In this document: positions 1 through 32,308 of the stretch, piece by piece
Position numbering within the stretch: the first letter of the stretch is position 1
How the letters are laid out: each line of letters begins with the position of its first letter
Sequence record: NC_004087.1
Reading direction: 5' to 3' (one strand)
DNA: 32,308 nt
Program-made: the position numbers and the translations under genes
The notes under the pieces: model-generated
Database searches by the model: none
Told to the model about the DNA's origin: nothing
What the model saw: only the letters and a program-made list of their open reading frames with translations

Positions 1-59
1 TTGTAGAGNAGTAAGAAGGTATTGGGAGTTTTTTTCATTTTTTGCGTAAATTTCGCAAC

Positions 60-500
60 TAATGAGATAAATTGGAAATTCCAATTTTTTTCGTTTTTTT
101 CGTTTTTTTCGCACCAAAGTTAATAAATTGAAAATTCCTAAATTCCTAAATTCCAATTATTCTGTCATTTTGCGTAATTTTCGAAATAAAGTTAATAAAT
201 TGGAAGTTCCTAAATTCCAATTAATTCTACACCTTGTAAAATTATTCCAACAAATTAATAAAATTGGAAATTCCTAAGTTCCTAAATTCCAATAAATTCT
301 ACATCTTGGAAATTTATTACAAAAAGTTAATAAAATTGTAAATTCCAAAATTCCAATTAATTGTACATCTTGGAAAATTATTCCAATTAGTTATGTAAAT
401 TGGAAATTACAAAATTCCAAATATTCTATCATTTGTTGAAATTTATAATATAAAATTGCTTAATTGTAAATTCCTAAATTCCAAATAATTATACATTTCC
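60..500 (+). repeat. Subterminal array of imperfect ~60-70 bp direct repeats (mirrored at ~31809-32249)
   Basis: Units of type GTTAATAAA(A)TTGGAAATTCC(TAAATTCC)nAATTAATTCTACATCTTGGAAA start near 120, 191, 255, 327, 390 and 447. Confidence 0.85.
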
Positions 501-550
501 AGATATATATAAATTAGGAACTATTAAATTATTAATTAATAATTAGGAGG

Positions 551-706
551 AACCAAAACTTTTCCGTCAAAAAATTATAAATATACTAAACATATTCATA
601 TATTATAATATATTATATAATTTCCAAGTTTCTAATTTGCAAATATATAATTAATGCAAACCAAAACTTTTACGGCGGAAAATTATTAAATTACTAAACA
701 TATTCA
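551..706 (+). repeat. Imperfect ~48-bp direct repeat pair in ITR
   Basis: AACCAAAACTTTT...TACTAAACATATTCA at 551-598 and 659-706. Confidence 0.8.
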
Positions 707-1095
707 GAAATTTCACTACAGTTTTTTGCGTTTGCAATGGAGGAAATTGGAAGTTTAGAAAGAAAAGTTTAAATACTACCAGAAGACATTTAATTATAGT
801 AGTGAGGACTATCCTTCTTTTTTTTATTATTTTTTTTATTTTATTAATATTATTACAGTCGTAATATTTTGTTATTTATATATTTCTATATTATGCTAAT
901 TAGCTAATTATCATATTATATATATTAGCTAACTAGCTAGATAGTAATTATTAATTATATAATTATTTTCAGACTCAAAATAGATTGTTTTAGACTTTTT
1001 TACCGCTCCAATTGGAAGTTACAATTTTAGGTTGAGAAATGAAATAATAANTGNAAGNTGTTAAAAATCTGTTTGATTTGTTTCAGCCTAGGAAT

Positions 1096-1197
1096 AAAAA
1101 GTGGCCTCTTTAAAATATTTGGAGTGGAAAAAATTGTTTTTTTCACTTTTGTAAAAAAAAGTGGCCTTTTTTAAAAAATTGGATGTGTAAAAATTGG
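1096..1197 (+). repeat. Imperfect ~41-bp direct repeat pair in ITR
   Basis: AAAAAGTGGCCT...TTTGGA...AAAAATTG at 1096-1136 and 1156-1197, 60 bp apart. Confidence 0.75.
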
Positions 1198-1253
1198 AAT
1201 CTTCAATCTGATTCTTAAAAATTGAAAGTCGAAAANTNNAANCGTAAAAGTTG

Positions 1254-1270
1254 AGAGAAAACTTTATATA
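1254..1270 (+). promoter_or_regulatory. BRE+TATA promoter AGAGAAAACTTTATATA (ITR copy at 31039-31055)
   Basis: Purine-rich BRE followed by TTTATATA, 36 bp before the ATG at 1306. An identical 17-mer lies at 29352-29368 (minus strand). Confidence 0.8.
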
Positions 1271-1305
1271 CTAGTTTATGCATATATAAGATTGGTGAAT
1301 GAGAA

Positions 1306-1473
1306 ATGAAAAAGGAAATACAAGTTCAAGGCGTAAGATATTATGTAGAGTCAGAAGATGACTTAGTTAGCGTGGCTCACGAGTTGGCTAAGATGGGTTA
1401 CACAGTTCAACAGATAGCAAACGCTTTAGGCGTTTCAGAGAGAAAGGTACGCAGATATTTGGAGAGTTGTTAA
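1306..1473 (+). CDS. 55-aa HTH DNA-binding protein (SIRV1 ORF55/56a, SIRV2 Gp1 family); missing from ORF track
   Basis: Manual translation MKKEIQVQGVRYYVESEDDLVSVAHELAKMGYTVQQIANALGVSERKVRRYLESC. HTH signature TVQQIANALGVSERKVRRYL; GGTGA SD upstream. Confidence 0.92.
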   Translation: MKKEIQVQGVRYYVESEDDLVSVAHELAKMGYTVQQIANALGVSERKVRRYLESC

Positions 1474-1697
1474 GCTATTTATTTTTGTTTTTTTCTGCTT
1501 AAGTTCTAATTCTTATTTTTCTTAATTTTAATTTTCCTTAAATTAACTAAGACTATCAACTATTTTTTTCAAGTTTGTGATATTAATTCTAAGGGTTGAA
1601 AATATGAAGAGATAAAAAGTTAGAGAGATAGAAAGATAAAAGTTTAGAGAAAGATTTAAATAGAGAGTAATACGAAATAAAAATTGAGGCGAAAAAT

Positions 1698-1970
1698 ATG
1701 CAAGTAGAAGAAATGCAAGAAAAAGTAATTAATTTAGCTCAAAAGTATACAAATCAAAAAAGATTTTTTAGATTGATAAGAAAAAGCAATATTGCCGAAA
1801 AAATTATTAAAGAAATAAGTGAGTTTTACGGAATACGTGAAGATAATATCGAATTATTCGATAATGAAATCGAATTTATGTTTAAGAAAGAATCAGTGAA
1901 GTTAATATTGAAAAAACAAGGCAATAAATTAAAAATAGAAAATATTGAAATGACAAAATCGATTAGTTAA
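1698..1970 (+). CDS. Hypothetical 90-aa protein (ITR copy 1)
   Basis: Intact ORF, GAGG SD, AGAGAAAGATTTAAATA promoter, T-tract after stop. Confidence 0.85.
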   Translation: MQVEEMQEKVINLAQKYTNQKRFFRLIRKSNIAEKIIKEISEFYGIREDNIELFDNEIEFMFKKESVKLILKKQGNKLKIENIEMTKSIS

Positions 1971-2117
1971 ATTTCATAATTTTTTTCTTTTTCTAAATTT
2001 AGTCCAATTTATGCCGAATTTTTTTCATTTTCCAAATATTATTCCAAGAGGTTGAAAATATTGAGAGATGAAAATATAAAATTGTCATAGTTTTATCGAA
2101 AATATAGTGAGAAAAAA

Positions 2118-2426
2118 ATGGAATTTGAAGATTTAGATGTAGTTCTATATGTATTTTTTGAAAATCCAGAAATGAAAAGTTTTGAATTTGAATTTAAACA
2201 ATTATTTGAAACTACTGAGAGCGGTTTAAGATATCTGATAGGAGTTCCAGATTCAAGAAATAAAATCAAAAATAATAATGAAATTATTGAAGAATTTATA
2301 TATTATCAAAATGATGATATTGTTACTAAGTTGATATTTTATTATACTAAAGGCACGAATAGAATTTATATAAGAAAAATTTACGGCTGGAAAGAGAAAA
2401 GATTAGAGTCTGAAGATGAAGAATAA
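2118..2426 (+). CDS. acrID1: AcrID1-family anti-CRISPR protein
   Basis: N-terminus MEFEDLDVVLYVFFENPEMK resembles AcrID1 (MNYKELEKMLDVIFENSEIK, from memory). Acidic protein with a C-terminal beta-hairpin ending IYGW. TATA+TGTCATA promoter at 2073-2089. Confidence 0.75.
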   Translation: MEFEDLDVVLYVFFENPEMKSFEFEFKQLFETTESGLRYLIGVPDSRNKIKNNNEIIEEFIYYQNDDIVTKLIFYYTKGTNRIYIRKIYGWKEKRLESEDEE

Positions 2427-2476
2427 TTAATCAAAAATTTATAAAAATGTCATATATTGAAAAATTAGGTGACAAT

Positions 2477-2677
2477 ATGGTAAAAAGATTAAAAATTCTG
2501 ATAGATAATGAGTTCAGTAATCTTATAATTGAATTTAAGAGAAATGTTAAAAAAAGTTTTGAAGGTGAAGCTTTTGTTACTATTGGAATTGATGAAAACG
2601 ATAAGATATCTTATATCTCAATAGAACCGTTAGATAAAGATCTAAAAGAAGGAATAAAGAGAATTAAAGTTCTTTAA
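2477..2677 (+). CDS. 66-aa DUF2283-like protein (start moved from 2447)
   Basis: The ATG at 2447 is inside the promoter motif ATAAAAATGTCATA; a GGTGA SD at 2468-2472 precedes the ATG at 2477. The pattern KILID-x4-LIIEF...VTIGIDENDKISYISI resembles DUF2283. Confidence 0.65.
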   Translation: MVKRLKILIDNEFSNLIIEFKRNVKKSFEGEAFVTIGIDENDKISYISIEPLDKDLKEGIKRIKVL

Positions 2678-2726
2678 TATTTGACAATTTTTTAAAATCA
2701 ATATTTAAAAATGTCATGTTTTTATA

Positions 2727-3044
2727 ATGAATTATATGATTTTCAATTCATTAATTGTTCAAAAATATATTTTAAATAATGCAAAAGCAGTTGCTACAAT
2801 TAGGAAAAAAGGTTATTATAAATTATATCAAAAAATTATTTTGAAAGTTGGAGATAAAAGATTTTATGGAAAAGTTATCGCAAAAGCTCCAGTTACTGAA
2901 TATTGTCTTTCAAAATATGTGAAATTTAGCGGATTTGAAAATGTTGAGAATTGGTTAAATGAAGCTAAAAGACTTCATAATGATAAAATAGATTTTGAGA
3001 GATATGAAATTATTGTAATTTGGATAAATGATTCATTCTTCTAA
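2727..3044 (+). CDS. ASCH/PUA-like domain protein
   Basis: ILNNAKAVATIRK matches the ASCH IxxGxKxxTxR motif; SGFENVENW matches the xGFxSxEEW motif. Confidence 0.65.
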   Translation: MNYMIFNSLIVQKYILNNAKAVATIRKKGYYKLYQKIILKVGDKRFYGKVIAKAPVTEYCLSKYVKFSGFENVENWLNEAKRLHNDKIDFERYEIIVIWINDSFF

Positions 3045-3953
3045 TTCTATACTATTTTTCTTTTTATTTTGTTGTTTCTCTTTCTTTAACTCATTTGCAA
3101 TTTTATAGTTCTGAATTATTTCAGTTACTAAACTATCAAGTCCCATTTTCCTTAATTTTTCTGCATATATCGTATATTTATTTTTTATATTCCAATTATT
3201 ATATTTTAAAATCCAGGCATTCATAGTTTTTAAAATTTTTACATTTGAGAAATCATATTCAAATGGAAAATTTGTTTTATCTAAGAATTCGAAAAGTTTC
3301 TCTTCTTCTTCTTTTGTTAAAGTTCTTTCTTTTCTATCTCCTACATATCTTCTAGTTCCATCAAACCAAAAAATTTCACGATAGCTTGCTGTTTTTGTAT
3401 AAGTTGTAGTATCCATAGAGTTAGCCGTATCAAAAATTTGAAGAAAATATGGAGCAGACATACCTAGAACATGTAGTCTTTTTACATATTTTCTAATATA
3501 ATAATACCACGGAAATGTATAAATTAAAATTTTTAATTTACTAGATGCAATTATTCCGCCAAATGCAATATAATCAGTATATTGGCTATAAAAATCTATA
3601 GCTTCATCTACTTCTCTAGTTGGATAAAGATGTATAACTGGGATAATTCTTTCTATATATTCCATTTTCGTATATAGATATTCGAAATATTCAAAATTCT
3701 TTCTATCAAGAGGAGAAAAAATAGATGGAATATCAAGAGAAAAAAATGCATAAGCATTATACGTTTTGTATTTTTCTAATACATCTTTTACTGAAATTTT
3801 TAAATTGTATAACGCAATTTGATAGCCACCGCTATCGACCCAAGTTTCATTTTTCCAGGTTATCTTTTTGTTTCGTAATTGATTGATCAAAATTGGAAAA
3901 TTTATTTTAATTAATAAATCTTGTGATGAGACAATTCCAAATACTATTTTCAT
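3033..3953 (-). CDS. tgt: tRNA-guanine transglycosylase (TGT)/DpdA-like enzyme
   Basis: Motifs VDSGGYQ, LDIP, PVIH, IAFGG, HVLG and SMDTTT (nucleophile Asp position). No CxCxxC zinc site. Confidence 0.88.
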   Translation of the reverse strand: MKIVFGIVSSQDLLIKINFPILINQLRNKKITWKNETWVDSGGYQIALYNLKISVKDVLEKYKTYNAYAFFSLDIPSIFSPLDRKNFEYFEYLYTKMEYIERIIPVIHLYPTREVDEAIDFYSQYTDYIAFGGIIASSKLKILIYTFPWYYYIRKYVKRLHVLGMSAPYFLQIFDTANSMDTTTYTKTASYREIFWFDGTRRYVGDRKERTLTKEEEEKLFEFLDKTNFPFEYDFSNVKILKTMNAWILKYNNWNIKNKYTIYAEKLRKMGLDSLVTEIIQNYKIANELKKEKQQNKKKNSIELEE

Positions 3954-3961
3954 ATAGCTTT

Positions 3962-5161
3962 CTATTTTGGTATGACATTTATTTTACTTTTTCTTAATAA
4001 GTATACTATAGCTCCTATTATTGGTAATATCATAATTCTTAATATTGTATATTCTATATTTCCGGCAATTACAAATTTATAGAATATTGGATTTTGATAT
4101 CCTAGATAAAAGAATAGGAATATCTGAATTGCTAAAGATGTTAGAACTATAGAAAATAATTTTTTATCATTCATAAGTTTCAAATATGCAAATGCTACAA
4201 TTATGAAGTTCCAAAATATGAATAATAATCCGTCTAGTCCGAAAGATATGTTAAATCCTAGCAAGTTTTCTAGAACATTTGCTATTGTTTCTGTTGAGAA
4301 AATTAGCAATAAAACATTTGGATTTATTTTGCTAAATTTTTCTGGTAATACTTTATCAAAACTCATAGTTTGAATTAATCTACTTTGGATTTTATTTGCA
4401 ATTGGCATGTAACTAAAGAACCAAATTGGCATTAGTGCAAACAATATGTTTAAATTTGAATAGCTATCTAGAATTGATAATATTGCTACGACACCATAAC
4501 TTACAAAATATCCTATCATACTTGATTTTTTAATATTTTTAATTTCTCCAGCTATATAACTAATTGCATTTATGAAAATGAAAGCAGATAAATCAAATAG
4601 TAAAGCAGATAATAAAGTATTAGAAATTGTGAAAGTCTGATATTGATAATTGAAAGATTTAAAAGCTATAAATATTGCAATTATTATTTGGAATATTGCT
4701 AATATGTCTACAATTTTTGCATATATTCTCTTACTTGCTATAATTAGTAAAACAAGAGGAAATAGAGATTCGACAATTAGAAATTGTTCAAATTGATTTT
4801 GAATATTAAAGTTTAAGAGTACAAGATCTCCTAAGATTGGCTGAGATAGTACATATGTTAGCCATAATGAAATTCCAAAAATTGTGTAAAATTTTGAAGA
4901 AAATGCAGTTCTAATATAGGCGTAATCACCGCCATTTAATGGAAATTTTGTTGTTAGTTTATAGTACATTAAAAGAAGTGGAATTTCAAATACTGCTCCA
5001 ATTACAATTGCAAAAAGTAGATTTACATTTTTCATTAGACTTGAAACAAATAACGGATAACTTATTCCGCTTAAAATTCCCATATAGAGAAGATTTATTG
5101 AAAAAATATCTAAAACATTAAATGATTTAATTATTCCAGAACTTTTTCTTTCTAATTCCAT
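3962..5161 (-). CDS. APC-superfamily permease
   Basis: Many hydrophobic helices and the APC signature FPLNGGDYAYIRTAF. Confidence 0.85.
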   Translation of the reverse strand: MELERKSSGIIKSFNVLDIFSINLLYMGILSGISYPLFVSSLMKNVNLLFAIVIGAVFEIPLLLMYYKLTTKFPLNGGDYAYIRTAFSSKFYTIFGISLWLTYVLSQPILGDLVLLNFNIQNQFEQFLIVESLFPLVLLIIASKRIYAKIVDILAIFQIIIAIFIAFKSFNYQYQTFTISNTLLSALLFDLSAFIFINAISYIAGEIKNIKKSSMIGYFVSYGVVAILSILDSYSNLNILFALMPIWFFSYMPIANKIQSRLIQTMSFDKVLPEKFSKINPNVLLLIFSTETIANVLENLLGFNISFGLDGLLFIFWNFIIVAFAYLKLMNDKKLFSIVLTSLAIQIFLFFYLGYQNPIFYKFVIAGNIEYTILRIMILPIIGAIVYLLRKSKINVIPK

Positions 5162-5204
5162 AAGCTAGCTAAATTGCTAAGACATAAATAAAGTCACACA
5201 ACTA

Positions 5205-5222
5205 ATACATAATATAATGTAT
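5205..5222. promoter_or_regulatory. Palindromic operator ATACAT-N6-ATGTAT upstream of the permease
   Basis: ATACATAATATAATGTAT; related copies at 11074, 11798, 13857, 20272 and 24617. Confidence 0.6.
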
Positions 5223-5397
5223 ATAGTGTGTTCTTTTTATAAGTAAAACTTGATTAAATTCTTATTTATGACAACAAAATTTTTTTATAAAAATCTCATA
5301 GCAAGTAAATCAAACCATATACATAATATATATTATATAGTATATTGGTTTAAGAATTAGTTGAGAAAAAAAAGAAAATATCTTTAATTAAATTTTT

Positions 5398-5568
5398 TTA
5401 ACCGTTTCTCTTTTGCAAATACTCCTTTATAGCCTCTTCAATTGCCTGAGTTAGCTGGAGATTATTTTTTGCACAATAAACTTTTAGTCTAGTCTTTAAA
5501 TCTTTATCCATATATATACCAAATACTGCTTTTTGTTTCTTTTTTTGACTCTGTTCTTGAGTTTGCAT
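5398..5568 (-). CDS. svtR: SvtR ribbon-helix-helix repressor, 56 aa; missing from ORF track
   Basis: Manual translation MQTQEQSQKKKQKAVFGIYMDKDLKTRLKVYCAKNNLQLTQAIEEAIKEYLQKRNG. GAGG SD; GTC promoter at 5594-5610. Confidence 0.93.
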   Translation of the reverse strand: MQTQEQSQKKKQKAVFGIYMDKDLKTRLKVYCAKNNLQLTQAIEEAIKEYLQKRNG

Positions 5569-5592
5569 TTTTCCTCATTTTAAGATTTTGAA

Positions 5593-5952
5593 TTATGACA
5601 TTTTTATATCTTTTTTTGTCTTTAGCATATACTTATATACATTTTTTATATCGCTAATAGACTTTGGAACTAATTCAATTCTAATGTCAGAATGTGAAGG
5701 CATATGTTTGTGAACTCTAGAATAATCTAATTTTTTATTCGTGAAAACTAAAATATGATAATGTAGACCATTTGAATTTTTTGTAGTTTCTTTTATAGAA
5801 AATACATGTGAATTTTTATCATGATTATAAATATAACTACGAAATTTTCTAAATATTTTTTCAGTATCTCCATACTTATAATTAGTTGTAATAGTAATGA
5901 AATAAGTGTAAATATAAGAAAAATGAAAATTTAAAACTTTTTTCAAATCCAC
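5593..5952 (-). CDS. rep: HUH-superfamily Rep nicking protein
   Basis: HUH motif GLHYHILV and catalytic YxxK motif (YMLK). Confidence 0.93.
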   Translation of the reverse strand: MDLKKVLNFHFSYIYTYFITITTNYKYGDTEKIFRKFRSYIYNHDKNSHVFSIKETTKNSNGLHYHILVFTNKKLDYSRVHKHMPSHSDIRIELVPKSISDIKNVYKYMLKTKKDIKMS

Positions 5953-6053
5953 GATATTACGTGTGAAAATGACGTTTAAAAACTTATGTTGTTGGAAAAA
6001 CGAAAGGTTTAAAAATGCTTAATCAAAAATTTTTATAAACGAGGTGACTAGAG

Positions 6054-6320
6054 ATTCAGAGTAGAAAATATATATGCTTAAGAGTGCCAAGTCAGTTAAA
6101 AGAAAAATTCTATGAAAAAAGAGATGAAATAAAGAGAGAATTAGATCAGATTTTAGAAGGTAAAAGAAAGTTAGAAATTAAAGAAATTAGTGATTTATAT
6201 GATGAACAAGTTTTTTTTACTGTAGATATGCTATATTATGAAAAACTTCAAGAACTAGCAAAAAAATACAAAAAATCGTTATCAAAAATAATAAGATCTG
6301 TATTCTTTAATCTAAGTTAA
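6054..6320 (+). CDS. Tandem ribbon-helix-helix protein; probable non-AUG (ATT) start at 6054, track start GTG 6084
   Basis: Open in-frame upstream extension IQSRKYICLRVP supplies an RHH beta-strand. Second RHH is QVFFTVDMLYYEKLQELAKKYKKSLSKIIR. GAGGTGA SD at 6041-6047. Confidence 0.7.
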   Translation: MQSRKYICLRVPSQLKEKFYEKRDEIKRELDQILEGKRKLEIKEISDLYDEQVFFTVDMLYYEKLQELAKKYKKSLSKIIRSVFFNLS

Positions 6321-6402
6321 ATCCTTTTTTTCTTTTTCTTTTTTATCTCTCATATTATGTATTGGAAATTCTATATTTCTCTTCATATTACGAAATTAAA
6401 AA

Positions 6403-6419
6403 GATATAAAAATGTCATA
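6403..6419 (+). promoter_or_regulatory. Representative rudiviral TATA+GTC promoter GATATAAAAATGTCATA
   Basis: TGTCAT(A/G) core found at 2083, 2448, 2712, 6413, 8841, 11853, 12893, 15345 and 24673 (+), and at 3971, 5267, 5594, 10970, 26988, 28361 and 30221 (-), mostly 15-45 bp before a start codon. A GTC element after TATA is established for rudiviruses. Confidence 0.8.
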
Positions 6420-6447
6420 ATTAAAAGATATTTTTAGGGGAAGAAAC

Positions 6448-6843
6448 ATGGCATCCCTTAAAGAAATAATAGATGAGTTAGGAAAACAAGCTAAAGAACA
6501 AAACAAAATAGCTTCTAGAATTCTAAAGATAAAAGGAATAAAAAGAATAGTAGTACAGTTGAATGCAGTACCACAGGATGGAAAGATAAGGTATTCGCTA
6601 ACAATACACAGTCAAAACAACTTCAGGAAACAAATTGGAATAACGCCACAAGATGCAGAAGATTTAAAGTTAATTGCCGAATTTCTAGAGAAATATAGCG
6701 ATTTCCTAAATGAATATGTAAAGTTTACTCCTAGAAATAATAACGCAATACAAGAAGAAGAAATAGATATGGAACAACAAGAAGAAAAAGAAGAGAAACC
6801 AAGAGAAAAAGGCAAAAAGAAATCAGTTGAAGAGGAGTTTTAA
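6448..6843 (+). CDS. DNA-binding (SSB-like) protein ORF131, SIRV2 Gp17 family
   Basis: Recognised rudiviral sequence with a charged disordered C-tail ending EEEF; first gene of the ATPase-nuclease operon. Confidence 0.8.
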   Translation: MASLKEIIDELGKQAKEQNKIASRILKIKGIKRIVVQLNAVPQDGKIRYSLTIHSQNNFRKQIGITPQDAEDLKLIAEFLEKYSDFLNEYVKFTPRNNNAIQEEEIDMEQQEEKEEKPREKGKKKSVEEEF

Positions 6844-6868
6844 AACGTCATAGCCTAATTTTTTTTTC

Positions 6869-8191
6869 ATGAGTGGAAACCAGCAAACGAACTCTCAATT
6901 GTTTGAAAAGTTAAAAAGTCATTCTTTTTTTTATAATCCAAGAGATAATGAAAGAATTTTAAGTCTAATTCTTGGAGAAAAACAAGTTGAAGAAAATAAG
7001 AAAATTGAGATTTTAAAAGCTTATAAAAGAGGAATAGATTCACAATATTTTAGTGCTAATTTGCCATATTATAACGAAATAAAATTTATTTCTAAGATAA
7101 CTGGATTTAAGGTAAAAGATGATCTAGTTATTGCAAAATTTCAAAATGGATTTACTGGTGATTTTGATCCTCATGAAATTGCAGATAATCCAGATGATTT
7201 TTACAACCTAATTTCTTCATATATGTTTGTAAAAATTAAAAAAGGATCAGAAAATTGGTTTATTGATGAAATATTTTCTATTGAACCTCCTAATAATTTT
7301 GAAATTGCAAAAGAAATTCTAGAAGAAGCTGATAAAGAACATTTAACTTATGCCGTTTTACTTCAAGCTTTTGGCTATGATTCGCAAAAAATGGATTCAG
7401 ATGATATTTTTCTAACTTTACCGCGATTATTTCCATTATTTAAATCTCCAATTACTAAGAGACAAATTAATACTATTGAAATTTCAAACCGCGGAACTGG
7501 AAAAACTACAACATTTATGATTTTACAAGAAGTTTTCAATTTCAGATATTACACTGAACCGCCGACTTATGCAAATTTAATATATGATGCTAGAAATAAT
7601 ATGTATGGTTCAGTATTTTTATCGAATGGATTAATTTTTGACGAAATACAAACTTGGAAAGATGGATATGCAGTTAAAGAACTAAATTCTATAAATTCCA
7701 CTCTTTCAACTGGAATTGAAAATTGTATATGGACTAGAGGCGCCGGTACAGAAAGTAAATCTGCTACAATTCAAAAATGTATTCCAATAATTTATGCTGG
7801 AAATCCATTTTCACTAACTCTAGATAAATATCAAACTCCAGATATAGAATCATATTTACAACAATATGAAATTTTTACGCCTGCAATTCTAGATAGAATT
7901 CATATTATTCAATTAGCAATTAAGAAAACTTATGATAAAATAATAAATGCTAGAGTTCTATATCCTTCAATTCTAAGAGCATTAGTAGAATTAATTCAAG
8001 AAAAAATTAACAGAACTACAAATTATGCAGATTGTGGGAATTTGGAAAGTAGGAGAAAAGAACAATCTATAGATATTCAAATAGTTCTACAAGCACTTGA
8101 TATAGATCTGCAAATTGGAAAAGTTTCAAATGAAGAAGTATGTAATAAAATTGTGAATTTAATGAGATTTAGTAATTTAGGAGGATGGTAA
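6869..8191 (+). CDS. AAA+ ATPase/helicase-like protein (BrxL/MCM-related)
   Basis: Walker A RGTGKTT, Walker B LIFDE, sensor IIYAGN, arginine finger ILDRIH. Confidence 0.88.
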
Positions 8192-8808
8192 TCATGAATT
8201 ATGAAGATCATATAAAAGAAAGCTTTAAAGTTAAATATCCTGCAGATACGATTTTTCCATCTGAAGTTGGTATTTGTTATAGAAAAAGTTATCTTGCTAG
8301 AAATATTGAATTTGAAAGAGGAATAAATGAAATTTATTTAGATTTAGGAGAACAATATCATGAGAGAATTGAACAATATTTTAAAGAAAAATTGAATTGT
8401 CAAACTGAAGTTGAAATTAAAGATGAAATTGAAGGAATAAAAATTAGCGGTAGAATTGATATAGTTTGTAATAATGACTTATTGGAAATTAAAACAATTA
8501 GTTATAATTATTTTCAAGTAAAAGAATATCACTTATATCAAGTTGCATTATATTATCATATTCTTAAAAAGCAAAATTATCAAATTAATAATGTATATAT
8601 TGTATATTTAAATAGGAATACTAGAGAAGTTAAGCAATTTAAAATTGATGAAAAAGTTTTAGAAAATTATTATCAAAAAGTTATTGAATGGATAAAGAAA
8701 TTTAAAGAATATCTAAAAGAAACAGATTATAAAAAAGTTCCAGGAGTTAACAATTATATTTGTAAATCTTGCGAATTCAAACAAAAATGCATTATATCAC
8801 TTTTTTAA
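8185..8808 (+). CDS. cas4: Cas4-like Fe-S exonuclease
   Basis: PD-(D/E)xK motif GRIDIV...LLEIKT, QVALY, one N-terminal Cys plus C-terminal CxxCx5C. Confidence 0.92.
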
Positions 8809-8871
8809 TGAAAAAATAGAAGAGTAAAAAGATATAAAAATGTCATAATATAAAATGTAAAAATAGAGAAC

Positions 8872-9117
8872 ATGAGTTCCCAAGAAGAAATCATAAAAAC
8901 TTTAAATAAAAAAGATATAAAAGATATAATAACGAAAAATATTTCTTTTTTAGTTGAACCTCAAATCTTGTTTTATGCAAAAAAGAGAAATAGAATTGTA
9001 GGATATCTAGAGGTTAACGGTAGACATTATCGTTTTGAGCTAATTTTTTCAAAAGATAATAGCGTAAGTATAACAATTGGAGAACTGGTAGTATTTGGGA
9101 GCAGTGATTTAAAATGA
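8872..9117 (+). CDS. Hypothetical 81-aa protein
   Basis: GATATAAAAATGTCATA promoter at 8831-8847; intact ORF. Confidence 0.8.
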   Translation: MSSQEEIIKTLNKKDIKDIITKNISFLVEPQILFYAKKRNRIVGYLEVNGRHYRFELIFSKDNSVSITIGELVVFGSSDLK

Positions 9118-9293
9118 TGAAGATTATCACTTTTAAAATTCCAGAAGAAACATTATTGTTACTAGATGCTTACGCAATAAAACACAATATGAATAGGTCA
9201 GAAGTTATAAGGCTAGCAATAGAAAAGTTAGTAGTAGATGAAATGAAAAATGAACCAGTACCAAGAGCCAGAGTTGAGAAAATAAAATTCTGA
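9114..9293 (+). CDS. 59-aa CopG-like RHH transcription factor; missing from ORF track
   Basis: Manual translation MMKIITFKIPEETLLLLDAYAIKHNMNRSEVIRLAIEKLVVDEMKNEPVPRARVEKIKF with RHH signature NRSEVIRLAI. ATGA overlap with the upstream stop. Confidence 0.93.
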   Translation: MMKIITFKIPEETLLLLDAYAIKHNMNRSEVIRLAIEKLVVDEMKNEPVPRARVEKIKF

Positions 9294-9335
9294 TTAAATT
9301 ATACTAAAATAAAATGAAATAAAGAGCTGAGTCAA

Positions 9336-9611
9336 ATGACTGATTATAAAAATGGAATAAAGAAATTATTACAAAAATGTTTTTCTGATAAATCTATTGA
9401 TGTTATTTTTATGTCATGTAATAATTTAAGTCCTCATAAAGATTATATGATTATTGATCCTGAAACAAAATATTATATAGGATATATTTTAACTAATGGT
9501 ATAAAAATACCATTTATTGCTGAAGTTTGGCATAATAATACAACACGTATTTATTTAGATCCTAGAAAGAATTTCTATTTAGCACTTTTTATAGGTGATT
9601 TAAATGTCTGA
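9336..9611 (+). CDS. Hypothetical 91-aa protein
   Basis: Intact ORF overlapping the start of the next gene. Confidence 0.75.
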   Translation: MTDYKNGIKKLLQKCFSDKSIDVIFMSCNNLSPHKDYMIIDPETKYYIGYILTNGIKIPFIAEVWHNNTTRIYLDPRKNFYLALFIGDLNV

Positions 9612-10143
9612 TGAAATAAATAAAACACAATTAAAAAACATTATAAATGCTATTTTAGAGTACAAAAGAGTATTAGTATATAGAAATGAAATTAATGGAG
9701 ATATAGACAATAGTTATGTATTATTTTATAATGAGATCGATAGTAATTTTGATATCTTAACGATTCCATTTGTAATAGAAAATTTAAGAGAAGAAAAAGA
9801 ATTCCTAAAATTTTTATATGAAAGTGAACTATTTGATATAGATAATTTATCGAAACTAATTGTTGACTTCATAGATTATAAACATAGACCTTGCCTATTG
9901 AAAGGTCTAGTCTATGTTGAACTATTAGATCTAATAAAACAATATAATTATCAAATCACTGAAAATAATATTAATTTTAACAAAAATAGATTTACGGGAG
10001 AAATTAGATATATTATATCGATAGACTCAAATAAAACTGCAGAAATTATTAAAAAAATTGAATATTGCAATTTCTGTTTATATGACAGAGATATAAATGT
10101 AGGTATTCAAAAATGCGTAACTTATAAGTTAAAATATTCATAA
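9604..10143 (+). CDS. Hypothetical 179-aa protein
   Basis: GGTGA SD; long ORF; A/T tracts after stop. Confidence 0.8.
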   Translation: MSDEINKTQLKNIINAILEYKRVLVYRNEINGDIDNSYVLFYNEIDSNFDILTIPFVIENLREEKEFLKFLYESELFDIDNLSKLIVDFIDYKHRPCLLKGLVYVELLDLIKQYNYQITENNINFNKNRFTGEIRYIISIDSNKTAEIIKKIEYCNFCLYDRDINVGIQKCVTYKLKYS

Positions 10144-10160
10144 AAAAATTTTATTTTTTT
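10143..10160. terminator. Bidirectional oligo-T terminator between convergent ORF179 and dut
   Basis: AAAAAAATTTTATTTTTT gives T-tracts on both strands. Confidence 0.55.
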
Positions 10161-10635
10161 AATCTTCTTTTGCTAATGTGACGCCTTTCTGTTTCTGATA
10201 TTTTCCGTTATAAGGCTTTTCTACCGGCGTTAAAGTTCTAGCAAAAATTAGATGTAAAAATCTTTCTCCTGATTTTAATTTGACAGGAATTGAAGAACCA
10301 ACTAATTCTATAGTAAGTTGACCTTCAAATCCCGCATCTACAATTGTCGGCGGAATTAATAATCCTTTTCTAGCAAATGTACTTCTCAAATTACAAAATG
10401 CTATAATATCATTTGATAATTTTATATATTCTTTTGTTGTTAAAAGTACATGTTCATTTGGATAAATTATAAATTCATCTCCTACTTCTTTTTCCATATT
10501 TTCTTTTATCCTAACTATTTCGTTACCAATTTTCAAATCGACACCATTTTCTCTTATTGTATCCTCACTTAATGGATTTATAACTAATTTTTTAGAATTT
10601 ATATATGTTTTTATATCTCTATCTGAAAGAATCAT
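10159..10635 (-). CDS. dut: dUTPase (dCTP deaminase-like fold)
   Basis: Motifs [17 protein letters not shown] and [14 protein letters not shown]. Confidence 0.92.
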
Positions 10636-10647
10636 CTTTTCTCAGTT

Positions 10648-10953
10648 TTAGTTATTACTTTCTGACATATTTATATCTCCACAGATTGCCGAAATTTTAA
10701 ACATATTTTTATCATATCTCCAATTTACTTTTATATAATTTGGATATTTGAAAGTACGAACTAAATATTTTAGCATAGACATCCCGGCTTTTTCATATTC
10801 TTTCTTTTTCATATTTATTTTTATTTGCATTAATATTATTTCTTCATCTTCAAAAACATTAAAGAAATAAATATTGTCGGAATATCTACTTTCTAGCCAA
10901 TTTCGGAATTGAATTATATATTTTCTACATTCATTCTTTATATCAATTTCCAT
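10648..10953 (-). CDS. Hypothetical 101-aa protein
   Basis: TGTCATA promoter at 10970-10976 (minus); intact ORF. Confidence 0.8.
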   Translation of the reverse strand: MEIDIKNECRKYIIQFRNWLESRYSDNIYFFNVFEDEEIILMQIKINMKKKEYEKAGMSMLKYLVRTFKYPNYIKVNWRYDKNMFKISAICGDINMSESNN

Positions 10954-11073
10954 ATTTTAGTTAAGCAGATATGACAATTTAATAGTTTTGTGTATTACAT
11001 TATATAGTATAATATATAGTATATAATTTCCGGGATTATTTTCATAGTAATTTTTACAAATCTTAGTAGTCAT

Positions 11074-11091
11074 ATACATTATATTATGTAT
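11074..11091. promoter_or_regulatory. Palindromic operator ATACATTATATTATGTAT upstream of the capsid gene
   Basis: Identical 18-mer at 20272-20289. Confidence 0.65.
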
Positions 11092-11141
11092 AAGACGTGA
11101 AAATTTATTAATTTAAAGAATAAAATTGATATTGACCAAAA

Positions 11142-11546
11142 ATGGCAAAAGGTCACACAAAAAGATCATATAGCCAAAGGTACGCAAAATGGCAAGCCAA
11201 ATTTAATGCGTTTAGTAACCCAACAGTAGCATCTACTATATTGTCAAATGTAGCTCCTGTTGCCCAACAGAATTTCCAGACTAATGTCCCAACATTTACC
11301 GCGGTTAACGAAAATGTTAGTGCAGTTCTTTCACAATATGGAATAACTGGGCCTAACAGAGCTATATATCAAGGTTTTGGTTTGAAGATTGCTAGAGCAC
11401 TTAATAGGATTGGGAGCGGGCCAGCTTTAGTAAATATGATAAACGGTTTGAAAAGTTATTATATTTCAGCTTTTAACGCTAATCCTCAAGTATTAGATGC
11501 TGTAGTAAATATAATAACTGGAAGCCCGACTGGATACGTAAGTTAA
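11142..11546 (+). CDS. Rudivirus major capsid protein (134 aa)
   Basis: Recognised sequence MAKGHTKRSYSQRYAKWQAKFNAFSNPTVASTILSNV. Confidence 0.98.
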   Translation: MAKGHTKRSYSQRYAKWQAKFNAFSNPTVASTILSNVAPVAQQNFQTNVPTFTAVNENVSAVLSQYGITGPNRAIYQGFGLKIARALNRIGSGPALVNMINGLKSYYISAFNANPQVLDAVVNIITGSPTGYVS

Positions 11547-11576
11547 AATATTTAAGCTATTTTTTTCTTTTTTTCT

Positions 11577-11744
11577 TTATTCTTCTTCAGTCTTTATTTC
11601 TATATATTCCCCAGTTCTCAAACTTATCCTCCTACAATTAGATAATTTTAAATTTGTATTATGCTTTCTTAAATGAGTTATCATACTTTTCCTTTTTATA
11701 TAAATTTCTCCACAAATTGGACATTCATATCCTAAGAGTGCCAT
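11577..11744 (-). CDS. 55-aa C2H2 zinc-finger protein (start moved from 11789)
   Basis: CPICGEIYIKRKSMITHLRKH. A TTTAAAAATGTCAAA promoter-like motif lies at ~11761-11775, inside the longer ORF call. Confidence 0.8.
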   Translation of the reverse strand: MALLGYECPICGEIYIKRKSMITHLRKHNTNLKLSNCRRISLRTGEYIEIKTEEE

Positions 11745-11876
11745 AAGGAGAAATTTGGATTTGACATTTTTAAATGCTATTAAATCCAATCAACCATATA
11801 CATTATATAATATATATGAATTATAGGTTAAGTTGTTAGTCAGCTTTATTTTTGTCATAATTTTTATTTTTATCTC

Positions 11877-12884
11877 ATGAAAACTGCAATTTTAACTATG
11901 AATTATTCTTCTATATCTAATGTTTCTGAAGATATTGCAGAAGTTTTGAGAGAAAATGGAGAAATCGTAACAATAACAAAAAATCCATTTTATATTCCAA
12001 AAGCTGAAAAATTAATAGTTTTCATTCCATTCCATCCGCCATCTCTAAATCCATATCTTTATGCTTTTTATCAATTTAATGGAAAGAAATTATTTTATAC
12101 TACTTGTGATGGAATTCCAAATATTGAAATTGTAAATAAGTATTTATTACAAGATGTTAAATTTATACCAAATTCAAAATTTTCAGCTATGAATTTACAA
12201 GAAGTAGGTCTACAAACAGATTTGCCAGTTTTCCATGGAATTAATTTTAAAATTGTAGAAAATGCCGAAAAATTAGTTCCACAATTAAAACAAAAGTTAG
12301 ATAAAGATTTTCCTAACACGATAAAATTTGGAATTGTGAGTGGATTAACAAAAAGAAAAAATATGGATTTAATGTTACAAGTTTTTAATGAACTAAATAC
12401 AAAATATCCAGATATTGCTAAAAAAATTCACTTTTTCGTAATTTCTCATAAACAATTTACGCAAAATGAAGTTCCCGCAAATGTACATTTTGTAGCAGAG
12501 TTTGGATTTAATAGTAGAGAATATATATTTGGATTTTATGGAGCTATGGATTATATTATTGTTCCAAGTGGAACAGAAGGATTTGGAATGCCAGTTCTAG
12601 AAAGTATGGCTATGGGAACTCCAGTTATCCATCAACTTATGCCCCCGTTTGATGAATTTACAAGCTGGCAGTGGAATTTATTAATTAAATCTTCAAAAGT
12701 TGAAGAATATTATGATAAAGAGCATGGACAAAAGTGGAAAATTCATAAATTTGAAATTGAAGATATGATAAATGCAATTATATTAGCTTCTGAACTTCAA
12801 GATAGAGAAGAAAGAAGTACTAAATTAAAAGAATTAGCAAAAAGATATGATATAAGAAATTTATATACTAGATTTTTAGAATGA
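11877..12884 (+). CDS. GT-B (GT4-like) glycosyltransferase
   Basis: EGFGMPVLESMAMG (Ex7E) motif. Confidence 0.93.
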   Translation: MKTAILTMNYSSISNVSEDIAEVLRENGEIVTITKNPFYIPKAEKLIVFIPFHPPSLNPYLYAFYQFNGKKLFYTTCDGIPNIEIVNKYLLQDVKFIPNSKFSAMNLQEVGLQTDLPVFHGINFKIVENAEKLVPQLKQKLDKDFPNTIKFGIVSGLTKRKNMDLMLQVFNELNTKYPDIAKKIHFFVISHKQFTQNEVPANVHFVAEFGFNSREYIFGFYGAMDYIIVPSGTEGFGMPVLESMAMGTPVIHQLMPPFDEFTSWQWNLLIKSSKVEEYYDKEHGQKWKIHKFEIEDMINAIILASELQDREERSTKLKELAKRYDIRNLYTRFLE

Positions 12885-12926
12885 TATAAATTTGTCATAA
12901 TACATAATATATAATAATGATAGAGA

Positions 12927-13055
12927 ATGAAAGTAAAAATAATATGTGAAAAATTAACTACATTTCATATAAATTCTGAAGATGAAGAATTAGTAAATAG
13001 AATAATAAAAATGTGTAATGATTATAATTTAAATTACAAAATTGAACTTGAATAA
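12927..13055 (+). CDS. 42-aa small protein; missing from ORF track
   Basis: MKVKIICEKLTTFHINSEDEELVNRIIKMCNDYNLNYKIELE. GATATAAATTTGTCATA promoter at 12883-12899; T-tract after stop. Confidence 0.6.
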   Translation: MKVKIICEKLTTFHINSEDEELVNRIIKMCNDYNLNYKIELE

Positions 13056-13060
13056 TTTTT

Positions 13061-13255
13061 TTACCATATTCCCCATTCTTTACTATCTATAAGTTTCATT
13101 TTTCCATTTTCTATCATATTTGCATAATCTTTTAATATTTTTGGCAATACTTTTTTTAATTCTTCTTCTGTTGGCTTATTTGGAACTTGATCAATTAAAA
13201 TATAAATCTTAATATGTAATTCTTTATTTTTTTCATCATAATAATAAGTTATCAT
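13061..13255 (-). CDS. Hypothetical 64-aa protein
   Basis: ATGA coupling to the upstream gene; GGA SD. Confidence 0.8.
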   Translation of the reverse strand: MITYYYDEKNKELHIKIYILIDQVPNKPTEEELKKVLPKILKDYANMIENGKMKLIDSKEWGIW

Positions 13256-13485
13256 TTTTGATCCAACTTCCTTTTTATTTCTTCAACTTGTCTTGATAAT
13301 TCATCTTGTTTTATTTTTAATTCTTCAATTTCTGTCTTTAGATTTGATAATTCTGAATTTACTATCTCTTTTACTGCATCTTTTAATGCCTGTTTAATTT
13401 TTAGATATAATTGAATAATTGCAAATAATGTAGTTGTAGTAGTGGAAATTATAGTGAGGACTAATGTAGTCTCACTCATCTTCAT
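13252..13485 (-). CDS. N-terminal hydrophobic helix plus coiled-coil protein (~77 aa; track start 13506)
   Basis: GAGGAGG SD before MKMSET; heptad pattern ELSNLKTEIEELKIKQDELSRQVEEI. Confidence 0.75.
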   Translation of the reverse strand: MKMSETTLVLTIISTTTTTLFAIIQLYLKIKQALKDAVKEIVNSELSNLKTEIEELKIKQDELSRQVEEIKRKLDQK

Positions 13486-13804
13486 TTTCCTCCTCAGATA
13501 ATTCAAAATTTGCAGTACTATTAATTTGTTTCGCGTAAGGTTGAGGATATACTACGCGAAAATCATCTATAAAAATCTGCTTAGTTTGTTGATCTTGAAT
13601 TATAGAAAATTGAAAATAGAAAGTAAAACCTGGAATATAAAGGTCAACAATTAATGGATAATCGATAGTTTTCATAACAATTATTGAATTTGGTAAAAAA
13701 CGTGATAAACCATAAATTTGACCTCTCTGTTCTAATTCTTTTATTTTATCAATTGCAATTCTAACAACTCCAAAAATATTTTGAAAAGGATCTTCAATTC
13801 TCAT
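13472..13804 (-). CDS. Conserved rudiviral 110-aa protein
   Basis: Intact ORF preceded by the 29-bp late element at 13848-13876. Confidence 0.8.
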   Translation of the reverse strand: MRIEDPFQNIFGVVRIAIDKIKELEQRGQIYGLSRFLPNSIIVMKTIDYPLIVDLYIPGFTFYFQFSIIQDQQTKQIFIDDFRVVYPQPYAKQINSTANFELSEEENEDE

Positions 13805-13893
13805 ATGATATCTTTTATTTCAAGCCGTTAAAAAATATACAAGTAGCATAACTCATATATATTATATAATGTATATAGTGTCTGAATTTTGTG

Positions 13894-15282
13894 TCATCTA
13901 ACTGCAATATTTTGAAAGTTCTTATAGTAGAAAATTGGCTTATATTGTTTCGTTTTTGCAGATTTTTGAGCTAATTTTATCTGGTTTTCAATTTTAGCTT
14001 GTCCTTGTAATTGTTCTCCTAATTGTTGTGCATATTGCAAATCTTGATCTGTTAATCCGTAAAATTTCCACTTAGTTTTCCAATAATTCAAAAAGTCTTG
14101 ATATGATAATGTTCTTTTTCCAGATGTATAACTGTAATTTTGTTGATAAGGATATCTTGCAATTTCTATAGTAGCACTTGCTACCATTTTCGCGTACCAA
14201 ATGTTTGAATATTTCTTATTTACAATTTTCTGAATTTGCAAAAATTGTTGATAGCTAACTGCATAGTTTTCAATTTCTGAACTATAAGCTATATTAATTC
14301 CACCAGGAGATGGATCATATAAATGCATTTTAAATAGATTTCCAAATATTGAAATTACGGTTTTATCTGCAGATAAAATAGCTATTAAATCATCTTGAGT
14401 AACATTTTCTGGATTAAATTCAGGCATTAGTACCGCAAAATCTAAAGGAGTATAATCCAAAATCATTCCAAAAACATCTGCAAAATATTGTAAAATCATA
14501 CCATTTTGTAATTGAATTCCATTTTGAGTTTCAGGAGCTAAAACACATCTATCTAGCCAACCGACATCTAAAGCAAATCCGTTATTTATTATGCTATTTA
14601 AGTCTGGAATAAATGCAATTATGAATTTAGCAAAATCTGGAAGTTGATTAAAGTTAATATTTAAAGCATTTAATAAATCTATAATTCCGGTATCTGCAAT
14701 ATTATTATACATATAGTTATCTACATTTGGAATATTTGTAATTCCAGTTCCTAAAGTTGTAACATTTACACTTACATTTGTAGTAGTTAAACTAGAAAAG
14801 TATTGTTCAATTTTCTTACAAGATTGGTTTTGATATTCTGTAGCTAATGCCGGCTGATATACAGATAAATCAAAATAAGTTTCATCAAAAACTGCCGGTT
14901 GATATAAAATATTGCATAATTGTACATAATTATCATATAAACTAGTATAATTATTTAATAAACTTATTCCATTAGAAATTCCAAAATTTGCAGATTGACC
15001 TAAATTAAGAAATGTTTGAGAATTAAAATTTGGATTAAATACTGAAATTGCTAAATTGTTTAATGCAGAAAGTAAAGAAGAAATAATTGAAGCGTATGCA
15101 ATTCCATAATTTGTATTTATGCCTAGAGGAATTTGAATATTTTCTAATGGAGTTGGTAAAACTGATTCAACTCCAGCGTCAAACATTACAGAAAATGCAG
15201 GGAAAGATTTTCTATTCAATATTTTATTATATAAGTGATATTTCATACTTGCTATATTTCTCTGTCCTTTTCTCTTGCCCAT
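13894..15282 (-). CDS. Minor virion structural protein (ORF486/488 family); likely start MGKRKG at 15282
   Basis: Long ORF. The track N-terminal extension overlaps the divergent GNAT gene and its promoter, so it is likely non-coding. Confidence 0.75.
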   Translation of the reverse strand: MGKRKGQRNIASMKYHLYNKILNRKSFPAFSVMFDAGVESVLPTPLENIQIPLGINTNYGIAYASIISSLLSALNNLAISVFNPNFNSQTFLNLGQSANFGISNGISLLNNYTSLYDNYVQLCNILYQPAVFDETYFDLSVYQPALATEYQNQSCKKIEQYFSSLTTTNVSVNVTTLGTGITNIPNVDNYMYNNIADTGIIDLLNALNINFNQLPDFAKFIIAFIPDLNSIINNGFALDVGWLDRCVLAPETQNGIQLQNGMILQYFADVFGMILDYTPLDFAVLMPEFNPENVTQDDLIAILSADKTVISIFGNLFKMHLYDPSPGGINIAYSSEIENYAVSYQQFLQIQKIVNKKYSNIWYAKMVASATIEIARYPYQQNYSYTSGKRTLSYQDFLNYWKTKWKFYGLTDQDLQYAQQLGEQLQGQAKIENQIKLAQKSAKTKQYKPIFYYKNFQNIAVR

Positions 15283-15368
15283 AGCTATCAATTTATATAT
15301 CTCAAGTAGAAAAATAAACTTACAAATTGCATAATGTATATAAATGTCATACATTATTGATTTAATAA

Positions 15369-15833
15369 ATGAATCAAAAATATGAAGTTGAAGAAATAAA
15401 AAATAAAGAATTAGTAAAATTAGCAAGAATGTTAATTGATTACTATCATATTCAAGGAATGGTAAAGGGAGGTGGAGCTGGTAGAAATTCTAGATATTTT
15501 ATGTATTTAGAAAAAGAAGATGACAAGAAATATATAGTAGCAGTTGCCTGGCTTCATGATAATACTCCATTTCGTTTTATTGCACAACAATATAATATTC
15601 CAAACGATAGAAGTTATTTTATTAGAAGAGTAACTAAAACTGCTCCTGGAGATCATTTAGTGAATTTTCTAAATGATTTAGCTGAGAAACTGAAGAAAGA
15701 TGGTTTTGAAGTTCTATGGACACTTGGTTTTCCAGACCATAGTAATGCTTTATATAAAAAAGCCGGGTTCAAATTAGTAGGTCAAACTAGTAGGACAAAA
15801 CATGAAGTTTATGTAAAATATTTGAATAAGTGA
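15369..15833 (+). CDS. GNAT-family acetyltransferase
   Basis: Motif SNALYKKAGFKLVG; beta-strand YFIRRVT. Confidence 0.8.
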   Translation: MNQKYEVEEIKNKELVKLARMLIDYYHIQGMVKGGGAGRNSRYFMYLEKEDDKKYIVAVAWLHDNTPFRFIAQQYNIPNDRSYFIRRVTKTAPGDHLVNFLNDLAEKLKKDGFEVLWTLGFPDHSNALYKKAGFKLVGQTSRTKHEVYVKYLNK

Positions 15834-15839
15834 CAGAAA

Positions 15840-16205
15840 ATGAACATTAGACAGTCAGGTAAATATTATGAATATAAAACTTTAGAAATTCTTGAAAAAA
15901 ATGGCTTTAAAGCATTAAGAATTCCAGTTTCTGGAACTGGAAAACAGGCACTTCCAGATCTTATAGCGACAAAAAATAATACAATTTATCCAATTGAAGT
16001 TAAATCAACTTCAAAAGATGTAGTAACTGTTAGAAATTTCCAAATTGAAAAACTGTTCAAATTTTGTGAAATTTTTAATTTTTGTGAATGTCATCCACTT
16101 GTGACTGTGTACTATAAAAAATATAAAATTGTCATAGTCTATGAATTATCTCAAGATGTCAGAACAAAAGAAAAAATCAAATTTAAATACGGAATTAACA
16201 GCTAA
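15840..16205 (+). CDS. hjc: Archaeal Holliday junction resolvase (Hjc/Hjr)
   Basis: GKYYEYK...SG...PDLIA...IEVKS motif set. Confidence 0.97.
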   Translation: MNIRQSGKYYEYKTLEILEKNGFKALRIPVSGTGKQALPDLIATKNNTIYPIEVKSTSKDVVTVRNFQIEKLFKFCEIFNFCECHPLVTVYYKKYKIVIVYELSQDVRTKEKIKFKYGINS

Positions 16206-16365
16206 ATTATACCTGGCGTTAGATGATTTGACTATGGCTTTAGCTACAGAAGATAAAGAAGAAGTTAGAAAAAGTGAAGTATTTCAGAAAGCATTAGAAG
16301 TTGTGAAAGTAGTTAAAGAAATGAGAAGATTACAAGTTAAACCGGCAGAAGGTGAGGAAAAATGA
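16141..16365 (+). CDS. Hypothetical helical protein (69-74 aa; possible start 16156)
   Basis: Overlaps the hjc 3' end and is coupled by ATGA to the next gene. Confidence 0.7.
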
Positions 16366-16706
16366 ATAAAGTCTATCTTGCAAATGCATTTTCAATAAAT
16401 ATGTTAACTAAATTTCCTACAAAAGTAGTAATTGATAAAATTGATAGATTAGAATTTTGTGAAAATATTGATAATGAAGATATAATTAATTCAATTGGAC
16501 ATGATTCAACAATTCAATTAATAAATTCACTATGCGGAACTACATTTCAAAAGAATAGAGTAGAAATTAAATTAGAGAAAGAAGATAAATTGTATGTTGT
16601 ACAAATTTCACAGAGATTAGAAGAAGGAAAAATATTAACTCTTGAAGAGATATTGAAACTGTATGAAAGTGGAAAAGTTCAATTTTTTGAGATAATTGTA
16701 GACTAA
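16362..16706 (+). CDS. acrIII-1: AcrIII-1 cA4 ring nuclease (DUF1874)
   Basis: [12 protein letters not shown]-terminus, SIGH with His47, RLEEGKIL motif; GGTGAGG SD. Confidence 0.97.
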
Positions 16707-16718
16707 TAAGTAAAATAA

Positions 16719-16737
16719 AATTTTTTTCATCTTTTTG
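16719..16737 (+). terminator. Oligo-T terminator after acrIII-1
   Basis: TTTTTTTCATCTTTTT shortly after the stop codon. Confidence 0.5.
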
Positions 16738-16983
16738 AGTTTGTTAGTTTAGGTTATCCCATTTCTGCTAAAATTTTTTAATATATAAATGTTTTTACGC
16801 CGTTATTTTGCGTAATTTATCGATAAAAAAAGCTAATTTTACGTGAGTTAAAAGTTTAAAAAGATTTCTTGGAAATTCACGTTATTAGTTTATATAGTTG
16901 TCATTACAATTTTTCAACAGCTAAATGCAAAAAATTAACAGATGTAGAATTGAAAGAACTTTTAGATTTGTATTTTTTTAGTA

Positions 16984-19900
16984 ATGTTTATAATTTTGAA
17001 AAGAAACATTTTAATCAATATGAGTTTTCTACTAAATTTAGGAGAATTAGGAACATTCTTTGCAGATGAAATTGAAAATTTGGAAAACTTTACTAATTGG
17101 ATATCTAGTGATTTTATAAATTTTATTAATGCAATAGTTAATGATATTAAAAATATTGCAAGTTTCCTAGGTCAAGCAATTTCCGATATTCCTACTTTTA
17201 TGGTAAATATTGCAACTAATTTCTTAACAATTTTACAAAATTTTGTACAAACTGCAATTTCTACAATTCAAGGATTTGTTTCATGGTTTGAACAACAAAT
17301 TGTAGGAGCTTTTGAATTTCTGTCTTCTATAGCATCTGATTTTATAAATTCAGCATATTCATTTTTCCAAAATGTGGCAAATGTATTTGCACAAATTATA
17401 TCAGGTGTAATTTCGGATTTCTTAAACTTTTTTGGAGCTAATATGAAACATATTTCTAATGCAATTTCTCAACTTAGCCAATTTTTATCGCCATTTATTG
17501 CTCCAATTACAATTGGTAAATTCTTACCAGTAATTGTAGATAAATTGGCTGAAATATTACCAGAAATAGAAATAGATTTAGCTCCAGTTGGTTTAGGCGG
17601 GAAAATTCCAATTAAATTTGGAGAAATTATAAAAGCTTTTGCGGAAACTTCAGTAGATTTTTTAAATGAAATAAGAACAGAACTCGCGACAACTTTAAAA
17701 GAATTTATAAAAGAACCCTTTATTTCAGATTTTAAAATTTCTGCTAGAGAAATATTTAATGAAATTGGTTTGGGCGATTTGCCATTTGCAGATCCTCCTT
17801 TTCAATTAATTGGAAGATGGGTAGCAGTTAGATCATTTGATGAAGTTAAAGATCACTTGAGAGAAACAATTTTACTTACTGGATATCCAGCTTGGTTTAC
17901 TAACGCTTATTTAGAATCTCCAGTTAACGATTTTGTTCCTAAAAATCCACTATTTAGACCAGTCGGAATTAGAGATTTAATAACGGGTTCACAATATGGA
18001 ATATTGAATATTTCAGATCTTGAAAAATATGCATATAACAATTTGATAACTCCAAAAACTGCAAAATTAATGTATCAAAATCAAACTGCGAGATTATTAC
18101 AGAGAGCTGTAGAACAAGGAATTAGACAATTCGTTATTACTCCGCAAAAAGCTTATGAAGAAATTATTTCAAATATTAATTTAACTGGTAAAGAATTGTT
18201 CTTGAAAACTTTTACACTTGAATATGAATATGCAGTTCAGAGAATAGTTAGACAATTCTTAAGATCATTATTATCTAGAGCCTTATCTAATTTTGGAAAA
18301 CCATATCTTGACTTTAAATATTTAGATAATACAATTGCAAAACTATTTAAAGATCTTGGTTATCCAGAAGAAGTAAGGACAGTTTTCGATACTATGATTA
18401 CACAATCTCAGCTAATAGATACTAATCAACTTCTCTTAAGACAATTACAACAAATCGTGAAACTAGGAATTTTTAATGAGAAAAAGATTAAAGAAGAATT
18501 AAAAGCTAATAAATTTAATGAACAAGTAGCATTACAAATTTTAGAAAGTGAATTACAATTTGCACAATTGCAAAATACACTAAAAGAGTATCAATTCAAA
18601 CTTAAGAGTTTTCTAATTTCTCCAAAAGATGTAGAAAAAGATCTAAAGCATCTTGGATTTGATTCTGCAATTATTTCAGCTTTGATTTACGAAAATCAAG
18701 TTGAACAACTTATAAAATTCCAATTAACAAATATAGAAAGTTTAGCGAAAAAAGGGTATTTATCTTTAGATGAAATTAAAAAACAATTTAAAGCAATTGG
18801 AATAATAAAAGAATATGAAGATGCATTTATAAACTTTATAAATCAAGAATTGCAAATATCTGCATTTTTAACAATTCTAAAAAGCCAATTAAGACAATTC
18901 CAAATTGATCCAAAAGTTGCAGAAGCAGAATTAAAGAAATTGAATATTAATGAATATCTATCAAATCAAATAATCCAAGAAGAATATAATATAAATATTG
19001 CAAAACTACATTTAAGTGTACTGGAAACTATAGCGAAAACATTATATTATGATCAACAACAATTATCAGGAGAATTAGAGAAAATTATAAAAGATAAAAC
19101 TGCACTTGAACTATATATTAAGAAATTCTATTACGAATACATATATCCAAAAATCGTGAATTATCATGTACAACTAGCAAGACATGGAATTCTTTCAGAT
19201 ATTTCGAAATTACCAAAAGAAGTCATAGATTATGAAATTAAGCCGGCATTATTGACTTATCAAACTACTCTTGAAATTGAATATATAAAAGAATCATTAA
19301 AAGATTTGGAAATTAAGCCTACTGACGCAATAAATGAATTAGAGAAATTAGGAATGCAAAAAGATATAGCACAACTAATTGTGAATACTTACATTCCAAC
19401 ATTTTATAATGTCCATACCATAATTCAAAATATCATAGAAGGACAGTTATATAAAGTTGGGAAAGTCCCGATAAATTTAGGAAATGCGGAATCTGAATTA
19501 AGAAAACTAGGAATTCCCGATAGTCAAATAAAGATTTTATTAGATCAATATTCTACAACTTTTGGACTTGATATTTGGAGAAAACATTTACCTTCAATTT
19601 CCATAATTGAAAATGCAATAAAGTACAATTATCTAGATCAGAAATTAATAGAATATAGCTTTATCCCATCTGAATTATTGAATTTATACATAAATTATTA
19701 TCAACATTTATTAGTAGGTCAAGAAGTTCAATCTTTCAAATCTGAATATATAACTGCATTAATTTACAATTATCAGAATCTGCAATTAGAAAATTTATTA
19801 AAACAATATGGTATTAATGAAGCATTATTAAGCGTAATAAAATTATTTGCACAAGTTAGAAAAATCGTGTTAGGTCTTCAAGAATTATATCTCACGCCGA

Positions 19901-20196
19901 CAAAAGCATTATCGATTAGCGAATATGTATCAAATCCACAACAATTACTACAAAAAGTATTTACAGAATTCCAGATTCCGCAAGAACTCCAAAATACATA
20001 TTTTGAATATGCAAGAAATAGAAGAGTTAGTAGATATGTAAACGAAATAATTACGACAATTAACCTATTATTTGAGAAACATAAAATAGATCTTGGCACG
20101 GCACAATCTTATCTTCAACAATTGAAAAAATATGGACTAACAGATGAAGAAATTCAATTAATAATACTCAATTGGCAATTAAGAAGTGCTTACTAA
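16984..20196 (+). CDS. Terminal fibre protein (ORF1070); start may be Met13 at 17020
   Basis: Largest ORF; N-terminal amphipathic repeats followed by helical repeats; promoter TTTATATAGTTGTCAT at ~16889-16904. Confidence 0.92.
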   Translation: MFIILKRNILINMSFLLNLGELGTFFADEIENLENFTNWISSDFINFINAIVNDIKNIASFLGQAISDIPTFMVNIATNFLTILQNFVQTAISTIQGFVSWFEQQIVGAFEFLSSIASDFINSAYSFFQNVANVFAQIISGVISDFLNFFGANMKHISNAISQLSQFLSPFIAPITIGKFLPVIVDKLAEILPEIEIDLAPVGLGGKIPIKFGEIIKAFAETSVDFLNEIRTELATTLKEFIKEPFISDFKISAREIFNEIGLGDLPFADPPFQLIGRWVAVRSFDEVKDHLRETILLTGYPAWFTNAYLESPVNDFVPKNPLFRPVGIRDLITGSQYGILNISDLEKYAYNNLITPKTAKLMYQNQTARLLQRAVEQGIRQFVITPQKAYEEIISNINLTGKELFLKTFTLEYEYAVQRIVRQFLRSLLSRALSNFGKPYLDFKYLDNTIAKLFKDLGYPEEVRTVFDTMITQSQLIDTNQLLLRQLQQIVKLGIFNEKKIKEELKANKFNEQVALQILESELQFAQLQNTLKEYQFKLKSFLISPKDVEKDLKHLGFDSAIISALIYENQVEQLIKFQLTNIESLAKKGYLSLDEIKKQFKAIGIIKEYEDAFINFINQELQISAFLTILKSQLRQFQIDPKVAEAELKKLNINEYLSNQIIQEEYNINIAKLHLSVLETIAKTLYYDQQQLSGELEKIIKDKTALELYIKKFYYEYIYPKIVNYHVQLARHGILSDISKLPKEVIDYEIKPALLTYQTTLEIEYIKESLKDLEIKPTDAINELEKLGMQKDIAQLIVNTYIPTFYNVHTIIQNIIEGQLYKVGKVPINLGNAESELRKLGIPDSQIKILLDQYSTTFGLDIWRKHLPSISIIENAIKYNYLDQKLIEYSFIPSELLNLYINYYQHLLVGQEVQSFKSEYITALIYNYQNLQLENLLKQYGINEALLSVIKLFAQVRKIVLGLQELYLTPTKALSISEYVSNPQQLLQKVFTEFQIPQELQNTYFEYARNRRVSRYVNEIITTINLLFEKHKIDLGTAQSYLQQLKKYGLTDEEIQLIILNWQLRSAY

Positions 20197-20317
20197 CAAT
20201 TTCCAAATGCCATATACATTATATTTATTATATGAATTATAGCTTACAGGTTTACATGAGAAACAACTCATATACATTATATTATGTATTAGATTTGATT
20301 TTTTATTTACGGCATTT

Positions 20318-22021
20318 TTGATATATTATATCATGCCATTACCATATAAAGTAAACTTTAAATTACCATTAGAATATCTATCGTTACAAGACTGGAATAA
20401 CTTTGTTCAGAATTTAATATTTATAAATCAATACGGTACAGCTAAATTATTACAATATTATAAAAATGGTAGTTTCCAAAATCTAAAAGATGTTTTCGCA
20501 AAATATCTATATGTAGCACAATTAAAAGTAAATGGATATAACGTTTTACATAATTTATCAGAGCCTTTAGCATATACTTTTGGAAATGTTTTTCAAGAAC
20601 TTGCAAATAAACCTTCTATAAACTTACCTGAAATTAATGTACCAGTATCTTCTATTAATTATAAATTACCGCCTGTAGAAAAACAAATAGAAGCATTAAT
20701 TCCTAATTTAATTTCTAAAATTTCAATTCCTATAAATATAGCCGGAACACAATTTACATTTTCTGGAAATTCGAATTTAGCACAATTAACATCTCAATAT
20801 TTACAATCTGTTTATCTTCAAACTTGGAGAAGTATAACATTACAAAATCTAGGTAATAGTTCAGTTCAAATAAATAATTCAATTTATTTAATGCCTAAAC
20901 AGTGTCTAAAAATTACAGTTTCAAATCCACAAGAAGTACAAATTTCAGCCCAAAGTTCTACTTTGTTAAGCGAATTAATTGAATTTAATGTAATTCCAAT
21001 TACTGCTTATACAATTACAATTACAAATTCTCAACCTGATCCAACTCCATCTCCATTTCAACAATTACTAATTCTGAATTTATCAAACATAATTTCTAGT
21101 CCTTCTCAGTTACTTAATCTACAATTTTGCTTAGATTCTCAGTGTAAAACACCATTATATTCCTGGATTGAAAGTTATAATTCTAATTTATCAAATGTTT
21201 ACATTTGGATTAATTTGCCAATTTCAATTCCTGCAAACTCCTCAATTACAATTTATATGTTTGTAAGAAATTCAATTCAATATCCTTACACCGGGATGAG
21301 ACCAGACCTAACTTCCACTTATGCACAATATGATAATGGAAAAAATGTATTTCTAATTTATTTTAACGGAAATGAGCCATTATCAAATTTTAACACTGAA
21401 GGAAATACAATTCAACAAATTTCTACAATTGGGCCACTAGGAAACACTATAAATGCAATATATTTATCTGGATATTCAAATAATGTTGGATTTGTTTATA
21501 CTGGAAAAAGTGTACCAAATCAACCAGTAATTGTAGAAGCTTCTGCAAAAGATATGGATAATCAGACAGGCGGTTTAGGTGCAGATAACGGTCAGGCAGG
21601 AATTGCAGATAGTACAAATACAGCAATTATAAATGCAATTGGTGTAACTATGGGTAACAATAGTGATTATTTCTCTCAAGATTTTTATATAAATGGTTCT
21701 GAAACAAGAGGTTATAATTTACAAGGTTCCGCAGTTTCTCAGTGGGTTTATGCGTGGGTTGTTTATCAAGGTTCTTCTGCAAGTTCATGGTCTGGCTGTA
21801 TAGCTCCGCAACTCTATAGTTCTAATGGAGGATATTGTGGGACAGTTAATAATAATCCACTTTCTAGTTCTACACAATTATATTTAGCAGTTATCGGCGG
21901 TGTCGGTTATTATGATTATTGGCAAACTGCATGGAATTTCATGAGAATGAGGACTTATCCTCCAAACGGCGTAATGCCATCTAATACAAATCCACAATTA
22001 ACTACAATTTATGTCGCGTGA
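20318..22021 (+). CDS. Minor structural protein with DUF2341-like domain (ORF562/564 family)
   Basis: ITITNSQPDPTPSPFQQLL...PLYSWIE...IWINLPISIPANSSITIYM matches the DUF2341 pattern; beta-rich C-terminus. Confidence 0.8.
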   Translation: MIYYIMPLPYKVNFKLPLEYLSLQDWNNFVQNLIFINQYGTAKLLQYYKNGSFQNLKDVFAKYLYVAQLKVNGYNVLHNLSEPLAYTFGNVFQELANKPSINLPEINVPVSSINYKLPPVEKQIEALIPNLISKISIPINIAGTQFTFSGNSNLAQLTSQYLQSVYLQTWRSITLQNLGNSSVQINNSIYLMPKQCLKITVSNPQEVQISAQSSTLLSELIEFNVIPITAYTITITNSQPDPTPSPFQQLLILNLSNIISSPSQLLNLQFCLDSQCKTPLYSWIESYNSNLSNVYIWINLPISIPANSSITIYMFVRNSIQYPYTGMRPDLTSTYAQYDNGKNVFLIYFNGNEPLSNFNTEGNTIQQISTIGPLGNTINAIYLSGYSNNVGFVYTGKSVPNQPVIVEASAKDMDNQTGGLGADNGQAGIADSTNTAIINAIGVTMGNNSDYFSQDFYINGSETRGYNLQGSAVSQWVYAWVVYQGSSASSWSGCIAPQLYSSNGGYCGTVNNNPLSSSTQLYLAVIGGVGYYDYWQTAWNFMRMRTYPPNGVMPSNTNPQLTTIYVA

Positions 22022-22027
22022 TCTATA

Positions 22028-23281
22028 ATGTCTTCAACTTGTTATCCAATTACTTCATTTGGAAATTTATTGAATAAAATAGCTAAACAATCTTTAATTT
22101 CATCTCAAGTCTGGAACGAAATAGTTCAAGATCTTTATACTGCATATTCAGTTTACAAATATATAAATACAACATTACAATATCAACTTTTCTATGGAAA
22201 TATATATACTCTTTATGATTTATTTAACAATTTAGATTTATATATTTTAAATGCAAAACCATATCCATTTACGCCATTAATCCAAGCTAGACCTGGATTA
22301 CCATTAACTGTAAATTACATGAATAATTTAATAAATGCAATTACGAAAGTAGCAAATGAAAATAATATAGCATTAGCAAAACCTTTAAATTTTGTTCAGT
22401 CTAATGAAATTGTAACATCTAGAAAAATTAATGATATTATATATGCAATTAATCAATTCTTAACTTTTGATTATAATACTTATTTTCTATTAGATTGTAA
22501 TGGCTCACTATTTAATAATTTAATAAATTCCAAATCGGCATTTTTAAATGTATTAATTGATAATCCTTCACAAAATATTTCTACTAATAATATATATATC
22601 AAAAATTTGATTATAAATTATTTAAATACATTTTTGAATTTTTATGGAAGTTCAGCTATCGATAATCTTTTAGTTGGAAAAACTTATACTAATTTCGGAA
22701 TAAATACATATGATAACTCATATATTCAAAAAATTATAATGTATCAACTTTATGGTTTAATAGAAACATATAATAATTCATATATTCAAAAAATTATAGT
22801 TAATGAACTTAATGGTGCAATAGAAACAAATGATAATTCATATATTGACACAATTATAGTTAATCAACTTAATAATGCAATAAATGCATTTGATAATTCG
22901 TATATTAAAACAGTTATAATTAATCAATTTAATGGCAGTATGTATATACTTTCATATATTGATACAATTATATTTACTCAACTTTCTATATATCTGCCCA
23001 TAAATACTGGTAATCATATAGGAAATCTTATAATTAATACAAATTATGGAACTGTAAAAATATATGATAGTACAGTTCTACAAAATTTTATAATTGATAC
23101 AAATTATCAAGAAATAGATATAGATGAATACGCAATTATAAAAAATCTTATAATTAATACAAATTATGGAACTGTAAAAATATATGATAATGCAATTGTT
23201 GAAAATTTGATATGTAAACAAAATTATGGACAAATACAAATAAGCGGAAATGCACAAGTAATAAATAATAATTGTCAATAA
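22028..23281 (+). CDS. Fibre/adhesin-like protein with C-terminal 20-aa beta-helix repeats
   Basis: Repeats DNSYI(Q/D/K)xII and NLIINTNYGTVKIYD. Confidence 0.75.
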   Translation: MSSTCYPITSFGNLLNKIAKQSLISSQVWNEIVQDLYTAYSVYKYINTTLQYQLFYGNIYTLYDLFNNLDLYILNAKPYPFTPLIQARPGLPLTVNYMNNLINAITKVANENNIALAKPLNFVQSNEIVTSRKINDIIYAINQFLTFDYNTYFLLDCNGSLFNNLINSKSAFLNVLIDNPSQNISTNNIYIKNLIINYLNTFLNFYGSSAIDNLLVGKTYTNFGINTYDNSYIQKIIMYQLYGLIETYNNSYIQKIIVNELNGAIETNDNSYIDTIIVNQLNNAINAFDNSYIKTVIINQFNGSMYILSYIDTIIFTQLSIYLPINTGNHIGNLIINTNYGTVKIYDSTVLQNFIIDTNYQEIDIDEYAIIKNLIINTNYGTVKIYDNAIVENLICKQNYGQIQISGNAQVINNNCQ

Positions 23282-23758
23282 CTATAATTTACAGAATACA
23301 AATTCTCTATTATCATCAGTTACAAAAGTTAGAATTGTTCCGTATAATTTTCTTAATAAATCGAATCTATTTTCTGTCCAATCATGTATAGCTATGCAAT
23401 ATTGTTTATATTTCTGTAATTTAGAAAAATCTAGATTTTTCTCACAGCCTTCACAATCCATAACTAGAATATCAGTATCTGGATATTCGTTACTTTTCCA
23501 TTCACCTTTTGATTCAACTTTATCACAAATCTTGAATTCTTTACAAACTGTTTCTTTAAAGATTTGATTTAGTTTCTCTTCTTTTTCAAATCCAATTATC
23601 TTTTTCGCTCCTTTCAATAGAAAATATAAAGCAGAACTACCACAGTCATTTCCAATTATTGTAATTGTTTTATCTTTTACATCTAATTTTGAATATGCAA
23701 ATTCGAATTCCCTCCAATAACAGCACTGCAATTTACAAAAATAATCATCAAAATTCAT
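23282..23758 (-). CDS. FkbM-like SAM-dependent methyltransferase
   Basis: Motif I IIGNDCGSSALYF, acidic IIGFEKE, and LVMDCEGCE. Confidence 0.85.
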   Translation of the reverse strand: MNFDDYFCKLQCCYWREFEFAYSKLDVKDKTITIIGNDCGSSALYFLLKGAKKIIGFEKEEKLNQIFKETVCKEFKICDKVESKGEWKSNEYPDTDILVMDCEGCEKNLDFSKLQKYKQYCIAIHDWTENRFDLLRKLYGTILTFVTDDNREFVFCKL

Positions 23759-24564
23759 TATTGAACTACCTCAAATAGAGCATAAACTGTGCATTTTCCA
23801 GTAGCCCAGGCGTAAACGTTACTAGGATTTCTAACGTGAAATTCTAAACTATCTCCTGGCAAAATCGGGAAACTATTATATAATTTGTTACCGATATATA
23901 CAATATAATTACTTAAATTTTGCAAAATTATTCTAACTGTTTCTATTGTAGAACCATTATAAATTGGAGATGGAATTGTTGATAAACTAATTTGCAAACC
24001 TTCTATAGTTGGAGGAGATAAAAATAAAGTTAATTTATTTAAAGTATTAGCTAATCCGACAGTCGCTAAATAGAAATATGTGAAAGTATAAGCTAAAAAA
24101 TCTGCAATTGAATAAAGAGCATTTATTCCAGTTTTTTGTAATTGTGAAATTTGAGAACTTAAAGTAGAAGTTAAATCTGAAATAGTTCTATACAAATTTG
24201 TATATAAATCATATGAAATTTCTTTTGGTAATTGAGAAATAGAATAATAAAGTTGTTGATTTGAATATAGAATTTGGTTAATTTGTTGATTTGCAGTTCC
24301 AATAAAACCTGCAATATATATTGGATCTTGTTCTGTTAGTACTGGTTGTCCAGATACGTAAACTTCTTTCTGGAAAAATCCAGCTAATGCAGATATATTA
24401 TTCGGGATATATAGATTTCCATTTTGTAGAATTGAAGTTAAGGAATTTCCACCAGTTTCATAAAGTTGATATAGAAGTAATGTAGCAGTGTTCCACATAC
24501 TTGACGTTAATCTCTGGAATGGACTAGCTAAAAGTGAAGAAATTGAAGTATAAGTTACACTCAT
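23758..24564 (-). CDS. 268-aa probable structural protein, paralogous in part to ORF567
   Basis: Shared N-terminal WN helix and C-terminal ILQNL beta-domain (see findings); preceded by the 29-bp late element. Confidence 0.7.
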   Translation of the reverse strand: MSVTYTSISSLLASPFQRLTSSMWNTATLLLYQLYETGGNSLTSILQNGNLYIPNNISALAGFFQKEVYVSGQPVLTEQDPIYIAGFIGTANQQINQILYSNQQLYYSISQLPKEISYDLYTNLYRTISDLTSTLSSQISQLQKTGINALYSIADFLAYTFTYFYLATVGLANTLNKLTLFLSPPTIEGLQISLSTIPSPIYNGSTIETVRIILQNLSNYIVYIGNKLYNSFPILPGDSLEFHVRNPSNVYAWATGKCTVYALFEVVQ

Positions 24565-24695
24565 ACAATTTTAATAAGTAACTGACTAAAATAAAGTGTC
24601 ACATCTTATAACTCATATATATTATATAATGTATATGGTTTGTTCTCATTTAGATCATTTAAAATTAAAATATGTCATATTGTTTAGAAATTATT

Positions 24696-25301
24696 ATGAA
24701 AATTTTCACTTTTGTTGGATTTACAAAACATTTAGATGAACTAGATTTTGATTACGTAGTAGTCGATAAAACTTTTAATGATATGTCTGATGATCAAATC
24801 AAAAAATATCAAGAAAAAATAATTTGGATCATGACAAATACAGAAATAAGATGGTTGAGAATTGCAAAACAATTATTAACAATTGTAAATTTTGCAAAAA
24901 ATATAGAAGATGATATAATTGCAATTATTGATAGTGATTTAATTATACCAAATTTAAGAGAAATTATTCCAAACGAAAGAATTTTTACACCGTGCTACTG
25001 GCTTTATTACGACTGGGCAAATGAAATTAGACCATTTTGTAGTGGTACAAATTATATTTTCAGAAAATCATTACTACCATATCTGGAATATACAATAAAT
25101 ACATATATAGAAAATGAATATTATAAAGAAATACCAGTTGATATTTTTATCCATAATTTCATTCCACATATGAATATATTAAAATTAGGAACTATTCATT
25201 ATGTAAAAACTCCAATTGGAGAAATAAAAATGGAATTTAGATATGAAGATATTCAACAAATTTTCAAACATATCCCTGAATTTGTACTTCTGATAGGTTG
25301 A
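24696..25301 (+). CDS. GT-A glycosyltransferase (start moved from 24672)
   Basis: DxD motif AIIDSDLII; the ATG at 24672 lies within the ATGTCATA promoter element. Confidence 0.75.
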   Translation: MKIFTFVGFTKHLDELDFDYVVVDKTFNDMSDDQIKKYQEKIIWIMTNTEIRWLRIAKQLLTIVNFAKNIEDDIIAIIDSDLIIPNLREIIPNERIFTPCYWLYYDWANEIRPFCSGTNYIFRKSLLPYLEYTINTYIENEYYKEIPVDIFIHNFIPHMNILKLGTIHYVKTPIGEIKMEFRYEDIQQIFKHIPEFVLLIG

Positions 25302-25308
25302 TCTAGAA

Positions 25309-26379
25309 ATGCAGAAAACTATTTTCTATGTTTATCCACAACATCACGACGTTTCTTTCAAATTTGTAGCTCAAGAACATGTAAAAATGCTTAGAGAGAA
25401 ATACATAGTTTACGAAATTCCAACTTTATCATTCTATCAGTTCACTCCTTTCAGATATCCAATTTCCATAATTCATCCGCTATTCTATTCTATGTGGAAA
25501 TGGGGAAAAATAGAGTTTTCATTTTTTGAACAATATAGAACTAGAGTTTCCGCACTTCTAGGAGTTGAAGTAGCAGATACTGATAAAATTGCAAAACAAT
25601 ATATAGAATATGCAAATAATTTTACGGATGGAATGATTTTAAATTCTGAGTGGTCTGTTAATGCATTTAAAAATTCTGGATTAAAAGTACCGGCTTATAA
25701 AGTTTTCCATAATTTTAAAGATAGATTATTAGCAAAAAATGAAGAACTAAAATTAGATGATCAAATTCTATATATTGAAAAATTAAAGAAAGAGAAGAAT
25801 TTCAAATTAATATTTATCTCATTATGGCATAGTGATTATAGAAAAGGTGCCGATATTTTTCATGTAATAGCTAAGGAACTACAAAAAGAAAGAAATGACA
25901 TATATTTTCTAGTAAAAAGCGGATTACCGAGAACTGATTTTCAAGATCTCAAAATGTTTAACATTTTCGGAAATACTTCATTTGATAATATCGTTAAAAT
26001 GTATAGAATTTCAGACTTATATTTACTAACTAGTAGAGGCGGTAGTTTCGAATTAAATGGTCTAGAAGCATTTATAAGCAAAATTCCCGCGTTAGCGACA
26101 AAAGGTGGAGCTTGGGAAGATTATTATCCTCCTAATTTGAAAGATCTCCTAATTGATAGCTGTGAAAATCCACAAATATTTCCAGATAATCCAATTCATA
26201 TTGGAAATGGAGTTCAAATGTGTATAGGAAAAGCTATAGATAAAATTCTAGAAGTACTAGATAATTATGATAACTATAAAGCTAAAATTGAGGAAAATTA
26301 CAATTTCTGGATAGAAAACTTTAGCTATAATGCAGTAAAAAAACAATTACTTGAAGTTATGGAAAAATATTCTAATTAA
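25309..26379 (+). CDS. GT-B (GT4-like) glycosyltransferase
   Basis: YRKGAD and SRGGSFELNGLEA motifs. Confidence 0.9.
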   Translation: MQKTIFYVYPQHHDVSFKFVAQEHVKMLREKYIVYEIPTLSFYQFTPFRYPISIIHPLFYSMWKWGKIEFSFFEQYRTRVSALLGVEVADTDKIAKQYIEYANNFTDGMILNSEWSVNAFKNSGLKVPAYKVFHNFKDRLLAKNEELKLDDQILYIEKLKKEKNFKLIFISLWHSDYRKGADIFHVIAKELQKERNDIYFLVKSGLPRTDFQDLKMFNIFGNTSFDNIVKMYRISDLYLLTSRGGSFELNGLEAFISKIPALATKGGAWEDYYPPNLKDLLIDSCENPQIFPDNPIHIGNGVQMCIGKAIDKILEVLDNYDNYKAKIEENYNFWIENFSYNAVKKQLLEVMEKYSN

Positions 26380-26652
26380 TTACCGAGACCTCCAAAAATC
26401 AATTTCGATAATACAGACTTTGTTATCTTTCCAAAAATAATTAATTATTGAATGAATATTGTTTCTATATTCATAAAAATCAACTGTTCTATTTTTTTCA
26501 GCATATCTATACGTTAAATCACCATCTTTAATAATTTCTTCAAATTGATTATACGAAACTATTATTTCTTTATTTAACATTAAATTCATTCTTACTATCG
26601 TCTGATCCTGGAAAAATTTCTCAACAATTGATTTTAATTCTTCAAACTCCAT
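26380..26652 (-). CDS. acrID1: AcrID1-family protein (start MEFEEL at 26652)
   Basis: MEFEELKSIVEKFFQD...IIEIDFWR matches both AcrID1 termini; GAGGTGG SD. Confidence 0.8.
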   Translation of the reverse strand: MEFEELKSIVEKFFQDQTIVRMNLMLNKEIIVSYNQFEEIIKDGDLTYRYAEKNRTVDFYEYRNNIHSIINYFWKDNKVCIIEIDFWRSR

Positions 26653-26664
26653 TTTTACCACCTC

Positions 26665-26952
26665 TTATCTTTTCTCACGAAATAGATCAATTTCTAGAAT
26701 ATGTATAAAACCTTTTTCTTTAAAATAATAAATAATAAGTTTAACAAGTGTATTTGATAATTCATAATATACAAACTCATCTGATAATACCCAAGGATCT
26801 TTATCTACAAAAGATAGATTTGGTCTTCCTACTAATTCGTTATACTCATTTTCTGAAACTATTAAAGGTCTCTTAAAGGCTAAAGTTAACTCATTAAGAT
26901 TTTTTTCTTTAAAAAACATGTCTATAATTCGTTTAACTTTTTTCAAATTCAT
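26665..26952 (-). CDS. acrID1: AcrID1-family protein (start MNLKK at 26952)
   Basis: MNLKKVKRIIDMFFKE...ILEIDLFR. The track GTG at 26964 is part of the GGTGA SD. Confidence 0.75.
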   Translation of the reverse strand: MNLKKVKRIIDMFFKEKNLNELTLAFKRPLIVSENEYNELVGRPNLSFVDKDPWVLSDEFVYYELSNTLVKLIIYYFKEKGFIHILEIDLFREKR

Positions 26953-27101
26953 TTCCTGTTTCACCTATCTCTAAAAATCAAAAATTCTATGACATTTTTA
27001 TATCTTTATTTTTTGGAATAAGTAGGATTAATATTTGGAATTTGAGAAAAATTATCGATAGAATTAGGTAATGTTAAAAAATAAAAAAAATAAAAAAAAG
27101 A

Positions 27102-27404
27102 TTAACTTTCTAAAAGTAATCTAACATAATCTACAATATCTTCTTTTATGCACAAAAATTTCTTGTCTCTTTTAACTCTTTTTATCTTTATGAAAAAGAT
27201 ATTTTTATCAACTAATCGTTTTATTCTAAGATATCCGAAATATTGGTATCGATTTGCATCCTTTTGAAAAAGAAATAGTTTACCTTCACTAGTGTACATA
27301 GGAATGCATAAATCATTATCGCTATCTTTCTGTGCAAGAGAAAAAAATCTAATCAGAAGTTCTTTTTGCTTAGGATACAATTTAATTTGGACTTCTTGAC
27401 TCAT
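27102..27404 (-). CDS. 100-aa hypothetical protein, possible winged helix (start moved from 27440)
   Basis: GGTGA SD before MSQEV; promoter AGAGAAAGCTTTATATA at 27440-27456. Confidence 0.7.
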
Positions 27405-27608
27405 TTCTTTCACCTTAATATCATATATGTATAAACTCATATATAAAGCTTTCTCTATCTTTTTATCTCTTTAATTTTTCAACCTTCTGAATTAATATCA
27501 TAAACTTGAGAAAAATTATTGATAAAATTAGATAATTTATGGAAAATTTAAAATTAGAAGAATTAGAATTAGTATTGAAAAAATAAAAAAAATTATTAAT
27601 AAAAAAAA

Positions 27609-28334
27609 TTAATCTTTTGGATTCTTTTTCGGTACGGGATGTGAAAACAATAACCATTTACCGCCAAATTCTGTAAATCCAACATTATCATGTTCTGGCG
27701 AAATAATTTTTACAACTGGTGGTTCTGGTAAATATACTAAAGCTCCTTCTCCCGGCATTATATGTAATTGTTTATATTTTAATACATTAATATCAAATTC
27801 AATAATATGATTATAAATACCAATTATTCTAGTTTTTTCAAAAAGTTCTTCATTAATTTTTTCTATCTTTAACGGCGGTACTTCATATACACTTAAATGT
27901 CCTTGTTTACCATCAGGATAAAATGCCGGCGAAAATTCTAATTTTTCTCCTTTATAATAAATATCAAATAATTGAATTGAATAATTATCATACTTTATTA
28001 TTATTGATGAACTCTTTAATGAAACTTTAGATAAATCTAAATTTATTAACATTGATTTAATATCATTAATTTTTCTGAATATTTTCTGTTTGAAAGTAAT
28101 ATTGAATATCGGCGGATTAGGTGTATAGTATATTCCGTTAGTTTCCTTAGCTTTATCAACTTTTATTTTATTTTCTAGAATTGATACTTCAAAACAGCCT
28201 TGAAATGTTAATCTACTTCTTGAAATGTACTTTTCACAATTTATAAATTTATCTGTTACAGAAATTTTATTTCCATCAGGAAGTAAAAAAACATTTGGAA
28301 GATAATCTAATTTTTTTCTTTCTTTTATCTCCAT
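27609..28334 (-). CDS. AcrIIIB1 paralog (241 aa)
   Basis: Aligns end to end with the next gene (KKLxxLPxVF, SRSxxTxxGC, QGHLxVY, WLLFSH). Confidence 0.8.
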   Translation of the reverse strand: MEIKERKKLDYLPNVFLLPDGNKISVTDKFINCEKYISRSRLTFQGCFEVSILENKIKVDKAKETNGIYYTPNPPIFNITFKQKIFRKINDIKSMLINLDLSKVSLKSSSIIIKYDNYSIQLFDIYYKGEKLEFSPAFYPDGKQGHLSVYEVPPLKIEKINEELFEKTRIIGIYNHIIEFDINVLKYKQLHIMPGEGALVYLPEPPVVKIISPEHDNVGFTEFGGKWLLFSHPVPKKNPKD

Positions 28335-28568
28335 TTATTTCACCAATTTATCATTCTGTATATGACATTTATAAATTTTTATTTAAGTTTTTACGTTTAT
28401 ATCTCATTATTTTTGTATTTTTTTATACTTATAATTTCTGTAGAAATACAATTAATATAACAAAAATGAGAAAAATTATTGATAAAATTAACTATTTAGA
28501 AGAAAATTTAAAATTAGAAGAATTAGAATTAATATCTAAAAAATGAAAAAAATAGTTGATAAAAAAAA

Positions 28569-29318
28569 TCAATCTTGACCTGATCTCCTGGGTCTTGTAT
28601 GGCTGAACAATAACCAAGTGTCTCTATTAACGTTAACTTCAACTTCTTTATGGTCAGAACTTTCAAGTTTAACGTGAACATCTTCTGGAACATAAAGTAA
28701 TGTCCCACTACCTGGAGTAACGTAAAGGTTCTTAAACATCAATATAGACTTATCAAAGGTAACTTTATGGTTAAAGATCATAAATTCGCTAACTTCCGTA
28801 AACAATTCTTTATTAATCTCTCTTTTTTGACCATCATTATCATAGTAAAGTAAATAAACATCTTTCGGCTCTGGAACACTATAAATCCTAAGATGACCCT
28901 GTTCTGCAAGTAACGGAAATTCATAAATCAATCCTTTGAAATAAATATCAAATACTTCAATTGAATAATTGCTATATTTTACCAATAACCATGGTTGCCT
29001 TGGCGAAATTTTCGATACGTCTAAGCTCATTAAAAATTGTTTCAAGTCATCAAGATTCCTAATCGCTTTCTGTCGAAAAGTAATATTGATTATTGAAGGA
29101 TGCGGAACATAATAAATTCCTTTGACCTCTTTCAGAGTATCAATTTTTAACATTGATCCGACTGTATAGCCTGTCACACAACCTTCTTGGGTTAGTCCAG
29201 ATCGGGATACGTAATGAACACAGTTTATATAATTCTTGTCTAATGTAAACTTATTTAAATAGATGTCCAAAAAAACTTTGGGTAAATTGTTTAACTTTTT
29301 CCTTACACTTACCTCCAC
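28569..29318 (-). CDS. acrIIIB1: AcrIIIB1-family anti-CRISPR, 249 aa (GTG start at 29318)
   Basis: MEVSVRKKLNNLPKVFLD...WLLFSHTRPRRSGQD closely resembles the remembered SIRV2 AcrIIIB1. The track GTG at 29327 is part of the GGTGA SD. Confidence 0.88.
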   Translation of the reverse strand: MEVSVRKKLNNLPKVFLDIYLNKFTLDKNYINCVHYVSRSGLTQEGCVTGYTVGSMLKIDTLKEVKGIYYVPHPSIINITFRQKAIRNLDDLKQFLMSLDVSKISPRQPWLLVKYSNYSIEVFDIYFKGLIYEFPLLAEQGHLRIYSVPEPKDVYLLYYDNDGQKREINKELFTEVSEFMIFNHKVTFDKSILMFKNLYVTPGSGTLLYVPEDVHVKLESSDHKEVEVNVNRDTWLLFSHTRPRRSGQD

Positions 29319-29351
29319 TTTATTCACCGATATATAATATGCTAATTCTCA

Positions 29352-29368
29352 TATATAAAGTTTTCTCT
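29352..29368 (-). promoter_or_regulatory. BRE+TATA promoter of acrIIIB1
   Basis: AGAGAAAACTTTATATA, identical to 1254-1270. Confidence 0.8.
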
Positions 29369-29465
29369 ATGTTTTTACATTTCTATTTTTCATCTTCAAA
29401 ACTTGAAAAAAATAAAGAATCAGAATATAAAAAAGATTAAAAAAATAATACCTTAAAAATTAGAA

Positions 29466-29762
29466 TTACTTAGCTTGAGAACTTGGATTTTGATCTTTTG
29501 CTTTTTCTCTAGCTAATGAATTTACATCTCTTAAAGTATCCATATTCAATAATGCATTTATTCCAGTTACTGTAGTATCTTTAATTGATTCAATAGCAGT
29601 AACTGTACTTTTCGACATTTGATCAATAGCCTTAGCAAAATTCTCATTAGATTGCTTTTCATTATATAAGTGTACTATTTCTCCAATTATGAAACTTGCA
29701 ATTAGTACACCTGTCACTGCAAAAAATCCATATAGTGCTCCTTCTAATAATGTTATTGCCAT
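29466..29762 (-). CDS. Virus-associated pyramid protein P98 (PVAP), egress
   Basis: Recognised sequence MAITLLEGALYGFFAVTGVLIASFIIGEIVHLYNEKQ with an N-terminal transmembrane helix. Confidence 0.97.
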   Translation of the reverse strand: MAITLLEGALYGFFAVTGVLIASFIIGEIVHLYNEKQSNENFAKAIDQMSKSTVTAIESIKDTTVTGINALLNMDTLRDVNSLAREKAKDQNPSSQAK

Positions 29763-29937
29763 TTCTGGTCAAAAAATAATATTCAGAACTAAATAATATA
29801 GTTTTCTGTAAATTTAAAAAAATAAAGAATTTTTCAGAAAGATAGATATCAAAATTAGAAAAGAAATAGAATTATTATCATAAACATGAGAAAAATTATT
29901 AATAATTTTGGCTATATGAAAAACTAGAAAAAGAAAT

Positions 29938-30192
29938 TTAAGATTTTTTAGTACGCCATAATTGAATTTCATATAATAAAGCTTTTTCATTATCTGCTAA
30001 CTCTTTAGTATTAATTTTTATTTCAATATTATCATTTGAAGGATAAATAAATTGACTAAATGCTAATTCAATTAATTGTTGATATTCTTCTTCATTAATT
30101 TCAAAAGAAATTTTAAATTTTAAACTTAATTCTTGTATAATAGAATCTTCAAAAAACAAATCCATAATTTTTTTAACTTCTTTAAAACTTAT
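29938..30192 (-). CDS. Cryptic AcrID1-family paralog; ATA at the expected start (track start 30165); possibly a pseudogene
   Basis: Upstream extension ISFKEVKKI-MDLFFED aligns to the AcrID1 N-terminus; C-terminus EIQLWR; GGGGA SD 7 nt before the ATA. Confidence 0.7.
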   Translation of the reverse strand: MSFKEVKKIMDLFFEDSIIQELSLKFKISFEINEEEYQQLIELAFSQFIYPSNDNIEIKINTKELADNEKALLYEIQLWRTKKS

Positions 30193-30338
30193 TTTTCTTT
30201 CCCCAATATTTTCATAAAATTATGACAATTTTATATTTTTATCATCCTATATTTTCAACCTCTAGAAATAATATCTGAAAATGAAAAAAATTCGGCATAA
30301 ATTGGACTAAATTTAGAAAAAGAAAAAAATTATGAAAT

Positions 30339-30611
30339 TTAACTAATCGATTTTGTCATTTCAATATTTTCTATTTTTAATTTATTGCCTTGTTTTTTCA
30401 ATATTAACTTCACTGATTCTTTCTTAAACATAAATTCGATTTCATTATCGAATAATTCGATATTATCTTCACGTATTCCGTAAAACTCACTTATTTCTTT
30501 AATAATTTTTTCGGCAATATTGCTTTTTCTTATCAATCTAAAAAATCTTTTTTGATTTGTATACTTTTGAGCTAAATTAATTACTTTTTCTTGCATTTCT
30601 TCTACTTGCAT
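30339..30611 (-). CDS. Hypothetical 90-aa protein (ITR copy 2)
   Basis: Identical to 1698..1970. Confidence 0.85.
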   Translation of the reverse strand: MQVEEMQEKVINLAQKYTNQKRFFRLIRKSNIAEKIIKEISEFYGIREDNIELFDNEIEFMFKKESVKLILKKQGNKLKIENIEMTKSIS

Positions 30612-30835
30612 ATTTTTCGCCTCAATTTTTATTTCGTATTACTCTCTATTTAAATCTTTCTCTAAACTTTTATCTTTCTATCTCTCTAACTTTTTATCTC
30701 TTCATATTTTCAACCCTTAGAATTAATATCACAAACTTGAAAAAAATAGTTGATAGTCTTAGTTAATTTAAGGAAAATTAAAATTAAGAAAAATAAGAAT
30801 TAGAACTTAAGCAGAAAAAAACAAAAATAAATAGC

Positions 30836-31003
30836 TTAACAACTCTCCAAATATCTGCGTACCTTTCTCTCTGAAACGCCTAAAGCGTTTGCTATCTGTT
30901 GAACTGTGTAACCCATCTTAGCCAACTCGTGAGCCACGCTAACTAAGTCATCTTCTGACTCTACATAATATCTTACGCCTTGAACTTGTATTTCCTTTTT
31001 CAT
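30836..31003 (-). CDS. 55-aa HTH protein (ITR copy 2)
   Basis: Mirror of 1306..1473. Confidence 0.92.
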   Translation of the reverse strand: MKKEIQVQGVRYYVESEDDLVSVAHELAKMGYTVQQIANALGVSERKVRRYLESC

Positions 31004-32308
31004 TTCTCATTCACCAATCTTATATATGCATAAACTAGTATATAAAGTTTTCTCTCAACTTTTACGNTTNNANTTTTCGACTTTCAATTTTTAAGAATCA
31101 GATTGAAGATTCCAATTTTTACACATCCAATTTTTTAAAAAAGGCCACTTTTTTTTACAAAAGTGAAAAAAACAATTTTTTCCACTCCAAATATTTTAAA
31201 GAGGCCACTTTTTATTCCTAGGCTGAAACAAATCAAACAGATTTTTAACANCTTNCANTTATTATTTCATTTCTCAACCTAAAATTGTAACTTCCAATTG
31301 GAGCGGTAAAAAAGTCTAAAACAATCTATTTTGAGTCTGAAAATAATTATATAATTAATAATTACTATCTAGCTAGTTAGCTAATATATATAATATGATA
31401 ATTAGCTAATTAGCATAATATAGAAATATATAAATAACAAAATATTACGACTGTAATAATATTAATAAAATAAAAAAAATAATAAAAAAAAGAAGGATAG
31501 TCCTCACTACTATAATTAAATGTCTTCTGGTAGTATTTAAACTTTTCTTTCTAAACTTCCAATTTCCTCCATTGCAAACGCAAAAAACTGTAGTGAAATT
31601 TCTGAATATGTTTAGTAATTTAATAATTTTCCGCCGTAAAAGTTTTGGTTTGCATTAATTATATATTTGCAAATTAGAAACTTGGAAATTATATAATATA
31701 TTATAATATATGAATATGTTTAGTATATTTATAATTTTTTGACGGAAAAGTTTTGGTTCCTCCTAATTATTAATTAATAATTTAATAGTTCCTAATTTAT
31801 ATATATCTGGAAATGTATAATTATTTGGAATTTAGGAATTTACAATTAAGCAATTTTATATTATAAATTTCAACAAATGATAGAATATTTGGAATTTTGT
31901 AATTTCCAATTTACATAACTAATTGGAATAATTTTCCAAGATGTACAATTAATTGGAATTTTGGAATTTACAATTTTATTAACTTTTTGTAATAAATTTC
32001 CAAGATGTAGAATTTATTGGAATTTAGGAACTTAGGAATTTCCAATTTTATTAATTTGTTGGAATAATTTTACAAGGTGTAGAATTAATTGGAATTTAGG
32101 AACTTCCAATTTATTAACTTTATTTCGAAAATTACGCAAAATGACAGAATAATTGGAATTTAGGAATTTAGGAATTTTCAATTTATTAACTTTGGTGCGA
32201 AAAAAACGAAAAAAACGAAAAAAATTGGAATTTCCAATTTATCTCATTAGTTGCGAAATTTACGCAAAAAATGAAAAAAACTCCCAATACCTTCTTACTN
32301 CTCTACAA

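Follow-up and report, generated by a model that had tools for sequence, protein, structure and literature searches.

SIRV1 gp04, an apparent host-derived core of a Sulfolobales cassette protein, as a candidate viral antitoxin

Why would a rudivirus carry, beside an anti-CRISPR-family gene, a small gene whose product resembles one half of a toxin-antitoxin pair? A sequence-only reading of this locus had proposed that the product is a stand-alone DUF2283-like antitoxin, which would neutralize a host abortive-infection module. The window analyzed here was the complete SIRV1 genome of 32,308 nt (AJ414696/NC_004087, 99.9%–100% identity). The feature under study was SIRV1gp04, which is annotated as a hypothetical protein and whose SIRV2 counterpart is gp11/ORF62a.

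Start codon, promoter and neighbors of gp04

The annotated gp04 ORF spans positions 2447–2677 on the plus strand and encodes 76 amino acids. Its first 30 nt (2447–2476, plus strand; MSYIEKLGDN) are probably untranslated: the ATG at 2447 falls within a recurrent motif, ATAAAAATGTCAT, at 2441–2453, this 5′ extension has no equivalent in SIRV2, and residues 1–12 of the gp04 AlphaFold model had pLDDT values below 50. An internal ATG at 2477 matches the position at which SIRV2 gp11 is annotated to begin, the sole difference in SIRV1 being a 12-nt insertion just downstream. Four nucleotides 5′ of this ATG lies a Shine-Dalgarno-like GGTGA (2468–2472, plus strand, read from the sequence), which we take to be the Sulfolobus ribosome-binding motif. 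Because ATG 2447 sits in a promoter motif, while ATG 2477 has both GGTGA and a SIRV2-aligned start, the latter is the likelier start codon and the true protein is probably 66 amino acids long. The resulting CDS (2477–2677, plus strand, 66 codons plus stop) encodes MVKRLKILIDNEFSNLIIEF...VTIGIDENDKISYISIEPL..., a DUF2283-like core with a predicted strand-strand-strand-strand-helix order, and is the protein on which the sequence-only reading was based; its choice of start was thus preferable to the annotated one.

The same reading had assigned the gene a GTC promoter of its own. A candidate private promoter is located at 2438–2453 on the plus strand, consisting of the TATA-like box TTTATAAA (2438–2445) followed by ATGTCAT, with GTC at 2449–2451. 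The motif TWWAAAWTGTCAT matched the genome 16 times, compared to 5.5 matches expected, no shuffled sequence got to 16, and copies lie 5′ of gp03, gp04 and gp05. A GTC trinucleotide was reportedly described in rudiviral promoters by Kessler et al. in 2004. We infer promoter function for the TATA plus GTC element before gp04, and the assignment agrees with what had been proposed. Written as ATAAAAWTGTCAT (TATA-like box plus GTC), the motif has 16 sites in the window, ~3x commoner than in shuffles, examples being 2076, 2441, 2705, 5595-, 6406, 8834, 16123, 26989- and 30222-. The motif holds an ATG that is able to misguide ORF callers, as at 2447.

Upstream of gp04 lies gp03 (2118–2426, plus strand), a DUF1374/AcrID1-family anti-CRISPR homolog by its Pfam match (PF07118, E = 2.9e-37) and its RefSeq name, so the acrID1-like neighbor that had been noted is confirmed; the promoter motif also precedes gp03, at 2076–2088. 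Downstream, gp05 (105 amino acids, 2727–3044) has a motif copy at 2705–2717, 10 nt 5′ of its annotated ATG. The PHROG profile matches gp05 from residue 4, and ATG 2736 may be its true start. In the same region, SIRV1gp01 (1306–1473) is labeled "terminase small subunit" by RefSeq and PHROGs. By Pfam helix-turn-helix matches it is a 55-amino-acid helix-turn-helix protein, and the supplement of PMC11065993 lists it as Aca8, an anti-CRISPR-associated regulator. For a rudivirus, a terminase label seems wrong. Ambiguous bases occur at about 1050–1070, in the terminal repeat region, and a minus-strand ORF at 1027–1146 shows XXX in its translation.

The host cassette and the segment kept by the virus

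Cellular and metagenomic homologs of gp04 were found in a search of 5.8 billion proteins and fell into 22 clusters of 85–99 amino acids (some truncated calls were shorter). These were 60%–80% identical to gp04 over their C-terminal ~60 residues and carried a further ~28 residues at the N terminus, with the motif G-x-Q-I-S-T-N-F in Sulfolobales. The viral copies lack this N-terminal ~28-residue segment. The host gene, here called g1 (88 amino acids; 85–89 among the cellular homologs), was present in S. islandicus REY15A, HVE10/4 and Y.G.57.14, in Acidianus hospitalis, A. ambivalens and Metallosphaera yellowstonensis, with further copies in Caldivirga and Ca. Acidianus copahuensis.

In almost every Sulfolobales genome, g1 overlaps by 8 nt a conserved gene for a 129-amino-acid protein, g2; in Caldivirga, the two are separated by a gap of 5 nt. 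No match to g2 was found in Pfam or PADLOC. Its structure was modeled very confidently as all-beta (pLDDT 94.8, pTM 0.85), and Foldseek searches of the model against PDB gave no fold neighbor, all TM-scores being below 0.4. A third ORF, g3, follows g2 and is described below. The cassette has the layout of a type II toxin-antitoxin system, namely small, adjacent, co-oriented genes with g1/g2 and g2/g3 overlaps in variable or defense regions. In S. islandicus, the neighboring genes encode PIN, VapBC, PaREP1, OLD-like/AAA_15-21, CARF (Cas_APE2256) and TnpB proteins; transposase genes are also among the neighbors of host cassettes. When S. islandicus (L019/L024) was compared with M. yellowstonensis (L014), the g1 core was 92.7% identical in DNA and the g2 protein was 95% identical. 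Because this inter-genus identity is far above expectation, it suggests that the cassette moves horizontally among hosts.

Among 50,697 virus records searched, homologs of gp04 were found only in SIRV1 variants and SIRV2, whose gp11 is 77% identical to gp04; SIRV3 does not have the gene. At the DNA level, gp04 and the chromosomal gene of S. islandicus, the host species of the virus, share a block of 173 nt (2496–2668, plus strand) with sharp edges on both sides: compared to REY15A/HVE10/4 DNA, the block was 92.5% identical in SIRV2 and 86.7% identical in SIRV1, while the flanks were 32%–44% identical. The protein encoded by S. islandicus g1 is about 95% identical to the viral core, S. islandicus is the nearest cellular relative of the viral gene among those sampled, and the SIRV2 copy is closer to S. 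islandicus than to SIRV1. By these alignments, gp04 is a host-derived, core-only copy of g1, the first protein of a three-gene Sulfolobales cassette.

Neither partner gene accompanies it. No homolog of g2 or g3 was detected anywhere in SIRV1 by tblastn, which also led us to reject a decayed remnant of either gene, and neither was found in IMG/VR. The virus has a homolog of the host antitoxin-like gene and none of the toxin candidates, in agreement with the earlier statement that no toxin gene lies nearby. The adjoining gp05 was considered as a toxin partner of gp04 and rejected, since it has no similarity to g2; no function was found for it.

The pattern of substitution bears on whether the gene has any role in the virus. 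Between SIRV2 and the host, 8 synonymous and 5 non-synonymous codon differences were counted; between SIRV1 and the host, there were 11 of each, and SIRV1 gp04 has lost two glycines that are nearly invariant in the family (FGN to FSN and NGR to NDK). The equal counts and the lost glycines could reflect relaxed constraint in SIRV1. They would suit the view that gp04 is a recently captured host fragment, carried as a passenger, without an adaptive role, in a terminal region that is variable and prone to recombination, as would the restriction of the gene to SIRV1, its variants and SIRV2 and the finding that it is dispensable: SIRV2 gp11 (ORF62a) is an accessory gene, and gp10–14 were lost spontaneously in culture, on passage in CRISPR-null hosts (PMC6315595). 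We nevertheless consider a passenger quite unlikely, given that the ORF is intact in both SIRV1 and SIRV2 and has gained a new start codon as well as a Shine-Dalgarno-like element and a viral promoter motif of its own, that change between SIRV2 and the host is mostly synonymous, that the edges of the captured block match a complete DUF2283-sized domain, and that short homologs lacking a partner are found elsewhere too.

That gp10–14 were lost in hosts without CRISPR would also be expected if gp04 acted against CRISPR, or against a different defense, with no relation to the host cassette; the known anti-CRISPR genes of rudiviruses cluster in the terminal accessory region, and gp04 lies there next to a member of the AcrID1 family. 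This explanation is very improbable in our view, as no known anti-CRISPR family matches gp04 and as it would leave unexplained why gp04 is nearly identical to one gene of a particular cassette of the host.

Relation to the DUF2283 and DUF4258 families

The sequence-only reading had recognized a DUF2283 pattern in gp04. In direct searches, gp04 had no match in Pfam (hmmscan, E ≤ 10), NCBIfam, PADLOC or the sequences of the PDB, and its PHROGs match was only to a family of unknown function. Among 26 members of the gp04 family scanned, P0041 alone matched PF10049 (DUF2283, YuzE-like), at 20.9 bits (E = 4e-4), just under the Pfam gathering threshold of 23 bits. The gp04 family is small: its profile, searched against 1.84 billion representatives, retrieved 20 proteins at E ≤ 0.001. 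The large proteins among these matches (P0045 and P0047–P0049) were rejected as relatives, being repeat proteins of the cadherin, Calx-beta and Big_9 types. Each matches profile positions 25–61 several times, a generic beta-hairpin likeness which warns that short matches of this profile are prone to over-reading.

For comparison between profiles, DUF2283 sequences were fetched with a consensus-like probe, which was itself checked against PF10049 and scored 91 bits. Using hhalign, the gp04 family aligned with 25 DUF2283 proteins with a probability of 56.6% (P = 1e-4) and with 120 DUF2283 proteins with a probability of 78.8% (P = 1.6e-5, score 32.6, 51 columns). Column shuffles gave a mean score of 11.5 (SD 2.8, maximum 23) and reversed alignments gave 12–14, placing the observed score about 7 SD over the shuffles, with the whole domain aligned. 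The register was that proposed from the sequence, with LKILIDNEFSNLIIEF opposite kikYDkEaDaLyI and VTIGIDENDKISYISIE opposite vilDyDedGrivGIEI. The best AlphaFold model of gp04 had a mean pLDDT of 76.7, the other four models being near 60, and contained strands at residues 16–20, 25–29, 42–48 and 54–61 and a helix at 64–75. Foldseek searches of this model against PDB and BFVD returned no neighbor, TM-scores again being below 0.4 throughout. A profile search of the PDB found no DUF2283 structure to match, so these empty results are uninformative. The DUF2283 pattern stands at the level of profiles; gp04 itself matches nothing in Pfam. In our judgment, the gp04 protein is probably a DUF2283-type domain that has diverged, short of formal Pfam membership. 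Because canonical DUF2283 proteins are mostly 64 amino acids long, the viral protein of 62–66 amino acids constitutes a complete minimal domain.

DUF4258 is a predicted RelE-type nuclease family and the usual partner of DUF2283, and the pair is a predicted type II toxin-antitoxin module. This pairing, which the sequence-only reading had given as established, was borne out in the plasmid DUF2283 loci that were fetched: in 4 of 5, the DUF2283 gene is immediately preceded by an annotated DUF4258 gene that overlaps it by 4 nt, and in the fifth, the upstream gene is labeled hypothetical and its product is 40% identical to a DUF4258 protein. DUF4258 toxins have been described as uncharacterized (PMC11980606).

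A candidate for the corresponding host gene was present in the cassette and had been missed by gene callers. In Ca. A. copahuensis, an ORF of 97 amino acids overlaps the end of g2 and has a weak Pfam match to DUF4258 (E = 0.004). By tblastn, the equivalent ORF, g3 (~96 amino acids), was located directly after g2 in S. islandicus HVE10/4 (L024:8645–8932), M. yellowstonensis, S. ohwakuensis and Caldivirga, overlapping the g2 stop codon in most genomes; coordinates at other loci are L014:4567–4851, L006:6648–6938, L015:4595–4903 and L016:2702–2995. In REY15A, g3 is damaged by a 1-nt indel (L019, ~8650–8931), and some metagenome copies are also damaged (L009–13, L040). The frame is open across about 96 codons even in taxa as far apart as Caldivirga, substitutions pile up at third codon positions (17 versus 4 and 7; 49 versus 27 and 21), and a metagenome scan seeded with g3 found nine loci, six of which have the order g1-g2-g3. 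Together, these features indicate that g3 is a genuine coding gene. In most genomes it begins with ATT or ATA, a codon that overlaps the stop of g2 (ATTAA), and in Ca. A. copahuensis it begins with TTG, which suggests that initiation is coupled and weak. A programmed frameshift joining g2 and g3 was considered unlikely, because the frame of g3 differs between species: it is +1 in S. islandicus, and in Ca. A. copahuensis, where the start is TTG, it is +2.

The assignment of g3 to a DUF4258-like family is weak. Pfam DUF4258 matched one of six g3 members. In hhalign comparisons, g3 aligned with three plasmid DUF4258 proteins over 77 columns (P = 2.4e-4); with five DUF4258 proteins, the alignment was shorter and weaker (29 columns, P = 1e-3), and an alignment of ten g3 sequences matched DUF4258 over 76–85 columns (P = 2.1e-4, probability 46%). 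The probability thus ranged from 22% to 46%, depending on the alignment. The motifs H-A-x-x-R-L...R and IIT were in register, and the score of 27 compares to a mean of 10.5 for shuffles (SD 2.2, maximum 18.4). Cross-comparisons by hhalign of g1 with DUF4258 and of g3 with DUF2283 were null. Because DUF2283 and DUF4258 are habitual operon partners, the likeness of g1 to one and of g3 to the other strengthens both assignments, and this partner status is the strongest argument for the two, each of which is weak alone.

Canonical DUF4258-DUF2283 pairs combine a small beta-rich protein of ~64 amino acids with a RelE-superfamily-like protein of about 85–95 amino acids, encoded by overlapping genes in one operon, and g1 and g3 resemble the two halves at the level of profiles. 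The canonical pair differs in comprising two genes with the toxin first, whereas the host cassette has g1, then the extra 129-amino-acid all-beta g2, and then g3. Host g1 also has an extra N-terminal segment compared to canonical DUF2283, and both family matches are under the Pfam thresholds. In place of a simple DUF4258-DUF2283 pair, the host module has three genes, the third of which is weakly DUF4258-like.

A candidate mechanism and its rivals

In the mechanism that we propose, the cassette would be a toxin-antitoxin-type defense module in which g1 keeps a toxic component silent. SIRV1 would make the 62–66-amino-acid core from its own promoter, beside an anti-CRISPR-family gene. If host g1 were lost or released during infection, the viral core would supply neutralization and abortive infection would be prevented. 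That gp04 acts in this general way, neutralizing the toxin of a host toxin-antitoxin-type cassette, we judge to be somewhat probable. The earlier inference, in which a stand-alone viral protein homologous to an antitoxin-like protein of the host would act on a host module of this type, is supported, and all of the genomic evidence gathered fits it: the identity of g1 to the viral gene (about 95% in protein, 92.5% in DNA), the defense-related neighbors of the host cassette, the presence of a single cassette gene in the virus, the profile-level likeness to DUF2283 and the weakly DUF4258-like g3.

The same idea is already published as a hypothesis. Bhoobalan-Chitty et al. (Nat Commun 2024, PMC11065993) independently proposed a viral antitoxin homolog, predicted to block the toxin in infected cells, in arCOG08091, which is encoded in SIRV1 and SIRV2 and lies beside arCOG07288 in Sulfolobales. 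In that study, the two proteins were reported to resemble no known protein, arCOG07288 was taken as the toxin of a two-gene module, and an AlphaFold complex placed the N-terminal strand of g1 against the C-terminal strand of arCOG07288 (g2). Matched by description, these are almost certainly the same genes as gp04/g1 and g2: the description of arCOG08091 (SIRV1 and SIRV2, 3 viral proteins, arCOG07288 as operon partner in Sulfolobales and further archaea) fits gp04 alone among the genes that we have seen. The present analysis differs from that model in that g1 is DUF2283-like, a third, DUF4258-like ORF follows arCOG07288, and the viral copies lack the interface strand. Neither the third gene nor the links to DUF2283 and DUF4258 seem to have been reported before.

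The missing strand counts against the mechanism, since the only published prediction of a partner contact for g1 concerns a region that the viral copy lacks. Two options follow: the core could bind g2 as well, or its target could be g3, which we favor. Because the viral copy has the size of a canonical DUF2283 protein and lacks the ~28 residues placed against the C-terminal strand of g2, the N-terminal strand of g1 may tether g2, with the core binding the DUF4258-like product of g3, and the viral core could then neutralize the toxin without being coupled to g2. We hold this specific version only tentatively, as one possibility. An elaboration of it, which is doubtful, is a tripartite system, hitherto unrecognized, in which the N-terminal strand of g1 holds g2, perhaps a sensor or adaptor, and the core neutralizes g3 produced in small amounts from its ATT or ATA codon; a viral core uncoupled from g2 could not be switched off by the infection signal of the host.

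Loss of the strand predicted to touch arCOG07288 is also what might be expected of an antagonist or regulator, which would bind host g1 (core to core), g2 or the control region of the cassette and would silence or reprogram the module without binding a toxin directly. Its model is QseM, an antiactivator with weak likeness to the DUF2283 domain of FseA. The only DUF2283-similar proteins studied by experiment are the transcriptional activator FseA, which carries DUF2283, and QseM, its truncated paralog, and neither is an antitoxin (PMC4755241). In Mesorhizobium ICEMlSymR7A, QseM is proposed to have arisen by N-terminal loss and to act by binding its paralog, which parallels the core-only viral copy (PMC4755241). 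That system governs transcription for excision of a mobile element and not a toxin module, however, and its tie to gp04 is through the DUF2283 profile only. That DUF4258 toxins are uncharacterized in the literature (PMC11980606) leaves further room for an antagonist, but titrating a host antitoxin would normally free the toxin and hurt the virus, DUF2283 proteins matching gp04 in size occur in canonical toxin-antitoxin-like pairs with DUF4258, and no DNA-binding signature was found in gp04 with Pfam. An antagonist is therefore unlikely, and we retain neutralization of a cassette toxin as the preferred reading.

Virus-encoded orphan antitoxins include SMV1 gp44, T4 Dmd and the pseudo-ToxI of phage PhiTE (all as cited in PMC11065993). 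As with gp04, the virus in each case has the antitoxin-like half only, without the toxin, and the role, proposed in the case of gp04, is to prevent abortive infection. These examples rest on experiment, whereas the role of gp04 is proposed here from sequence. In particular, SMV1 gp44, a viral Phd homolog of a different family, was shown by experiment to neutralize the S. islandicus Doc toxin (PMC11065993). The SIRV copies differ from these antitoxins in being truncated and in their DNA identity to the host gene, which exceeds 90% in SIRV2 (92.5%; SIRV1, 86.7%) and argues for very recent capture. In the accessible portion of the PMC11065993 list of genes with an early anti-defense regulatory motif, gp04 does not appear.

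If the mechanism is correct, gp04 would be the second case of a viral antitoxin homolog directed against a host toxin, after SMV1 gp44, and it would be unusually clear-cut, in that the virus has only lately captured a domain-sized piece of a gene of its host. SIRV2 and S. islandicus REY15A and HVE10/4 are all genetically tractable. The links to DUF2283 and DUF4258 would give a first functional handle on a widespread, uncharacterized family pair, and the unannotated g3 alters the choice of toxin candidate. Should the truncation matter, the system would show how a virus separates neutralization from sensing in a defense module.

Genes resembling g1 or its core also occur alone outside these viruses. 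In A. infernus (L003:8260–8451), the cassette is decayed, with g2 shortened to 63 amino acids and g3 absent, and adjoins a CcdA-like/PIN pair; in Acidianus sp. HS-5 (L005), g1 is intact and both g2 and g3 are absent. The g1 genes of these two strains look like orphan antitoxin-like genes that persist in cells too. Short homologs were also found on metagenome contigs (L025:520–750, 76 amino acids; L026:706–906, 66 amino acids), one of them being P0041. The short homologs P0041 and P0044 have neither the N-terminal extension nor an adjoining g2, and P0041 is the protein with the near-threshold DUF2283 match.

Follow-up and report, generated by a model that had tools for sequence, protein, structure and literature searches.

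Profile and structure comparisons support the assignment of ORF306 of the rudivirus SIRV1 to the TGT superfamily and to its DpdA (DNA) type, as opposed to arcTGT. With a probability of roughly 60%, we consider it to be a virus-type DNA-guanine transglycosylase from the remote-homology family of phage 9g DpdA (DpdA1). The view of ORF306 as a likely DNA modifier dates from 2019, when Supplementary Data 1 of Hutinet 2019 included the protein (SIRV1 NP_666594) among the singleton DpdAs. The window, i.e., the whole stretch of 32,308 nucleotides that was analyzed, represents the SIRV1 genome in full (100% match), and the following features are considered here:

ORF105 (SIRV1gp05), 2727-3044, plus strand: small ASCH-fold (PUA-like) protein
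ORF306 (SIRV1gp06), 3033-3953, minus strand: predicted zinc-less, PUA-less virus-type guanine transglycosylase of the DpdA/TGT superfamily
ORF399 (SIRV1gp07), 3962-5161, minus strand: predicted APC-superfamily permease with about 12 TM segments
Tentative TATA-like box TTTATTTA, 5185-5192, minus strand: 24-31 nt upstream of the ORF399 ATG, read from the sequence

The existence, coordinates, and layout of the three genes hold as given in the preliminary description: the permease gene directly precedes ORF306 in the same orientation, 8 bp (3954-3961) separating the stop codon of ORF399 from the start of ORF306, and ORF105 and ORF306 are convergent and share 12 bp. ORF306 and ORF399 are not chance ORFs, with 306 and 399 codons in a genome of 25% GC, and their proteins are 60-92% identical across rudiviruses. 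Judged from its homologs, the true start of ORF105 is likely M4, at position 2736. The gap between ORF399 and ORF306 leaves no room for a separate intergenic promoter, and the two genes are probably co-transcribed. The box TTTATTTA could drive a leaderless ORF399-ORF306 transcript; TATA-like boxes are common in SIRV1, however, because the genome is 75% A+T, and an internal AT-rich box near the 3' end of ORF399 might alternatively act as a promoter of ORF306. ORF306 is part of an accessory region close to the genome terminus, where its neighbors include an AcrID1-family anti-CRISPR gene (2118-2426).

Fold and active site of ORF306

The identification of ORF306 relied on family profiles and a structure model. 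The protein does not match the Pfam TGT model PF01702 at E<=0.1, while 60 of its 76 distant relatives do; NCBIfam and direct PDB sequence searches returned nothing useful, and PADLOC gave no DpdA or other defense match for ORF306, ORF399, or ORF105. The AF2 model (pLDDT 91.5) is a TGT-type (beta/alpha)8 barrel. When compared with the PDB by Foldseek, it gave 157 matches at E<=1e-3, mostly TGTs, with arcTGT (1iq8) ranking first (E 4e-8) and the TGTs of bacteria and humans next. The matches in BFVD were phage DpdA-type proteins. The family profile, searched against the PDB, likewise matched arcTGT (E 1e-4) and the DpdA of Salmonella (7ui4, E 2e-3).

The catalytic motifs that had been read from the sequence are all in place (D40-S-G-G-Y-Q45, L73-D74, G132, H161-V-L-G164, and D181) and are invariant in sets of 25 and 42 homologs; D40, G42, D74, G132, H161, G164, and D181 are unchanged among 76 relatives, down to ~17% identity. 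In the family profile alignment, D40, D74, and D181 fall on Asp95, Asp130, and Asp249 of arcTGT, positions occupied in Salmonella DpdA by Asp95, Asp130, and Asp256, which are accompanied by His181 (PMC10164549). H108 of ORF306 aligns with this His181 ("GVAHGW" in 7ui4), where arcTGT has Gln ("IQGSTY" in 1iq8). The invariance of the catalytic residues across rudiviruses that have diverged to ~40% identity indicates purifying selection on the active site, and an ORF306-type gene is kept in four rudivirus genera.

The absence of a zinc site and of a PUA extension, both noted previously, was confirmed. ORF306 contains no Cys at all, so that a CxCxxC...H zinc site is impossible; distant relatives still have this motif, which the Sulfolobales/rudiviral clade has lost. 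At 306 aa, the protein has no C-terminal tRNA-binding domain of any sort, and in the AF2 model its C-terminus is a long helical tail rich in Lys and Glu (~residues 256-306).

Among known transglycosylases, the DpdA1 of Enterobacteria phage 9g (gp03, YP_009032326), a validated DNA preQ0 transglycosylase, resembles ORF306 in being a stand-alone TGT barrel of ~300 aa that keeps the DSG, His, GG, H-x-x-G, and nucleophile Asp motifs and has neither CxCxxC nor a Pfam TGT match. Alignment of the ORF306 family with 9g DpdA by hhalign gave a probability of 93.4% (E 2.5e-7, 204 columns) and extended through the zinc-less C-terminus ("FLDKTNFPFE...MNAW" vs. "YLEESGFTYE...YNLW"), and phrog_887 contains both proteins. 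They differ in that sequence identity is only ~20%, that the hosts are Bacteria in one case and Archaea in the other, and that SIRV1 has DpdA alone. The closest characterized relative is STSV2_15 of a bicaudavirus, which is 41% identical to ORF306 across 282 aa and, like it, is a member of the zinc-less Sulfolobales clade. However, in STSV1 and STSV2, DpdA adjoins an ArcS-core (DUF5591) gene and no permease, whereas SIRV1 lacks ArcS-core, and in the phylogenetic tree the STSV gene groups with chromosomal Saccharolobus/Sulfolobus genes, apart from a monophyletic rudiviral clade. The DpdA of the bacterial Dpd system (Salmonella Montevideo, 7ui4) has the three-Asp-plus-His active site in common with ORF306, but it is 130 aa longer, has a CXCX2CX22H zinc site and large DpdA-specific insertions that ORF306 lacks, and requires DpdB, a ParB-like ATPase. 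ORF306 has no such partner; neither DpdB nor dpdC-K neighbors appear in the RefSeq gene table of the window. Although arcTGT ranks first among the PDB matches of ORF306, whether fold or profile is compared, and shares its catalytic Asp residues, it is a 582-aa protein with a zinc site, C1/C2/PUA domains, and Gln at the base-recognition position, all of which are missing from ORF306, where the last is replaced by His.

Proposed target and role of ORF306

The analysis shows the fold of ORF306, its conserved catalytic residues and family membership, the distribution of the genes, and the fact that the three SIRV2 homologs are dispensable, whereas the DNA target, the identity of the inserted base, the anti-defense role, and co-transcription with ORF399 are inferred. 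After replication, D181 would attack C1' of deoxyguanosine in viral DNA, with D40 acting as a putative general acid/base and D74 and H108 presumably reading the edge of the base. Guanine would leave, and a host-made 7-deazaguanine would be inserted in its place, with preQ0 as the likeliest candidate and its precursor CDG as another possibility. The expected outcome would be a low fraction of modified G, and the role would be that of accessory anti-defense or self-marking rather than a step in replication or assembly. The APC-type permease ORF399 travels beside ORF306 in SIRV-type rudiviruses. A spontaneous SIRV2 deletion of gp10-14, which include the ASCH, DpdA, and permease homologs, infects and grows like the wild type; this loss of the gene without a laboratory phenotype implies that any benefit of ORF306 would be conditional. 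Besides the family relationships, the proposed accessory DNA-modifying role draws on the published DpdA assignment, the supply of substrate by the host, the location next to an anti-CRISPR gene, the HerA- and NurA-like neighbors of cellular relatives, and the dispensability of the gene in SIRV2, together with a nonsense allele in SIRV7.

Some observations count against a DNA-modifying enzyme, namely the missing Pfam TGT and PADLOC DpdA matches and the low identity to 9g DpdA. The data on STSV2, the virus of the closest characterized relative, cut both ways. Its virion DNA contains dCDG at 0.04% of G (PMC10516641), which speaks for a DNA target, but since this level is so low and the base is not the predicted one, function and substrate within the clade are uncertain.

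The preliminary description had left the target as either viral DNA or tRNA. The former gains from the assignment of ORF306 to a DNA-type family, and the latter is disfavored by the missing zinc subdomain, C1/C2/PUA domains, and Gln. It appears improbable that ORF306 acts on RNA as a minimal arcTGT-like enzyme, inserting preQ0 or another base into RNA of the host or the virus (e.g., at tRNA G15) and retuning translation during infection. The best PDB matches by profile and fold are indeed arcTGT and tRNA TGTs, RefSeq and UniRef label ORF306 as a queuine or archaeosine tRNA-ribosyltransferase, and a guanine-exchange active site would fit whichever polymer. The absence of PUA does not by itself rule out a tRNA target; the bacterial TGT has no PUA domain, and a PUA-less arcTGT still forms preQ0-tRNA. 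However, the host already has an arcTGT, and the window contains no tRNA genes. The zinc subdomain is found in all tRNA TGTs, and the base-recognition residue is the His of DpdA rather than the Gln of tRNA TGTs. Furthermore, ORF306 groups by profile and PHROG with the DNA-modifying 9g DpdA, its STSV2 relative is associated with DNA modification, and its cellular relatives are linked to HerA/NurA and not to tRNA genes. More doubtful still, and in our view very improbable, is that ORF306 is decaying or repurposed and carries out no base exchange in SIRV1, persisting as a DNA-binding remnant or acting against host modification. Its dispensability in the laboratory, the natural nonsense allele of SIRV7 (see below), and the loss of the zinc site relative to distant relatives fit such a fate, but the invariant catalytic residues at ~40% rudiviral identity and the retention of the gene in four genera do not, and the zinc-less form is common to the active 9g DpdA.

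The neighboring permease and ASCH-fold genes

As stated earlier, genes for QueC, QueD, QueE, and FolE are absent from the window, according to the RefSeq table and a motif scan, and the ArcS-core signature (PCx3KPYx2Sx2H) was not found in its six frames. Co-encoded FolE/QueD/QueE/QueC are typical of phage DpdA, although not universal. As the virus has no deazaguanine synthesis genes, it depends on an external source for any substrate. FolE, QueD, QueE, Gat-QueC, and arcTGT are encoded by the host, S. islandicus, which produces preQ0 (Hutinet 2019). Import is unnecessary, because the host has this preQ0/G+ pathway. Thus, of the suggestion that the virus relies on host or imported preQ0, the need for an outside source and the presence of a host pathway stand, whereas import is not needed and the permease belongs to another family, as described next.

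ORF399 has 11 clear hydrophobic segments and one weaker segment in a Kyte-Doolittle plot, and it matches phrog_8289 (E 1e-197). Its match to Pfam AA_permease_2 (PF13520; E 1e-4, 21.8 bits) falls under the gathering score of 27 bits, and 8 of the 11 family members match this model. The ORF399 profile, searched against the PDB, retrieved GkApcT (6f34) first (E 5e-7), followed by CAT4, xCT, AdiC, and LAT2; NCBIfam gave only weak matches to FrlA, amino-acid, and ethanolamine permeases. No match to NCS1, NCS2, AzgA, YhhQ, or QueT was obtained in the Pfam, NCBIfam, PHROG, and PDB searches. Thus, the proposal of a nucleobase or preQ0 permease is not upheld, as ORF399 instead matches the amino-acid/polyamine/organocation branch of the APC superfamily, and the family suggests an amino-acid-like or amine-like substrate. 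The best structural relative, the GkApcT/cationic amino-acid transporter branch (6f34, 5oqt), aligns over positions 22-365 of the ORF399 profile query with a low score; GkApcT is longer (461 vs. 399 aa), and its TM1 G-T-G motif is not conserved in the viral protein. When genome contigs were scanned with the profile of the permease, no homolog from cellular Sulfolobales was recovered; the only matches were contaminant contigs resembling SIRV3, in the assemblies of two actinomycetes, and two weak ones in MAGs.

ORF105 had been called an ASCH protein, a call that is upheld by its fold and not by sequence, for which there is no Pfam match (E<=0.1) or PDB match. Its AF2 model (pLDDT 94.4) matched YqfB 9kyf (TM 0.66-0.70), PH0355, PF0455, and AF2351 in Foldseek, with TM 0.53-0.70 and a probability of 0.95-1.0 overall. 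The YqfB-type ASCH ac4C amidohydrolases share the fold and the length of ~100 aa with ORF105, and Thr24, Arg26, and Glu74 of YqfB correspond to T24, R26, and E79, which are invariant in the ORF105 family. In contrast, the essential Lys21 of YqfB is Ala in ORF105 and Ala, Leu, or Val in its family, and the neighboring K20 is variable. The octapeptide region (A19-K20-A21-V-A-T24-I-R26) therefore does not fit the ASCH octapeptide GxKxxExR or GxKxx[T/S]xR with its catalytic Lys. Among ~40 DpdA-bearing loci, an ORF105 homolog stands beside DpdA only in SIRV1 and SIRV2, and others occur in SSV6 and further unrelated elements without TGT genes. We therefore regard ORF105 as a small, unrelated accessory gene of the ASCH fold and not as a conserved partner of ORF306.

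The three genes had been described as a candidate base-modification module. In its full form, preQ0 or a different 7-deazapurine would be taken up through ORF399 and built into viral DNA by ORF306, and ORF105 would serve as a reader or processor of the modified base. We regard this as rather unlikely. In its favor, only 8-12 bp separate the permease and DpdA genes, which have the same orientation, in all of the ~40 SIRV-type genomes or contigs in which both are in view, and the two are neighbors in SRV as well, although convergent there. Precedents also exist: phages CDKM15, eHP-6, and phiLM21 have, like SIRV1, a singleton DpdA next to a membrane transporter and no synthesis genes, and QueT lies near distant TGT-like genes at four loci. 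Moreover, the TM1 carboxylate-binding motif G-[ST]-G aligns, weakly, with S-Y-P in the viral family, so that the ORF399 substrate need not be an alpha-amino acid. However, the transporter of those phages is YhhQ, a dedicated preQ0 carrier family to which the APC superfamily, where ORF399 is placed, is unrelated, and preQ0 is made by the host in any case. Co-occurrence across rudiviruses, which the preliminary description offered as a check, went partly against the module, since the permease and DpdA are separable. The permease occurs without DpdA in ARV2 and SSRV1, and DpdA without the permease in STSV1, STSV2, and STSV4; in SBRV1 the two genes are 4.6 kb apart on opposite strands, and in SIRV7 the DpdA gene has a stop at codon 38 beside an intact permease. 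The permease would work independently of DpdA in other rudiviruses, and the adjacency in SIRV is largely inherited synteny rather than independent evidence. With ORF105 restricted to two of the loci and missing its catalytic Lys, the tie of ORF306 to ORF399 and ORF105 is weak. A conserved 207-aa gene following the permease in ARV2 and SSRV1 was considered as a hidden TGT-like enzyme and rejected (hhalign probability 0.2%, no Pfam match); it falls in phrog_17844, whose function is unannotated.

Cellular relatives of ORF306

As the DpdA assignment has been known since 2019 and the link to the transporter is weak, the finding as first described adds little, and the more valuable lead is a gene cluster in cellular genomes. 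In Sulfolobales and many metagenomic archaea, relatives of ORF306 are part of a conserved gene cluster that also contains ArcS-core, HerA-like, and NurA-like genes. Its five genes encode a TGT-like protein, an ArcS-core (DUF5591) protein, a HerA-like ATPase, a NurA-like nuclease, and a P-loop protein of 1000-1400 aa, and the S. islandicus chromosome carries such a five-gene system. Although the gene order varies among many arrangements, the pair of TGT-like and DUF5591 genes is found together with HerA and NurA genes. The HerA- and NurA-like neighbors are DNA-processing machinery. PADLOC gave no defense match for the host TGT-like and DUF5591 genes, and we found no description of the TGT-like/ArcS-core/HerA/NurA association in the searchable literature, nor anything relevant on a rudivirus or SIRV2 transglycosylase, on DUF5591 with HerA, or on deazaguanine with NurA.

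These sequence comparisons suggest that archaeal chromosomes may have a deazaguanine DNA system of their own, which, if true, would give the viral DpdA gene a clear purpose. One could then imagine, as a possible but unlikely scenario, that rudiviral DpdA is a captured modification enzyme of the archaeal five-gene system, itself a possible counterpart of the bacterial Dpd. The virus would mark itself with the 7-deazaguanine label of the host, protecting its progeny whatever the producing host, and the APC permease would top up the pool of deazapurine or its precursor. If SIRV DNA carries 7-deazaguanine, rudiviruses would be a tractable model of DNA hypermodification in archaeal viruses, as SIRV2 is genetically editable and a strain without the DpdA homolog exists. 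Such a modification would also help with the puzzle of STSV2, namely, the origin and low level of its dCDG.

The host TGT-like and DUF5591 proteins were also considered as the two parts of a split tRNA ArcS. This is unlikely, given that the TGT-like part keeps the three catalytic Asp residues, that Sulfolobus uses Gat-QueC for G+, and that the genes lie in a HerA/NurA context.

The three-gene region and its dispensability

ORF105, which encodes an ASCH-fold protein, ORF306 (NP_666594), which encodes an enzyme resembling tRNA-guanine transglycosylases (TGTs) and the DNA-guanine transglycosylase DpdA, and ORF399, which encodes an APC-type permease, occupy the left near-terminal accessory region of the SIRV1 genome, flanked on one side by an AcrID1-family gene and on the other by the genes for Rep and the SvtR repressor.

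Selected features of the SIRV1 genome
2118-2426: AcrID1-family anti-CRISPR gene (DUF1374), ~300 bp upstream of ORF105
2727-3044, + strand: ORF105 (SIRV1gp05), RefSeq "hypothetical"
3033-3953, - strand: ORF306 (SIRV1gp06), RefSeq "queuine tRNA-ribosyltransferase"
3962-5161, - strand: ORF399 (SIRV1gp07), RefSeq "aminoacid permease"
26665-26952: second AcrID1-family anti-CRISPR gene (DUF1374)

These coordinates confirm the layout in the preliminary description: ORF399 ends 8 bp from ORF306 on the same strand, and ORF105 and ORF306 are convergent, with a 12-bp overlap at their 3' ends. The proximity of the AcrID1-family gene to ORF105 places the DpdA region inside a near-terminal anti-defence/accessory zone. 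Within the window we found no deazaguanine synthesis genes, as described previously, and no ArcS-core signatures or tRNA genes. Two other RefSeq names, "terminase small subunit" for ORF56a/c (1306-1473, 30836-31003) and "protease" for ORF440 (6869-8191), seem out of place in a rudivirus, as though mislabelled by automatic annotation; in SRV, ORF440 is recorded as a putative Holliday junction helicase.

The SIRV2 homologues of the three genes are gp12 (ORF102), gp13 (ORF310), and gp14 (ORF399), all of which fall within the region 5678-8557 (gp10-gp14) lost spontaneously in SIRV2MII. In an S. islandicus LAL14/1 host lacking its CRISPR arrays, this mutant matched the wild type in virion production (Mayo-Munoz et al., 2018, PMC6315595). 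Wild-type growth of this mutant indicates that all three genes are accessory; a role in replication or assembly is ruled out, and the result fits genes that matter only under certain conditions, for example in anti-defence or host range.

ORF306 as a DpdA-like enzyme

Searched as a single sequence against Pfam, NCBIfam, and the PDB, ORF306 gave no useful match. A profile of 25 sequences recovered the archaeosine transglycosylase arcTGT (1iq8, E 1e-4) and Salmonella DpdA (7ui4, E 2e-3), with D40, D74, G132, HVLG, and D181 of ORF306 matching catalytic elements. In the AF2 model (pLDDT 91.5), a long helix rich in Lys and Glu comes after a TGT-like barrel; Foldseek ranks arcTGT first among its matches (E 4e-8), with TGTs of bacteria and human next. 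The catalytic motifs reported earlier (DSGGYQ, LD, GG, HVLG, MD) were all found and coincide exactly with the columns that do not vary across the family; the reported lack of a zinc site and PUA extension was likewise borne out, as ORF306 has no cysteines and no additional domain. At the base-reading position, ORF306 has a His (H108), as does Salmonella DpdA (His181; PMC10164549), whereas tRNA TGTs have a Gln.

A parallel to this architecture is the DpdA of phage 9g, reported to insert preQ0 into phage DNA (PMC10516641), which also lacks CxCxxC and a Pfam TGT match. Profile-profile comparison with the ORF306 family gave 93.4% probability (E 2.5e-7, 204 columns), and the alignment extends through the C-terminal stretch that holds the zinc site in TGTs and bacterial DpdA. 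PHROG 887 includes 9g DpdA (2e-98), ORF306 (4e-72), STSV2_15 (6e-56), and a host homologue (3e-45). Since the functional 9g enzyme shares the zinc-less C-terminus, the missing site is not a SIRV1 oddity. Among 1.84 billion representative proteins, 1059 relatives were found, all stand-alone and 280-400 aa long; distant relatives retain CxCPxC...HN, with a Pfam TGT match in 60 of 76, and the zinc site was lost in the Sulfolobales/rudiviral clade.

The DpdA reading of ORF306 is well supported and already published: SIRV1 NP_666594 is a singleton in the DpdA column of Hutinet et al. (2019; PMC6884629), whose list also includes SIRV2-11 except SIRV6, SRV, and STSV1/2. The DNA modification inferred from its sequence has been in print since then and is not new. 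The same authors noted that S. islandicus encodes FolE, QueD, QueE, Gat-QueC, and arcTGT, and that, given this pathway, such viruses could draw on host intermediates. In DNA of STSV2, whose DpdA shares 41% identity with ORF306, dCDG was measured at 0.04% of G (Hutinet et al., 2023, PMC10516641). Overall, we put at roughly 0.6 the probability of DNA modification by ORF306 with a 7-deazaguanine supplied by the host.

The permease and ASCH protein as candidate partners

The preliminary description joined the three genes in a candidate base-modification module, with the permease guessed to import preQ0; as a unit, this module found no support. The identification of ORF105 as an ASCH protein held only at the level of fold: its AF2 model (pLDDT 94.4) matches the ac4C amidohydrolase YqfB (TM 0.66-0.70), PH0355, PF0455, and AF2351 in Foldseek, and the family-invariant T24, R26, and E79 correspond to YqfB Thr24, Arg26, and Glu74. 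It did not extend to the catalytic Lys21, which is essential in YqfB (PMC6972931) and is Ala in ORF105. All 30 homologues start at the equivalent of M4 (MIFNS...), so the start codon is probably at 2736 rather than 2727. In the phage collection, the gene occurs only in SIRV1, SIRV1-XX, SIRV2, and SSV6, with a faint match in ATSV and no homologue in SIRV3-11, and its metagenomic homologues belong to other mobile elements, which have no TGT genes. ORF105 is a mobile accessory gene and not a DpdA partner.

ORF399 has 11-12 hydrophobic segments and a weak match to AA_permease_2 (E 1e-4, below the cut-off), a family matched by 8 of 11 relatives. The best solved relatives of its family profile are GkApcT (E 5e-7), CAT4, xCT, AdiC, and LAT2, and NCBIfam returned only weak matches, to FrlA, amino-acid, and ethanolamine permeases. 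No match was obtained to the NCS1/NCS2 nucleobase carriers or to the preQ0/queuine carriers YhhQ and QueT. Judged by family, an amino acid or amine is the more likely substrate, which speaks against the nucleobase or preQ0 transporter proposed earlier. A search for cellular homologues of the permease recovered none. Contigs of two actinomycete draft assemblies, Streptomyces gamaensis (NZ_JBHSPB010000050.1) and Planomonospora alba (NZ_BAAAUT010000071.1), carry a SIRV3-like rudiviral permease and DpdA pair whose protein identities to SIRV1 are 92% and 85%. These contigs are almost certainly contaminants, and they explain why NCBI labels the SIRV3-type protein "MULTISPECIES ... [Bacteria]".

In all Icerudivirus and Usarudivirus genomes and contigs (~40 loci, all from close relatives with common synteny), permease and DpdA genes are adjacent on the same strand, 8-12 bp apart. 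In SRV they are adjacent yet convergent, and in SBRV1 they lie on opposite strands, 4.6 kb apart. ARV2 and SSRV1 have the permease without DpdA, and STSV1, STSV2, and STSV4 have DpdA without the permease. In SIRV7, the DpdA gene (NC_034619.1, 28933-29871; locus L159:1501-2439) is interrupted by an in-frame stop at codon 38 (NET*IDSGGYQ), just 5' of DSGGYQ, and the RefSeq annotation is limited to a C-terminal remnant of 215 aa; the permease gene next to it is intact. Either the DpdA gene is naturally knocked out, or this "partial genome" record contains a sequencing error. These cases indicate that each gene can go without the other, contrary to the co-occurrence expected of a module. Ten bp downstream of the permease, SSRV1 (L010:4764-5387) and ARV2 (L011:4764-5387) encode a conserved 207-aa protein (phrog_17844) that is unrelated to TGT and matches no Pfam family.

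Precedents for pairing DpdA with a transporter do exist: YhhQ adjoins singleton DpdAs in three phages (PMC6884629), and in four metagenomic loci the gene for a queuosine-precursor transporter of the QueT type (L070:1728-2213; also L145, L151, L152) is no more than a few kb away from a distant TGT-like/HerA cluster. L070 has two more TGT-like paralogues, of 571 and 395 aa. Import of preQ0 by ORF399 is possible but not favoured, and we consider it improbable that the permease feeds the ORF306 DNA-modification reaction.

A host gene cluster with TGT-like genes

The nearest cellular homologues of ORF306, at ~40% identity, are chromosomal genes of S. islandicus (presumably including strains REY15A and LAL14/1), S. 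solfataricus, S. shibatae, S. tengchongensis, and Acidianus, and the entire Sulfolobales clade lacks the zinc site. The locus was read in four genomes (CP152368, a chromosome closely related to S. shibatae, and those of S. shibatae itself, S. tengchongensis, and Acidianus sp. HS-5), and in each of them the TGT-like gene heads a tight same-strand cluster.

Genes of the cluster (CP152368, L003:8001-15888; further loci L004-L008, L067, L072)
1: TGT-like
2: DUF5591, ArcS catalytic core, PCx3KPYx2Sx2H retained
3: HerA-like ATPase
4: P-loop protein, ~1010 aa in these four genomes, 1000-1400 aa overall
5: coiled-coil protein, ~220 aa, in Sulfolobales
6: NurA-like nuclease

Distant relatives (17-20% identity) show the same gene set in different orders. 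A subgroup profile recovered 46 metagenomic loci with a length of 8 kb or more (within L079-L158). DUF5591 was present in 38 of them, HerA in 38, NurA in 32, and the large protein in 40; at least four of the five families occur in 36 loci, on one strand in 32. The commonest order (23 loci) is NurA, HerA, large protein, DUF5591, TGT-like; the median span is 8.9 kb. The cluster, of five to six genes, is present in SIRV host chromosomes and widely in archaeal metagenomes; a literature search, with limited access, found no description linking these genes. In the maximum-likelihood tree, rudiviral genes form a single clade (100/100) inside the Sulfolobales sequences, and STSV2 stands apart from them with chromosomal Saccharolobus genes (98/90).

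Linkage to the HerA/NurA machinery for processing DNA ends supports the view that enzymes of this family act on DNA. The cluster is a candidate Dpd-like system of archaea for DNA modification/restriction or repair, and the linkage also suggests a Dpd-like system whose mark the viruses would copy. The wild-type growth of SIRV2MII on LAL14/1 speaks neither for nor against this idea: the mutant was propagated on cluster-bearing hosts and was possibly host-modified. The host cluster is worth its own study. S. tengchongensis, the STSV2 host, was described as encoding no Q/G+ pathway proteins (Hutinet et al., 2023, PMC10516641); a chromosome of this species (CP146016.1, L008:8001-9444) has a TGT-like and DUF5591 pair with the HerA/NurA cluster, which may bear on the dCDG of STSV2 DNA.

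What the first reader, a model, noticed from the sequence alone, without database searches (positions are those of the whole stretch)
26995..30835. Dispersed intergenic module makes the accessory arms look like interchangeable gene cassettes
Seen: the spacer 27460-27600 is homologous over ~140 bp to the ITR spacer 30691-30835 (mirror 1474-1618). Compare TTTTATCTCTTTAATTTTTCAACCTTCTGAATTAATATCATAAACTTGAGAAAAATTATTGATA with TTTTATCTCTTCATATTTTCAACCCTTAGAATTAATATCACAAACTTGAAAAAAATAGTTGATA. Partial copies with core (A/T)TGA(G/A)AAAAAT start at 27042, 28466, 29403, 29886 and 30281. On the coding strand each reads T-rich terminator of one gene, then linker, then promoter of the next. Unrelated or paralogous small genes therefore sit between homologous flanks. 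Inference: these flanks are recombination substrates, possibly for the viral Hjc/Cas4/ATPase set, allowing anti-defence genes to be gained, lost, duplicated or swapped as expression-ready cassettes, an integrase-free analogue of an integron array.
Basis: partly seen in the sequence, partly recalled or inferred. Interest (0 to 1): 0.8.

Follow-up and report, generated by a model that had tools for sequence, protein, structure and literature searches.

The report
Shared terminator-promoter spacers flank arm genes
The small accessory (mostly anti-defence) genes at both ends of the archaeal virus SIRV1 are separated by copies of one conserved terminator-plus-promoter spacer, and comparison with sister isolates and published deletion mutants shows that gene blocks are lost and swapped by recombination inside these spacers, much as in the promoter-terminator cassettes already known from T4-like phages.

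Summary
The window is the complete SIRV1 genome. Three long copies (about 170-220 nt) and five partial copies of one intergenic module fill every spacer of the right arm from gp38 to gp45 and two spacers of the left arm, always in coding orientation. Similarity is far above AT-matched shuffles (z = 13-27; 0 of 3,250 shuffled spacers reach the real scores). On the coding strand the module reads stop codon, T-runs, a conserved core (TATCNATAATTTTTYTCANNTTTNTGATATTAATTC), then GGTTGAAAA and GAGATAAAAA, then BRE/TATA, SD and ATG. Its promoter half is the published "anti-defence gene regulatory sequence" of rudiviruses (Nat Commun 2024). The recombination idea is partly supported. In SIRV1 variants, SIRV2 and SIRV3, every recent synteny junction in the arms lies in a spacer or within about 20 nt of a gene end. 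Junctions are in register with the module and often in the core. The perfect ITR of SIRV1 ends inside a core. A published spontaneous 4-kb SIRV2 deletion joins two cores at a shared 13-mer. Junctions are scattered, so this is homologous, not site-specific, exchange. There is no evidence for a dedicated integron-like system. The closest analogue is the PeSL cassettes of T4-like phages.

The parts
30612..30835 (-). Full module, spacer gp45 (Aca8) -> gp44. Core at 30722-30759; BRE/TATA AGAAAGATTTAAATA at 30647-30661. The exact mirror in the left arm is 1474-1697.
28335..28568 (-). Full module, spacer gp41 -> gp40. Core at 28452-28489, plus a second degenerate core directly after the gp41 stop (28531-28566).
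27405..27608 (-). Full module, spacer gp40 -> gp39. Core at 27491-27528; degenerate core at 27571-27606; BRE/TATA AGAAAGCTTTATATA at 27440-27454. The gp39 start is better placed at 27404 than at the annotated 27440.
26953..27101 (-). Partial module, spacer gp39 -> gp38. Core at 27027-27064 (TATCGATAATTTTTCTCAAATTCCAAATATTAATCC).
   Evidence: (E 2e-8)
29763..29937 (-). Spacer gp43 -> gp42 (pyramid protein). Core copy at 29866-29915. The piece 29835-29936 that carries it is absent from variant XX, SIRV2, SIRV3 and variant AJ703805. The gp42 promoter proper (last 72 nt) has no module.
30166..30338 (-). Partial module, spacer gp44 -> gp43. Core at 30268-30304. The inner end of the perfect ITR (30277) lies inside this core. 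The left-arm counterpart is 1971-2117.
29328..29465 (-). Weak module, spacer gp42 -> gp41: a T-run with a core remnant (29333-29413) and BRE/TATA AGAAAACTTTATATA at 29352-29366.
   Evidence: (E 2e-3)
31006..31081 (-). Promoter half of the module only, upstream of gp45 (Aca8). BRE/TATA at 31039-31053. Mirror at 1228-1303.
1474..1697 (+). Left-arm full module, spacer gp01 -> gp02 (inside the ITR).
1971..2117 (+). Left-arm partial module, spacer gp02 -> gp03. The 100% ITR identity ends at 2032 inside the core. The 100% identity to variant AJ703801 begins at about 2018-2025 in the same core.
26380..31003 (-). The genes between the modules: gp37, gp38 and gp43 (weakly related to one another and to gp03; gp03 and gp38 are annotated as AcrID1 family), gp39 (ADG.09), gp40 and gp41 (AcrIIIB1 family, 41.5% aa identity), gp42 (pyramid protein), gp44 (= gp02), gp45 (= gp01, Aca8).

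Best explanation
The module is the composite intergenic unit of the rudiviral accessory arms. On the coding strand it has three parts:
(i) T-runs that end transcription of the upstream gene;
(ii) a conserved ~40-nt core whose own T-run (AATTTTTYTCA) is the last terminator-like signal, and which marks the boundary between what travels with the upstream gene and what travels with the downstream gene;
(iii) the upstream element plus BRE/TATA promoter, 5'UTR and SD of the next early (anti-defence) gene.

It is conserved mainly because it works as a regulatory sequence. That part is known: strong early promoters, with repression by Aca8 (gp01/gp45) as the published inference.

Each arm carries about 7-10 co-oriented copies that are 65-95% identical over 90-170 nt, and the two arms carry them in inverted orientation. 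The copies therefore also act as dispersed homology for ordinary homologous recombination, single-strand annealing or template switching during replication.
- Exchange between direct copies deletes the cassettes between them.
- Exchange between copies in different genomes replaces cassettes.
- Exchange between copies in opposite arms copies one end onto the other, which sets the ITR length.

Shown here: the repeats, their anatomy and distribution, and in-register junctions inside them in natural variants and in one laboratory deletion.
Inferred: termination at the T-runs; which enzymes act; that gene gain also uses this route.
For: Anatomy:
- The alignment of nine spacers gives the layout described above.
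- A 171-position profile has its highest information in the core.
- TTTTTYT is strand-biased, 244 sense to 21 antisense, and 34-fold denser than in arm CDSs.
- The 8 exact AGAAANNTTTAWATA sites are all in the arms and all point inward.

Published regulatory role:
- Terminal small genes of SIRV2/SIRV1 share a regulatory sequence with BRE plus TTTAWATA and are early genes; repression by Aca8 is the authors' inference (PMC11065993).
- SIRV1 gp01/45, gp02/44, gp39, gp40 and gp41 are listed there as anti-defence or associated genes.

Distribution:
- 64 of 72 arm spacers of SIRV1, variant XX, SIRV2, SIRV3 and variant fragments carry the module.
- It is also found in US rudivirus SIRV10 and in the anti-defence cluster of lipothrixvirus SIFV.
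- An IUPAC core pattern hits only 29 stretches in all of IMG/VR. Twenty lie on contigs whose lengths match sequenced rudi- and lipothrixvirus genomes, and most stretches carry 2-8 co-oriented profile hits.

Constraint rather than homogenisation: the nearest relative of a copy is usually the orthologous spacer in another genome (0.85-1.0), while same-genome copies are 0.65-0.83 identical.

Recombination:
- An unbiased scan of whole arms (>=96% HSPs whose continuation is <=72% identical) found 11 junction points inside the gene-bearing parts. None is more than 20 nt inside a CDS, although spacers are only 27-36% of arm length.
- Fine maps show in-register switches at profile positions 64, 72, 80, 88, 91, 104, 112-117, 123, 132, 136, just after the TATA box, and in a 5'UTR.
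- The perfect ITR of SIRV1 stops at 2032, inside the core.
- The spontaneous SIRV2M deletion 1491-5474 joins ...ATTTTTTTCAAGT|TTGTGATAC to ...ATTTTTTTCAAGT|CTGTGATAAT, i.e. two cores in register.
- The second SIRV2M deletion (32426-33939) also has both ends inside module copies.
- SIRV3 carries a ~150-nt, ~95% identical direct repeat of the module bracketing gp04-gp06, with unrelated genes on all four sides.
- The gp40 and gp41 3' flanks are 86% identical over 102 nt although the proteins are 41% identical, and the similarity stops at the core.
Against: - No transcript 5'/3' ends were available here, so termination at the T-runs is inferred from sequence and from what I recall of Sulfolobus terminators.
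- Spacer-located junctions are also what selection against broken genes would leave. Gene-boundary junctions occur where there is no module: the ORF260 indel with a 39-nt direct repeat at 2426-2464, and the indels near 9301/9627 and 12884/12899 against variant XX.
- One of three spontaneous SIRV2 deletions (5678-8557) ends inside gp10 and gp14.
- The published right end of the 32426-33939 deletion is about 34 nt out of register with the module alignment.
- Junction events are few (about 9-12) and not fully independent, because several comparisons see the same event.
- What makes the non-T positions of the core so conserved is unexplained.
Confidence: 0.75

Rival explanations
1. The module is purely regulatory. 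It is only a shared terminator/operator/promoter. Recombination in the arms is illegitimate or microhomology-driven and occurs anywhere, and junctions appear in spacers only because recombinants with broken genes, or without promoters, are lost.
For: - Junctions at gene boundaries also occur where no module exists.
- One spontaneous SIRV2 deletion ends inside CDSs.
- There is no genome-wide homogenisation of copies.
- This is the classic Hendrix-type explanation for gene-boundary joints in phages (my own knowledge, not checked here).
Against: - Arm genes are individually dispensable in CRISPR-null hosts (PMC6315595), so selection against in-gene junctions should be weak. Even so, none of 11 junction points is deep inside a CDS.
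- Junctions are in register with the module alignment, without indels.
- The SIRV2M left deletion lies exactly at a shared 13-mer in two cores.
Confidence: 0.2
2. The arms are a dedicated, selected recombination system. The core is a signal recognised or processed by viral proteins (SSB, annealing ATPase, Cas4-like nuclease, Hjc), so that cassettes are actively exchanged.
For: - About half of the mapped junctions fall in or next to the ~40-nt core (profile positions 64-107).
- Non-T positions of the core are conserved across rudivirus genera and in SIFV.
- The virus encodes ssDNA-binding, annealing and nuclease functions, according to the SIRV3 record annotation.
Against: - Other junctions lie at positions 112-136, just after the TATA box and in the 5'UTR, so there is no single site.
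- No recombinase or binding data exist for the core.
- Core conservation is equally explained by terminator or operator function.
- No conserved structure was found.
- Copies evolve as orthologues rather than being homogenised.
Confidence: 0.1
3. The module is a relic of duplication. The spacers are similar only because the cassettes arose by tandem duplication of an ancestral gene plus its flank. The similarity is decaying and has no function.
For: gp40/gp41 are paralogues. gp03, gp37, gp38 and gp43 are weakly related to one another (25-27% identity), and gp03 and gp38 are annotated as AcrID1 family.
Against: - Flanks are far better conserved than the genes: 86% DNA identity in the flanks against 41% protein identity.
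- The module also flanks unrelated genes (Aca8, gp39, gp44).
- It is conserved across genera and in a lipothrixvirus.
- It contains functional promoter elements documented in the literature.
Confidence: 0.03
4. The conserved feature is an antisense element. On the strand opposite the arm genes the core reads NTG-ARA-AAA-ATW-...-TAA, a 9-codon mini-ORF, or an antisense transcript start.
For: 40 of 45 distinct copies begin with ATG/TTG/GTG, and 40 of 45 have the stop exactly at codon 10.
Against: - There is no third-position excess of variation: entropy is 0.58, 0.53 and 0.70 for codon positions 1, 2 and 3.
- A 9-residue product is implausible.
- There is no suitably spaced TATA box upstream (by reading the sequence).
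- An A-rich antisense of a T-run gives K/I/R codons automatically.
Confidence: 0.04

Closest known systems
PeSLs (promoter-early stem-loops), the composite terminator/promoter cassettes of T4-like phages (Arbiol et al. 2010, PMC2839356; Comeau et al. 2014, PMC4122927)
   Same: - A ~100-nt conserved intergenic motif running from the stop codon of one gene to the SD/start of the next.
- It combines a terminator with a strong early promoter.
- It is concentrated in the hyperplastic regions of non-essential ORFans.
- Differences between close relatives (insertions, deletions, replacements) map to the motifs.
- The proposed mechanism is homologous exchange between copies that brings promoter and terminator along.
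   Different: - There is no sequence relationship between the two.
- The promoter here is an archaeal BRE/TATA, not sigma-70.
- There is no stem-loop here, only T-runs.
- The genome is linear, with the copies inverted between its two arms, so inter-arm exchange changes the ITR.
- Mini-circles have not been looked for.
- This motif also carries a presumed repressor (Aca8) target.
Anti-defence-gene (ADG) early regulatory sequence of Aca8-encoding rudiviruses (Bhoobalan-Chitty et al. 2024, PMC11065993)
   Same: The same virus group, the same genes (SIRV1 gp01/45, gp02/44, gp39, gp40 and gp41 are listed) and the same BRE + TTTAWATA core promoter with conserved flanks. This is the 3' half of the module.
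   Different: - That study analysed only 100 nt upstream of start codons. The core sits 75-155 nt upstream of the next ATG, so it and the T-rich 5' half mostly lie outside that stretch.
- The word 'recombination' does not occur in the main text of that paper.
- I could not see its motif logos, because figures are not held.
Integron gene-cassette arrays (attC/attI with the IntI integrase)
   Same: An array of co-oriented small accessory genes separated by a recurring non-coding element, with gain and loss of whole genes.
   Different: - Integron cassettes are promoterless and are expressed from Pc; here every cassette carries its own promoter.
- attC is a structured single-strand site cut at a fixed position by a tyrosine recombinase. 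Here there is no integrase, no conserved structure, and junctions scattered over about 110 nt.
SIRV1 variant rearrangements (Peng et al. 2004, Mol Microbiol 54:366; not held, known here only through PMC4390879 and PMC5537682)
   Same: The same genome and the same variant sequences (AJ748296, AJ703801-05) that I used. Rearrangements, deletions and gene changes in the arms were reported.
   Different: I could not read the paper, so I cannot say whether it mapped breakpoints to the shared spacers. Its emphasised novelty was 12-bp indels.

Membership tests
Rudiviral ADG early regulatory sequence (PMC11065993) | Lies upstream of single small genes at the genome termini of an Aca8-encoding rudivirus | tested here: met
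   All copies lie in arm spacers in coding orientation. Aca8 is gp01/gp45.
Rudiviral ADG early regulatory sequence (PMC11065993) | Contains a purine-rich BRE followed by the TATA box TTTAWATA | tested here: met
   Exact AGAAANNTTTAWATA is found upstream of gp39, gp41, gp44/02 and gp45/01. gp38, gp43 and gp03 use a variant (GAxAAAAATATAAAATTGTCATA), so the feature is met for most copies, not all.
Rudiviral ADG early regulatory sequence (PMC11065993) | Conserved sequence around the promoter is shared among genes of the same genome while the genes themselves are unrelated | tested here: met
Rudiviral ADG early regulatory sequence (PMC11065993) | Immediate-early transcription followed by repression, attributed to Aca8 | not testable with these tools
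   Expression data exist for SIRV2 only, as cited. Purified SIRV1 Gp1 did not bind random or plasmid DNA in vitro.
PeSL-type mobile regulatory cassette (functional class) | Composite terminator + strong early promoter between the stop codon and the next SD/start | tested here: inconclusive
   The promoter part is supported. The terminator part is inferred from strand-biased T-runs. No transcript ends were available.
PeSL-type mobile regulatory cassette (functional class) | A stable stem-loop acting as terminator | tested here: not met
   RNAalifold on 12 copies predicted 0 pairs, and there was no Rfam hit. From my own knowledge, archaeal termination uses oligo-T and does not need a hairpin. 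So this is a functional analogue, not a PeSL.
PeSL-type mobile regulatory cassette (functional class) | Enriched in hyperplastic regions, next to non-essential ORFans | tested here: met
   Copies occur only in the arms. Arm genes are dispensable in SIRV2.
PeSL-type mobile regulatory cassette (functional class) | Indels and replacements between close relatives have their junctions in the motifs | tested here: met
PeSL-type mobile regulatory cassette (functional class) | Excised mini-circles carrying one chimeric motif | not tested
   This needs outward-facing PCR or long reads on infected cells.
Integron | A site-specific tyrosine recombinase (IntI) with attI | tested here: not met
   No integrase appears among the 45 annotated genes. 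Rudiviruses are listed as non-integrating.
Integron | attC: imperfect inverted repeats that fold, with a fixed crossover point | tested here: not met
   No conserved structure. Junctions run from profile position 64 to beyond 171.
Integron | Promoterless cassettes read from one common promoter | tested here: not met
   Each spacer has its own BRE/TATA.

The most novel reading that the evidence does not exclude
The ~40-nt core (TATCNATAATTTTTYTCANNTTTNTGATATTAATTC) is more than a terminator. Under this reading it is a recombination hot spot that has been selected for. It could be a replication or transcription pause site, or a protein-bound site, that channels the viral ssDNA-binding protein, annealing ATPase, Cas4-like nuclease and Hjc to the boundary between cassettes. 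The arms of rudiviruses (and the anti-defence cluster of some lipothrixviruses) would then work as an integrase-free cassette-exchange system. It would also set ITR length and account for the reported instability of SIRV1.
Probability: 0.12. Interest if true: 0.8.

Novelty: new member of a known kind. Interest (0 to 1): 0.45.

Why it matters
Rudiviruses keep their anti-CRISPR and other anti-defence genes in fast-changing genome arms, and SIRV1 is reported to be unusually unstable. How genes enter and leave the arms has not, to my knowledge, been tied to a sequence feature.

If the shared terminator-promoter spacers are the sites of exchange, three things follow.
- Arm turnover, tandem paralogues (gp40/gp41) and the variable ITR length get one simple explanation.
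- Spontaneous loss of anti-CRISPR genes in laboratory stocks (SIRV2M) becomes predictable from the repeat map.
- The PeSL principle would extend from bacterial T4-like phages to archaeal viruses with unrelated transcription signals, which argues that it is a general outcome of arrays of independently expressed accessory genes.

Practically, the core pattern is very specific. It hits only 29 stretches in IMG/VR and could help to find arms and anti-defence clusters in metagenomic Ligamenvirales contigs.

Tried and rejected
- Conserved RNA structure in the core: RNAalifold predicted 0 pairs, and an Rfam E-value search of 26300-32308 gave only two sub-threshold snoRNA-like hits outside the modules.
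- Genome-wide concerted evolution of the copies: rejected, because orthologous spacers are closer than same-genome copies.
- An upstream ORF on the coding strand inside the core ([12 protein letters not shown]-type): start codons and frames are not conserved among copies (read, 73 sequences).
- An antisense 9-codon ORF: the start and stop pattern is striking, but there is no codon-position signal. I kept it only as a curiosity.
- Variant XX ORF134b and ORF114b as recent duplicates of the coat-protein and ORF114 genes transposed into the arm: there is no DNA similarity to the core copies at E<1e-8, so the names reflect length only.
- Similarity of the module to the 3' end of gp36 (families D9 and D13): two-copy matches of 69-86% over 21-39 nt, taken as chance and not pursued.
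- blastn alone suggested the module is limited to Icelandic SIRVs. The profile and the IUPAC scan showed this was a sensitivity limit.
- The sigma-70 promoter / hairpin-terminator scanner was not used because it does not model archaeal signals.
- Papers I could not obtain: Peng 2004 (Mol Microbiol), Kessler 2004 (PMC524901), Okutan 2013 (PMC3737344) and Vestergaard 2008 (PMC2566220).

Full report
**Identity and layout**

[quoted passage not shown] It has a perfect 2,032-bp inverted terminal repeat, 1-2032 / 30277-32308. All genes from gp37 to gp45 (26380-31003) are on the minus strand, and the left-arm genes gp01-gp05 are on the plus strand. In both arms transcription therefore runs inward. 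This is an archaeal virus, and nothing in the work raised a safety question.

Yes.
- The quoted 64-mers are at 27461-27524 and 30692-30755 and are 54/64 identical.
- 27460-27600 vs 30691-30835 is 77% identical over 145 columns.
- 1474-1618 is the exact mirror of 30691-30835.
- Pairwise local-alignment scores of the three spacers lie 13-27 standard deviations above dinucleotide shuffles.

- All hits are in arm spacers and in coding orientation.
- Nothing scores E<0.1 in the 24.7 kb between the arms.
- The same profile scores >=15 bits on 49 of 65 independent arm spacers from SIRV1 and its relatives.
- The best of 3,250 shuffled spacers scores 7.1 bits.
- The short motif WTGARAAAAAT occurs 13 times against 2.5 expected.

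**Anatomy**

I aligned the spacers on the coding strand. The order of elements is:
1. the stop codon;
2. one or more T-runs;
3. in the long copies only, TTCTAATTCTTCTAATTTTAAATTTTCC;
4. a ~40-nt core, TATCNATAATTTTTYTCANNTTTNTGATATTAATTC, which is the most information-rich part;
5. GGTTGAAAA and GAGATAAAAA;
6. a purine-rich BRE with a TATA box (for example AGAGAAAGCTTTATATA);
7. about 25 nt, then GGTGA and ATG.

Supporting counts:
- The Sulfolobus-type terminator signal TTTTTYT occurs 244 times on the sense strand and 21 times on the antisense strand of 72 arm spacers. That is 20.6 per kb against 0.6 per kb in arm coding sequence. The consensus itself is from my memory, not checked here.
- The eight exact matches to AGAAANNTTTAWATA in the genome are all in the arms and all point inward.
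- No conserved RNA fold and no Rfam family is present.

The genes between copies are largely unrelated. gp45 is Aca8, gp42 is the pyramid protein, and gp39 and gp44 are singletons. gp40 and gp41 are 41.5% identical paralogues. gp03, gp37, gp38 and gp43 are only weakly related to one another.

**What is already known**

Bhoobalan-Chitty et al. [quoted passage not shown] They reported that these genes are transcribed immediately after infection and inferred that they are then repressed by Aca8. They used the motif to predict anti-defence genes.

Their tables list SIRV1 gp01/45, gp02/44, gp39 (start 27404, as I had inferred), gp40 and gp41. That motif was sought within 100 nt of the start codon. 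It therefore corresponds to the 3' half of the module. The core lies 75-155 nt upstream of the next ATG, so it and the T-rich 5' half are mostly outside that stretch. The word "recombination" does not occur in the main text of that paper.

SIRV1's instability and the variant sequences I used come from Peng et al. 2004, which I could not read.

**Distribution**

- The final profile finds the module in 64 of 72 arm spacers of SIRV1, variant XX, SIRV2, SIRV3 and the variant fragments AJ703801-05.
- The main exception is the spacer upstream of the pyramid gene. Only the window carries a core there, on a 102-nt piece (29835-29936) that all relatives lack.
- The profile also detects the module in seven arm spacers of the Yellowstone rudivirus SIRV10 and in five spacers of the anti-defence cluster of the lipothrixvirus SIFV. 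It essentially does not detect it in SRV.
- An IUPAC pattern for the core matches only 29 stretches in all 2.9 million IMG/VR contigs. Twenty lie on contigs whose lengths match sequenced rudi- and lipothrixvirus genomes, and the other nine are on uncultivated viral contigs. Most stretches carry 2-8 co-oriented profile hits.

**Why is it conserved?**

Copies are not homogenised within a genome. The closest relative of a copy is usually the orthologous spacer in another virus (85-100%), whereas same-genome copies are 65-83% identical. This points to purifying selection on a working regulatory element, not to frequent gene conversion.

The flanks can be much better conserved than the genes. The 102 nt after the gp40 and gp41 stop codons are 86% identical to each other and to the flank of SIRV2 gp48, while the two proteins are 41% identical.

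**Is it used in recombination?**

I scanned whole arms, not only the spacers, for segments >=96% identical whose continuation drops to <=72%.
- Eleven junction points lie in the gene-bearing parts. Seven are in spacers and four are within 20 nt of a start or stop codon. None is deeper in a gene.
- Spacers make up 27-36% of arm length. By my arithmetic, if spacers plus 20-nt margins are about 36% of the arm, nine independent events all falling there has a probability of about 1e-4. Independence and neutrality are both doubtful, so this number is rough.

The fine structure is more telling.
- **Window left arm vs AJ703801 and AJ703802.** Identity is 100% from "TCATTTTCCAAATATT..." onward and only module-level before it. 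The switch is at 2018-2025, inside the core.
- **The window's own ITR.** It is 100% identical up to 2032, in the same core, and the next 100 aligned columns are 86-92% identical. One inter-arm exchange within about 2025-2032 explains both this and the previous observation.
- **AJ703801 vs AJ703802.** The switch is at the 5' edge of a core.
- **SIRV1 vs AJ703803.** The switch is immediately after the TATA box (window 1663 / 30646).
- **The SIRV2 ITR.** It ends at 1602, in the 5'UTR of gp02.
- **Others.** Further switches lie at profile positions 104, 112-117, 123, 132 and 136.
- **The spacer upstream of gp43 compared with XX, SIRV2 and AJ703805.** High identity begins at the core and continues into the gene, while the part 5' of the core follows the upstream gene.

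The core is thus the usual boundary between a "3' half" inherited with the upstream gene and a "5' half" inherited with the downstream gene.

SIRV3 shows the architecture directly. A ~150-nt, ~95% identical direct repeat of the module brackets gp04-gp06, with unrelated genes on all four sides.

**Laboratory evidence from the literature**

Mayo-Munoz et al. 2018 (PMC6315595, Table 1) give exact coordinates of spontaneous SIRV2 deletions. I mapped them on the SIRV2 record.
- **Deletion 1491-5474 (gp02-gp09).** It joins ...CCATTTTTTTCAAGT|TTGTGATAC to ...ATAATTTTTTTCAAGT|CTGTGATAAT. These are two cores, in register, at a shared 13-mer.
- **Deletion 32426-33939 (gp51-gp53).** Both ends are inside module copies. 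The left end abuts a 10-mer (TGAAAAAAAT) shared with the other copy. The published right end is about 34 nt out of register.
- **Deletion 5678-8557.** It ends inside gp10 and gp14 and does not use the module.

Modules cover about 18-19% of the SIRV2 arms. By my arithmetic, two of three deletions having both ends in modules has a probability of about 0.004.

**Limits**

- Junctions are spread over about 110 nt. This is homology-driven exchange, not site-specific recombination.
- Gene-boundary indels also occur without the module. Examples are a 39-nt direct repeat at 2426-2464 around ORF260 in two variants, and the ORF91 and ORF156 differences against XX.
- Nothing here identifies the enzymes.
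- Gain of new genes by this route is plausible but not shown.
- XX ORF134b and ORF114b are not DNA duplicates of the core genes of the same length.
- The reason for conservation of the non-T positions of the core is open. Candidates are an operator for Aca8 or a host factor, or part of the 3'-end signal.

**Comparison with known systems**

The closest known system is the PeSL of T4-like phages. It is a ~100-nt composite terminator/early-promoter motif between ORFans in hyperplastic regions, and homologous exchange between copies produces the indels and replacements that distinguish close relatives (PMC2839356, PMC4122927). The rudiviral module matches that description feature by feature, with three differences:
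- it has no stem-loop, and uses archaeal T-runs instead;
- it uses BRE/TATA;
- its copies lie in two inverted arms of a linear genome, so inter-arm exchange changes the ITR.

It is not an integron analogue in any defining respect. There is no integrase and no structured attC with a fixed crossover, and the cassettes are not promoterless.

**Verdict**

The terminator-linker-promoter reading is supported, and its promoter half is already published. The recombination-substrate inference is supported by natural and laboratory junctions, but as ordinary homologous exchange at a conserved regulatory repeat. The "integron-like system" framing is not supported.

I rate it a new (archaeal) member of a known kind, of moderate interest. 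My confidence in the best explanation is 0.75.

Noticed in passing
window cores, e.g. 27506-27535, 30737-30766, 27042-27071, 30281-30310 (+ strand): On the strand opposite the arm genes the core reads as a 9-codon mini-ORF, consensus (M/L)(K/R)KI(I/V/K/R)(D/H)x(L/I/F)x-stop. 40 of 45 distinct copies across SIRV1/2/3 start with ATG/TTG/GTG, and 40 of 45 stop exactly at codon 10. There is no codon-position bias in the variation, so it is probably a by-product of the conserved DNA motif.
   Followed up: partly
window 761-775 (+) and mirror 31534-31548 (-); ORF 802-864 (+): An exact strong-promoter match (AGAAAAGTTTAAATA) lies in the outer ITR with no annotated gene behind it. A 20-codon, very hydrophobic ORF (GTG start, MRTILLFFIIFFILLILLQS) begins 27 nt downstream. 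It may be an unannotated micro-gene or a non-coding early transcript.
   Followed up: no
window 5184-5224, 11072-11112, 20270-20309; also 11768-11825 / 24607-24664: A second, unrelated family of shared intergenic sequence (ATATACATTATATTATGTAT-type, partly palindromic) links spacers of core genes (gp07/08, gp18/19, gp20/21, gp24/25, gp30/31, gp34/35). It is presumably a shared middle/late promoter class.
   Followed up: no
window 2426-2464 vs L009 (AJ703802) 2404-2443 and 3182-3220; also L006: Variants carry an extra 783-nt ORF260 between ORF102/105 and ORF76. The indel is bounded by a ~39-nt direct repeat covering the stop, the 20-nt spacer and the first codons of ORF76. This is gene-boundary recombination without the module.
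   Followed up: partly
window 29835-29936: This 102-nt piece carries a core copy and is present only in the reference SIRV1, between gp43 and the gp42 promoter. Variant XX, SIRV2, SIRV3 and AJ703805 go straight from the upstream stop codon region to the 72-nt gp42 promoter. It looks like the scar of a lost cassette or an inserted half-module.
   Followed up: partly
L004 (SIRV3) 2378-2511 vs 3760-3948: A ~150-nt direct repeat of a whole module at ~95% identity brackets gp04-gp06, with unrelated genes on all four sides. It is a ready-made substrate for deleting, or the footprint of inserting, a three-gene block.
   Followed up: partly
L003 (SIRV2) 32426 / 33939: The published right-arm deletion of SIRV2M has both ends in module copies, but its right end is about 34 nt out of register with the module alignment; an in-register end would be 33973. 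Either it was an unequal event or the coordinate is imprecise.
   Followed up: partly
window 27404-27440 and 29318-29327: The RefSeq starts of gp39 (27440) and gp41 (29327) overlap the TATA box and 5'UTR of their own promoters. The starts at 27404 and 29318, each preceded by GGTGA, fit better and agree with Supplementary Data 1 of PMC11065993.
   Followed up: yes
window 31067-31075, 31251-31259, 32300 and their mirrors: Unresolved bases (N) remain in the ITR just upstream of gp45/gp01. They sit inside the promoter half of the module and slightly lower its score there.
   Followed up: no
L032 (contig length 41172) and L039 (contig length 31787), one core each; L028 (29763), 7 copies: The core pattern also turns up singly on contigs with the lengths of Acidianus filamentous virus genomes, and seven times on a 29.8-kb contig. 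The element may therefore be older than the Sulfolobus rudiviruses.
   Followed up: no

Follow-up and report, generated by a model that had tools for sequence, protein, structure and literature searches.

What does the small gene between the acrID1-like and acrIIIB1-like genes of SIRV1 do, and what does the early promoter that it shares with other small genes of this virus say about its function? The window analysed here is the complete linear genome of SIRV1, an archaeal virus, 32,308 bp in length, and the gene is SIRV1 gp39, which RefSeq gives as a hypothetical protein of 112 codons (27102..27440, minus strand). The initial annotation had called it uncharacterised, a label that is outdated, as the family was described in 2024 (PMC11065993; bioRxiv 10.1101/2024.04.02.587611). 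In Supplementary Data 1 of PMC11065993 the gene is listed as SIRV1gp39 (NP_666627.1; ADG.09; ADG/Acr; complement(27102..27404)), at exactly the coordinates of the initial annotation, and it was entered there on the criterion of the shared regulatory sequence; SIRV2gp47 stands in the same list at 30244..30546. Judged by its sequence, gp39 is the SIRV1 orthologue of this SIRV2 gene, whose product (AcrIA3) was reported to keep the host CRISPR type I-A genes off (bioRxiv 10.1101/2024.04.02.587611). The finding is real but known, since both the gene and the early promoter that it shares were published in 2024. We add an independent check that bears the finding out for the SIRV1 copy, and evidence that the RefSeq starts of both gp39 and gp41 are wrong. 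The features of the locus are collected in Table 1.

Table 1. Features of the gp39 locus and of the early promoters in the SIRV1 genome
Feature	Position	Strand	Remarks
SIRV1 gp39 CDS, corrected	27102..27404	minus	100 aa + stop; 12.2 kDa, pI 9.6
TATA-to-start stretch (first 12 codons of RefSeq 'ORF112')	27405..27440	minus	36 nt; GGTGA Shine-Dalgarno-like motif at 27413-27417
gp39 core early promoter	27440..27456	minus	Purine-rich BRE (AGAGAAAGC), then TATA box TTTATATA (27440-27447)
Upstream part of the gp39 regulatory sequence	27457..27496	minus	Includes TTCAGAAGGTTGAAAA (27476-27491), common to other SIRV1 early promoters
T-rich tract	27070..27101	minus	T8-A-T8-A-T6; immediately past the gp39 stop codon
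17-mer AGAGAAAACTTTATATA, exact	1254-1270	plus	Before gp01 (Aca8 homologue, HTH)
17-mer AGAGAAAACTTTATATA, exact	31039-31055	minus	Copy of the 1254 site in the other terminal repeat; before gp45
17-mer AGAGAAAACTTTATATA, exact	29352-29368	minus	Before gp41 (AcrIIIB1-like; start GTG 29318)
17-mer with one mismatch (AGAGAAAGCTTTATATA)	27440-27456	minus	Before gp39
TTCNARRGGTTGAAAA sites	1587-1602, 2043-2058	plus	
TTCNARRGGTTGAAAA sites	27476-27491, 30252-30267, 30707-30722	minus	

Start codon, relatives and predicted fold of gp39

The RefSeq ATG of gp39 (27438-27440) takes in the final base of the TATA box (TTTATATATG), and in the SIRV1 variants AJ703804 and AJ703805, where the gene is annotated as ORF100, the same position is occupied by AGC and not by an ATG. 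The ATG at 27404, which has a GGTGA before it, is conserved in all five icerudivirus copies. Therefore, we concluded that the 100-aa gene model, which the initial annotation had used, is right and is to be preferred to the 112-aa model of RefSeq. A similar correction applies to gp41. Its RefSeq start at 29327 (ORF252; codon 29325-29327) falls in or just past the promoter, while alignment with SIRV2 gp48 and with ORF249 of a SIRV1 variant places the conserved start at the second GTG, 29318, giving a protein of 249 aa; a published re-annotation also starts gp41 at 29318 (PMC11065993).

The stop codon of gp39 is followed directly by a T-rich tract. Oligo-T tracts are the usual signal that terminates transcription in archaea, and by its sequence this tract is likely to be such a terminator. 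With such a signal behind it, gp39 would be transcribed as a unit of one gene. A scan for promoters and terminators of the bacterial type, which is unsuited to an archaeal virus, gave nothing of note. As a separate observation, the intergenic regions past gp39 (27020-27101) and past gp40 (27500-27608), both read on the minus strand, have in common a T-rich tract and, after it, ATC[GA]ATAATTTTTCTCAA...ATATTAAT, a repeated, putative terminator-to-promoter module between accessory genes.

We searched for relatives of gp39 by tblastn against phage records and found them only in rudiviruses: SIRV2 gp47 (55.6% identity over residues 1-99 of 100, E 5e-23), the SIRV1 variants (62-63%), SIRV3 gp39 (57.6%) and a distant homologue in SBRV1 (21%). 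The protein falls into PHROG 21188 (E 2.8e-56; function unassigned), the same PHROG as SIRV2 gp47. A word-index protein search returned gp39 itself alone, the family alignment, run against metagenomes, gave no relatives, and a scan of viral contigs recovered SIRV2 and SIRV3 without further members. From these searches of proteins, viral contigs and metagenomes, it appears that a few rudiviruses hold the whole family, which is in line with the preprint, where five homologues are given (bioRxiv 10.1101/2024.04.02.587611). Sequence searches of gp39 against Pfam, NCBIfam and PDB yielded sub-threshold chance matches alone.

The gene order is the same in SIRV1 and SIRV2: a glycosyltransferase, two DUF1374/AcrID1-family genes, gp39/gp47, the AcrIIIB1 homologue(s) and the pyramid protein. 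The downstream neighbours gp37 and gp38 (26380-26661 and 26665-26964) match Pfam DUF1374, which is the AcrID1 family, and the upstream neighbours gp40 (27609-28334) and gp41 (28569-29327 in RefSeq) show 44-65% identity to SIRV2 gp48, AcrIIIB1. The placement of the gene between acrID1-like and acrIIIB1-like genes, as first proposed, was thereby borne out on both sides. The published table also assigns gp40 and gp41 (the latter at 28569..29318) to AcrIIIB1 and gp01 and gp45 to Aca8 (PMC11065993).

The initial annotation had also noticed a winged-helix-like end around the residues KRLVDK. In an AlphaFold2 (AF2) model of gp39 built on three sequences (pLDDT 78, pTM 0.69), the elements follow in the order H1, β1, H2, H3, β2-β3 hairpin (wing) and H4, that is, a winged helix. 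In this model KRLVDK ends the recognition helix and KRDKKFLC lies in the wing, and the structure prediction thus agrees with the early remark. Against PDB, Foldseek returned weak matches alone, none of them at E <= 0.001. The best matches of an exhaustive structural aligner were SarS, MepR/MarR and Csa3, which are the kinds reported for gp47. By sequence, gp39 has no Pfam or NCBIfam match above cut-off and no PDB match that would place it in the MarR/SarA family, and the likeness to MarR/SarA, seen in the predicted model, is structural only. A homodimer prediction scored 0.00 with an uncertain fold of the partner, and speaks neither for nor against dimerisation. Two cysteines, C33 in strand β1 (~27306-27308, minus strand) and C85 in the second wing strand (~27150-27152, minus strand), are invariant in all six homologues, SBRV1 included, and from their location in the model they may form a stabilising disulfide. 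This putative bond resembles those in some other hyperthermophilic archaeal virus proteins.

The shared early promoter and its upstream element

The initial annotation had reported an identical 17-mer at 1254 and at 29352 on the minus strand, with a one-base change before gp39. Our search found all of these, as well as an exact site in the other terminal repeat (31039-31055, minus strand) that had been absent from that list. With up to two mismatches allowed, the SIRV1 genome has four sites against 0.17 expected, and none of 100 shuffled sequences gave four. The HTH gene of the terminal repeats that it had named as one of the promoter's users is gp01/gp45, published as an Aca8 homologue (PMC11065993). 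Across the five orthologous gp39 promoters (SIRV1, SIRV2, SIRV3 and the SIRV1 variants), GAGAGAAAGCTTTATATA is invariant.

The similarity is not confined to the 17-mer. We observed that the promoters of gp01, gp02, gp39, gp40 and gp41 align over ~95 nt almost without gaps, with a mean column identity of 73%, the upstream regions of gp40 and gp02 aligning more loosely than those of gp01, gp41 and gp39. Upstream, the aligned promoters share a purine-rich GTAAAAA/ATAAAAA block; downstream follow, in this order, TATG/CTAG, AGTTTAT, CATATA (~11 nt past the TATA box), GGTGA and the start codon. Both the side-by-side print and the alignment therefore support the claim that the similarity runs downstream to GGTGA, and they extend it to both sides of the 17-mer. 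Counted from the final base of the 17-mer, the start codon lies at a distance of 36 for gp01 (ATG 1306), 36 for gp39 (ATG 27404) and 34 for gp41 (GTG 29318); the TATA-to-start distances of 36, 34 and 36 given initially are correct if gp41 starts at 29318, as its homologues support.

A purine-rich BRE followed by the consensus TTTAWATA has been published for these promoters (PMC11065993). According to the same study, small genes at the rudivirus termini, including acrID1, acrIIIB1 and aca8, have a common regulatory sequence with a strong BRE/TATA and are expressed immediately post infection, and this sequence was used to predict anti-defence genes (Bhoobalan-Chitty et al., Nat Commun 2024, PMC11065993). 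From its promoter class and by analogy with the SIRV2 data, gp39 is probably expressed early as well. As a route to anti-defence genes, a shared promoter is useful for archaeal viruses, whose genes mostly lack recognisable relatives.

The 17-mer might instead be a generic strong archaeal promoter, uninformative on common regulation or function, in keeping with the identical TATA/BRE before host housekeeping genes (PMC11065993) and with a scan of a genome collection, where among the matches listed there were only scattered chance matches, in many unrelated organisms; we give this reading next to no credence, because the similarity extends far beyond BRE/TATA and keeps a constant distance to GGTGA and the start codon, the sites exceed chance in SIRV1, and the function is assigned by orthology and not by the promoter alone.

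Some further features of these promoters are recorded here. In the gp39 and gp41 promoters, at 27421-27440 and 29333-29352 (both on the minus strand), the TATA box ends within an inverted repeat, TATATG-N8-CATATA (with CATATT at gp41), and the gp01 promoter has a palindrome, TATGCATA, at the equivalent place. Judged from their position, these repeats are possible candidate operators for Aca8 or another repressor. Unresolved bases (ANTNNAAN) are present at 1236-1242 and at the mirrored position of the other ITR, ~15 nt upstream of the 17-mer in the gp01/gp45 regulatory region. Besides the promoters of the AGAGAAARCTTTATATA class, those of a second class, ATATAAAA(A/T)TGTCAT, were seen upstream of gp03 (2118), gp05 (2727), gp08 (5568), gp10 (6448), gp38 (26952), gp40 (28334) and gp43 (30165). 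With two promoter classes, the AcrIIIB1-like paralogues gp40 and gp41 stand behind different promoter types.

Farther upstream, an element, TTCNARRGGTTGAAAA, is found at the early promoters of gp02/44, gp03, gp39 and gp43, 13-52 nt upstream of the TATA box. It occurs at seven sites in SIRV1 against 1.1 expected, and recurs in SIRV3 and, ahead of gp53 and gp50, in SIRV2; neither PMC11065993 nor bioRxiv 10.1101/2024.04.02.587611 mentions it. The complement of TTCNARRGGTTGAAAA fits the operator consensus of the host repressor Csa3b, TTTTC-N8-GAAA[AT], with an exact fit at 30252-30269. This consensus is weak in a genome of 25% G+C, where it gives 68 sites against 38 expected, and the element is absent from the SIRV2 gp47 promoter. 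For these two reasons we regard TTCNARRGGTTGAAAA as a lead only. A candidate Csa3b half-site mimic specific to gp39 (a GAAAA block ~34 nt upstream of the TATA box) was rejected, as it is absent from the orthologous SIRV2 and SIRV3 promoters.

Proposed silencing of the host Cascade promoter

The published work on gp47 indicates what gp39 might do. Named AcrIA3 and described as a winged-HTH protein, gp47 was reported to prevent the type I-A Cascade promoter of the host from being derepressed, and both gp47 and gp48 are needed to overcome type I-A immunity (bioRxiv 10.1101/2024.04.02.587611). In the same preprint, the csa5 transcript was >10,000-fold lower with plasmid-borne gp47, gp47 was no longer needed when an arabinose promoter took the place of Pcas, and the toxicity of gp47 required Pcas as well as a working I-A system. 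This evidence consists of genetics and qRT-PCR and includes no EMSA or footprint, so that we infer, and do not take as observed, direct DNA binding by gp47. The preprint and PMC11065993 come from one laboratory.

In gp39, we found homology to AcrIA3/ADG.09 over the full length, the early regulatory sequence, an adjoining AcrIIIB1/AcrIA4 homologue in the terminal accessory region and, in the model, a winged-HTH fold. The suggestion of the initial annotation that the gene is an anti-defence gene or an anti-CRISPR-associated regulator is supported, the orthologue gp47 being AcrIA3 and gp39 being ADG.09 in PMC11065993. We consider it probable, at roughly 80%, that gp39 is the AcrIA3 orthologue, is expressed as a single-gene early unit and, by analogy with gp47, represses the host Pcas. 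The promoter identity, the corrected start, the orthology, the synteny and the winged-helix model were obtained on SIRV1 itself; the anti-I-A activity, the fall in csa5 and the Pcas dependence are carried over from the SIRV2 literature. On that footing we infer that SIRV1 gp39 has the same activity, and likewise its direct binding to DNA and the place of that binding.

The events would then run as follows. Upon infection, host TBP, TFB and RNA polymerase would fire the strong early promoter, and a short transcript, with GGTGA in its leader, would be translated from the ATG at 27404 and would end in the oligo-T tract. The small basic winged-helix protein, made straight after infection, would act on Pcas, from which the host transcribes its type I-A interference (Cascade) operon, and stop the derepression that infection triggers. 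Cascade would thereby stay low enough for gp40 and gp41, of the AcrIIIB1/AcrIA4 type, to finish the inhibition of the Cascade already present. In such a scheme a viral transcription factor holds down the host CRISPR genes instead of blocking the Cas machinery, and acts jointly with a conventional anti-CRISPR whose gene adjoins its own.

For comparison with the host, we read the regions upstream of csa5 in the csa5 loci of 18 Sulfolobaceae genomes. Several of them have two Csa3b repeats, TTTTC-N8-GAAA[AT] (He et al. 2017, PMC5389559), followed by BRE/TATA, and the csa5 core agrees with the viral core at 16/17 positions, AGAAAG[T/C]TTTATATAT. The similarity between the viral and Cascade promoter cores has been noted in PMC11065993, where this BRE/TATA core is described at strongly expressed housekeeping genes of the host as well. 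As housekeeping genes have it too, a common regulator cannot be read from the core similarity alone.

This host comparison bears on an alternative in which gp39 is mainly of the Aca type, binding the shared viral early promoter, including its own, and shutting the anti-defence genes off after the first hour, while the effect on the host is secondary and arises through the near-identical core. The match of the viral core AGAAAG[C]TTTATATAT with some Sulfolobaceae csa5 promoters, the presence of a winged-helix protein under that same promoter and the inverted repeat over the TATA box at gp39 and gp41 are consistent with such a role; yet SIRV1 already has a published candidate for it, Aca8 (gp01/gp45; PMC11065993), and recognition of the core alone would be broadly toxic through the housekeeping genes, whereas gp47 toxicity needs Pcas and functional I-A. 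Aca autorepressors are HTH proteins that repress an acr promoter through an inverted repeat in it, and most are co-transcribed with the acr gene; gp39, driven by its own promoter and followed by an oligo-T tract, does not lie in an acr operon. We consider an Aca-type role unlikely.

A dual role, in which gp39/AcrIA3, or host Csa3b itself, binds the Cascade promoter of the host as well as the anti-defence promoters of the virus, is conceivable because the viral early promoters have the BRE/TATA core of Pcas and several of them, that of gp39 included, carry the Csa3b-like element. It is improbable in our estimate. If true, it would tie the shut-off of the viral early genes to the silencing of the host CRISPR genes.

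Alternatively, gp39 may be a diverged, paralogue-like copy that has turned to another host promoter or defence target suited to the SIRV1 host, or that has lost the anti-I-A activity. The identity to gp47 is only 56%, SIRV1-variant alleles that are no more than 62-63% identical to gp39 indicate fast turnover, and the local anti-defence set differs, with two AcrIIIB1-like genes in SIRV1 against one in SIRV2. However, conservation is highest in the recognition helix and wing (68%), and 12 residues (K12, C33, Y37, G41, Y53, Q54, K73, K78, R79, K82, L84 and C85) are invariant even in the 21%-identical SBRV1 homologue. As synteny and promoter are retained as well, we consider such a change of function unlikely.

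Comparison with known systems

Among the known systems, AcrIA3 (SIRV2 gp47) is the closest to gp39. The two share 56% identity over the full length, the position flanked by AcrID1 and AcrIIIB1 genes, the promoter core, the start codon and a predicted winged helix with SarS, MepR/MarR and Csa3 as structural neighbours. They differ in 44% of residues, above all in the C-terminal helix, in the number of AcrIIIB1-like neighbours (two next to gp39 against one) and in the TTCAGAAGGTTGAAAA upstream element, present in the SIRV1 promoter and absent from that of SIRV2 gp47.

Aca8 (SIRV2 gp01/gp54 and SIRV1 gp01/gp45), a putative HTH repressor, is like gp39 a small viral protein of the HTH type behind the same early promoter and a proposed binder of promoter DNA. 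Unlike gp39, to which it has no sequence similarity, it is of 55 aa and not 100 aa, has a simple HTH in place of the H1-β1-H2-H3-wing-H4 arrangement, is proposed to target the viral regulatory sequence and not Pcas, and is encoded in the terminal repeats. The host repressor of Pcas, Csa3b (SSO1444 of S. solfataricus; SiRe_0765 of S. islandicus), carries a CARF sensor domain at its N-terminus and recognises two repeats of its consensus (PMC5389559), whereas gp39 lacks a CARF domain and resembles Csa3b in no way detectable by sequence.

The phage homologues of AmrZ (Pseudomonas aeruginosa) offer a parallel from bacteria. There too a virus-encoded transcription factor lowers cas transcription and leaves the Cas proteins unblocked, but AmrZ is probably of host origin and acts in lysogeny (bioRxiv 10.1101/2024.04.02.587611), whereas gp39 and gp47 belong to lytic archaeal viruses.

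Follow-up and report, generated by a model that had tools for sequence, protein, structure and literature searches.

A conserved ATA codon at the probable ancestral start of ORF75, a divergent AcrID1-family gene of the rudivirus SIRV1

AcrID1, the product of SIRV3 gp02 (PDB 6EXP; Cas10d complex 6THH), works as a dimer and holds two Cas10d subunits locked in a 2:4 complex (PMC7689449). Cas10d binding and the blocking of I-D interference have been shown for SIRV3 gp02 only (PMC7689449). Regulatory sequences common to SIRV terminal genes have been published as well (PMC11065993). In the terminal and anti-defence genes of that study (Bhoobalan-Chitty et al. 2024), similar upstream DNA precedes coding sequences that are barely alike, as is also the case for ORF75 and ORF102 of SIRV1.

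The window analysed here comprises 32,308 nt from NC_004087.1 (SIRV1), and the locus is gp43 (ORF75) on its minus strand. Like AcrID1, ORF75 belongs to the curated family, has a predicted fold that agrees with the crystal structure (TM 0.79), carries the 16-nt SD leader, is 36% identical over the N-terminal 44 residues and is a small gene near a rudivirus terminus. It differs from gp02 in having ATA where gp02 has ATG, a core promoter of the GTC type rather than of the early BRE/TTTAWATA type, and a product that is 12 residues shorter in mid-protein. Conserved near-cognate start codons are known to hold expression low, for example the AUU of bacterial infC. ORF75 is analogous in that a near-cognate codon stands at an SD-defined start and is kept across orthologs, but it differs in being a gene of an archaeal virus, with a putative AUA start and no known feedback mechanism. 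The distal half of the module upstream of ORF75 and ORF102 is similar to the distal half of the early-gene module that precedes ORF90, ORF112 and SIRV3 gp02. Unlike the early-motif genes of PMC11065993, ORF75 and ORF102 are unlisted in that study (SIRV1gp43, SIRV2gp50 (NP_666584) and BHS13_gp42 are all absent from its Supplementary Data 1) and have the general GTC-type core promoter.

The coding features of the family in the window are as follows.
29938..30192, minus strand: a reading frame that runs from the ATA for 84 codons and a stop, enclosing the annotated ORF75/gp43 (29938-30165, 75 aa).
30190..30192, minus strand: the ATA codon, in the alignment column of the initiator Met of 12 other family members.
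30163..30165, minus strand: the annotated ORF75 ATG (codon 10), found in the SIRV1 isolate only, with ATA in the four other orthologs and no SD nearby.
30157..30159, minus strand: TTG codon 12, the annotated 'ORF73' start in SIRV2 and one SIRV1 variant, present in five of five orthologs and without an SD.
2118..2426, plus strand: ORF102/gp03, a paralog of the AcrID1 family that starts with ATG and is under purifying selection (dN/dS 0.10-0.37).
26380..26952, minus strand: the tandem AcrID1-family paralogs gp37 (26380-26652) and gp38 (26665-26952).

Read on the minus strand, the ORF75 frame runs from TAA (30222-30220) through FYENIGERK-I(ATA)-SFKEVKKI to M(30165). A preliminary description of this DNA had the frame open for nine codons above the annotated ATG; it is indeed open there, although its true extent is 18 codons to the TAA, with ATA as the ninth. 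The in-frame TAA upstream of the ATA (30222-30220), the GGGGA SD 7 nt before it (30204-30200) and the EIQLWR C-terminus of the 84-aa product were all correctly described. The 84-aa product also aligns, from residue 1, with the genes starting at 2118 (ORF102), 26652 (90 aa) and 26952 (95 aa) at 23-30% identity. The Met column that is encoded by ATG in 12 other members is ATA in ORF75, which lacks the canonical start of an intact family gene. ORF75 is the sole gene in the window with a near-cognate codon at its SD-defined start, and its orthologs keep that codon.

ORF75 is a divergent AcrID1/DUF1374 member of the small rudivirus anti-defence proteins. The 84-aa product scores 66.2 bits against NCBIfam NF033952 (AcrID1_fam; cut-off 30 bits; profile positions 2-93) and 38.6 bits against Pfam PF07118 (DUF1374; cut-off 21 bits), while the 75-aa form scores 56.6 bits (positions 9-93) and 31.9 bits, both above the cut-offs. 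The profile comparison that had been suggested for the extended product therefore comes out in its favour, as codons 1-9 match profile positions 2-8 and add 9.6 bits in NCBIfam. The structural comparison agrees at the level of a model: the AF2 prediction (pLDDT 81.7, pTM 0.67) places a helix at residues 3-15, and its best PDB match in Foldseek is 6exp_A, that is AcrID1 itself, with its helix, strands, helix and strands (TM 0.79, rmsd 1.7 A, E 6.7e-5, probability 1.00), for a predicted fold whose input alignment contained AcrID1. By BLASTP, residues 1-44 match SIRV3 gp02 with E 4e-8. The C-terminal aromatic-Arg pair (W/F-R) of the family is present as W79-R80 in SIRV1, although the Trp kept there is replaced by L or V in four of five orthologs, and the ORF75 group lacks 12 central residues of the family. 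The gene also lies where such genes are found, as the first gene inside the right ITR, beside ORF98 and AcrIIIB1 homologs. Exactly four frames of the window match a family profile, which bears out the description of ORF75 as a fourth paralog. ORF90a/c, listed as a further AcrID1 paralog in Supplementary Data 1 of PMC11065993, was unconfirmed by Pfam, NCBIfam and hhalign. The gene can hardly be called hidden, however: the annotated 75-aa form already exceeds both cut-offs and has a precomputed PF07118 hit, and RefSeq already names the SIRV3 ortholog gp42 an 'AcrID1 family anti-CRISPR protein'.

It could be argued that translation begins only downstream, at the ATG at 30165 in SIRV1 (75 aa) and at TTG12 elsewhere (73 aa), so that codons 1-9 are a 5' leader. 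GenBank records use these starts, TTG12 is present in five of five orthologs and, as noted, the 75-aa form is recognised by both profiles. Yet neither codon is preceded by an SD-like sequence, the SD lying 34-40 nt upstream, and the ATG is missing in four of five orthologs. The products would be left without half or nearly all of the predicted helix at residues 3-15, the supposed leader codons fit profile positions 2-8, and codon 12 simply stands for a hydrophobic residue of that helix, V or M in the paralogs. We consider an exclusively downstream start distinctly improbable.

Annotation has been discordant among the ORF75 orthologs, namely SIRV2 gp50/ORF73, SIRV3 gp42 (96 aa), ORF96 of variant XX and ORF73 of AJ703805: 'four different' starts are in use (75, 73, 73 and 96 aa) under three product names. 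TTG12 is the start of the 73-aa form, and ATG10, found in the SIRV1 window only, that of the 75-aa form. The 96-aa form begins at a TTG 12 codons upstream, within the promoter motif, in a frame that stays open only in sequences with TAT in place of TAA/TAG. The orthologs have 92-98% nucleotide identity and a common ATA, leader and gene order beside the pyramid protein gene ORF98. No further orthologs were obtained from IMG/VR, where only the window itself was returned, from two JGI metagenome scans, or from GTDB genomes, where only contaminant contigs identical to SIRV3 were found. Contigs that encode proteins of SIRV3 and SIRV2 show no difference from the respective virus across the region.

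ATA also occupies this position in SIRV2, SIRV3, variant XX and the variant fragment AJ703805, and independent SRA and genome assemblies of SIRV2 and SIRV3 also carry it. For the exact SIRV1 genome there is a single isolate sequence, so that an error in the record hiding a true ATG might be suspected; against these independent sequences, the chance of it is practically nil. The ancestral start position is fixed by the family alignment, the 16-nt identity with the acrID1 leader and the usual spacing of promoter, SD and start. The difference between ATG and ATA, together with other type-specific differences, is common to the orthologs and therefore predates the SIRV1/2/3 split and is not a change within the SIRV1 ITR. 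The comparison shows that the ancestral start codon of ORF75 has been ATA since before the divergence of SIRV1, SIRV2 and SIRV3.

Upstream of this codon, the following features were identified.
30191..30206, minus strand: a 16-nt SD-containing leader, TTGGGGAAAGAAAAAT, the same as that of SIRV3 gp02 (validated acrID1), with GGGGA at 30200-30204.
30164..30198, minus strand: a 35-nt run invariant in five orthologs, spanning the spacer, the ATA and codons 1-9.
30221..30239, minus strand: the motif AAAATATAAAATTGTCATA of the core promoter, in which the rudivirus 'GTC' element comes after a TATA box.
30189..30215, minus strand: an 8-codon upstream ORF in another frame, ATG to TAA (MKILGKEK*), whose stop overlaps the ATA (A-TAA).

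After TTGGGGAAAGAAAAAT, SIRV3 gp02 has a G, which completes ATG, while ORF75 has ATA. About 4.2 variable sites would be expected in the 35-nt run at the density of codons 10-84, and the probability of none is ~0.015. Twelve matches to the AAAATATAAAATTGTCATA motif, at three mismatches or fewer, lie in the window, where 0.63 would be expected. PMC5569661 describes the 'GTC' promoter element of SIRV with reference to Kessler 2004. The distance from GTCATA to the start codon is about 24-35 nt in SIRV genes and 28 nt for the ATA. A scan for sigma-70-type promoters and terminators was set aside, as its model is unsuited to archaea.

The upstream ORF offers another route to the main frame, either by re-initiation at the AUA after the UAA or by a -1 slip at GAA-AAA-UAA that would fuse MKILGKEK to it. 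Its ATG (30215-30213) and frame are kept in five of five orthologs, with ATC at that place before ORF102-type genes, and the overlap of its stop with the ATA would suit such coupling. However, the geometry of the promoter, as well as analogy with the gp02 promoter, indicates that the upstream ORF is probably upstream of the transcription start, so that the transcript would begin 3' of its ATG. In addition, an in-frame ATG within 28 AT-rich bases has a chance of ~0.1 by a rough estimate, and the whole stretch is conserved anyway. Coupling of this kind has only the slightest chance of being correct.

The region between ORF75 and the right end of the genome, and its counterpart at the left end, can be divided as follows.
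30277..32308: the right ITR, in gapless identity with 1..2032, the identity ending inside the regulatory module.
30193..30276, minus strand: that part of the upstream regulatory module which is outside the perfect ITR, previously taken for decayed ITR.
2033..2117, plus strand: the ORF102-type version of the module, orthologous to the region upstream of SIRV2 gp10 (75/85 match).

The ITR annotated in GenBank is 2026 nt long. It had been claimed that homology continues past the ITR boundary, and it does run to the ORF102 start with one 1-nt indel, setting the ATG at 2118-2120 opposite the ATA at 30192-30190. Over the 85 nt before the start, the two SIRV1 ends match at 71/86 positions (shuffled mean 0.53, maximum 0.61). 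It had been proposed from this that these 85-90 nt are decayed inner ITR, that the ITR once held acrID1 at both ends and that the right copy then lost its ATG. The match does begin exactly where the perfect ITR ends and, at 83%, surpasses every other promoter pair in the window, and relatives have a family gene in the ITR region at both ends, namely SIRV3 (gp02/gp44) and, by the pairs in Supplementary Data 1 of PMC11065993, variant XX and SIRV2. That proposal does not survive comparison with SIRV2, however. The ORF102 ortholog SIRV2 gp10 lies at 5562, the first annotated SIRV2 genes being at 1138-1943, and the regions upstream of gp10 and gp50, neither of them in or beside the ITR, match at 73/86 against 71/86 in SIRV1, each keeping its own sequence type away from the termini. 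The similarity is thus not specific to termini, as the same two types precede gp10, 5.5 kb into the SIRV2 genome, and gp50. The type-specific differences, ATG versus ATA included, are older than the SIRV1 ITR, so the ATA is not a loss in its right copy either, and the motif is found at 12 places in the genome. Moreover, uniform decay cannot account for ~26% protein identity between the ORF75 and ORF102 coding regions beside 83% identity of the upstream DNA. We regard decay of a once longer ITR as very improbable.

These comparisons show instead, at the sequence level, that the match of ~85 nt is a promoter and leader module common to the paralogs and kept by selection, and that the ITR of this isolate ends within it. 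The innermost 55 nt of the right ITR are closest to the region upstream of SIRV3 gp42 (47/56), and the junction would most simply have arisen by recombination between two paralogous modules, the ITR side being ORF75-like. We hold the gene identity, the age of the ATA and the explanation by a shared module jointly with high confidence.

Whether the gene is expressed is a separate matter, and the pattern of substitution bears on it. The ORF75 frame is open and without indels in five of five orthologs and no other frame is open; 27 random substitutions would leave it free of stops with a probability of 0.22, so the intact frame is weak evidence of selection. Between orthologs there are ~20 non-synonymous and 7 synonymous substitutions (omega ~0.6, 95% CI 0.24-1.65), with variable sites spread evenly over codon positions (8:9:10), whereas omega is 0.09-0.37 for the ATG-bearing paralogs and ORF98. 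It is conceivable that the gene was inactivated when ATG became ATA in an ancestor common to the five lineages, and that the ORF has since been an untranslated, undecayed cassette kept young by rudivirus recombination. This would fit an omega whose interval includes 1, the even spread of variable sites, the departure of the SIRV1-SIRV2 pair from the paralogs and the neighbouring gene in its ratio of non-synonymous to synonymous changes (Fisher p = 0.013), and the lack of a conserved canonical start with an SD, for which annotators picked differing codons. The 12-residue internal deletion and the conserved Trp gone from four of five orthologs point the same way, as does mosaic evolution, SIRV1 and variant XX being identical in ORF252 and different in ORF98 and ORF75. 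SIRV2 gp50 is also dispensable, its deletion having been tested in a CRISPR-null host only (PMC6315595).

Several observations are difficult to reconcile with such a relic. Conservation of the block that extends from the core promoter to the stop codon exceeds that of the essential neighbour ORF98, and by far that of most flanks (92-98% identity between genomes for the coding block, 87-93% for ORF98 with one near-identical pair at 100%, and mostly 41-75% for flanks). Its dN (0.02-0.07) is that of functional paralogs and its dS is low (0.01-0.15 versus 0.2-0.5), unlike the pattern of an old pseudogene. Five lineages have accumulated no indels or stops, the spacer and codons 1-9 are invariant, and the loss would not be irreversible, since one A-to-G reversion restores the start. 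An interval of 0.24-1.65 led us to reject dN/dS as proof of decay. An overlapping function behind the low synonymous divergence was likewise rejected, as there is no other open frame and no Rfam match. On balance, we consider a relic unlikely, but still a serious contender.

Our committed reading of expression is that a low level of the 84-aa protein is initiated at the AUA, and we hold it tentatively, at somewhat short of even chances. The geometry of the promoter would place the 5' end of the mRNA near TTGGGG (~30206). The SD would then set the ribosome on the AUA, where initiation with initiator tRNA would be inefficient, and the product would be a little of an AcrID1-fold protein of 84 aa, the nine 'extra' codons being required for its first helix (residues 3-15). 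A 75-aa form without half of that helix could arise in addition from the new AUG at codon 10, in the SIRV1 isolate only. Like AcrID1, the protein may target Cas10d, or it may act on a different component of host defence. We know of no demonstration of AUA initiation in Sulfolobales. SIRV start sites have been mapped (Kessler 2004) and SIRV2 has been studied by RNA-seq (Quax 2013); among the papers covered by a literature search, no SIRV ribosome profiling, proteomics or reporter data were found. In Haloferax, ribosome profiling has assigned ~30% of putative alternative initiation sites to near-cognate codons (PMC7261190). The stronger idea, that an AcrID1 paralog has been deliberately kept on AUA behind a full-strength SD and the acrID1 leader throughout SIRV1, SIRV2 and SIRV3 to provide a functional low dose, is rather doubtful.

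For a gene that has been discordantly annotated, a single shared N-terminus follows from the family alignment together with the acrID1 leader and the geometry of the promoter. Finally, the ITR boundary falls inside a module recurring at both genome ends, which suggests that rudivirus termini are reshaped by recombination at such modules. If ORF75 is a relic, it would exemplify the retirement of anti-CRISPR paralogs. If initiation does occur at the AUA, the gene would allow near-cognate initiation to be tested in Sulfolobales, for which the rules of start-codon choice are poorly mapped, and would show by what means a virus adjusts the dose of one among its many AcrID1 paralogs. Should the low-dose reading prove true, ORF75 would have the first near-cognate start to be documented in a crenarchaeal virus, and would be a case of translational tuning of an anti-defence gene.

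Counting inward from the right inverted terminal repeat (ITR) of SIRV1, a virus whose host is a hyperthermophilic archaeon, ORF75 (gp43) is the first gene. The locus comprises the following features.

29938-30165, minus strand: ORF75/gp43 as annotated (75 aa)
30204-30200, minus strand: Shine-Dalgarno (SD) sequence GGGGA, 7 nt before an ATA codon
30189-30215, minus strand: upstream ORF of 8 codons, MKILGKEK*, whose TAA overlaps the ATA
30239-30221, minus strand: core promoter motif AAAATATAAAATTGTCATA, a TATA box plus the rudivirus 'GTC' element
about 30052-30057, minus strand: absence of 12 residues (36 bp), between residues 46 and 47 of the 84-aa product

The minus-strand frame in the window reads TAA-FYENIGERK-I-SFKEVKKI-M... 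and encodes 84 residues when counted from the ATA. The ATG at 2118-2120 of ORF102 (gp03), at the left end, aligns exactly onto this ATA (30192-30190) with a 1-nt indel, and the frame, codon, SD, and alignment noticed in the preliminary description are all confirmed. The 84-aa product can be aligned from residue 1 with ORF102 and with the products of the genes at 26652 (90 aa) and 26952 (95 aa), and exactly these four frames match the family profile in a six-frame translation of the window. An SD-defined start at a near-cognate codon is found in ORF75 alone among the window genes. The upstream-ORF ATG is kept in all five ORF75 orthologs, whereas ATC precedes the ORF102-type genes; coupling of translation to this conserved ORF through the overlapping stop seems very improbable to us.

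On NCBIfam AcrID1_fam, which has a cut-off of 30 bits, the score is 56.6 bits for the 75-aa form (profile positions 9-93) and 66.2 bits for the 84-aa form (positions 2-93); Pfam DUF1374 gives 31.9 and 38.6 bits, respectively. In an alignment of 17 family members, Met occupies the column of the ATA-encoded Ile and starts all 12 sequences outside the ORF75 group. An AlphaFold2 model built from this alignment (pLDDT 81.7) places the first helix at residues 3-15, with the nine extra codons supplying over half of it, and its top PDB match is 6exp_A, the SIRV3 AcrID1 crystal structure (TM 0.79, rmsd 1.7 A). By profile score and predicted fold, this is an AcrID1-family protein of which the N-terminal extension is a part. 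AcrID1 works as a dimer, holding two Cas10d subunits in an inactive 2:4 complex (PMC7689449), and further family paralogs sit in the part of the SIRV2 genome associated with resistance to I-A targeting (PMC11065993). The paralog was initially described as hidden, but its membership is already on record: the 75-aa protein carries a precomputed PF07118 hit, the RefSeq name of the SIRV3 ortholog gp42 is 'AcrID1 family anti-CRISPR protein', and the label 'hypothetical protein' remains only in the SIRV1 and SIRV2 records. Supplementary Data 1 of PMC11065993 has ORF90a/c (gp02/gp44; 1698-1970, plus strand, and 30339-30611, minus strand), inside the ITR, under the name 'AcrID1'; similarity to the family was not detected by Pfam, NCBIfam, or hhalign.

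The orthologs of ORF75 are ORF96 of SIRV1 variant XX, SIRV3 gp42 (96 aa), SIRV2 gp50/ORF73, and ORF73 of the SIRV1 variant fragment AJ703805. The codon at the family start is ATA, never ATG, in all of these viruses and in SIRV2 and SIRV3 contigs assembled independently from SRA and genome data; the ATA is thus genuine and ancient. Bacterial genome assemblies (Planomonospora alba JCM 9373, 31,951 bp; Streptomyces gamaensis CGMCC 4.7304; GCA_016415665) and several SRA assemblies contain contigs that do not differ from SIRV3 over this region; these look like contamination or carry-over and account for the RefSeq name 'MULTISPECIES: AcrID1 family anti-CRISPR protein [Bacteria]'.

At 30165, where this window has its annotated ATG, the other four orthologs carry ATA. 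The 73-aa annotations begin with the TTG of codon 12, which lacks an SD, and the 96-aa annotations with a TTG inside the promoter motif, in a frame open only where TAT replaces TAA/TAG. These differences amount to one gene with four annotated starts, none of them at the family N-terminus, and translation solely from the downstream ATG or TTG appears unlikely. No other single observation bears as strongly on the start as the comparison with the validated acrID1, SIRV3 gp02. The gp02 leader is TTGGGGAAAGAAAAATG, that of ORF75 and its orthologs is TTGGGGAAAGAAAAATA (TTGAGGAGAGAAAAATA in SIRV2), and residues 1-44 of the 84-aa product share 36% identity with gp02. The ancestor therefore had an ATG behind the SD, and its third base changed.

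The window ends are identical and gap-free over 2032 nt, and left/right likeness runs past this perfect ITR to the ORF102 start with a single 1-nt indel (71/86 matches, ORF102 vs ORF75, including the 85 nt before the start; shuffled sequence, mean 0.53, maximum 0.61). The homology beyond the boundary, which places the ATG on the ATA, was therefore rightly reported; its reading as a decayed longer ITR with acrID1 at both ends is not supported. The SIRV2 ortholog of ORF102 is gp10 (88.7% identity, upstream region included), which lies at 5562, well inside the SIRV2 genome, and gp10 and gp50 each keep their own upstream version: ...TTGAGAGATG...ATCGAAAATATAGTGAG...ATG in the ORF102 type and ...TAGAGTGATA...ATGAAAATATTGRGGA...ATA in the ORF75 type. 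In SIRV2 the two types match at 73/86, about as closely as in SIRV1, so their similarity is independent of ITR adjacency and the ATG/ATA difference arose before these viruses diverged. A uniformly decaying repeat also cannot yield upstream DNA 83% identical beside proteins only about 26% identical. Selection on a regulatory module can, on this comparison, explain the likeness; such a shared module is already published in general terms, and the pattern matches the small terminal genes of SIRV2, with highly similar regulatory but dissimilar coding sequences (PMC11065993). In its distal half, the module is similar to the early-gene module that precedes ORF90, ORF112, and SIRV3 gp02. Over its innermost 55 nt, the SIRV1 ITR most resembles the upstream region of SIRV3 gp42 (47/56), with only 37-41/56 matches to ORF102-type orthologs, and we infer that the present boundary is a recombination junction between two paralogous modules, the ITR side being of the ORF75 type.

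The motif ATATAAAAWTGTCATA has 12 sites in the window vs 0.63 expected (<=3 mismatches), e.g., at 2071, 6401, 8829, 16118, 27006, 28379, and 30239; the 'GTC' element is mentioned in a passage of PMC5569661 citing Kessler 2004. SIRV1 genes carry SD and start codon about 24-35 nt after GTCATA, and in ORF75 the distance to the ATA is 28 nt. Given the TATA-to-start spacing typical of archaea, we infer a transcript 5' end near TTGGGG. The two core promoter types, GTC and early BRE/TTTAWATA, share the distal sequence TTTTTYTCA..ATATTA.TTC.A.GGTTGAAAA. Elsewhere, in the stretch 2436-2480 (plus strand), the annotated ATG (2447) of ORF76/gp04 falls within its own promoter motif AAAAATGTCATA, and ATG 2477 after SD GGTGA (66 aa) is the likelier start. 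ORF112 (annotated start 27440, minus strand, right after a TATA-like box) and ORF252 (29327, minus strand) have amended starts at 27404 and 29318 in PMC11065993.

Evidence on whether the gene is still used is mixed. In favor of maintenance, the frame is open and indel-free in 5/5 orthologs, and it is the sole open frame; the core promoter-to-stop block (29938-30240, minus strand) is 92-98% identical between genomes (SIRV1, SIRV2, and SIRV3) and so better conserved than its neighbor ORF98, an essential pyramid gene (87-93%, one near-identical pair excepted), and most flank comparisons give 41-75%; and no site varies in a 35-nt run spanning the spacer, the ATA, and codons 1-9, against an expected 4.2 variable sites (P about 0.015). 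Against it, about 20 non-synonymous vs 7 synonymous substitutions give an omega of about 0.6 (95% CI 0.24-1.65), compared with 0.10-0.37 for ORF102 orthologs and 0.09-0.32 for ORF98, ORF95, and the 26652 gene, and the SIRV1-SIRV2 pair contrasts significantly with those genes (Fisher p = 0.013). Moreover, the ORF75 group lacks 12 central residues present in all paralogs, the conserved Trp is lost in 4/5 orthologs, SIRV2 does not need gp50 in a CRISPR-null host (PMC6315595), and 27 random substitutions would leave the frame free of stops with a probability of 0.22, making the intact frame weak evidence in itself. The dN of ORF75 (0.02-0.07) is paralog-like, not high, and its dS is low (0.01-0.15 vs 0.2-0.5). 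This synonymous divergence is 3-10 times below that of neighboring genes, and no overlapping ORF or known RNA accounts for it; mosaic recombination, evident between SIRV1 and variant XX (ORF252 identical, ORF98 different), may be the cause. The 36-bp absence is a multiple of 12 bp, and 12-bp indels were reportedly described by Peng et al. in 2004 as one way in which SIRV1 variants differ.

An untranslated relic is a somewhat doubtful reading. It is possible, and we tentatively favor, that the SD directs weak initiation at AUA, which would give the full 84-aa protein with the AcrID1 fold. To our knowledge, near-cognate initiation has no demonstration in Sulfolobales. Ribosome profiling in Haloferax places near-cognate codons at about 30% of putative alternative initiation sites (PMC7261190).

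In the searchable literature, we found no description of an ATA kept across orthologs at the ancestral start, of the leader identity with acrID1, or of the ITR boundary inside the module. The result is a modest but concrete annotation correction, and ORF75 offers a testable case of possible non-AUG initiation.
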